A model generated the notes under the pieces. The model did no database searches. It was not told the origin of the DNA and saw only the letters and a list, made by a program, of their open reading frames with translations. A stretch of 58,850 bases of DNA, filler included, from Porpidia crustulata (Eukaryota): NCBI GenBank assembly GCA_964255105.1. It is 3 parts of 3 records of this genome, joined end to end, with 100 filler letters (N's around TTAATTAATTAA, not from the genome) between each part and the next. Parts side by side here need not be neighbours in the genome. Positions count along the whole stretch, not along the records: positions 19,676 to 39,216 come from CAXUWE010000140.1; 2 more parts are not named here. One strand, written 5' to 3'. Every line of letters begins with the position of its first letter. Positions within the stretch are counted from its first letter, which is position 1. Below, piece after piece: positions 1 through 58,850 of this stretch. A program made the position numbers and the translations under genes.

Positions 1-1217
1 ACGTGATCCTGCCGCAGCCCCACCTGCACCCTCAGCCGGTGCGCTTCCTGCTCATGGCGCTCCCGTTGGCTTTCCATAAGCCGCTCGGGCGCCTTATCGT
101 GCCGCTGCGACTCCTCTAACCCGCGATTCAGGCAGTCGGCCAACGTGCCCAGATCCTCGAGTTGCTGCTTCTGCAGGCGGATTTCCCGCTCCCGGCCGGC
201 GAGCAGTTACTGGGTGCTGTCGACGAGCTGGCGCAGCGATCTGGCGTGTTTGCTATGGGCCTGGTGATCTTCTTGCTGGGCGGCGACGGTGGGCTGGAGT
301 TTTGCGTTGGAATCTTCCGACTTCTGCAGGGCGTGGCGCAAGGCGGCAAGCTCCGACTGATGGGCCTTGGTTGCGGGCTTCGCGCAGTTGGAGATGAGTT
401 GCGCGTCCAGGGCTTTTTGGATCGGCGTCTTTTGCTCTTGCGAGGAGTTGAGGGAGTCTTCGAGACGGCGGACGTCGAACTTTAGCCAAGCGATCTCGGA
501 GGCGTGACGCTCGTTGTTGCCGGTTTTTTCCTTCTGAAGGGAATCTTCTAGACGACGGACTTCTTTTCTCAGCCGTTCGATCTCAGCGGCTTGACTCTGG
601 TCTGTTTTCAATTTCTCCTGTTCGAGGGAAGCTTTCAAACAACGAATTTCGTAATTCAGCGACTTCACCTTGGCATCTTGACGCTTGTCGGTGGGTTGTT
701 GATCTTCCTGCAGACGTGCTTTCAGACGATTGATCTCCTGATTCAACTCATGGTCTTGATGGATTTGGCGTTGGCCGTCTTCCTGTCTCTGTTTTTGAAG
801 AGAAGCGACTAGGCGCCGGATGTCATCATTCATACGAGCGACTTCCACATTGTAGCGCTGATCCATTTTCTGCTTCTCCTCTTCGATATACTTCTCTAGG
901 CGTTGAATACCTTGCGTTAGTTGGGTGATTTCTCGAGCTTGATTTTGGTAGCTTTGTTTCTGTTTTTCGTATCGACGTAAAGCCTTCCGAGACTTGCGGT
1001 CTTGGCTGGTACCGTTCTGTCTATAACACTCTCGGAGCTTGACTGCCTCCTTCCAGCGTTGGCCGCGTTCTTTGGCCTGTTTCTGGCGCTCCCGCTGCCA
1101 ACGCTCTTTTTGCCAGCGCTCTCGACCTTGTTTCGAAAGTGCATCATGCCCTTCTTTAACAAGAGACTTTGCTACCGGCGTCTCTACTCCCGGAAAGGGC
1201 GCCTTTTGCCTTGGCAT
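1..1217 (-). CDS. Orphan coiled-coil protein with six ~29-aa tandem repeats; frame stays open past an in-frame TAA (207-209) to the window edge (possible pseudogene)
   Basis: 336-aa E/Q/R/K-rich ORF 207..1217; the same frame beyond the TAA reads LLAGREREIRLQKQQLEDL...RHEQEAHRLRVQVGLRQDH with no further stop. Confidence 0.6.
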
Positions 1218-2193
1218 GCTGGCTTTTGATGATATCTTGTAAATCAGACAAGCTTGGAAGAACTACTTAAGAAATTTGAGGTGGAAACGATGGAGAAGGA
1301 TCATGAGTGGCGATTGATATATATCATCTACCAAATCTTGACAATAAGCCGGGTGATATATAGACTGTCAACACATGAACAGAAGTAAACCAACACATAT
1401 TTCAATAACATTTCCAAGTTGGGAAGAATATTTCCTGAATGTTGTGTTACCTTGCTGTGTTGAAGGAACGCGATTTTGATGGTAAGACGACATGTCGATC
1501 CCGTTAGCCAGCTAGAGTAGAAGCAGACCATCAATTTGACAATTAATTGCGTTGACTCGGCAAGCCCAGACGTGCTCGAAGAGCTAAATTCAGAATTCAG
1601 CTTTAGAGCTTAATGTGCTAAATGAGCATGATCATGTACATACATCGGCATCCAAAATGTTGCCACAAACCTTGCGTCCTGAGTATCTTGTAAAGAATTG
1701 ATAAATAGAGTCAAACCCTCCCACATCTGGTGATTGAATCCACCTTATAGATTGATCTCTGAAACCTTCAGATTGTCAATACTCACGTAGTTAGTCATTG
1801 AACCACGATTATTGAGTCAATAGCTTCGGCTCTTGAGAAAAGTGGCTCAGCCGCACGCAGACTTGTAGCATGCAGATCTTTTCTTGCGACGATCGAATCT
1901 CAAGAGAATGTGTGCATGGATCAATAACGTCGGAGTGTTGCTTTTGATTGGATCTTTTCCAAGGACCCAGACTACCAAACGTGATCAGCTGTACATTTTT
2001 CACAACGTAAAGGACGAGCGAAGAAGTAGAACATATGTATGAGCATCAATGATTTTACCTCCTAGATGAAACTATGATTCTTGTCACCCGTTTCTCCACC
2101 CAATCCAATCCCTTTAAAACTGCCGCCCCAAAATTCCTGAGCCTACTGTGCACATCGTCAAGCAATGAAATTGTGACTTGCCTCAGAACCCAT

Positions 2194-2423
2194 CTACACG
2201 CCTGTATGGCTCGAATATTGAATCTTCGGTATAGGTACATTGGGATTCTTGGAATACAATTTTGCCTCCTCTCGCTTACAGTACACTCGGCCTTGTATTC
2301 GCGATCGGATGTCATTTTCCGAACGGCTTTGCTTTGAGCAGCATACTGAGCGTCCCAGTTGTCGCCTGGCCGATCGGAGTAGTGGAGGCGTTCACGAGGA
2401 GCTTTAGACATACCGCAACCCAT
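2194..2423 (-). CDS. Small (~57 aa) putatively N-myristoylated/palmitoylated protein
   Basis: Starts MGCGMSK (Gly2, Cys3, Ser6); donor GTAAGC at 2279 and acceptor AAG ending at 2224 give ...YKAECT|IQYSSHTGV*; branch point is weak. Confidence 0.4.
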
Positions 2424-4480
2424 GATTATCTGTAGTCTGCGTGAGATGAGAGATGATTTCAGGTGTGGGAAGGGGAGCTTAGCTGGAACGAGAAACGGAT
2501 GGGCTTGGGGATCTGTTGGTAAGTCAGGGTAGGGAGTTCAAAACAACTGATCTGTAGGATAGAGACAGCGGCAGAGCTACTAGATATAGTCCTCTGTTGT
2601 CAAGACATTTATTGGAGATCATTTGTTCCCAACACAAAGAGAAATCGTTGATCTTAATGTTATTATGCTATTATCAACACATTTTCCTTTCAAGGCATTG
2701 TACGTAGCATCAAGTCAGACAAAGCAAAATTGAACAACGAAAACGCAGAAAATGACTGAGTGCTACTTTCTCGTTCAATTCACAATGCTTTGTTTGCATT
2801 CTTCAGATGGTTTAATGGTAGCATGGTTCGAGTCATGAGAATAGTGTAGCTCGTGAGTCAGAAACAATTGCTCAGCAAGGTTTCTCTGAGAGGGCCTTAT
2901 CCTCTTCATAGGACTCTGTCCACTTGCTCTTGCGATTGTCTATTCTATCTTCGACTCTTCTCAAATCTGCTCATTGCCTGGATCCAACGCAATGGGCTAC
3001 AATTTGAACTCATCGTGAGGCCTCACCAATCATGGTCGGCGAGCGATCCTGTCATAACTATGTGTCACGGGTTCGAATTGACATCTTTGAAATCTTATAG
3101 AATTGATCAGGCCTGTGCTGTGGGAAATGTTCGTGAGCTTCGTCCTCCGGATGCAGAAGCTCAAGGCATTTATGATGTCCTTGTCTGTAGCCGAGGGAAG
3201 AGCCACAGACTGTTCATGTAATCCCCAATTGGACCACACTAAGTGATATAGTGAGAAATCTACGACTGCAGTTGCAGATCACGTATGCGAGCAGAGTGGT
3301 CGCTTGGTGATCATTGCTGCGCTGCTGTTGGCGATCGCCGACAACGGCAATACGTTTATTATCCTGTAGCTAGGTGCGTACCTTGACAAGATCCAACTTA
3401 GTTGATGCTGCTAATTATCATGTTCAAGCTGTGCACTTGTCCAGTATCCCATAGGCACTCGAATGCAGCCTCGTGGTTGAACAGCCGCGCTCCAACCGCG
3501 CATAAATTCGCCGCTTCTCAAATCGATGATCCCTATGTAAGTAGTTTAGCAAATCGTATAAGAACTTTGGCCGTTTGATGCGTTCAGCACATTTAAATCT
3601 CATCAAGATCTATGGAACAAGCGCACAAAGGATCAGATACTCCCTCGCATTGTCGCTGTAGAGTCGGTACAGCCGGTCCTTATCTTTTACTTGCAGCGTA
3701 ATTTCACATCAGAAGGCGAGAGGCCGAAGACACTGGCACGAAAAGTGGAAGGCGGAAGGCGTGATAACGAAAGCCAAGAGTTGACAAGATAGATTAATGA
3801 AGCAGCAAATAAAGTGGCAAGAAGCGATAAGAAGACTAAGATATAGACGAGGGATAGCCGAATAAGAAACTTTGAAACCTCAAAAGAGAGATGAAGGTGG
3901 CGGATAATGCGGAGGAAGAAGGGAGGATGACAGAAGATGGTTTGATACATTTGATGAAAATTATAAGTACGTGGAAACGAGAGTGAAGGGTAGAAACGTG
4001 AAGCCTTAAAAAAGTGAGGTACAAACAAAGAAGATCGAGTGATTGAATTGAGAAGTAAGAAGATTAAGATATCCACGTCGTCGACATTAAACGACTAAAT
4101 CAAAATGTCGTCAGACGATCAGCTTACAAGAAGATCCAGCCGAAACAAAGACAAAGAATATCTCAGCTTGGGAGACGAGTAGATAATGAGGCGGGTTGAG
4201 AGACAGGAGGATGGGGGTTTGACGATGGAGCGAAGGGAGATGAGAAGAGGCGATAGGATCGAGTGGGCGGATTTAATAAGTGCGCGCGGCTTGAAATCCG
4301 TGATTTCTGTTTCTATCAACGTACAAATCAATCGTGCAAGTTGTATAGATAGCACGATAGCGCACTTACTGACATAAAGGCGGTGGTTTCTCAATCCCTC
4401 TTTCTACTATTCTCCCCCCCTGCCCGGAGCCATGACAAGCAGCCGCTCCTTCCTTGTACCACGCCGCCCCACCTCTACGA

Positions 4481-5882
4481 CTAAGCCCCTCTAGCATTGG
4501 CATCGTATGCATCATGCCACGGCCCGCTTGACGAAGTGAATACACCGTCCGCTCGCAAAGGCGGCAATTCCACTTTTCGCTTCTCGGCGATGGTTCGCGG
4601 CCGTTTCGTATCGCCTTCTTCGTCTTTCCCGGGCGTCGACAGGGCTTTGGTCTGCTGCTCCTCCAACGACCAATTGGATTGGTTGGGATGCTCGTGATCC
4701 ATGGTTTTGCCGAGTACGGGGTAGCGGGGGCGAAGAGGCGATGAGCGCGGGGTGGTGTTTGCTATCGAGGGTACGGTTGCGAGCGATGGTGGTGGGGGTG
4801 GAGGCACTTGTTGACGCGCCGAGTTTGCGGGAGATACGGATGCAGCCGTGATGTTGGGAGTGATGTGTTTATCTTTTTTCAGTGACGGGGTTCGAGAATA
4901 AGGGTGCGTGGGTCCTCGGTCGTCATGGTATTCCGATTCCGTTGGCTCAGCCGGAAGTTCACTTGGACTAACGGCGAGTTCTGCCGGCCCTCTTGATGGC
5001 AATGCTGGCTTGTGGTCGAGCTCTACTGGTCCCTTGACAGCCTCGCCTTCCGGATCTAGCTCTGCAGGGAATAGCTTCGAGTTGACACGGTTGGAGGAAA
5101 GCAGTGGTGGTAGCTCAGGTATATTGTCTTTCTCCTCTGCAGCGATGCGCTTGTTCCTGTGTCGCCGGTAGAACAGAAAGAGAAGGGTTAGTATGGCAAT
5201 GAGGACTCCCACGCCGACTCCTACTCCAACGCCAATCGGTACGGCTGAATTGGAATGGCCAACATCTGCTGGAGCTGCTGGGAGAGGAGTGGAAGAAGTG
5301 GAAGGTATTGAAGATGTGGAAGAGCCCGAGGACGAGGTGTGGCTTGTGCTGGACGTCGACGATGAAGCCGTGGAGATTGTAGCGGGCTCTGCATTGGCCG
5401 ATGAGACTGCAGGACCAATAGTCAAACCACTCTTGGGATCTTGGCAACACTCGCCGGTGTGCAAGGTGTTGCAGCAGAATGGCGTCGTTGAGGAATTGCA
5501 GGGTAGGACTTCGGGGTATATTTCTAGAGATACGATCAGATAGGACGTTCGAGAGCAGGAGACTTCGATAAGATGAGTTACCTGTTATGCAGAAACCAGG
5601 ACAGATGGGATCGTTGTAGTCCCTGTCTGTACAACCCCCACGGTGGAAATTGCCACTGAGGGAGTCAAGGCAAAGACCATTCGACATGCACACATTAGAT
5701 ATTGGACAGCAAACGCTGACGTTGGCGCTGCTATTACATATTCCGAAGTTGATGAGTCGACTTCCATTTGGATCGTAGCATTGCTGAGAATTGACTAAGG
5801 TATAAGGTAGGAGTAGGAAAGTAACTAGAGGACAAGAAGCGCGAGTTGAGCGTAAGAGGCGCCCGACACCCATCGCGAACAT
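4481..5882 (-). CDS. Type I membrane protein with Mid2/Wsc-sensor-like architecture (signal peptide, Cys-rich ectodomain, Ser/Thr stalk, one TM helix, Pro-rich tail)
   Basis: Exon 1 has CYDPNG...SVCC...CMSNGLC...RGGCTD..Y.DP.CP.FC; intron 5524-5581 (GTAACT..CTGAT..TAG) joins in frame to EIYPEVLPC..FCC..GECC; TM IGVGVGVGVGVLIAILTLLFLFY followed by RRHR. Confidence 0.8.
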
Positions 5883-7247
5883 CAGGAGGATCCTACTGCA
5901 TAGAACGTGATGCTACTCGAGATCTTGACTAAGAGAATGCAGTAGAGCGCTCAAAATGAAGTGGTTTGGAGCAGAGTAGCTGGAATCAGGGATTTCTTCC
6001 ATGATATCTAAACAAGTCAGGGAAGATAATTCGAGTGACGTCTAGCGGTCATTCGCTCTCGCTCTCACCACTATTGACATTAATCAAACATGGCGGATAT
6101 GGATTAGCCTTACGAGACCCTAACACAATATCATCAGCATTGTTTTCTAATCGATAGAAGTGTTCTCGATGATAATATCAAGCCATTCGGTTGACTTGCC
6201 GAATGATCACCAAGTCCATGAGAACCTTTTTATTGATATCATCTCAAACAGTAAAGTAGATACTCAATATCCAATTATAAGAATATATCCATCAGTAGCC
6301 AGATTGAGCTGTACTACCTCTGTTAAATCTCTTACCCTACAACTATGGCGATGGCGGGTTGATAAGAAGTAGAATAACCTACTTAACCGTGTCTAGAGCT
6401 AGTAATTTTGTTAAGGGTTTTGGGGAGTCTAGAAAATACGGTGCATGTTCCTTGCAGGAATGAAACTTCCATGCAGCGGCCGACCTCAGGGCAGAAGTTC
6501 TTGTTGCGATGTTTTAGCTGAATTCAGCGAAATTTGGGATGTGCGCCAATGTGCAAGCACCATGGCGAGCATTATTCCATTAGCCCATTCTCTCTTTCGC
6601 TGGCCCCCCAAGCCTCGACGATCGCTGTTGCGAGCAGTTTCCTCTTACCACTCCATCTTTTCTTTCTTTTCTTGGGTTGGGTTCGACGCCCTATAGGTAG
6701 CTTCAGGAGATCTAACCTAGGGACATTGCCCGCGTCTTCGCCAACCTTGACCTTCGCCGTCCGTTTGTGTGAAGAAGTCGGACGCGCCTTTGCAGCCAAT
6801 CGGCTCATAATCATGACGCCAGCAGTCTCCCAAATATAATACGTACTCATTTAGTAGACCCTTGTATTGTTCTTTCGCAAACACTCGAAAATTCGTATCT
6901 TGTGACTCTTCTCCCCGATGTCTATGGGTCTTCCGCTGTGCGGCAAGCATTGAGTCGACCCCTCGACCATGATAGTAAATATCCTGGTCTTCTACGATGC
7001 GTAGAGCGGGCAATAGCATTATCAGGAATGCCCTTAAGAAGAACACGCCAAAACGCGACTGAGCTGACTTGAGGCTGCTCAGAGGTTGAGCCTCTCGTAC
7101 TCATTGTATCAAGACACGGTCCAACTGAATATTCCATTCACTTTGCGCGTTGCCTGCGAGTAGAGAACTCTCTTTGGGTGGCCCAAGCGAATAGTTGTGG
7201 TGATATTGATCCTGTATACCGAGGAATTATCACACCCTTAACAAGTC

Positions 7248-8139
7248 CTAGGAATCCTTTGGGATCCCTTGGACTTTCTTGAGCTTCTCCTTCTCCTTCC
7301 TTTTTACTTTTTTCTCCCTATTCCTCCTCGTTCGCTTCGCTTTCTCAGCGGCCTCCTTCACGGCCTGATTCTGCTTCCTTGCGGACTCTTTCGCCATCTT
7401 TGCCGCGTGCTTTACCCGAAGGGCTATCCTCCGCTTCTTCCCAATCCGTTTTCGTCTTCCTGTGGCAATGTCTGGGACCGGAACTGCCTTTGACGACATA
7501 CCTCGACCTGTAGTTTTTATAACCGTGACGCGCCATGGCAACTCGAGCCCGCGCTATTTAGTGATTAGCTACCAGAATTTACTACGGTATATGAAATCTT
7601 GGGAACCTACATATCGATTGTTGAGACCCCTCACGATTTCCTCCCAAGTGACAGCGGCCATTCGATAATGCTCCAACTTCTCAGCTGTGCTTACTCCAGT
7701 GTAGTAATATTGCTCTGACCTCCGCGGTTTCAAAAATCCAGGCTCATCATTTATCGGGGATGGAGATCTAAGGACTATCCTCTGGTGGCTACCGGCCAAT
7801 GCCTTCGTATCCAAAGGTTTCGATGAAGGTCTTGAGAATAGTCGAAACTCGTACCCTTCCTCTGGTTGGTCTGCTCCATCATTACCAGCGGCAGAAAGAA
7901 TTCCAATTTCCCCTGCATCGGTCTTGAAGGACTGCCCCTCAAACCCATTGCTGTATATCTTGCTCAGCTGTACATGAAGGCGTGCTTCAACATGGGGGTC
8001 GAGCATGGAAGGTTCGATCAATGGTGATGGCGATGAGATTTTGTCGCGTCTGACACTTCAGGCATCCAAGCTTTAGCAGTTTCGATCTTAAAGGACACTC
8101 TCCAATATCCTACCATTTTGCGTCTGACTGACTGAACAT
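7248..8139 (-). CDS. Fungal DUF2011-family protein with a basic C-terminus
   Basis: Three exons (introns 8056-8113 and ~7554-7610); motifs DAK.VRRD, YEFRLFS, IVLRSPSP..EPGF..PRR...YY, GLELPWRV, GKKRRIALR, KRTRRNREKK. Confidence 0.75.
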
Positions 8140-8505
8140 CGCGGGTCCTTACGACCAAAAGTGTCTACGAGAATCTTAATGTTTCGGTCTGAGAAGATTA
8201 TGGCGACCTAGTGATTGGCTCATACTCATCTCAGAGATCATTTCCAACTGTCGCACGTAGAACAGCCATCATCACTTGAATGTCAAACACCACCCGGTAT
8301 ACCCACATATTTCTAGGTAATCTACCCGTTTACGATACGCTAGACTGGTAATTTTGTCGTATTATTGTCTGCAAATAATAGGTAGATAATCGCACAAGAC
8401 ATCTCCAGCTGTGCATATATTATTCCTACAGAATATACTCTCCAATACACGTGCCTCTGCCCATTCTTCCTATATTCATAATCTTCTCCGCGCCGATAAC
8501 ATCTC

Positions 8506-11500
8506 TCACTTCAACGGACTCTCATGATTATCACTTTCCCTCCCAATTCGCCTACCTACCGGGGTTCCAGCGCCACTGTCTGGTCCTCGCATCGGTGGTG
8601 GCGTTTCTCTTCCGTTACTCATATCGGTGCTTCTGCCGTCACGGTTCCTCACAATGCCGTTCTCGTCCGGTGGCCTGAAGTTCAATCTTCTTCCTTCCCT
8701 GTAGACGTCCTCCAGAATTTGTTCCAATACTCCTGCATCCTTGTACTCCTTATATTTTCTCCATAGCTGTAATGCAGTAAGTGCGTCTTCGATACTATCA
8801 TGACCTTCTGGTTGCTGCTGGATCTCTTCCTTCAGAATAAACCATGCTAGGAAGGCAAGAGATAGTCGACGTTTCCGAGAAGCAATGAAAAACAAATCTG
8901 CGGTGTCAATGATCTGAGACTTGGGGACGTGAATGTTGGCAACACGCAGATCCTTTGGTAATCCATGTCCAACAAATATGCAGCCGAGATTCAGGAGTAG
9001 CCACAATTTCTTGTAGGCGACCTTTAAGGGGACTAGTGGGTGGTGAGAGGTCCTAGGATCAAGATCACCCTCTCGTAGCCCAGAGTATTGGGTGTTGTAA
9101 TCCACAATCGGTTCATATATCGGTATGTAGTCATTGACGAACGGGACGCCTTCATAAGGACCAGGGTCTCCCCTGAGCACTGATACTCGGGCCAAGCCCA
9201 TCCGCGTCGGTCGGATGACCTCGCGGTCGCCATCGGCTTTGATTTCGATCTCCTCCTGACGCAAATTGACGAATTCTCCATCAATAGCAACATGGGAACC
9301 AGCCCGTGGCTCGTCCGTCTCTGGATCCAGCGGTAGATTTCGTGGATCGTGGACAGAGCTATCGTGGAATTAGTATAGAGTCAACATATTCGAAAAATCG
9401 TACGTACTTCATCGACCATCTATCGAAGAGACATGAAATGTCTAGGCGGTTTTTCCAAGTATTATCCACCGCATGCCTTGCACTTTGAATCTGATAAGCA
9501 ATGATTACAGGGGTTTTCCAATTAGGAAAGAAGTGAAGTGGACGGTCGGCATCATCAACCTTTCTGACCAGGAAGTCATTCATTAGATGCCATTGACCAC
9601 GGTCTTGGTGCTCCTGTTTAGAGATGGCAACTAGTAGAATCAGCCAATCGAGATCGAGCCCTGGAGTATATAGTGCGTACTGACCGTTGATCAAGGAAAC
9701 GAGGTGAGATTTCTGGTTCTCTTTGCTATTGATTTCTGCAACTACACCTACAAGGTCATAAATGGTGATGGCGGAATGATGCTGAGTCCTTCGCAGGTTA
9801 CGAAGGCTTTCGCCCTCCAAGCAGCTAAATTTTCCGCCATCAAGGATAATTCCAATTTGCTCCGGGAGCCAACCAGGGATACCCCAGAGCTGCCTACTGT
9901 CTGGGCTTTTATCTAGACAAGCATTGAGCATCAATACTGGTGCAACGTTGTGCACTGTAGTCCGCGTTGCCAGTTCTTGATATCGCCGACACTTATTGCA
10001 CCAAGCACGAATTTGAGTGGCGTACTCAAGACTTCTCTTGAGGACTTCGGAGAACGTTGGGACCGCATTTCGGAGTCGAGAATTTTGGTTCTTTGTTTCG
10101 TCAATTCTATATACCGCTGAAGCCGAGTGAGACCTACCAGACTGGGGTAGCTCAAATCAGTGACATGAGATGGGCTCGCACGTACGGTCTCGCTATAACA
10201 ATGGAGACAGCGTAGAGTAGACATTGCGCTTGTGACTAATACCTGCAGTAACTTCTCAATTACTGACGGTCATAACAGGGCTGCAACACTTACTTGATCT
10301 AATCTCGAATCGTCTGGATAGATTCTCCTTGAGTCAGATGAAATCTGTTTTAGAACGAATCGATTGGCAGTCTGTACCCTGTAGTCTAAATTGTTTTGAG
10401 GTGTTTTTTCTTCCAGGATCTGCAAGCCAGCAGCTGCCAATTTCATTAGCTGGACTGTTTTTTTTCTATCTGTAATTGCATACCATCCGGGATGCCACCA
10501 AGGCTCTTGTAGAGGTTGGTAGCTTGACAGCTCTGACCGGCGGCCTTCTCAACCATGTCGAATAGAAAGCCCATTTCGCAAAGGAGACATAGGTCAAAAA
10601 GACACCCGCTCGCAACATGATTCAGGGCGAAGTTCCGAATAAGCGGAGTAAATTTGAGCAATTGTAGTAAGGGATTGAGGTATGAGTTAGTGATATGCGT
10701 CTCTAGTCCAGAATACTGCGTTTTGTTATAATAGCTAGTCCATACTTATCAGTTGAACTATCGGACTGCAGATAATCTAAAACTTACTGGAAGTCAAAAT
10801 CCTGTACGCCGAATTTACTATACTTAATTTCGACGTTTCTATACTCTATAGGAACGTCCGCGTTTGTACTACCAGCTAAAGAAGCGTTAGCAAAAGCTTC
10901 AACAGCATCACTGATGCGACGCCCGTTGACATTTGACTTTGTTTGACCGATGCCTGGTTCGCGACTTCTCTCGCTAAGGAATTTTGGCGGTGCAATGGCA
11001 GTCCCGTCCTTGTCCAAAACTTTGGTCCTATCGGATTGATTTCGAAGAATTTTTCGCGGATTAGGTGCACGGTAGCCAATGCTATTCGGCACCATACTTT
11101 TCAAAACATCTGGATCAGTTTTGGAGGCTATATGGCCTACTTCGAAAACATGGTCGCTAGGCCAAGCAGACAATAATTTTTCGTGATAGTAGGGCATACC
11201 AACTGTACTGAATGGTCTACGTTCGCACGCTTAGTTAGTCACCTTCATTTTATGAAGGTAGTCAAGCTTACAGATCTGAATCGAACCCCATGAAAGTTAC
11301 AGGTCGAGCATCATCTGCAAACTCGGTCGGATTTGGATTTTCAGCATATCTCATCTTCTCACGAGAGCCACCCCATAAGCGAATGTTGTTATCCTGATCT
11401 AACATTGCCCACACTGATCCTGAAGGTGCCAGTATCAAGGTCCGTATGAAAGCTACGTCGGCTTGATGGAGATTGACGGTGTCTGGATTCATCAGATCTA

Positions 11501-12611
11501 CGACTTGCAGTCGTCCGGTTTGCGTAGCGATTACAGCAGTAGTCGAGAGCTTCGGAACAATTCTGATAAACGCTGCACCACCGGGGAAATTGATCGGAGA
11601 TAGTTGTTGTAGCTTCTGGATATCATATACCTTTGCAAAATGTTCCAAACTTTGCGGACCATATGGACGAGGTGCTTTACCACAAGTTACGAGATAATTA
11701 CTATGTGCATCCATATCGTGTATTTCCGAGTGATGCGCTTGCCAAGTCTTGATTAGGTCGAACGTTTCGGGGTTGAGGAAATGCACAGCGCCAGTATTGG
11801 TCGCTGCGCAGATGTAGCGACAGAGTTTCATAATTGTATACTCGTATTCCGTAGGGATCTGCGGACGTAATATTCAGTATAGGAGAAAGACAAAGCATTT
11901 AGCCCTTTACCTCCTGCAGTACAACCCCCCTCTCCACGTCGATCGTAAACATCACACCATTGCATCCTGCCACCAGAATTTCAGAGTTCTCCTTATTCAA
12001 GAAGCTCATGCATCGCAAGTTTTTCATTGGCGCGTCTCTTGAATCATAGAATCAGTACTGTAGGTTTTCTCTTGTGGCCTAGGTAGCCTACAAGATATGC
12101 CATAGCGTTAGACCCCTTCTCGACGCCAAATGCACACTTCCCGATGCTAATGATAGAACACCACGGTCATGGAATAGTAGACTAGCAACGCGTCCTTCGT
12201 AGGATGGATGTGCTCTGAAGGACGTATGTTTCTGTAAGCCTGCGCCATAGTAGGATGTTATTCGGCCCTGTTTGTGTTTAGTATTAAAGATCTGCGATTT
12301 TGGCACAAAGTCAACTCACAGCCTCATTACCAACCCAGAGTAATTCTTGTTGCGTGTCGAATGCAATAGCCGGAGCAGGTTGTTTCGGATCATAGAGTAC
12401 GCTAGGTTCGAGAGGAGGTAATTGTAGTTGCTGGACCTGTGAGAAGTAAGTACCTACACGGTAGGTTCCGTCTGAAATATGCAAGGAAAAGCCTTTGCGA
12501 GACTCAGGTTCATAGCGCCAATAGCATAACGAGGGCAGTGAACCGTCTGTCTCGATCATGAAGGGCGTTGATTAGAAATAGTTTACACACCTCGCCCCAC
12601 TCTGCTTCCAT
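8506..12611 (-). CDS. PAN2: PAN2-PAN3 deadenylase catalytic subunit PAN2 (WD40, pseudo-USP, DEDDh exonuclease), multi-exon
   Basis: Start MEAEWGE; WD40 exons; [35 protein letters not shown]; exonuclease motifs [22 protein letters not shown]. Confidence 0.97.
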
Positions 12612-13404
12612 GATGGGAACCCAACGTTTCACTTTTGATTCATAGGGAAGGAGTCATTGAACCCCAAGAATTCCACCAACTTCACGTAATAATATAAGAG
12701 CCACGTGCAACGATAGTAAAGCACAAACTGAACGCCAGTAAATCAGATCACATAGACAATCCCTAAAAAATATTTTACGACAGACTATCAACGAGTTTGT
12801 CACCTCCTGTTTGGTCTTTGAGCGAACAGGTCATGGAATGGGCTGGGCCCTGATATTGACGAGCTATTATAACAAAAGCGCAGGAATGACAAAGAACTTC
12901 AGGCATCTTATATCGTTTTGGAGCGGGTCATGAAAATGAGGGAATTTTATTGAATCAAGCTTGATGTGTGTGTTGAAAAACCAACCAGATAATGGAGTAT
13001 AGGTATCTTGGTTGCTCGCCGCGACCCATGGAAATGATGTCCGAGTATCTTTAACCTACCTCAAGGTAGGTAATTGGGATATTGCTTGACTCGCGTAAAG
13101 CATCACGTGCACGAACGGACTTCCGTCCCGTTCCGCCCCCCGGCAGCAAATGCATACGCTAGGTACGAATCGAGGTAAGCACGTAAGGTAGTCTTCTAGC
13201 TAGTCGGACTATCCACCTCACTCGTCAAAAATTAGCCACAGTGAAAATAAGTATCTGATTTGCTATGCTACAGAGCTTATGTACAGACTTTTCCAATACC
13301 GAAATGGGATGAAGTATACATATTCAATCTGTGCCCTCGGTCGATGCTTAAAAAAACCACCCATTCCTCCCAGAAATTAGAACTACATGTGATGACTTAT
13401 TTAC

Positions 13405-15607
13405 TCAAACTTGAGGTCCTACGCCGTGGGTTAGCTTCCTTCTCTGCTACCAACGGGAGGATATTTTGCCTCACCGGCTTTGATAACGTCCGGGGTTGCT
13501 TCGTCCGAATACTTCTTGAAGTTCTCCACAAACAGACCACCAAGCTTGGTGACTTCCTCCTTGAAGTCAGCTTGGCCATGCCACGACTTTGCCGGGTTGA
13601 GGATTTCGTTTGGTACTCCGACACAAGCCTTGGGTACGTGTAGATTGAATGTCTCATAAGTTTCGAATTCGGCCTTCGCTAGTTCACCCGAGTGAATAGC
13701 ATCGAGAATCGCTCGGGTGTATTTTAGGCTACCAAGAGTGAGCAAGACACGTGCATGGTAGAGGTAAGCAAGACTCACGGGCAACGGGTACCTCCATTAG
13801 TTGCACCAGCACCAACCCAGCCAGTGTTGAGAAGCCAAGCGTTAGTCTTGTGGTGAGACATTTTATCCGCCAACATTCTTGCGTAGCGCATAGGATGTAG
13901 GGCTAGAAAAGGCTGGGCGAAGCAAGATGAGAAAGTCGCTTGCGGCTCGGTGATGCCATCCTCGGTACCTGCCATTTTCGAGGTGTACCCTGAAATGAAA
14001 TGGAACATGGTTTGTTCGCTTGTCAGCTTTGAGATAGGAGGGAGCACACCCCGAGCATCGCAAGTCAGTAGAATAATGTTTGTTGGGTGACTTGTCGATA
14101 AGCACGGGATCTTGGCATTCTTAATATGCTCGATGGGATATGCGCTAGAGAGTGGTTAATAGGATGGTCAGCTTATGAAACAAGGGCCATTGACTTACCA
14201 ACGAGTATTCTCTGTCAGAGTGGTATCGTCGTAGTCGACCATTCTCGTCACTGGATTGAAGACAACGTTCTCCAAAATGGCGCCAAATGAGATAGCTTTG
14301 TAGATGTCTGGCTCCTTTTCGGCTGAGAGGCCGATGCACTTTGCATAACACTGGTGTAGTATTAGCAGAAATTAGAAGAAATTAGAAGGTCTTCACCTAC
14401 ACCACCTTCAATATTGAATACTCCACGATCACTCCAACAGTGCTCATCATCGCCAATAAGCGCACGCTTTGGATCGGCCGACAGCGTGGTCTTGCCCGTG
14501 CCAGAAAGACCAAAGAAAACCGTAACATCGCCGTCCTGGCCTTCGTTCGCCGACGAGTGTAGTGTTAAAACGTTGTGCTTCACGGGCATCTCGTAAAACA
14601 GAACAGTGAAGACCCCCTTCTTCATTTCTCCGGCATACTCGGTACCCAGAATCACCATTTCCTTATCCGCGAAGTTGATAGCGACCGAAGTTGCGGACGT
14701 CATCCCAGTGGTAAATCTGTTAGCTGGGAAAGAGCCGGCATTGTAGATGGTGTAGTCAGGGTGAAAGGATTTGAGCTCTTCCCTCGTCGGGCGAATGAGC
14801 ATATTGCGCATGAAGAGAGCATGGTAGGCGCGTGCGCACACCACCCGGACATTGATCCGGTACTTCTCGTCCCAGCCTGCAAATCCATCGACAACATAGA
14901 TTCTTGTTCGTGTATTGAGATAATCCACAGCACGCTCACGGTTGATCTTCCAAGTCTAATAAAAGAACATTAGCCGAAAGCTGGGGAAACACATGAATGC
15001 GGGGTTGGGGCTCAAAGCTAAGATAAGGCAGCGCTAAGATTGGAGCTTATGTCCGACTGTCCGCAGCACATGCCGATATGACGTTCCCTCGGCTTCTTCA
15101 ATTGTGAACTGAACCGCAGACTCTGCTACTCACCTGAGGATCCATCGATTTGTTCACTGGGCCCCACCATACGTCTTTTTCGGAACTGGGCTCTTTGACG
15201 ATACGTTTGTCAAGAGGTGAACGACCAGTCTTTGCTCCAGAGAAAGCCGTCAAGGCACCATTCGAGGTGATTGCTGAGCCGGATTCATACACCAAAGCAT
15301 CTTCGTATAGGGCAGCAACTGAGGGGTTGGCAATCTGCAAACTATTCAGCTATGTCCCAGAAGAGTGCATTGAACTCAGGAATACTCACAATAGCAACGC
15401 GGTCATAATCGATATGTGCAAGCTCGTAAAGTTCTTCTTCCAATTCAGTGTGCTCTCGCTGCGGCCTATGAAACGCTTTTGTTAGCAGTCACATGCATCA
15501 ATAAGCCCTACTCAAGATGCTGAATAGCAAAATCAAAGCGTAGGGTTGAGAACTTACTCGACACCACCTGGGTGGAGATTGGTTTTGTTTACGCTGCTTG
15601 TAATCAT
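13405..15607 (-). CDS. PCK1: Phosphoenolpyruvate carboxykinase (ATP), acuF/PCK1 orthologue, multi-exon
   Basis: [65 protein letters not shown]; start MITSSVNKT, last exon ...GPQV*. Confidence 0.98.
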
Positions 15608-15717
15608 TTTGGCTCCTAGAGTTTGTTGGGTTGTAGTGTCTGAGGGCATTACAAAGGGTATATATGATTAAGAAATTGCTGTGGGTCGTTGTTAGTCTGA
15701 CTGGCAAAACCATCGAT

Positions 15718-15762
15718 CCGATTTCACCCGTGGGACGGACCAAGCTCCGCCGTGGATACCCG
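15718..15762. promoter_or_regulatory. Two CCG-N7-CCG elements (AcuK/AcuM, AOD2/AOD5-type sites) in the PCK1 promoter
   Basis: CCGATTTCACCCG at 15718-15730 and CCGTGGATACCCG at 15750-15762, upstream of a TATATA element (~15659-15665); CreA-type GCGGGG at 16021-16026. Confidence 0.7.
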
Positions 15763-16523
15763 TCTTATTCGTATAATTGAACGATGTATACAGACACAAC
15801 AACGCAGAGCAGCCCAACCAATCAAGAAGATAGAAACCTACCGATTTCCAAGAATTGTGAGCAAGCAAAGTGGCGAAGGTTGTCCTTCGTAGCATCAAAA
15901 AGCTATCCATCTGTGGGTCAAGTGGTCGGAAAAGATCTCGTCATATGAAAGGCTTTCTGGCGAACCTGGATTGATAGAGATCTAGCCCAGTGCGGGCAAC
16001 CAGGATATGCCCACATTTACGCGGGGTAATGGGCTGCCGGGATATCGGTGATCTACTTGAGCAGGCTCCGGTCAGCCTCACTCGATGATTGGCTACAAAT
16101 CTCATTGTCTTAGTCACGCTCGGGGACACGGACCCCAACGCTAAGTACGGAAGGTCTTATACCACGCGTCTACCAAATGCTATGCGGTAGGCGGAGAAAG
16201 TACCAATTCGAATATCTACTAATCTAGAATACTTATCTAGATAGGGTACACTTACACAACTCCTGCGTTCATAATTACTAGATTTTTCTCTCCCCTAGAA
16301 TCCATTCGTGATTGTTCCTATAAGATTGTTACACACCGCATGCTTGCGCTGCCGGTTACGGCTAGAGTTGAGTTTCTGGCCATATATCTGCTTATACATG
16401 CTGAAGATTGAACACAGATACTTTATATTCTGTAACCATTAAATTCATGTTTATTGAGACTCAACAACCATAAGAGATGCATACACAACCTGATCGGGAA
16501 GCTCGGGCGGTCATTCTAGTTGA

Positions 16524-17567
16524 CTACTGCGACTCCATGCTTGAGATGTCGCCAATGACAGATCTCAAAATTTCAGGGACCAGTACACCGGCATCACCTT
16601 GGAAAAACCAATCTCCTGCCACCAAGCCGCCCAGGCCAGTGTCTGCCCTGTCTATATTTACTACAGCGACCCTTGCACCCTTCTCTCTAGCTATTCCGAT
16701 ATAGCCGGCGGCAGGATACACTTGGGCGCTTGTGCCAATAACAAGTATAAGATCGATCTTCTCGGGCTTTTCGACCCATTCATCGACGGCTGCGAGGGTT
16801 TTCTCCGGGAGACTTTCGCCGAACCAGACAACCCCTGGTCGAAGCAGCCCCTCACCGCATTTCGAACAATGAGGTAGATCTCCCATAGGGATTTCAGGGA
16901 TATCCTCCCAGTCATCCGAAGTGCCAGGGTCTGGTGGAGTTCCATTTCGGTCGTTTGCTTGGTTCATCGAATTGTCTAAAGCGCTCACGGCTTCCACCCC
17001 AATTTTGTCTTCGCTCGAAGGATGTGGCTGGGCCCCTTCCTGTGGTACTGCTAGTGCTGGGACTATTGGGTCGGTGAAATTCTCCTCGACATGATTGCAA
17101 GAGAATGATGTACACTTGACGTTAGACAGAGAGCCGTGCAAAAGGTGAAGCTGGGATGCTGGGTGTCCTGCACGTGGGCTGAGACCTATCGAGCATTAGC
17201 TTCTAGCAAAGCGGATTTTGGTCCATTGAACAATACCATCAACGTTTTGGGTCAGCGTAATAAAGCTTTCATTGCGTCTAGCTAACTCTGCGAGCGCATA
17301 ATGTGCTGGATTTGGTGATGCTTCAAATGCCATGTGTCTTCTGTAGCTGTAGAACTGCCATACGAGCCCCGGATTTTTCTCAAAAGCTTCGGGCGTTGCA
17401 AGAGATATAGCATCATGAGTTCGCCACAAGCCATCTGCTCCTCGGAACGTGGGAAGGCCGGATGCAGCCGACAACCCAGCTCCAAGCAACGCTAGGATAC
17501 GGGTCGACGACCTTAGGTGCGAAGAGAATGATTCGAGATCTGCTGGAGGGATCATTGCTGGAGACAT
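16524..17567 (-). CDS. NAD-dependent protein deacylase, class III (SIRT5/CobB-like) sirtuin
   Basis: GAGLSAASGLPTFRG, WQFYSYRR (Tyr/Arg acyl pocket), TQNVDGL across intron 17186-17236, HGSL, two Cys pairs, LRPGVVWFGE, GTSAQVYPAA. Confidence 0.95.
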
Positions 17568-17853
17568 TGCTACAGAAGTTTATGAAGTAGCAGAGTGGTT
17601 AGCTGGAGGTTGAGAATTGGTAGGATTTGCCTTGCTCCGCCTCGCAGGAGCATTATCCGTCATGAATTCACACGGGTGATCAAGCTGCTTCACTCGCAAT
17701 TCATTGTAGCTGTGCAAGTGAATGCCAGACACTCAAAGCTCGCTTAATAAGTCGAACTTGGATGGAGAAGCTTTGGAGCTTCTGTTCTTGAGATGACGAT
17801 TGGTAAAGAAGATCGCCATCTTTCCGGCCAGCGGCCCAATTCCTACCTCAACC

Positions 17854-19555
17854 ATGAAACAGTGCCTCCTCGGCTTGTCACGACGTATTCAGCTTTCAAC
17901 GACCCCGACTACCCAATCCAGATCGCCTGCAGCTTCCTATGATAACTGTAGATGCCAATCAGCTTTGAGAAGTCGGCTTTATGCTACTGTATCCGCCGGC
18001 GAGCTCCAGTTTGGCCAGCCCGTCCATGAAACCCATCCACATCTACTTAAAGCTGGCGAACGTGAGTAATGATACGCCCTCAAGAGAGATTTGCTAACGT
18101 TTGTTGCAAAGTCACACAGGGTATAACAGCTCTTGAGTACGCCCAGCGCCGCTCAGCACTTGCCGCCAAGCTTCCCAAGGATGCTGTTGCCGTCATCGCT
18201 GCCTCTCCTGTCAAATACCGATCCGGCGCCGTGTTTTATGACTTTCATCAAGATTCCAATTTCTTCTATCTCACAGGTATGGAACCTTACAACTAATCGC
18301 GTCAAGTTGCTGACACAGGGCAGGTTTCAACGAACCAGAAGCAGTCGCGATAATAGGTGGGTTGTCAACAAATGCATCAACGCTTCCAGAAGGGCTTACG
18401 GTAATCAGGGAAGACTGCGGGCGGTCATGACCACACATTTCACCTTTTCTTAAGACCTAAAGACTCTAAAGTAGAGCAATGGGAAGGCGCAAGATCTGGC
18501 CTGCAGGCGGCGCTAGATGTGTTCAATGCGGACGAGGTAACTGGAAACTCTATCAACATATGCCCGGTGGCTGAGACTACTCGCAGACAGGCGACATTAA
18601 CGATGCCCAAACCCTCCTGTCACCGATTGTAGCGGCATCGCACGAAGTCTATACGGACCTTGCCTCAAAACCACCAACAGGATCGGCCTTCTCCCGCTTC
18701 TTTTCCGGTCCCTCCACGAAATCCGATGGCTTTGCCAAGATCCTCAAATCCAGTGATGTCAAACCCCTAAAACCCATCATGAACGACCTCCGACTCTTCA
18801 AAAGCCCCGCCGAGATCGCCAACATGCGCAAAGCGGGCCAGGTCTCCGGCAGAGTCTTCACCGCCGCCATGAAACAAAAATGGACCCACGAAAATGACCT
18901 AGCAGCCTTCTTCGACTACAACTTCCGCACCCACGGCTGTGAAACATCCGCCTACATCCCCGTGGTCGCCGGCGGCCGAGCCGCGCGCATGATCCACTAC
19001 GTCCGCAACGACAACATCCTCCGCCCACACGAACTCGTCCTCGTCGACGCCGGCGGCCAATACGGCAACTACATCACCGACATCACCCGCACCTTTCCCA
19101 CCACCGCCCGGTTCACCCCGCCCCAACGCGACCTCTACGCCGCCATTCTCGCCACCCAGCGCGCCTGCGTCTCCCTCTGCCGCGCCTCCGCCTCCACCAC
19201 CCTCGACAACCTGCACGCCGTCGCCGAAGCCTCCCTCAAAGACCAACTTACCCAGCTTGGCTTCGACACCGCCGGCGACGCCATGGAGCGCCTGTTCCCG
19301 CACCACCTGAGCCACTACATCGGCCTCGACGTGCACGACGTGCCCGGCACTAGCCGCCAGCTGCCGTTGCGCGACGGCATGTGCGTCACGGTGGAGCCGG
19401 GCGTGTATGTGCCGGACGACGAGAGGTTCCCCGAAGCTTTTAGGGGGATGGGCGTCAGGATCGAGGATAGCGTGTGCGTGCGCGAGGAGCATCCGTTTGT
19501 GCTGACGACGGAGGCGGTCAAGGAGATTGTTGATATTGAGGCGTTGAGGGATTGA
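17854..19555 (+). CDS. ICP55: Mitochondrial intermediate-cleaving peptidase 55 (Xaa-Pro aminopeptidase, M24B), multi-exon
   Basis: Arg/Ser-rich presequence; FGQPVHETHPHLL.AGE; FHQDSNFFYLTG; VDAGG, YITDITRT, HYIGLDVHD, TVEPGVY, RIED. Confidence 0.93.
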
Positions 19556-19575
19556 AGCGGCGATGGGGTGGGGGG

Positions 19576-19675
19576 NNNNNNNNNNNNNNNNNNNNNNNNN
19601 NNNNNNNNNNNNNNNNNNNTTAATTAATTAANNNNNNNNNNNNNNNNNNNNNNNNNNNNNNNNNNNNNNNNNNNN
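19576..19675. other. Artificial contig-joining spacer
   Basis: 44 N + TTAATTAATTAA (stops in all six frames) + 44 N. Confidence 0.98.
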
Positions 19676-21806
19676 GGGGAAAGAGGGGGTGATTTCATCA
19701 ATACCGTCCAGCGCAATGACGATCGTTTTGGCGCTCGACTTGCACGATGCTCACCGTGTTGTGCTCAGCAACGCTACTGGCTTATTGAGATGGGTTTCGG
19801 ATGGTGGGAGGCGGAGATTAATCCAAAAGCCCCGAGGGAGTGGTTGCTGATGATGCCGAAGAGGAACTAAATACTGAAAGTTTGCGAGCCCAGTAACGAG
19901 CGATGCTCATCGACGCGAGACGTTCGGACTGATATGTTGCGACTATCGACGCTGCGTCTGTCCAGTTCGGCACGCTGGACTGGAGAAGGTGCTGGAGGGT
20001 TTCGACTGCACGAAAAGATGATGCATGTCAAAAAAGGAGACATTCGGACATCATCACTTTGAACGAGGTAGAGCTTCGCTTGCGTCGAGGTGCTCAAAAA
20101 GTGAAGCACACACAAAGGAGTCTGCCTTGGCTGTTGGCGTGGATGTGAGGAATTGCGATTTCTGGTTCTCGAGGGTTACCCTAGGGCGCCTCGCAGCACG
20201 AGAACCAGTCTCGTTCTGCATAGACTTGCGATAGAACCGCCGACTCAAGTGACACACGTCGAAGCGGGTCTCTACGCCTCTAGGACAGTGGAATTAGGTG
20301 TACGAGTTGTGCCGTGAGCAGCCTTGTGTGCAAAACGGGAATGCATAGCATTTGCGAAAATGGCCGGGAGCGGTATCCGGGAGCTTTGATATTCGAAATC
20401 TGCCGCTTATTGAGACTGCTAGTATTTATTCTTTCGTGCGAGCGAACGAGAGGTCTGGAACGATTGTCGAGATTTTACCTCTTTGCCATCGTTAGCTTTG
20501 TTCGGTCGAGATTGCTACTACACGTAACACAATTGTGCCAGAGAGACATCTCAAAATAGATCGGAGGTACGTGACGTTCGTAACGACAAAGGTACAGCCC
20601 TGGCTTGGAGTCAGTGATCCATTCTTTGGGAATGGTCGGTAATCTGAATACCCCTAAGTGATGAATACTCAAGGCGTCTATTCTCTCGTTTCTCGCAAGC
20701 GACAGAGTATGTTCTGGATTCTAATACTGGCAGACAATGGAACGAGCTCACCTGTCAGAATCGCGAATGGCGTACGTGACAGCTCTTCCATAGCGCTTAG
20801 GTGACGCTGTATAACCTGAAAGTAGGTTTAGGGCCTGGGTAGTCCCTTCGGTAGGTACATAGGGCGGTCGTAATACTGTCTGGCAATAGACTCGATCAAA
20901 GTGTTTAATGTTGAGAGTCAAAGGAGGCGGACCCGACGATACTGGCCACAAGACAGGACGCAGTGTTCTACCAATGATGTAGCGGGATACGCAGCAACTA
21001 TCACTAGTGGCGAACTTGGGTCTCTGCAATCTCGTAGTGTATGAAATCTCAAAGGGGGTTAGGTAAATCTTTGGGAATAAGCCAGTCCGGCAGATGATAC
21101 TCGGCTTTGCCGTCAAGTTTCGACGAGACCCAATCGATGCCATAATCCATTTTCGGGACAGTGAGCCGAGGGTAGCAAACTGTCTGCAGGAACACTCACG
21201 TCCCGTATTCCAGAGGTACTATCGCTGACCGATTAGAGACCTTTGGTACAAGAGTTCGCGCAGAAGACTGAGATCACCTGTCAACGATAGGGCGCACGTT
21301 CAACGCCGGTGGAGGTGGATGATGCTTAAAGGTAGAGTTTGACAGATAGGCTGCAATGCATGGGGATCAACCCGGTCCTGTTCTGGTCTCTGTGCATATG
21401 GGGCCCTCAAGGCACAATCCAAGGCAGTCGATACGTCCTGCAAAGCAACTCTTACCATGGCGCAACGTAGATCTCCGGCTATGCTTAGCCATGTAACCGA
21501 ACATGACTCGGCTCGAGCGGATGGCTTCAGTGCTAATGCCAGGTACGTAGGCTAGTTATGCCATAGTGTGTCCAGTGATGGTTAAGAAAAGCTTCCCCAC
21601 TCTAAATGATATGCCAATCACAATTTATCTGCCTGCATTCCTGATGGCTTGTTGTTTCAACATGAGTGGGGGAAGGCGCGTTAGCCATGCATAAAAACTA
21701 CAGCGCGATCGATGCACCTTTTGCCACTGATTTGTGCCTTTCCAGATGCGTCCAGATGGTGGCTTTGCATGTTTTGTGACTTCTCGATGATTTTGTATGA
21801 CCTTCG

Positions 21807-21962
21807 ATGACAGCTTCAGCGAGGCTCTTCCGGGATCGACTGCCTGATGCCGCCCGGACACCAATGCATGCAATCTGTGCGGGTCATACTCAGCGAACTT
21901 GGCTGATGACCAATGGACAGCGTTGGAGACAGCTGTGTCATGTCTCTGTATCCACCTACTAA
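21807..21962 (+). promoter_or_regulatory. Candidate uORF (51 aa; internal ATGs at 21864 and 21906) overlapping out of frame the putative upstream start codons of the BrlA-like gene
   Basis: Open frame from ATG 21807 to TAA 21960-21962; any function is inferred by analogy only. Confidence 0.3.
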
Positions 21963-22397
21963 AGGTCCTATAGCTTCCCCACACCCGCTTCTCCTCCCGC
22001 AGCCAAAACATCGGTAAGGAGGAAACCCCAGATAGCTTTTGTCGTAAAAGAATTCTCGATATCAAGGGTTCCCAACGGACGGTAGCCGTTCCCAAGTCAT
22101 CATGTCGAGTGAAACATTTGCCGCTTGCCCAATTTCACAGCATTCCTACCACACCTTGCTGCTATTGTGGCTACTCAATACCGGGGATTAGTGGGGAAAC
22201 GATCATTAAAAGGTCGATGACCATCTCCTTTCCCATAATATCCAAGGACGCCGCTCTGTAATGAGTAATTTGTAAATCTGCTCTAGGTACGAATGCCCAT
22301 GACATAGTTCCAACGCTGTACTGACTGTATGAATAGAACCCAGCCTAAGCCCCAGTTTCCAGGAGTCCCGATATTGAGTCTTTCCTGCTATTGCACC

Positions 22398-23798
22398 ATG
22401 TCTTTGACTATTGATTCCCAATTATCGTCTGCAAAATACCGGGACGCCTCGCAAGAATGTTATCCAAATGGGTACATGACCCCGCCATCATCGGCTACAT
22501 CCCGAAGACCCTCAGTGGCCATGTCGGCAGATTCTTTTGGACCGTTCTCTTCTACCTCTTTTCCAGCATCAGAGTCTAACTCTTTCTGCGAACTATTGAC
22601 CCCGACGTCTTCCTTCTCAGCTTCCTCTCACCGACGCCATTCTACAGCATATAGCGACTTCCAGCCGTGTCTCGTCGCGGACCCTTCAATAGTCGACTCA
22701 CGGCATTATATCGAAGCAAGCACTCCATCAGATTGGCCTCAATCCTCGACCACAGAGTGCTTCGTCCTCGATACGTCTTATACGTGTGCAACTTCCTCAT
22801 CATCATTTTCCAATGACCTCAGATTTGGTAGCCCAAATGAAGAAGGGCTCTTGATGACCATGCCGGGCGATCTCAGCGAAGCATCAGCGCCTTCAGTCGC
22901 CCAAGACCTTCAAGGCGGACACATCTTATCTTACAATCAAACAACCTCTTTGGCCACCGATGACATGCCAGGCTTTGATCCCATGACTACCCTCGACACA
23001 GCTTTCCTGAGCTCTGCCGCCGATTACGGCGATGATTGCATAGCACTTAAGTCCACAAACGATAACAGCTGGCCCGCCAATCTTGCATTGTCCGAAACTG
23101 TAGTTCCTTCACACATGTTCATGTTGTCGAGTCCTCCTGGATCTCCTTTGCCACATCATCTTGGTTCACCGATCAAACTCGAACAAATGAATTCAGAGCG
23201 TGCATCCTTTGACAATCTGAGCGCCTATAGCGGAGCATCACCAGGAAGTAGCCCGACAACATCTGGACGCAGGCTATTAGACATCACAGTCACACCAACG
23301 CCCAGGAACCGTGGACTTGGTCGATTTCGTAAGCTCGGTAGACTTTCGGGATGGAAATCTGGAAATAAAGCAGCCCTGCGATTTCCAGGATGCGATATAC
23401 GGAAGATCGAAAGTATCGAAACAAATCCTTGTGTACCATGCACGGTAATACTCGACAAACACATAGCCTTTAAACGACCTGAACATTTGAAACGACATCT
23501 CATAACCGAGCAACACACGAAGAACGTAGCGGCCTACGCTATGAGGATGAAACTCGAATGTCCAACACCTGTAGAAAAGCCGATCTACCCATGTTTAATT
23601 CCAAACTGCAAAAAGGGATTAGATAAATCGCCTTTCGTTGGGAGAAGGGATAATTTGACGCAGCATTACAAGAATACTCATTTCCACGATAAGCATCGGA
23701 ATGGGGGTGGCAAGAACGATTGGATTAGCGTAGAGCGAGCAGACGAGCTAGGCCTGGCATCGAAAGACCCTAGGAACGAAGCGAAATATGAAGGATGA
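22398..23798 (+). CDS. C2H2 zinc-finger transcription factor, BrlA-like (Msn2/BrlA-type recognition helices); possible upstream exon 21913/21940-22013
   Basis: Ser/Pro-rich N-terminus; fingers FKRPEHLKRH and RRDNLTQHYKNTH followed by GGGKNDWIS (cf. BrlA FKRQEHLKRH / RSDNLNAHYTKTH..GGRNRYV, from memory); CACCATG start context. Confidence 0.8.
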   Translation: MSLTIDSQLSSAKYRDASQECYPNGYMTPPSSATSRRPSVAMSADSFGPFSSTSFPASESNSFCELLTPTSSFSASSHRRHSTAYSDFQPCLVADPSIVDSRHYIEASTPSDWPQSSTTECFVLDTSYTCATSSSSFSNDLRFGSPNEEGLLMTMPGDLSEASAPSVAQDLQGGHILSYNQTTSLATDDMPGFDPMTTLDTAFLSSAADYGDDCIALKSTNDNSWPANLALSETVVPSHMFMLSSPPGSPLPHHLGSPIKLEQMNSERASFDNLSAYSGASPGSSPTTSGRRLLDITVTPTPRNRGLGRFRKLGRLSGWKSGNKAALRFPGCDIRKIESIETNPCVPCTVILDKHIAFKRPEHLKRHLITEQHTKNVAAYAMRMKLECPTPVEKPIYPCLIPNCKKGLDKSPFVGRRDNLTQHYKNTHFHDKHRNGGGKNDWISVERADELGLASKDPRNEAKYEG

Positions 23799-26692
23799 TT
23801 GACGCATGGCATGAGTAACTCGATAGGTAATGACTTTGGGAGGAAAGGGTAATGGAAAAGCTCGGTTATAATGTATCAAGATTCGGTACCTGGAATTCAT
23901 TAGTCGTATATGTGGTGCGGTTATAGCTCTATAAGTCAGCAATACACGTTAGCATTCTCAGCAATCCGCTACTACAATCCTGGACTCTTCTACATAACTA
24001 TGGCCAGCTCCTCAATTTTTCCGTAATCCCAGTAGAGAGCCCAGTCATGGTTTCAGGGCCTGATGACGCTGGCGGAACCTGCGAAATCGTTCCCTCCAGT
24101 CGGCAACTCTTTCGCAGGTTTTGCGTCGCCAGCCCCGAGGACCCGATGGGTGACGAAGGGCCTCTTGGTGGCGCTCATCTTCTGACGGGGAGCCTGCCAG
24201 AGGCTTCCATCCCTCCATTACTCCAAGCATCATGGCCGCCTACCCTTTGTCAGTCTTGGTCCAGACTAGACACGCTGAATTGCTACAGCGTTGGGGTGGA
24301 TGGCTACTTACATCGCTACCGTACTCAGTAGCTATACTAGTTGTCATTGCTCTTCTTGTAATTGGGGTTATGCGACTTGGCGTAAACTTTGGCTCTTTGA
24401 ATTGCCTATGCTTGTCAACGGTTCCGAATTTGTGTATGCAGTAGGACTGATTGTGCTTCGAAAAAGCCAGGCGATGGTCTTGTCCCTGAATCCCGATGAA
24501 AAGAGTTTCAATAGGATGTTCTGGAGGCTCAATGATGGATGGAAGCGAAATGCAGCGTCGACTCTGCTTTGGTGCTTTGTAGCGCCCAAGGAATGCTGGA
24601 GGTCCAGACGAGTTTATTATATCAATCGATTGCGGTCTTAATGTAAGTAGGAACCGGGTGCTAAGTTTGCTGTCTATTTGATTCAAGCTCTACTTTCATC
24701 AGTTTATGATCTTGTAATTGATCTTCAACATGGGTTAATACAAAGCTTCGATGGATATGCGGCACCTGAGGTTCATCTGTGATCTGCTAAAGTCAGTTAA
24801 CGCTTCGTTATCTTGCTCTTCCATCTTCTAAAGGGGCTGACTACTTGGTCCGAAAGTGAACCCACCAGTCGAGGATCAAGCGGTGTGCGCCAAGAGCTGG
24901 TATCAAGAAGTGGAGGGGACCATTTAGGAGATGCAGATCGATTTATCGAGGTTTGTGGAAGTGGTGGTGTTGTCGTCGAAGATGTTGAGTGTTGCGCAAG
25001 TAGATTCATGTTTCTGTTTTCATTCATTCTGGAACCCATTAACTAAATAATTCGAAGAACCATCAGAATCTTTAGATGACACCATCAACCCTACCTTTAA
25101 ACAGGTATTGACTCTTGATCAGCCTTCAAGTCCGATGCAAGGACAGGACGATGGGGCAGGCAAGACTGTACCAAACACAACTTGAAAAGCAATTGACGGT
25201 CTCCAAAGAAAAGCGACAGTAATAGTCTCCTTAGAGCAGCAAAACGTAAAATTAGAGACGACCAATGCTTACAGAAGGGCAATGGTAGAATCAAAGAACT
25301 TCGAATAAGATCTTGCAATTACCAGGCCTTGGATGCCAATTGCCAAACAGAGGAATGTGACAAGGAGCATAGTCAGAGGAAGCTTCGTGCCATCACTAAG
25401 CCGAAAAAACTCTCTCGCACCCATTTAAGAAAGAGCGTCCTCGGCAAGCGCGGAGGTAGCATCATAGGTGGCAAGAGGACACGAGTAATACTGGGGCTTG
25501 GTTGCCCTGATGGACGAGGAAGGCATGCCTTGACGCTCCCAAGAAGACCAGCCAAGGAGGATCCACTTTGCTACCTACCAATTGCCAGACTGAAGTCAGG
25601 ACGCTTGGATGATCGTGAAAGGTATTGGCCAGGCCATGGATAGCAATGTGCCACAGAAATAAATACAGCCATGCCGGACTGGCATGCATTTTGCGCCTGT
25701 GGCAAGTTGGTATGACTCCTCATCATAGCTGTCCCAGACGCGGCAAGAGATAGCTTGGCCAGTCTCTTACATGACTTTGATTACAGGGAAGCTGTTAGAA
25801 AATACTGGAGTTTATGTTTTGTTTCGTCTCTGAGAGGAAGGAACCTTGAAAGTGGAAAGTTAGCAGTAAATATTCTTATGGGAGCTTGCAGCAGCAAACG
25901 CGGCTAGTCGCGCCACAGGGCGACACGCAAAACCGCAAGGATGATAGTGACATTGACGTCGGCGCAATTCAATCACATCACACAAAAAGGGCGATTAAAG
26001 AGCATTGATGCAGACGAGGGGATTAGCCTGGGATACTACACGTTAAAAGAGGTTGAGAGTTCGTTGTGGCGCGCGACCTGTTTCCCGTTCCCTGACTTCA
26101 ATTCAAGCCTCACAAACATTTATTACTCGTTCTACTTCATTTAGATAGTACCTACCTTTTGCGCCAACTCCAAGCCTAATGGGGCATTCAAGATCCCCAT
26201 TTCCATAATTCCCATTCGATAGACAGCAGGTCCATGAGCACGAACATCGACACAAAGGACAAGACTAAGTACTTATTGTAAAAGAGGTGGGGAGAGAAAG
26301 TGAAGACAGGATTGGTTGATCCCTCTCTCCTTCCTAGATCTCAAAGGCCTCGCCTAAGATGAGTAGAGGAGTGGACTAGCAGATTTGTGAGCCAAAAGGC
26401 GTAGCCATATACTACAAGTAGTCAAACGGAAATGGTCGAAGAATATGGGCGACTAGGCCGATTGAAACGTTTCGAGACAGGAAAGCCCAAAAACTGGAGG
26501 TCTTCGTAGTATCCATTGTTTAACTGTACAGGTGGCTTCAGGCTAAGCTAGAGTAGTTCATTTGTAAAGTAATACCCTGATGGAGCTGACTTAAGTCAAG
26601 CGTGCCCTTGGATAATGTTCACTAAAATGCCAAAATAAGCTGCATCTATCAACAATGAGCTTATGGTGATATCGTCAATGTCACTCTTCGTT

Positions 26693-27409
26693 TTAAGGAG
26701 CAGAATTTGGGAAGGCGAATTCAGTGATGGTCCCGGTACCGGTGATAGTCGTAAGGGTTGTTGTAGTAGTGGGAGTGGAGGTAGTCAACTAATTAGTTGT
26801 GAGAAAAATGGTGTCCACTGATTAAAGAGTGTACTCACAGGAGTTGTACTAGTAGTGGCGGTAGCTGTCACAGTGGCGGTAGTAGTGCCGGCGCTTTTCA
26901 ATAGGCAAGAGCAGGCGCTAGAAATGCGAGCAGCCTGGGAGTTTGGCCCACACTGCGATGCATAGGCTGGGTATGTCTGAGGCAAACTTGGGGGAGTCGA
27001 AGCATCGGGTTGTCTCTTGGATAAGTAACCTAGCGTTGCTATGGTAATTGTCGCCTCGGAACTGTCGTCCGATCAGTAAATGCTCGGGAAAGAAGTACAT
27101 GACATCCTACGTTGTGGTTGTTACAACAATAGTTGATCCTGTGATTGTCTGGGTTGCTGCAGTGACAGTCGTAGTAGTAGTCGTCGTAGTATATTGGGTG
27201 TTCGCTGGTACACTTGTGCTGAGGTAGGAGCTGCAGAAACTAGATGCATCCGCTATCCGACTGGAAGGCGACGTTGCTCTGAAGGCACGAAGACAATTGT
27301 CGGCGTTGCAGGTGGAAGCTGCTCTCGGGTTAAGAGGAGCTGGGACAGCAAACCCATAAGCGAGGGTAGAAAGGCCAAGAATGACTGAGGTGTAAGACTG
27401 CAAGAACAT
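26693..27409 (-). CDS. Secreted Thr-rich protein with two Cys modules
   Basis: Signal peptide MFLQSYTSVILGLSTLAYG; CNADNCLRA..SSFCSSYL; YASQC...ISSACSCL; introns ~27062-27110 and 26789-26838 join in frame and end ...FAFPNSAP*. Confidence 0.8.
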
Positions 27410-29883
27410 CGCTGGAAGAGACTTGGTATTATCGTCGAAGGTCAATTGTTCATGGATCAGCTACTGCAATACGAGAAGATGAGTGACAGGATGTGGTCGA
27501 GATGGAAGGGCAGAGCAGCTTTTATATCGCAGTACTGCAAGACGAGATCTAGTAGATTCTTACTACCATGGCCTAATAATGACAAAATGGAACCGTAGGG
27601 AGACGCGCCACTATACTCATGCTATGATTCCTATTACTCTTAGATCTCTTCATCTTCCAACAAGGCCATGCCACTGCCGTCAATGATTGACCGCACGACA
27701 GCCTATTGGTAGCGTACCAATGGCCGACATGGAAGTCAGAGCGATACGCAGCAGGGCCGACGTGTGTAGGTGAAAAGAAGCTTCAGTTCAAGCTCTTTTG
27801 TATCTTTACCAAGCATTGGCTACAGCACCAATGACAGGTCCCCAAGATCTGGAATCTCAAATTAAGAGCTAGTCGTGGCGCTGGACCAGGAACCAGAATC
27901 TCCACATCGTTAAGCTTCGCCGTAGAGGGCTCCTCTGGACCAGCCCATCGTCTCTAACTCCTACGTGGGAGTCGAGGACCATCACCAAATGGAGGCCAAT
28001 TGCGCGCTGAAAAATCCGCTAGCTATGTCGTAAATCAAGTCCCAGGCCGCTCAATTGGGAATCCGCTTAATTAGGGTAGGCGCTAGTACCGCTAAGATCT
28101 CCTAATTTCGCTTAGCCTGATATCTCCCCAGATAGCTTAATCTCGTTCCTGGAACATGCGAAAGCTTCAGTCAGCCACCAAAGGGCGGGGTGGAAGAGCC
28201 TCGAGTGAATCCAAGAATCGGAGACTCCGAGGGAGACTCCGAGATTGTCAAAGCCATTTGTCGAGGTTCAGTCGTGCCAATTGCCAGTGAAAGGGAGAAT
28301 GCCTATCTGCACTATCTGAATATTTGCCTCGTCCTCCGAGACTTCAGAGCGAGAGCGTCATGCAAAAAAATATGGGCACCGTGCAACTGCGTACTGCGTG
28401 AGCCGTGCCATGAGAAACTTCAATATCACGATGTGAGTACAATGATCCACATACTAGCAACAACATTTATTAGTATTATCCTTCTGGACTTGCGGTCCTC
28501 AGACTCTCCTCTGCGCTGGATCTTCCTAAGGAGGGCTAGAGAGCAAGATCTGCGGTTGTGGCTTGCGTAGGAAGAAATTTCGATTTGATAATAATGACGC
28601 GGTGGGAAGCACTAATCAACAAGGCTGGCGATTAAGGAACTCCATACTTACTCGCTGAGCCACTGGTCGAAGCCTTGGCTCTCTTTCATGGTCCTTTCGA
28701 GATTCACTAATTGATAAAACCTGTTTGGCAGGATGAGACAGTGCCTCTTAATGAATGAGTTGCTGCCGGGCAGAATCTATCATTGCACTTAGATTGGAGG
28801 GAAGAGTTTGCTGGACCGCGTGTACTGAAGAATGGCGCCGTGATGTTATATTGGACTCCTGGGATATAGAAATGCTTCGACAATGATTCAGAACAACCTC
28901 TATGTCGCTTTGTTGTTGGCACTCCTTATTGCATCGTGGCTTGCTTTCTAGGATGTGTCCTCCCCTTGCTGGTAGTTCGTTGCCAAAGATTGAATCTCGA
29001 CATTTCTAGGTTGCCGGCTGATTTCGAACAAAGCCGCAGATTAAAGTAATTGGACGGTTCAAGAAATAATAACATGTTTCCAAACTGCTGTATGAAAAAG
29101 ATCCGGCATCACGCTCCCATGTTGGGGCCATTTCTTACATCCACCAATATTGAAGCACGGAAACACGAATTGGGAGGTATCGAAGTTGTACGGTCTACCT
29201 TTCCATTCCTTATCCTCTTTCATCGCACCCGCCTATCCTCCTAACCCCCATACTCTACATCTGCAAAGGCTCCCCGAGTGGCAAAGACCCTTGATCGCTG
29301 GATCTCTCAAACTCGAGCCCCAGCTCAACGTGTAGCTTTGTAAATAAGAACATGATCAAATCTCGACCAGCGGTGTTCACGGGTAGCGCCTGAATTGACA
29401 CATAAATTGAAACATGAAGAGACCAGAAGCTCACGTTGAGACTACCGCCCACAGGTACAGCGGAACAAAGACTTATGGTTCATTCAGTGGTCGATTGTGT
29501 CTCCTTGCGAGGGTGCGAGGAAGGCACAATTTTATTGCGGCTCTCGCGATAATAGCTCCATCCCAGTAACCCAGGGTGTCCCATGTCAATCCGTCCGATT
29601 CCTTCATGGCAAGGCGTCGGAAACATTTGATGTCTTGGGAACCTCGAAAATTTTATGCCGTCAACTCGGGGGACCAATATTACTTCTTCGTCCCTTCTGT
29701 AACATCATGACAACTTAAATGGGCCATTATCCGATAACTTGCTGATGAACAAAGCAAGGGTGGAAAACTAAGGAGCTTGGTAGTCTACGTAGGACATGCC
29801 ACTGCAACCGTTGTTTCTGGTACAACAGGCCGTCGGCCCTCTACAAAGTCACGAACGTACCGACAAGGCTCTGCAGGCCTCTT

Positions 29884-30974
29884 TCATTTCTTCTTGATGA
29901 CATCTTCTCTCTTTGCCCCGACTCTTCCTAAAAAGTCCATCTTTCCTAGATAGCCCTCTTTTCCTTTTTCCGCCTTGTCTAGCTCCTCCTTCATCCCTTC
30001 TTTATCCACATACCCTGCCCAATCCAGCTTACTTTTCTCTATCGTATTCAACTTCGGACCTTTATTAAGTGCTACCGCTGCTCCTGGTACTCCATTAGGA
30101 TTTGGGTCAAACATGGAGGGCCGCTTCTTTGGACGTCTCAGCGCGGGTTTGCCACTGGAATTGGACGAGGTTTGTTGTTCTTGCCGCTGAGAAGCTTCTT
30201 GGGACTGCAGGTAAAGGCGTGCTTCATCGGAAGAAGCAGGGACTAATTTTTCTTCGGTCGTGGTTTGGCCTGCATAGACATATGTGCGTCTTATTGTGAT
30301 CGTAGGTTCGGAGTGAGAGATTGCATTGGTATTTGCGGGCTTCGAAGATGTGTTGAGATCATTCGTACCTAGAGGAAGACCGTTGGTGGTTTCGTTGGTG
30401 CTTTTTCGGCTCTGTACTACTTCTGCTGCATCCCCTGGTGGCTTTACTGTAGAAGTCGGCTTCGGCGCACTATTCATTCTTGCCCATAGCTCGTCCACGT
30501 CCACAGTCACACCTTCAGTATTGGTAGATGCTTCTTTCTTTTCATCAGTACTATGATATAAGTCAAGAGTCAGCCTTCCACATTTTGAAAGTACGCAATC
30601 GGGGGCGCAAAAATCTCGATGTGTTACTTGAATCCACTATGTATCTCCACGAATTAAGCCCCGGGAATGCGAAGTATCCCCACTTACCCACCCCTGCCGC
30701 TCCTTGTCCTGACTCTCAGACCTACTCCCCCCTCATCTGCCTCCCCATGAGCTCCATCCTCATCCGTCTTCCTATCCTCTCCCTTTTTCCTTCTCTTCTT
30801 GATCCCCTCCTTAACAATTTTCTCATCCCCAGAGTCTATCTGATCCACTGCCCTTCTCTTTTTACCCTTTGTGGCATCATGCTCACTATCTGAGGCAGAA
30901 GATATTTGGTTAGATGCATCGAAGTCGGAATCAGCGGCGGAGTCATAGTCGTCGAGATCAGGTGGCACAGACAT
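29884..30974 (-). CDS. SWC5: SWR1-complex protein Swc5 (BCNT/Bucentaur-C domain)
   Basis: Acidic N-terminus YDSAADSDF; VRTRS; intron 30551-30687; ITIRRTYVYAG; KLNTIEKSKLDWAGYVDKEG..EEL....GYL..MDFLGRV. Confidence 0.93.
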
Positions 30975-31437
30975 GATGAAGCCACTTATTGAAGGATATG
31001 ATGTTGGGAGGTGGGACAGGGTGAGACTAGAATATTTTGACCCAAAATGTATAGGTATTTGGAACTACCACTAGTGAAGTAAATTGTCCTGCACTGTGAT
31101 TGCGTGTTGGAGTAACAGATCACTGAGCGGGAAGACCTTGGGGGGCTGTGGCTAGCTATCGCTTAGCGGCCTTAGCTACTTTGTGGGGTACCTAAGCGTG
31201 CCAGGTACTTGAGGTAGGTGTCACGGTGTCGAAGGTAAGTCGAGGTATCTTTCCATCATGTAGTCCGTGGCACATCAGAAGCAAGACCCAAGTACTCTTT
31301 TACCCTTCCAAATTCTCACCTTGTCACAGAGTCTCCTAAGGTGAGCTGCCCGTTGCGGTATTGTGCGTCCAGTGCGAACACCTTAACAAGAGCTGCCCGC
31401 CCTCTGGTACCTTATCCCCATCCAAAGAACCTTCATT

Positions 31438-32316
31438 ATGACCATTATAACAGAAATTACTGGAGACCTTTTCTCCGCTCCTACCGAGTCAATTCTTATT
31501 CGTAAGTTTCTCTACACTCTGCTTTGCTGACATTTCTCTAACGTTGACCAGATGCCTGCAATGCCAAGGGCGTTTGGGGTAGTAGTGTTGCTCTCGGATT
31601 CAAGCTGCGGGTCACTCTCTTTTTCGCTCCTTTGGCGAATGTGAACGCACTAATCAGATATCTCACAGTTCCCACAAGCCTTCAAAGCCTACACTACTCA
31701 CTGCAAATCGCCACCCGAAGGAATCAGTCTTGGTCTCTATCAGGAAGGTCTAGTTGGCACTTGCCTTCTGATCGATACCTCTGGTTCCCAGCCGTCTCAG
31801 AACACTAAGAACAGAGCCCGCTCCATCCCAGGAATCAATCAATACTATATTGCCTGTCTTTTTACCTCAGTAGGCTACGGCAAGAATGTGTCAACCCCTG
31901 ACGTGATCCTACGCAACACCGCCTCCGCACTGCAGGATTTAGAGACACATATCTCATTACTGAAGCGAGAGAAGGACTGGCAGGGTCAAGTGTGGGCGGT
32001 GAGGATCAATAGCGGTCGCTTCGGCGTTGCTTGGCAACGCACGAAGCATGTCTTGAAGATAGAGAACGTCAATATCACTGTTGTGCGACCACAGGACGAT
32101 GAAGAGGAAAGTCAAACGCAGTACAACAAGACGACTGAAGGGAGGAGGTATGGAAAGAGGGAGAACAGCAACGTCGAGGGCATCAACGCCGAGAGCAGCA
32201 AGAAGCGGGGATCAGTAGATGAGGCAGAAAGCCACGGTATATCGGAAGAGGATTCTATGAGGGTTGAACAGAAACGTATCAAGTGGATGCGGAGGAAAGC
32301 GCCGGGAAACGTTTAG
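31438..32316 (+). CDS. POA1: ADP-ribose-1''-phosphate phosphatase, Poa1-like macrodomain protein
   Basis: Exons MTIITEITGDLFSAP..ILIH | ACNAKGVWGSSVA | FPQAF; GTCLLI; IACLFTSVGYG; RINSGRFGVAW; introns 31502-31551 and 31611-31668. Confidence 0.85.
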
Positions 32317-34295
32317 GTGTCAAGAAGACGGAGATCCCGATGCTTGAGCATTACAGTTGGTCACTAGATAATGATTCTGCCGCAATCACGTCTCGCCGGT
32401 GAATGGATCGCCGAACATGCTTCCCTCAATCCATCTCACCACCGCCCTCAAATGACTCACCGGCCCATCCAAGACCTCGAGCTGGAGCCTTGAAGCCGCT
32501 GCGCAAGCACGTTCCACCAACCCATCTCTATTTGCACCCATCTCAGCCCTATTCGCTGTGCGGTCATACTTAAGAATGTCGCGCGTGAACCATCGATTGG
32601 ATTGAAAGAATTGTGGGCCATGATATTTGGGAGGAACCATTCTTGACGACTTCCATGTAAGCAAAATCTTCCTTTGGCTCTTTCGCCTTCATACCATGGG
32701 TCTTGAATAAAGTCTAGAATTGAATACACGGCGCGTCTAATTCTATGCATGATGGCAAATGGGTGACGTGGTTCCGCCGAGGTTGAGATGGCTCTGTTGG
32801 TCGCGCTACCCATGGAAATCGAGTTGTGTCATGTTCATGCATCTTCGCTACAGACTGCCTATGATAGCCCACGTGCAATTGAGTACCGACCTCTCCCTTA
32901 AAGCACGTCCACTAATCAAGCGGAAAGAATCAATTGGACTGAGCCATCTACAACCGAATGGACGGCAGTATGGCACAGCTTGATGCCCTATAGCATATTT
33001 TACCCCTGCATAGCGACTTCAAAGTTCCAGATACATGAAGCTTAGTCCTATCTTCCTAATCTAGCATATCAAATTATACAGAATTTTCTGCGGAAAGAAT
33101 TTCGAGGGAGCAGTGCCGCGTATCTCAATTTCCAGCGCTGCGGTTGGCACTGCCTGCCACCGTGCCGAGCAAGAGTTAGAAACGCAAATTCTGCCGGTGG
33201 AACAAGATGCGGCCGAACAACATGATCGAGTGAAGATTGCTCTAACAAAATTTCCTTTACCATCACTATACCTTTGCTAGAGCATCCATGTTCAGGAATG
33301 ACTCAACACTTCAGATACCAAAAAGATAGAAGAAATCCCAGCAATTATCAGAAAGAATCGCTCAGACTGCAAACCTGTAAATGATATGCCCAGGACAATC
33401 AAATTGGAAGGCTCCAGACATTGCAAGAACGGATTGCTAAGACGTTCGTTTCGAAGCAATACGCACCCGTCCACCTTCCTAGCACTTTGAACTCAGCAAT
33501 TTGGTTATCAAGTTAATTCTTATATTATCATTTATTGCTGAGACACACTGATGTCTCGTCACATGAATTGACTATAGTATTACCCATAATCAAGGAAACT
33601 CCGATCGTTTTCTTCTTTCGCGCCATTGGAGACTATAGAACGGACACCCAATTCATAAGTCGGTAGTTCTTGCAGGAACAAAACCATGGAGCTTGTGAAC
33701 GATGCACCTTCCAACTCTACGTGCTTTTCTTATTGTCAAAAGGATCGATGTTCAGCGTCCGTCACCAATCATGAATCACATCAAATACTTGTAGCACCAC
33801 ACTTTATCGGTATTCAGATTATTGACAGGTTTTTTCTTTCTGGATGGAGCTCTTCTGGATCCTGGTTCTGAGTATCGTTGCTGGCCTTGCTCTCCTAATC
33901 CTTCTTTTTCGATTTTTGCTCTACGTGAGGAGTACTTGTGCAACATCGCCACTACCATGATATATCCTGTGGGCTCGTCCTTGTGCACATCTGTCCGATT
34001 GCCTGTGGAGCCGCAAAAGCGACAAGGTCCTCTTTTCCTTTGGTATGGGGAGCAGGCCGTCCAAAGCAACACAACCTTTCAAAGTGAAGTAGACTTCCAT
34101 GTCAACGCAAAGTACCCATCGCCTAATAGCATAATTCCCGAGCGAGCCAACAAAAAAGTTCGACTCGCACTGGCGGAACGGGACGAGATTCGTAGCCGCC
34201 TATGCGACATTATCCGCATACAAAGACTTATCAAAGCCTCTTTTCCAACACAACAAGGCACCGGTTCTAAAGTCATAAGAAAAATACACGTTTAT

Positions 34296-34880
34296 ATGGC
34301 GCTGTCCAAGCGTTCTCTTAGCATATTCATAGCACTCTTGATTTTCTATAGCCGCGCACTAAGCCTATCAGTCACTCCAGCGGTTCCACCGAAATACTCA
34401 GTCGCACATGGAAACGTTTCTTCCAGTCCTCTCAAACCACGCTGTACCGACTCTCGAGAATGGATTGGTGGAGGCTACAATGCCGAAGACTGCGCGTCTG
34501 CACTACGTTTGCTCTTCTGGACTGAAGTCCGGAGTCGTCCCCTCGAGCCTTTCGAATTCCTCGCCGCAGGCGACATCCCAACCTCACGGCACAGTGTCGT
34601 TGTGACTCCAAAGAGATACACTCGAGGCACGTGCACCGTTGCAATCGTTATGCTGGAGTTCTTCGCCCGGGCCGGGTTAGTCTTACCAGATCAAACGCCG
34701 TACATCTTGAGTCCCAAATCGGACGTTGCAACTTGGCAGTCTCTCTGGGGAGCGGCGACGAGGATCCGGGCGAGGTGCGGTGAGGCAAACGTTATGGGAT
34801 GGGATGCTAGGGGTAATGAAGGAGGTATTGGGCTTTTCGTTTGGGCCACTGGGTCGGGGATGGATAAAAGCGTGCCTTAG
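34296..34880 (+). CDS. Small secreted Cys-containing protein (194 aa), effector-like
   Basis: Signal peptide MALSKRSLSIFIALLIFYSRALS; 4 Cys in pattern C..DC..A..TP...GTC.V...DVATW..L..AA..I...C....GW. Confidence 0.75.
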   Translation: MALSKRSLSIFIALLIFYSRALSLSVTPAVPPKYSVAHGNVSSSPLKPRCTDSREWIGGGYNAEDCASALRLLFWTEVRSRPLEPFEFLAAGDIPTSRHSVVVTPKRYTRGTCTVAIVMLEFFARAGLVLPDQTPYILSPKSDVATWQSLWGAATRIRARCGEANVMGWDARGNEGGIGLFVWATGSGMDKSVP

Positions 34881-35526
34881 GATAAGAAACGTGTCTTACT
34901 GCGTTTCTTTTCCGGTCCACAAGCTGCCCCTACATTTCAGTAGCTATTTTGTTCAAATCGCCGACTCGTGAGGTGGATTTTAACCGTGGGATTAGACCTA
35001 GAATACATCGCTGGCGACGGTATGCTCGCGTGGTCTGCCGCGCAGATTAAGGATACATAAGGCTTTTTACTGCGCTTTCTTTCGCAGAACTTATCAGTGA
35101 AGGGCTGCATTCGTTCTTGGCGGTAGTTCTCCGAGATGAAACATTCATCGCAATATAATTGACACAGGAAGGCTGCTAATGCGAAAGGTTCGCGACTTTG
35201 TTTGACACCCTTTATCCAACTTTTCAAGCGCCTCTGAGAGAAATGCCGCAGCGGCGTCTTCGGAATGGAATGTCCATAAACGATCGCAAATGAAAGCTCG
35301 AATTACTGATGTCAAGTGATTGGTGAAACTGTAAAAGAGTCTTACAAGAATTAATATTGCGTTTCGCGTTTCGTGACACTACGGAGTTCCATTCGAACCT
35401 CATCGCGCTTACTGTCATCGTCCATCATCCCTGTCGTCGATCGTGCTACCAAATGTGGCAGTGTGATCCAGACATTTCTATATCAGCCTTCGGCATTGGG
35501 TTGAAAAAGCTGGATAATCTTTGAGG

Positions 35527-37700
35527 ATGCGCAAGGGTACTCATAGCTGCCTAGAATGTTAGCTGAGAGATCAATAGATTACCATCGCTTATAGACTGAC
35601 AAACTTCCAGGTAGACGAAGGAAAATTCGTTGCATTTCTCGACCAGAAGACTCTTCTACCTGCTCCGAATGTTTTGCGCGCGGGACAAAATGTCGAGAGC
35701 AGAAACAGGGAGAACCGTATCCCAGCCCAATCGAAGAAAAGGCACCCTCAAACCTGCGAGAAAGAGTAGCACGATTGGAACGTGCTGTGGAGTCGATGCA
35801 GTCCATGCTCTTCACTAATGACGGAGCGGATACAAGCACAGCTCCAGAGCGAGATGCGGCAGAGGCACTGAGCAATCTGCAGTCGGATACTATATTGAAT
35901 CGGCCTGCGTCTAGTGACCCCCCTGACATATACTCTAATTACAACGAGAGGGCTCCACTGCTTTCAATGTTTGATAATGCTGTTGTGAGTGCCTCCTTTC
36001 AGCGCTTCTCGAAGGATTCGCTCATGGTGTATTAGCTGAGCAAAGAGGCTCACCAAGCACATCAACGCCATCATGATGACCACGATGAAACGCTTACGAA
36101 CAAGAGTAAATCTATTAATACAACCAGAGCTAAAACTAACCGCACTCGTCAGGCTCTCTTAGATCTACTGCCTTCGCAAAGTGATTTGCATGCAATACTG
36201 GAGTCTACGACTGTTTGGTGGGAGTCTTGGCGGGTCTTATTTCCAGAAATATCTGTCTCTAAAGAACAAAAGACATTGAAGAATCACATCCTGTGGGCGC
36301 TTAACCAAGTCAACCCTGTGAATATTGCCCAAGGTCTGATCTGTCTGGGCCTCTGTATTAGGCAGATTCGACCTGGCTTCGTTCACGGCTCTTTTCATTT
36401 GTCTCGGTCCCCGAAGGACACAATGAACCATTATATGAGCATAATTGACCAGTTAATTATTGCGGACGATGAGTACGGAGGGTCATGCGATGGCCTAGAA
36501 TTGATTATTCTAGTCGCGAAAACTTATGTAAATCTGGGACAGCCTCGTAAAGGGTGGCTACTTATTCGTCGAGGAATTTCTCTAGCCCAGCTCGTTGGTA
36601 TTCATCCTGATCGGAGATTGATGACCGATAAGTCGGGTGCATCGATGGAAAGGCTGGAAAACGCATGGTGGTCGTTGTACATGGTAGATCGTTACATCAG
36701 CTTGCTTCTGGGGCTCCCTTATGCACTAAGCGATGGGCCAGCTGTCAAAAAAGCCAGCGATTCTTGCACAGATCCTACGAGTCAATATCAACGAAAGATT
36801 GCCATGATCGTTGGAGATGTCATCGATAGAAACCAGGAGTCTTCGGGTCCGTCATTGCCCTTAACCCTCGAAATTGATCAGAAAATGGAGGATGCAGCAA
36901 GGATTATGACGGATGATTGGTGGAGCATTGATTCAGCCCTCTCATCTCAATCCATCAGTATTGAAGAGTCATTTGGCCGGAAAGGGACACAGCTTTGGCA
37001 TTTCCAGATCAAAGCCTTCTTGCATTTGCCGTTCATGCTACAATCTGCGACAGACCGTCGATACGAATACAATCGCCATGCTTGCTTGGATGCAGCTCGC
37101 CAAATGATCCATCGGTATCATCTATTCAGGCTAGATGACAAAGGGGCATATTTCACCTGCAAAGTAATGGATTTCCAGGTTTTCAACGCAGTGGTACTCC
37201 TACTCTTAGGCCTACTCGGCTACGGAGGTACATCTACTCGAAGTGACGGAGAAGATTTGCGATTGGTCGATACTACTTTGAACATACTACGTGGCGCTTC
37301 ACTTGCTGAACCGGATGATGCGATGCTCTCGCAATCTGTCGAGGCTATCGAGACACTAGCCGCATACCATAGCGACAGTTTTGCAGTCAACGGGCAGAAG
37401 GCGGGAAGAGACCGTAAAATCATTATTCCATACTTTGGGACGATCAATATATCTCCAGGATCGAGGTTCTTGGCGGCCAAGTCCAAGGATGGCAGTGCAA
37501 AGATTGCATCAAGCGCAACCCCGTCGCTGGCTGATGGATTACAGCCGACGCCTCCAAGCGATGTATCATATTATTTGCCCGATCCAGAATTTGACTTGAA
37601 TCCCTCCTTCGGATTGCCACACATTGATATTGACTGGTCTAGTGTTGTCAATATGGATCTCGATCAAAACTGGGATTGGACCCAATTGGGAATACAGTAG
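35527..37700 (+). CDS. Zn(II)2Cys6 transcription factor with fungal TF middle-homology domain
   Basis: MRKGTHSCLE|CRRRKIRC....TCSECFARGTKC across intron 35558-35609; 504-aa last exon with G.PRKGWL..RR....AQL.G.H and WWSLY..DRYISLLLGLPY. Confidence 0.92.
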
Positions 37701-38221
37701 ATTAAGTCATGCTCTTGATATGTCTTATCTCTGAGGTCCTCAAACTTTGAAGGGCCGATCTCGCGCTGCCTTCGTAAAAGGCCACAACGAGCGTAAGCCA
37801 TACGCTGTCAACGCAAGTAGGACTTGGGATATCTCATAGACCTAGCACATCCTCCGAGCTTTGTTCATACCTGTCAATCAGCATTCAGAAAGTCCCAATG
37901 GGTCTATGATGCCATACTTGCCATGTTCTACTTCAAGGGGGTCGTTCCCACACTCGTAGTACTGGCAGCTAAATTTGGACTGAAAGGAGGCAGACTTAAC
38001 AGCAAAGTATAATCACTCACACCACAATAGAAACAATTAGGGGTAAATCTGCTGAGATTTATCGTCCTCGCAAATATGTTGATAAGTCCACGAAAAATTC
38101 AGAAACCCCAAAATCCCAAGCTCGCCAAGGTGTACCTTTTCAGACTCCTTGGAGATCTTCGTCGGAAAAAATTTACTACTGGGTAAACAGGCGAGGCTTA
38201 CCTTACGCAAAAGCTATTCTC

Positions 38222-38629
38222 TCAAGAAATACGGTCGACTCTACGAACTTCTTCCTCCTCACCCCCTTCAATCCCAAATTCCAGTTTCAAACTCTCCAAC
38301 CGTTGACAACGCTCGAGCTCCGCAATGGAAGACACATACCGTAGAGCCTTATCAAACGAATCCCTCAGCTCCAACAATCCTGACGACACTGGGAGCCCGA
38401 AGATCTTTGAAGTTGCCCACGAGCCGATCTCAACGGCGTGAAGCTCGGCGTTGAGGCGGACCATGTCGTGGAGCTTGCGACGATGGTCGTCGTTGATGCG
38501 TTGCTCTTTTTCATCGAACAAGCAGAACCGGCATGGAGGGACGGTGGATAGAGCGTAGCAAGGGCGTTTCGAGGGCCGCAGTAAGGGGTCGTGGGCGCAT
38601 GGGCCGGTGATGGGCGGTGAGGTGGGCAT
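38222..38629 (-). CDS. Hypothetical protein (~135 aa) with Cys/His-rich N-terminus and helical C-terminus
   Basis: AAAATG start; C-A-H...C...C-R-F-C followed by a charged helical segment; no family recognised. Confidence 0.45.
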   Translation of the reverse strand: MPTSPPITGPCAHDPLLRPSKRPCYALSTVPPCRFCLFDEKEQRINDDHRRKLHDMVRLNAELHAVEIGSWATSKIFGLPVSSGLLELRDSFDKALRYVSSIAELERCQRLESLKLEFGIEGGEEEEVRRVDRIS

Positions 38630-39216
38630 TTTGGTGGATTTAGCTGGGTTGGATTTGGGGGGGAGCTGGTTACTTAGGTTGGGAAGTTGAGTATACTCGA
38701 GATTGTTTCGGAGCACAAAATGATTTTCGGTTTTGAAGGTAATTATAAGCTCGATCTTCCGCACGTCAGAAAATGCTAGGTAAAAAGTCCTGTTTGTCGT
38801 CATCACTTGACCACCCCCCCCCAAAAGAAACAAGTCCACTGTTCCTCTGCAAAGACAAATCAGGCACAAAGTTTCAAAAGAAACAGACAATCCCCCCCTC
38901 CATGTCCCAAGAGGCTGCTGCAATGTTCTCTGAGCGAGCAAAACATGACGCTGAGTATCTAGCAAACACCAAGCTCCTAACCTTGCTTTAACAAATCTAA
39001 ATCACCTCTACCTCTACCAACTCACCTACCTCTACCAACCATCCCATCGCATCTCCAACAAACCACCCCAACTCACAACAAGCTTCGAGACGGAAAATGC
39101 GGACCTGGAAACTCGAAACAGCCGGTAAGGTTCCTATCAGCTGGGTTTTGGGGGATGGAGGGTTTCTGGGTTCTGGGAAGTGGTGTTGTTGGGATGTGGG
39201 CAAAGAGGGGGAGAGG

Positions 39217-39316
39217 NNNNNNNNNNNNNNNNNNNNNNNNNNNNNNNNNNNNNNNNNNNNTTAATTAATTAANNNNNNNNNNNNNNNNNNNNNNNNNNNN
39301 NNNNNNNNNNNNNNNN
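39217..39316. other. Artificial contig-joining spacer
   Basis: 44 N + TTAATTAATTAA + 44 N. Confidence 0.98.
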
Positions 39317-41314
39317 ATCCTGGCTCGGGACCTTGATATCGCAGGTTTTGCAATGGATGCAGCTATTTGCTCAAGTCAGCGCCTGTCACCCCATTCCAAA
39401 CCCCAACCGCTCTGCTCAAAATGCCAAAAAGATGGAAAAAAGAAGGCGCGGGGATGGAACGACGAGACGTACTTCTGAGCATTAATCTGGAACCGGACTC
39501 CGAGATCCTCGCCCGCATCCTCGACGTATTCGTACACGCCGGCGGGACAAAAGCGGTTCTCGACGCCCTTGTACTTGGGCCACTGGTCGCGCGCGTGCTC
39601 CTGCCACTCCCGCTGCACCTGCAAATGTACGGGCTGGTCCTCTTCGTGGTTTGTACCCGTGCGGCTTACGCTCGTCAGGATATCAAACGAGATCTTGCCG
39701 TCGGGTTTCGGATATTCGATTTTCTGGCATTGATCGGCAAGCTTGGTCGCGCCGGCGTCGGTGCCGGCGTGCTTGAGGGTCCAGGGCGTGCGGCCGCGAA
39801 GGAGGTAGGCTTCGAGGCCGGAGTAGACGATTCCGCCGTAGAGGCCGAGGGGGGAGTGGAAGGACGGGCGCATGTTGCGGACCTCCTTTAGCTCTTTCCA
39901 GATAGAGCTTTCGCGTAGGCTGTCCTCGAAGTCGTATAGGAAGACGGTGCCAGCGTCCGGGTTAGTGATAAGGGCGGAATAGGCGGCCTGAGCGGCAAGC
40001 ATGCCGCTGCGCATGGCAGTGTGCGTGCCTTTGATTTTGGGGACATTAAGGAAGCCGGCGGTGTCGCCGATTAGGGCGCCGCCAGGAAAGGCGCACTTAG
40101 GGATGGATTGAAATCCACCTTCATTGAGAGCACGGGCACCATAGGAGATACATTTTCCGCCCTCAATGACGGATTTGTAAAGAGGGTGGTGCTTGAGCTT
40201 CTGGAACTCGCCGTAGGGGGATAACCAGGGGTTAGGGTAGTCGAGGCCGACGACAAGACCGAGAGAGACGAGATTATCGCCAAAATGATAGAGCCAGCCA
40301 CCACCATAGGTCGAAGAGGGTAAGGGGTAGCCCATAGAGTGGACAACCTCGCCTTTGCGGAAATTTTCTGGTTTCACCTCCCAGACTTCTTTGAGCCCGA
40401 GGCCGTAGGTTTGGGGTTGTGAGTCCCGGCGGAGATCAAACTTCTGAATGACCTGTTTCGTAAGGCTACCGTGACAGCCTTCGGCAAAGAGCGTGACGCG
40501 GGCGTGGAACTCCATGCCTCGCTCGAAGGAGTCCTTTGGTTTTCCATTGCGTCCCACCCCTAGATCGTTTGTAGCAACGCCTTTTACTGACCCATCAGAT
40601 TTGTATACAACCTCGCTCGCGGCAAACCCAGGGTAAACTTCCACTCCAATTTCCTCTGCTCGTTCTCCCAGCCACTTGCAGAATTGATTGAGGCTGATGA
40701 TATAATTCCCATGGTTGTTCATCTGGGGTGGTGCAGGAATCGGTATCGAGCGATTCTTCGTCAAGAAACGCATCTTATCATGAGTTGCTGGTGTGGCATC
40801 CTCGAAGCGTGATGGATTTTCAGGCGAATTCCAATCGGGAAGAAGCTCGTTGACGGCCGAGGGTTCAATGACATTGCCGGAAAGTATGTGAGCACCTATT
40901 TCTCCAGCCTTCTCGAGCAATAAGACTCGAAAATCCTCATTGCCGGCTTCGTTGGCAAGCTGCTTCAGACGAATGGCAGCACTGAGACCAGCAGGACCTG
41001 AGCATAGGTAAGCGACCGGGTTGTACAGGACGATCTGGAGGAATACCTCCACCGACGATACAAACATCGACTTCATCGCTCTCGCGGTCTTGCTGCCTTG
41101 GATCGGATCTTTCCTCAACGGCATCAAGAGGCCGCAATGCTGCCCTTGAAAAGACCCTGATAGAAGTACTGAAGGCTCTCGGCCTGTACTGAAAGAGGTA
41201 ACGCCGGCGAGCTGGAGGAAAGTGTGAAAATGCTCTTGGAGCTAGTGAGGTCTGGTTGTTCAGCACGGACAGGCTTCTCCTTACCACGGGTGAGATAGAA
41301 GCTTTGGAAACCAT
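39317..41314 (-). CDS. CIR2: Electron transfer flavoprotein-ubiquinone oxidoreductase (ETF-QO/ETFDH), 3' end cut by the contig end
   Basis: Presequence; DVCIVGG|GPAGLSAAIRLKQ; AEGCHGSL; YGARALNEGG; GFLNVPKIKGTH; RFCPAGVYE; last visible exon N|CIHCKTCDIKVPSQD (4Fe-4S motif) runs into the Ns. Confidence 0.97.
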
Positions 41315-41742
41315 TTTGGCAGTGGTGGCCAAGTGGGATAGAGGTGGGGGGGAACGAGATGGAGAATGAAGCGATTCAAACGTCGCCCACTTGCGGAGAA
41401 TCGCCGCCCGCCCAGACCTCGGCTTCTTCTATTTGCCCCCCTTCTGAGTAGCTCATTAGCGTAGTTTTCATTATGCATTGCTTTGCTTGTCTTTGATCTC
41501 ATACACAGAATGACTGTTGGTAGCCATGATAGCAGTGCTGGGTAATTTTACTTGACTTTGGAGGTACGGCTCAGCTAGAGATTTGACTACGAAACCAAGT
41601 AGATAATCTCGATGAAAGCTTTCTTCATGAAGCTAAGCATACTAAATATCTAGACTTTTCAAATTTCCCTTTGACAACCCCCGAGAACAAATCTAGTATA
41701 CGTCAAGCGTGCTCGACAATCACCAATACCGTGTGAAGGATA

Positions 41743-44700
41743 TCATGCTTCTGGTCCTTCCGCCTGCCTTGAAGTCACTTGCTCAGCCATTTCCACCGTT
41801 CCACTCGCTGATTTTGCATTTTCTCCACGAAAATCTTCGGCGATTGGACTACTCATCTTGCTTGCAGGTGGGACACTTGGAGCTGACGACGGTGATTCTG
41901 GTGCCGGAAGCTCATTCTCGGTTGCAACCTCCGTACTTGATGCAGGGAGGGTATTGCTTGCTAGCTCCTCTTTCTTAGTCGCACGAAGTGGTTCTTGTAC
42001 AGTAGGCGGGCTAGCTTCTAAGGGGGCGTTCGCTCTGGCCTCGATCTCTTTAGCCCCTTGTACTACCGGGTCTTCTATTGCTTCTGGCCCTATGCTGGAG
42101 TTAGGGACATGGGATGCCTCCGATAGTCCATCGTAACCTTCAGCTTTTGCGCCTGGTGCGTTCAAGGCCGCGTTGACAATACTGAGCAAACCGCTGTCAC
42201 CGACTTCCCATACCGTCCACGGCTCTTGTACAGCCCAGCGACCTTTCTCGGTAGGCTCTTCTGTCAGCGACACTGGTGCAGATGCAGCTGCAGGTTTCCG
42301 TCTTGCGGGTCCTCTAGCGCGCCCTTTGCGCGCATCGGCCAGAGGAGCTTTCTCTTCTTCGGGATCCTCTTCCGTCAAAGCTTTTTCTTGCGGTTTAGAT
42401 GGAGCTTGAGGTCCGAGCTGAAGCCGTTTGTCAAGATCGGATAGGAACCCTGCTTTCAGTGCGGCGATTTTGCTGCCTGCGGGCCGGGATGGTACAGCAG
42501 GCTTTAGCTTTGGCGCCGGCGGTAAAATGGTACTCCCACCATTATCGTCGGCCACTCCTCCACTCAGGGTTGATGACGCAGACGTGACTTTGGAGAGTGG
42601 AATAGGCTCTGCAGAATCACGAGAAATGGGTTTTGCTGGGCGGATCGGCACCTGGGGTTTGGGTCTTTCGGGTAGAACAGGGGCTTTCCGCAACTCAGGT
42701 GACGTAGGGGAAGACTCGGCCGAAGCTTTTGAAGGTGGAGGAATATCCGTGGGTGGCACTTGATGGGACCTCTTCGATGGTCGTGCTGGTATTGAAGGCG
42801 GAGCTTGCACACCAGACCTCGAGGAATCTGCTTGATTGTTGCTCTTGATTGGACGTGGTGGAATGCTCGGCTTCTCCACAGCTACCGCACCAGCCGTAGC
42901 AGCTTCTCGAGCTTGATCGCCAACGATCTTACCTTCATTTGGACGTCCAGATGTCCGCACTACAGCCCCAGCTATCAAGCCCTCATCTATTGGATTCTTT
43001 GGATCGTCACCTTGAGGCTCTCCCACAGTAGTCTCCAAACAAGCACTATCTGGCGAGTCTTCCCATATATCGCGACTAGGAAATCTTTGCTTTAAGCCCG
43101 GCTTCTGGTTCTCGCTGAGGAGATGTGGCTTGAAATTGGAGTTAGCTAAACGTTCCTCTCTTGGTATCAATTTGGCCTTTTCATCCTCACTGACTTCACC
43201 CTTGCGCGTGGCTTCAGTCTCGGGACTTTCAAATACCGTAGAAGGCGGCTTGGCTTGTATATTTTCATGCTCAGTGGGTTCAGGAGTGGACACTGTGGCC
43301 TGTAATTGCAGACTGTTTGGGGTGTCTTCCCATATATCTTGGCTGGGGAATCTTCTCTTCATAAGCATCTCGCGGCGCTTAAAATGTTCTGTGGCAGGAA
43401 TCGGTCGCCCCTCCTTGTCCTCTTCTTCGGGAAATAATGGCTCGTACTCTTCAACGTCCTCCAAGGGTGTATGCATGTCTTCACGCTCATCGTGAGAAGT
43501 GAACCTTGACAGCCCCGGAAGTGAGCCATGTATGCTTCCCGGTCGGCTTCCCGGCCTACTGTTGGAAGCGCTACCTGACCGGCTGCCGTTCCGGAACCCA
43601 CTCTGATATGATGGGGCTGCGTCTGAATCTATTCCAGCGTAGTAATTGCTGCCTCGTCGCTCTTGGGCGGGAGACACAGCAGGTTGCAGATATTCAGACC
43701 CTGGCTCTTTTGCAACTTCATCCGAGGCAAGGATTGGAACACCGTATCCTGTTTCGTCAATCCAGCCTCCCTCGGCTTCAGTATTACCCCCGTGCGGGCC
43801 AAGATCCTCCGTGGGAGGATTGTACCCGTTGCCACCAATTTTATCTCTACGAGTCGTGGGTGGAGGCACATGGATTTCATCATCGTCGGTCTCACTTTCC
43901 AGTGCGTGCTCGGAAGAGGGACGAGCAAATGATTGACGTTGACTTGATCTATCAAACCCCTCTTTTCCCTCAACGTCAACTGGAAAGCTTGTTTTCCGCA
44001 ACGGTGAATCAACGTGAGTCTGCGAATTATTTGAGTGCGCCTTGCCATGGTATGTAGTAGATTGCGGGGTATTGATACGTGATATATATGCTTCTGAAGC
44101 CATGTAGCCAATTTGTTCATTGGGTAGTCCAGCAACGTTTGCGGATGTTCCTATAGAAATTAGCCGATTTCTTTGATATTCTTGTCCAGTGGAAAGATTA
44201 CCAAAGCCTGCGCCCCTACTTGCAGTCTGTCTGACTATCTTGTTAAGATCGTCACTACTGAGGGCCCACTCGCCCCTTGAACCACCGATACCTGGGCCGT
44301 AGAGACCATTTTCCTCTCTTACCAATGCATCAGGATGTTTGTCATACCAATCCTTTTCGAACCGGTCCGTGTGCTGAACACCGTGCCCATGCAGCCCGTA
44401 ACTTCCAGGCGGTCCATTGAAAACCTCCTTACCGCTACGAGTGCGGTCATGATGTCTTCCAGGTTTTTGCCGACCATCATTATGAAGGCCAATGGCGGAA
44501 GGAAATGTCTGGGAGTAAGGTGAGGGTGACGGGGCTTGGACATCGCCAGCGTCAGGATACATCGGTACCCTCTGGCCGATTTCGGGTATGCCATGGTCGC
44601 TATCACCGGCCTGAGAGCCTGGGCGTTCAGTCGAAGCCGAAGACTCGGTTCGGTTGAAACTGGTTCTGGATTTCAGGGAACGAGAATAAGGGTTCTTGTC

Positions 44701-45240
44701 GTCACCGGACAACGGGGTTGATGCCTTTCCGATGCCACTCGCAGCTGCCTGATTTGAGTCTGTACGGGTCACAGCAGATACTCTTGCCTTCGCAGTCGAG
44801 CTGGAGAATGAGGGCCTAGGTGCATGGAGAGGCAAATCGCTCCCGACATTTCTTGTCTGTTCCGGTTCCTTTTCAGGTCGTTCGTCTCCCACCGCCGAGT
44901 CTTCAGCCTTTGAGTAGTCAATATCTGCGTATTCATTTCCCTCTTGTCCAATCGAGGGTAATGACACGCTTGGCGGACGTCGGGGTAAGTCTAGATTCGA
45001 GCCAGACTCATTGTGATTGGTGTACAAACTCCCACTCTTGTTTCCCAGGTTCATGCTGAGAGGTACTTCATTCAGAGGCGATCTTGGAAAGCTATCTCGG
45101 TTTGGTGACCTGGATTGGTCCACATCTCGACGTCCGGGCCTTGGGGGGATCTTCGGCGCATCCATACCGGCAGATGTGGTTGGTTGCTGCTGTTGCTGCT
45201 GTGATCGACTGGGTCGGGGAGGAATCTGCGGTGCCGACAT
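41743..45240 (-). CDS. AIM21: Aim21-like Pro-rich actin-patch protein
   Basis: IPEIGQRVPMYPDAGDVQAPSP; two RFPSxDIWED motifs; KIAALKAGFLSDL.KRLQLGPQ; CPI-like LADARKGRARGPARRKP; in-frame intron 44151-44201. Confidence 0.85.
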   Translation of the reverse strand: MSAPQIPPRPSRSQQQQQQPTTSAGMDAPKIPPRPGRRDVDQSRSPNRDSFPRSPLNEVPLSMNLGNKSGSLYTNHNESGSNLDLPRRPPSVSLPSIGQEGNEYADIDYSKAEDSAVGDERPEKEPEQTRNVGSDLPLHAPRPSFSSSTAKARVSAVTRTDSNQAAASGIGKASTPLSGDDKNPYSRSLKSRTSFNRTESSASTERPGSQAGDSDHGIPEIGQRVPMYPDAGDVQAPSPSPYSQTFPSAIGLHNDGRQKPGRHHDRTRSGKEVFNGPPGSYGLHGHGVQHTDRFEKDWYDKHPDALVREENGLYGPGIGGSRGEWALSSDDLNKIVRQTASRGAGFGNLSTGQEYQRNRLISIGTSANVAGLPNEQIGYMASEAYISRINTPQSTTYHGKAHSNNSQTHVDSPLRKTSFPVDVEGKEGFDRSSQRQSFARPSSEHALESETDDDEIHVPPPTTRRDKIGGNGYNPPTEDLGPHGGNTEAEGGWIDETGYGVPILASDEVAKEPGSEYLQPAVSPAQERRGSNYYAGIDSDAAPSYQSGFRNGSRSGSASNSRPGSRPGSIHGSLPGLSRFTSHDEREDMHTPLEDVEEYEPLFPEEEDKEGRPIPATEHFKRREMLMKRRFPSQDIWEDTPNSLQLQATVSTPEPTEHENIQAKPPSTVFESPETEATRKGEVSEDEKAKLIPREERLANSNFKPHLLSENQKPGLKQRFPSRDIWEDSPDSACLETTVGEPQGDDPKNPIDEGLIAGAVVRTSGRPNEGKIVGDQAREAATAGAVAVEKPSIPPRPIKSNNQADSSRSGVQAPPSIPARPSKRSHQVPPTDIPPPSKASAESSPTSPELRKAPVLPERPKPQVPIRPAKPISRDSAEPIPLSKVTSASSTLSGGVADDNGGSTILPPAPKLKPAVPSRPAGSKIAALKAGFLSDLDKRLQLGPQAPSKPQEKALTEEDPEEEKAPLADARKGRARGPARRKPAAASAPVSLTEEPTEKGRWAVQEPWTVWEVGDSGLLSIVNAALNAPGAKAEGYDGLSEASHVPNSSIGPEAIEDPVVQGAKEIEARANAPLEASPPTVQEPLRATKKEELASNTLPASSTEVATENELPAPESPSSAPSVPPASKMSSPIAEDFRGENAKSASGTVEMAEQVTSRQAEGPEA

Positions 45241-46353
45241 ATCGTTCAACGAGTAGTTCAGATTGTCCGTGGGCTATGCTGTTTATGTGTTAGTAATTGG
45301 CAGAATAATATGGGGTTCCCAACATATGCTTCGAAAGAGCGTGTATCTTGAGCCTGTTGTGCAGGCGTTTATTACTACGAGAATTGTAAGAAAATGTGCA
45401 ATTAGAATAACTCGATGACAATAGCATGGAATTGAAAGCATTGGTGATTTATTGCGTTATAAAAGCTGAGCTCGTCGTCGTGGTACATAGTCCGCATGAA
45501 CCAAGTAGTTCCCAACACAACATCCTGCATAACATCAATGAACAAATTAACTGCCACTCACTATTAGAAATTTCAGAATTCAATTGAGGGGAATAGTAGT
45601 AATGTTGGAAACGGTGTAGACTTCCATTCAATTATAAGACTCTCTGTATGAGCGGTGGGGGGGTGAGATCAAGGCATTTAAAGATCAACCAACTTGCAGG
45701 CACCGTGATGAGGTGCTACGCTAATGCATTTGGGGTTTAGACTACCCCGTAAACTCGGGCCTAATGCCGAAGTGGGAGATCCTAAGCAAAGCGAGAAAGT
45801 CACTATACCTGCTTGCCCATGGAAGAGCGACGTTCATGTGTACAGATGAACATTACGACCGATAGAAACCGAAGGAGGACTTTCTTCGATAACAAGATTC
45901 TCTGTTCGTTTCTTTACCTCATCATCTGTGGAGCAGTGGCGGGATACTGTGTGCTTGTGGCGTATGCACGAGATACTATTATTTTCTCCTCACGTGGATC
46001 ATCGCGCTTTGACTTGCCCGGAATTCGACGAATGAGAAGCTGCATGGGCACAATCACGGCCAGAGACGATCTTTATGCGCCGCCGCTGTAAACGCTTTTG
46101 CTCGTGGATCCTGCGTCTGCTTCTTTTGCGTATTCAAGCGCGGGACAAGACCCAAACCCATAACACCGCCGCCTTAAAACAACCACGGAAGCTGAAGTAC
46201 ACGGACAAAAATCCTAGAAATACACATGCCCCCCAACAAGTCCCACTATTCATGGTTGATCACTGAAGAAGACCTTTGCCAGACCAAACGGTGTAATATG
46301 CGGCCGTGTCGCTGCAGACAGATTGCGGCCAACAACTTTCCCCTCGCCGACTC

Positions 46354-47190
46354 TCAAACGATCATCTGCGCAACACCTTGACCGCCCAATGTTTTACTGC
46401 CCACAAATCCTTGCCCCTTGAAGCCAGCAATTGCGTAGCAAATTGCTGCCAATAAGAGTACCACAGCCGCGGCGATTAAGCTTGTTGGAAACCTGATAAT
46501 ACTAAGCCATTGCACAAGGCTCATGCCACCATAGATGGCAGCCCGCATGTAGTTCGTCGTGAATCGCCGGATGAAATCGTCGAAGGTGCTGGACGTAGGG
46601 CAGATACGCAGAAGCAGCGGTACTTCAATAAATATGAGTGTGAGGCCCGAGAGACTGCGTCAAGAATCAGCATCGCAGAAGCTGCGTATAGTTCGTTAAT
46701 ATCCCAGAATTGCTTACAGGCATATGATGCTGAATAATATGATAATATCAAGATGAAGCAGGTTCGAGATCCCCACGGCAATGCAGAGCAGTATGCATAG
46801 TACGCCCATCCTGTAAACCCGCCAAAGTCAGCCGATATCCCTGGACAATATTGCTGCAGCTTTTGCATTCATGTGACCAGATGAATTTGAGAGCTGCAGA
46901 ACTCTGAGCCTCGAAATTCCTTTGCTTTTAGCGGCATGCAGAATTTTGGTATTGAAGCCCCTATGAGCAAGAAGCCGGCTCTCGTCCTCTGCACTCTTCC
47001 ACGCAGTCTGAAGGGGATCTTTAATAGCCGGGTAAAGCAATATCAAAGGATTTATGCTAGCATGCGATTTTTAAACTGACCATTGTCCATATATGCCTAA
47101 AGTACGCGCATCGTCAGCTACTTCCTCCATACCTGTCTCAATCATTCACTCACTGAAGTTGCGCGACTTAAACTCCTCCGCAATAGTCAT
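46354..47190 (-). CDS. TVP18: Golgi membrane protein Tvp18, four exons
   Basis: MTIAEEFKSRNFS|IYGQW|MGVLCILLC...|...FIEVPLLLRICPTS..FDDFIRRFTTNYMRAA...FVGSKTLGGQGVAQMIV*. Confidence 0.93.
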
Positions 47191-48101
47191 CGTGACTCCT
47201 CCTACCTATGTTATTCGAGGCGACAGTTCCTATGCTCAGAGGGTCGAAGTTCCGAATTCAGCTGCTATCAGGTTGTTGTTCTCTGGGCACAGAGAATTCT
47301 CTTGGGAGAATGGCTGAGTGGGCTGACTGAGTACGAGGAGGATTGAATACAGAGTGATAGGCCTGAAAGACTCAACGCAGTTTGAGCAGTGAATGAAGAT
47401 TCGTATATGATTGTTATTTATGAGATGTTGCCTAATTCTTTGTCGTGGCTTCTCCATCAAATGCCAGACATCGCTAGCGCACGGTCCTTCATGTGGCTTA
47501 GTCCTCCCGCCCTCGGGGTTTGGGTCTTAGCGGTTATTACAATGGTGCGCTAAACCGTTGCACTATTGATATTAACTCTATACACACAGCCAGATTACCA
47601 ATTACGATATCAATGTGTACCAATTTTGCCTACGCTGCGCTTTGGCGCTGTATCAGCAGCGATTACTGGCTGGTGAGCATATACCTATGAAGCCTCCTCG
47701 AGCCTCAGCCACATGCCACGTCATGCTGGCTTGGTGGACGCGCAGCCCTCAAAAAACTGTGATACTACGTAGTATGCTCTTAATTAGTGGAATGTTGACC
47801 GGCTTTGCCATGATAACTTAAGCGAATGGCAATTATAATAGCATCCAATGCCCACCAGTCTGCAGCAAGGTTTGAGGACCCTGGACAGTACTAAATGTAT
47901 TCCGAAGCTTGAAGAGCATAAGCCGCTAATGGAGTTGCATCATGAAATCCTCCCATCGAGCACTTGTCACATGGGATTTAGAGGTATGAGGCTCGATAAT
48001 GTTGGCAGAGCCTCCCTTGTATTTGATGCTTCTTCGGCACCCAACACAAGACCTTCTGCCGGTTGTTTGGCAGCTTATTCTAAAACTCTCCAATCGCGCG
48101 C

Positions 48102-48841
48102 TCATGCTCCCGCATAAATCAACCGAAAAACATCGTTGAAAACAAAGAAGCTACCTGCACCATCAGGCATTAGTTGGAACACTTGAGTATAGTTCATCGG
48201 CCGCTGTTCCTCATCGACCTAGTAGGATAACAAGATTAGCATTTGTAGACCGTAACATAATTCGATTTATGCGTGATGGGACATGCTCCTACCAGTAGTG
48301 CTCCAGTAACCATTACCAGAATCCCACCAGTCTCGTTCGAAGGCTGTGCGTCTAGGGTCGCAACTCGGTGAATCACATTACCGAAGGGGAGAGACTAATT
48401 AGCACAATGTCAGCGGAGGCGTCGATGCCAGCGACACAAGATTTGGCGCACCGAGAGTTTCTCAATGATATTTGCTACGCCCTGTACTGCAGCGGTTTCA
48501 AATGTGAGCATCGATTGGTCGCGCTAGCCCCACACAGTAGTCAGCACTGATCTGTACATCTCGGGTGCTTCCCACCTACATATAGAGCCGATAGCTTTGT
48601 CCGGTCACTATCGAAGGTGTTGTAGTAGAATTGTGTAAACTGTTCTGTTTCAATCTTCAGCTGGCGCTAACCGTTTGAAGCCCAGTGTTCGTTATGAAAG
48701 CATGGAGCAATCTGGTAGACTCACCGGCAATAGCTGTGAAATCTGCTTTCCGACGTCAGCCTTTATCACATGCCTTCGACACCAACTGGACTGCCCCTGA
48801 ACAGGCAGCTTCATGGCGTGAGTGTTGTACAAACCTGCCAT
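48102..48841 (-). CDS. NTF2: Nuclear transport factor 2, six short exons (missed by the ORF track)
   Basis: MA|DFTAIA|EQFTQFYYNTFDSDR..L..LY|RDQSMLTFE...|SLPF....HRVATLDAQPS...GILVMVTGALL|VDEEQRPMNYTQVFQL.PDGAGSFFVFNDVFRLIY. Confidence 0.97.
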
Positions 48842-48890
48842 CCTGACGTTATCTATAATTGTAGATTGTATTCATATACTCGCTGGCAGT

Positions 48891-48940
48891 ATGTAGACGG
48901 TATTTGGAGATAAATATGTAGACAGTATTTGGTGATAAAT
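48891..48940. repeat. 25-bp tandem duplication (two copies, two mismatches) in the NTF2/kinase divergent promoter
   Basis: ATGTAGACGGTATTTGGAGATAAAT / ATGTAGACAGTATTTGGTGATAAAT. Confidence 0.9.
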
Positions 48941-49121
48941 AAGACTGTGCGATGTAGGTATCTAAAGATACGGTACTCTAGTAGTGGGGTGGAGGGGGTG
49001 AAGAGGCCGACGTGAATCCTGCTAAAAACCGCGCTTACGCGCTAGAGTACGTAGATCGCTAGAACCCGTGAACCCTTAATACTGACTCTCGGTGAACATA
49101 AATACATCCTTCACCTGCCTC

Positions 49122-58850: not shown

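Follow-up and report, generated by a model that had tools for sequence, protein, structure and literature searches.

A conserved gene for a two-finger C2H2 protein

The stretch of DNA analysed here (58,850 nt, hereafter the window) contains, at the locus of interest, the following gene and its parts.

22398..23798, plus strand: main ORF (P0001), 466 aa, a genuine conserved gene
23430..23516, plus strand: finger 1 (C345, C348 ... H367, H373; recognition helix R360-P-E-H-L-K-R366), in invariant columns that align with the first finger of the BrlA family
23592..23681, plus strand: finger 2 (C399, C404 ... H423, H428; recognition helix R416-R-D-N-L-T-Q422), from the alignment columns
23799..23954, plus strand: conserved 3′ flank, probably the 3′ UTR

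The start methionine of P0001 is common to all eight of the eight full-length relatives (58-70% identity), and the BLASTN alignments with L001, L004 and L011 continue past the stop codon to 23949-23954. Residues 1-338 are predicted to be disordered and are rich in Ser, Thr and Pro; in the AlphaFold2 model, their pLDDT is below 50. The DNA-binding module, with its two C2H2 fingers, is C-terminal, and the block means over residues 340-466 are 56-89, mostly above 74. The residues C345/C348/H367/H373 and C399/C404/H423/H428 are invariant across alignment A3, and both fingers align with those of the BrlA family. Finger 1 shares with the BrlA-named family an extra loop, located after its second Cys and before the helix. 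The R-x-E-H-x-K-R-H and R-x-D-N-L-x-x-H helices that characterize the BrlA-related superfamily are present in the window family. Judging from the helix residues R/H/R and R/N/Q, P0001 may bind a G-rich, AGGGG-type site, as presumably follows from the general C2H2 recognition code, and the gene may be a developmental or stress-responsive regulator.

A Pfam scan of P0001 returned no family at E-values up to 10, including zf-C2H2 (PF00096). This absence says little, because the BrlA-family members P0103, P0087 and P0105 also score under the PF00096 gathering cut-off (15.8-17.4 versus 25.2 bits). With the AlphaFold2 model as query, a fold search of 48,161 chains reached a best Z of 3.2 and is uninformative, since the few C2H2 chains sit among unrelated rows. 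The Protein Atlas matches for P0001 and P0030 are generic C2H2 clusters that do not carry the BrlA name; the top match of P0001 carried PF26176 and PF26177, neither of which appeared in the local Pfam scan.

Relationship to the BrlA family and the A7 clade

Is the gene related to brlA? The initial annotation called the locus brlA-like, and BLASTP and hhalign bear this out, in that P0001 is a remote homologue of a family with one source-named BrlA protein. P0001 aligns collinearly with that protein (P0103, “zinc finger protein BrlA”) over 233 residues, with 26% identity and an E-value of 7e-6. Moreover, when the window family by itself (A8) was compared with the BrlA family (A4, 23 sequences), hhalign gave a probability of 98.6%, with an E-value of 1.2e-15 over 204 columns. 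The match begins about 110 residues before finger 1 and spans the ETV.PS..F motif and both fingers, up to GKN.W/Y.S. Similarity beyond the fingers, another mark of the BrlA-related superfamily, is thereby found in the window family, and these alignments demonstrate its homology to the BrlA-named family at the sequence level. Outside the scored alignment, an N-terminal TPPSS..SRR.S motif is visible by eye in the BrlA-family proteins P0101 and P0087.

A better alignment, spanning the full length of the window family, is obtained with the uncharacterised A7 clade (P0015-P0033) than with the BrlA family. The hhalign match to A7 reaches 99.9%, with an E-value of 2.3e-34 over 425 columns, and the shared features comprise the N-terminal motif, a PQTV.P..TF motif, both fingers and the C-terminal EA..LGL...DPR tail. 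In spite of this collinear homology, the identity is only about 22-28%, the A7 proteins form a separate starred clade, and both window-family fingers carry inserted loops that the A7 proteins lack. The informative source names among the homologues are two: P0103 (BrlA) and P0018, an NCBI hypothetical protein from cf. Caloplaca sp., a lichen fungus. In the profile search, 73 cluster representatives proved to be related to the window gene; this search used alignment A1, which took in P0015, and is therefore biased towards the A7 clade, so that the hhalign runs against A4 and A7 are the clean comparisons. The search with alignment A3 returned only 14 proteins, with no named BrlA among them.

The mixture-model tree of 83 rows groups BrlA, the A7 clade and P0030/P0034 with an SH-aLRT of 90 (unstarred) and leaves the window family within a polytomy. 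In a 37-row LG+G4 tree, the deep nodes stand at 70-82, and the AU test on this tree did not reject a single clade of the window family and BrlA (p 0.31).

Conserved blocks, candidate intron and upstream ATGs

The features upstream of the main ORF are as follows; the blocks are given without a strand.

21294..21368: distal conserved block, ~1.07 kb upstream of the ATG; core 84% identical to L001 and 90% to L010
21591..21665: conserved block in which GCTTCCCCAC (21591-21600) and a CCAAT box accompany an invariant GCATTCC (21635-21641)
21807..21962, plus strand: 51-codon uORF of the initial annotation, in which only the internal ATG 21864 is conserved
21907..22025: conserved block over the proposed upstream exon; 73% identical to L010 (130 nt) and 76% to L001 (59 nt)
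22014..22336, plus strand: candidate 323-nt leader intron (GTAAGG ... CTGAC ... TAG), predicted from sequence and alignment
22106..22215: proximal conserved block inside the candidate intron; 78% identical to L001 over 118 nt

These four conserved blocks, within about 1.1 kb, are matched in two independent relatives with proteins 58-60% identical, and the lineages compared are the window, L001/L004 and L010. In the distal block, a 26-nt run (21320-21345) that includes CTTAAAGGT is invariant in all three lineages, and this block is possibly a promoter or enhancer element. The block at 21907..22025 combines a CCAAT box (21910-21914) and GCTTCCCCAC (21973-21982) with the donor-like ATCG^GTAAGG, whose GT has its G at 22014. 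In the proximal block, an invariant GCATTCC (22140-22146) is followed by GTGGGGAAAC (22191-22200), a minus-strand copy of the 10-mer with one mismatch, and by TTAAAAGGT (22206-22214), a TATA-like sequence that precedes the ATG by 184-192 nt; this block is likely to be the proximal promoter.

Several elements recur in this region. GCTTCCCCAC occurs exactly twice in the 58.8 kb, both times upstream of the main ORF, and its third, one-mismatch copy is that in the proximal block. In addition, there are two invariant GCATTCC sites, several CCAAT boxes, three copies of GTGGGGAA(G/A)C and two of CTTAAA(A)GGT. The conserved blocks may be composed of factor-binding sites, and we take the GCATTCC sites to belong to the TEA/AbaA-type CATTCY class. 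The CATTCC noted at 22141 in the initial annotation is present, and the GCATTCC at 22140 is conserved in the relatives, but CATTCY is not enriched in the window (66 occurrences versus 79 expected). Rfam gave no match between 20900 and 24100 at E-values up to 1. A minus-strand ORF at 21625-22011, which covers conserved blocks, was rejected as non-coding, because the indels of 41, 12, 7 and 1 nt between the lineages are incompatible with coding.

The initial annotation had proposed that a 22013-22337 join adds 45-54 residues to the protein. The positions on which this proposal was built are all accurate: CTGAC at 22321-22325, TAG at 22334-22336, the main ATG at 22398, the donor G at 22014, the 323-nt interval, the ATGs at 21913 and 21940, the other donors at 21543, 22258 and 22287, and the 51-aa uORF at 21807-21962. 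The join yields 55 open codons that lead in frame to the main ORF in this species only. Both upstream ATGs are absent from the relatives, as the region is deleted in L001/L004 and L010 has TTG at 21940. In L010, a 1-nt indel shifts the frame of the conserved exon core, and in-frame stops that fall after the acceptor precede the main ATG by 15 codons in L001/L004 and by 7 codons in L010. An ATG-started extension was obtained with none of the 12 candidate acceptors in L001/L004 and none of the 4 in L010, while the in-frame fit in the window (2 of 10 candidate acceptors) is not above chance. The exon core GCTTCCCCAC is repeated 380 nt upstream and thus behaves as a repeated cis-element. The proposed exon is therefore conserved as DNA sequence and not in coding capacity, and the extension appears to be a coincidence of this species; the claim of a conserved longer isoform does not hold in these alignments.

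Are the elements of the candidate intron themselves conserved? Beyond what chance would give, the donor-like ATCGGTAAGG and its surroundings, like the GCATTCC at 22140, are conserved in both independent relatives (GTAAGG in the window and L001/L004, GTAATG in L010), and a branch-like CTGAC, CTAAC or CTTAT followed by AG is aligned in all three lineages. Donors usually carry G at +5, and the branch consensus is CTRAY; GTAATG in L010 and CTTAT in L001 deviate from these rules. The donors at 22258 and 22287 were rejected, as the alignment does not conserve them as donors. Transcripts may also start upstream and be spliced at 22013^22337.

The uORF that had been suggested is conserved neither in length nor in peptide. 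Its conserved ATG, 21864, sits inside a conserved CCAAT box (21861-21865), and the ORFs that start there, whose peptides are unrelated, comprise 32 codons in the window, 22-24 in L001/L004 and 5 in L010. Between the distal block and the donor, the window has 29 ATGs versus 9.5 expected (0 of 500 shuffles), L010 has 19 versus 11.8 (p 0.012), L004 has 14 versus 8.6 (p 0.03) and L001 has 12 versus 8.3 (p 0.13); the stretch from the donor to the main ATG shows no such enrichment. This ATG richness might point to a leader with many uORFs instead of promoter DNA.

Explanations of the locus and known BrlA systems

The alignments show plainly that the start codon and the blocks are conserved and that coding conservation is lacking upstream. 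We consider it fairly probable that this is a gene for a two-finger C2H2 transcription factor that is lineage-restricted and belongs to the BrlA-related superfamily. Translation would begin at the conserved ATG 22398, expression would be driven by the ~1.1-kb, block-wise conserved region of recurring cis-elements, and the in-frame extension would be a single-species coincidence rather than a conserved beta isoform. Counting against this explanation, the aligned donor-like and branch-like elements fit a real leader intron, the distal stretch is rich in ATGs, and the spacing of CTTAAA(A)GGT (-1070 and -190) is near that of the Metarhizium starts reported in the accessible text of PMC8779605 (~-1086 and -251). 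These observations would suit, as a tentative and clearly less probable alternative, a two-promoter brlA-like gene that lacks a conserved extension, with a distal promoter near 21330 and a proximal one within the intron. A long beta-type leader with several uORFs would be spliced at 22013^22337, and a short alpha-type mRNA would arise from the block at 22106-22215 (GCATTCC, TTAAAAGGT); both would encode the same 466-aa protein in the relatives, as in Metarhizium, and the extension would be incidental in this species. The confinement of the ATG enrichment to the distal stretch, the conservation of both CTTAAA(A)GGT elements and the occurrence of at least one short uORF from ATG 21864 in all three lineages argue for two promoters, as does the Metarhizium precedent of two 5′RACE starts, one ORF and several long-leader uORFs (PMC8779605, as accessible). 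Against them stand the deviant GTAATG and CTTAT, and the conservation that extends 9 nt past the donor hexamer, so that splicing alone does not account for the conservation of the donor region. Moreover, a conserved ATG within a CCAAT box and an exon core that is a repeated motif are typical of untranscribed promoter DNA.

The other two explanations are far less probable. An Msn2/SebA-type general stress factor, or some other C2H2 protein unrelated to BrlA and similar to it in the finger helices only, is very improbable: the R-x-E-H-L-K-R and R-x-D-N-L-x-Q helices, which we take to be those of AGGGG-binding factors such as the STRE-binding Msn2/SebA type, would fit it, but the similarity to the BrlA family takes in the extended first-finger loop as well as about 110 residues on the N-terminal side of the fingers, and the TPPSS..SRR.S motif recurs by eye in P0101 and P0087. 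The failure to match zf-C2H2 at an E-value of 10 also speaks against it, given that BrlA-family members fall below the cut-off as well. The full model of the initial annotation, a conserved BrlA-beta-type isoform with a functional extension and a micro-ORF, drew on the in-frame join, open from ATG 21913 or 21940, and on the overlap of the uORF with both starts. It has very little chance of being correct, and the comparison with the relatives already contradicts it, through the missing start codons, the shifted frame in L010, the in-frame stops in L001, L004 and L010 and the unconserved uORF.

BrlA proper, the Aspergillus switch of spore development, is needed to initiate conidiophores and activates abaA; its alpha and beta transcription units overlap, the beta leader is spliced, the upstream exon encodes a beta-specific N-terminal extension, and a regulatory micro-ORF is located near the 5′ end of the long leader. 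Among the known systems, Aspergillus nidulans brlA (10.1101/627414 and PMC8779605, as far as their accessible text goes) resembles the window locus in that both proteins have two C2H2 fingers at the C-terminus, of matching helix types and with an extended first-finger loop, in the collinear similarity N-terminal of the fingers to the BrlA-named family, in the long conserved upstream region with CATTCC sites, and in the upstream donor-like site with a promoter-like block in the candidate intron. In contrast, the identity is only about 26%, the Aspergillus extension of 23 aa and micro-ORF peptide have no conserved equivalent in the window locus, and the alpha and beta transcripts would have putative counterparts there. 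The Metarhizium robertsii pattern, likened here by description, best fits the two-promoter alternative: in the accessible part of PMC8779605, experimentally mapped starts at ~-1086 and ~-251, about 835 nt apart, yield alpha and beta transcripts with the same major ORF and several non-conserved uORFs in the long leader. That part of the paper makes no mention of a leader intron, for which the window locus has a candidate.

According to PMC6231087 and 10.1101/627414 (in their accessible sections), BrlA occurs in Eurotiomycetes only, one of these surveys having used an E-value cut-off of e-100. The premise of a Eurotiales-restricted BrlA in the initial annotation is weakened by the published Metarhizium alpha and beta transcripts (PMC8779605) and the functional Beauveria BrlA (PMC6616149), both as given in the accessible text. 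The 73 representatives and the profile-profile link support the placement of BrlA in a wider, fast-evolving family of ascomycete regulators, already implied by these functional genes. It is rather unlikely that the window family is the brlA counterpart of a lichen-forming or related ascomycete lineage, with the Aspergillus/Metarhizium regulatory logic of a distal promoter with a uORF-laden spliced leader and an intronic proximal promoter with TEA/AbaA-type CATTCC sites for feedback. If true, the two-promoter design and a BrlA-AbaA circuit would be older than Eurotiomycetes, and the gene would be a first entry point for studying how lichen fungi control their asexual structures. The practical value of the preferred explanation, the lineage-restricted BrlA-related factor, is modest: for a fungal lineage that has been little studied, it offers a candidate regulator of development, with sharply conserved promoter elements, including the two invariant GCATTCC sites, that are suited to testing.

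The two-finger protein and the BrlA family

A genuine, conserved gene lies at this locus; it codes for a two-finger factor related to BrlA, and the modular region upstream of it is strikingly conserved too. Its main ORF (22398–23798, plus strand) encodes a protein of 466 residues, P0001. In a word-indexed search with P0001, 14 proteins reached E 0.001 or lower: eight full-length relatives with 58–70% identity, the window's own product, three shorter forms, a 280-residue form that matches in the finger region only, and P0015, which shares 26% identity with P0001 across 99% of the length. The start methionine is common to all of the full-length relatives in the alignment. AlphaFold2, with a 17-row alignment, predicts residues 1–338 to be disordered and the C-terminal module to form, with confidence, two beta-beta-alpha units (10-residue block pLDDT of 56–89, mostly above 74). 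In 17 diverse family members, the zinc ligands (C345/C348/H367/H373 and C399/C404/H423/H428) do not vary.

How is this protein related to BrlA? A profile that included P0015, searched against 1.84 billion cluster representatives, gave 73 matches at E up to 0.001; 33 of these reached 1e-10 or lower, and 18 reached 1e-30 or lower. A search seeded with one weak match, P0083, returned 24 proteins, one of which, P0103, is named "zinc finger protein BrlA" by its source. P0001 and P0103 are collinear over 233 residues (26% identity, pairwise E 7e-6). When the window family (A8, 9 sequences) was compared by hhalign with 23 BrlA-family members (A4), the probability was 98.6% (E 1.2e-15, 204 columns), and the alignment begins about 110 residues ahead of the first finger and also covers the extended finger-1 loop. 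P0001 has no Pfam match at a threshold as loose as E 10; members of the BrlA family likewise score under the zf-C2H2 cut-off, so this is no evidence against a BrlA relationship. A better alignment for the window family, spanning its full length, is that with the A7 clade (99.9%, E 2.3e-34, 425 columns), one member of which is labelled a hypothetical protein of the lichen fungus cf. Caloplaca sp. A7 itself aligns with the BrlA family at E 4.4e-22, over 85 columns only.

An 83-row tree, from which seven representatives below 250 residues, the duplicate P0002, the fragments P0011–P0014 and 12 of the 25 BrlA-family proteins were left out, places the window family in a polytomy, where it forms a starred clade with a long stem. 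The BrlA clade, A7 and P0030/P0034 group together at an SH-aLRT of 90, unstarred. A second tree of 37 analyst-picked rows has deep nodes of just 70–82, and the AU test does not reject the window family and BrlA as one clade (p 0.31). Homology to the BrlA family is thus shown; orthology is neither shown nor excluded. The initial annotation had called the locus brlA-like, an assignment that holds at the superfamily level.

PMC6231087 and 10.1101/627414 describe BrlA as confined to the Eurotiomycetes, where Chaetothyriales and Endocarpon probably have members as well; PMC6231087 applied a cut-off of e-100 for BrlA. Nevertheless, functional BrlA genes have been published from Beauveria bassiana (370 residues, two C-terminal fingers; PMC6616149) and Metarhizium robertsii (PMC8779605). 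Our search for brlA with lichen-forming fungi or Lecanoromycetes gave no paper on BrlA in lichen fungi among the matches listed.

Conserved upstream blocks

A metagenome scan for relatives found 14 loci. L001–L009 and L012, 98–100% identical upstream, were counted as one lineage, and the mutually identical L010 and L011 as a second; L013 and L014 match in the finger region only. The window shares four non-coding blocks with the two lineages.

Conserved blocks and elements
21294–21368: block, 84% identity to L001
21320–21345: invariant 26-mer containing CTTAAAGGT
21591–21665: block, 75% identity to L011
21635 and 22140: GCATTCC, conserved
21861 and 21910: CCAAT boxes, conserved
21907–22025: block, 73% identity to L010 (21967–22025, 76% to L001)
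22106–22215: block, 78% identity to L001
22206: TTAAAAGG, conserved
Upstream of the gene: TAGCTTCCCCACACCCG, conserved
ATCGGTAAGGAGGAA: conserved, GTAATG in L010

The comparison gave no similarity beyond the distal block, with nothing 5′ of 21294 matching within the 5 kb of L001 compared. The 58.8-kb window has exactly two occurrences of GCTTCCCCAC, both upstream of the gene (21591 and 21973), and a one-mismatch copy lies on the opposite strand at 22191. CATTCY is not enriched in the window (66 observed, 79 expected); the notable point is that two copies are invariant within conserved blocks. At the conserved CCAATGCA, an (ATGCAG)n hexanucleotide repeat has three copies in L001 (4428–4445) and four in L004 (4431–4454), which are near-identical contigs of one lineage.

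Candidate splicing, coding potential and ATG content upstream

All of the features named in the initial annotation are present at the positions it gave.

Features at the locus
21543, 22258, 22287: alternative GT sites
21807–21962: uORF, 51 codons
21913 and 21940: upstream ATGs
22014: G of the donor-like CG/GTAAGG, 323-nt interval
22141: CATTCC
22321–22325: branch-like CTGAC
22334–22336: candidate acceptor TAG
22398: main ATG

Conservation in relatives supports the donor and CATTCC observations. Joining 22013 to 22337 leaves 55 codons free of stops and in frame with the main ORF, the basis for the longer isoform proposed earlier. This isoform fails in the relatives. The stretch with the 21913 and 21940 ATGs is deleted in L001/L004, L010 has TTG at the position of the 21940 ATG, and L010 also lacks 1 nt in the stretch that separates the conserved core from the donor, so that the core is read there in a different frame. 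The conserved donor was paired with each AG that lies no more than 140 nt from the main ATG. A frame that starts with ATG and crosses the junction was possible for two of 10 acceptors in the window but for none of the 12 in L001 and L004 or the four in L010. The aligned acceptors in the relatives have in-frame stops 15 and 7 codons ahead of the main ATG. Since start codons, frame and acceptors all fail, the N-terminal extension is not conserved, and the conserved exon core is better explained as a repeated cis-element than as a coding exon.

Could the leader still be spliced, under two promoters? The donor-like site is conserved, and a branch-like CTGAC/CTAAC/CTTAT followed by AG is aligned in all three lineages, as such a design would predict. 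By the usual fungal splice consensus, however, GTAATG in L010 is a weak donor and CTTAT in L001 a weak branch site, and the conservation reaches well beyond the donor hexamer. We regard the two-promoter, spliced-leader design as a real possibility, though less likely than not. Relative to the main ATG, the two CTTAAA(A)GGT elements are about 1070 and 190 nt upstream. For Metarhizium BrlA, PMC8779605 gives 5′RACE starts at about −1086 and −251; the two transcripts share the same ORF, and the long leader carries several uORFs. The spacing of these starts invites comparison with that of the CTTAAA(A)GGT elements.

The specific micro-ORF gains no support from the relatives: its ATG at 21807 is not conserved. 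The ATG at 21864, within a CCAAT box, is conserved, and the ORFs from it differ in length (32 codons in the window, 22–24 in L001/L004, 5 in L010) and encode unrelated peptides. ATGs are three-fold enriched upstream of the donor in the window and more weakly in the same stretch of the relatives.

ATG counts from distal block to donor
Window (21350–22013): 29, expected 9.5; 0 of 500 shuffles
L010: 19, expected 11.8; p 0.012
L004: 14, expected 8.6; p 0.03
L001: 12, expected 8.3; p 0.13

The 384 nt from the donor to the main ATG are not enriched. The ATG richness may come either from binding motifs that contain ATG or from a leader laden with uORFs.

Flanks, degenerate copies and neighbouring genes

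The 3′ flank (23799–23954, about 150 nt past the stop) is alignable to the relatives with an identity close to that of the coding region, which suggests a constrained 3′ UTR. Farther downstream, synteny with L001 holds at 24374–24829 (69% DNA identity) and at 29879–30323 (79%), the second stretch lying in a BCNT-domain gene (29884–30636).

L014 (4794–5342, P0014) and L013 (430–771) carry a degenerate copy that is confined to the finger region and is 75–82% identical to residues 353–466. The L014 frame is AT-rich and of low complexity in its upstream part, the first-finger cysteines are lost, and KRPEHLKRH has become KRSKHLKRH. The copy looks like a duplicate decayed through RIP-like C-to-T/G-to-A mutation.

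The other genes identified by Pfam are an ordinary ascomycete housekeeping context.

Neighbouring genes
8506–9369, minus strand: RNase_T-type exonuclease
18575–19555, plus strand: M24 metallopeptidase
36036–37700, plus strand: fungal-specific transcription factor domain protein
39376–41241, minus strand: ETF-ubiquinone oxidoreductase
41743–45273, minus strand: Aim21 (E 5.5e-196)
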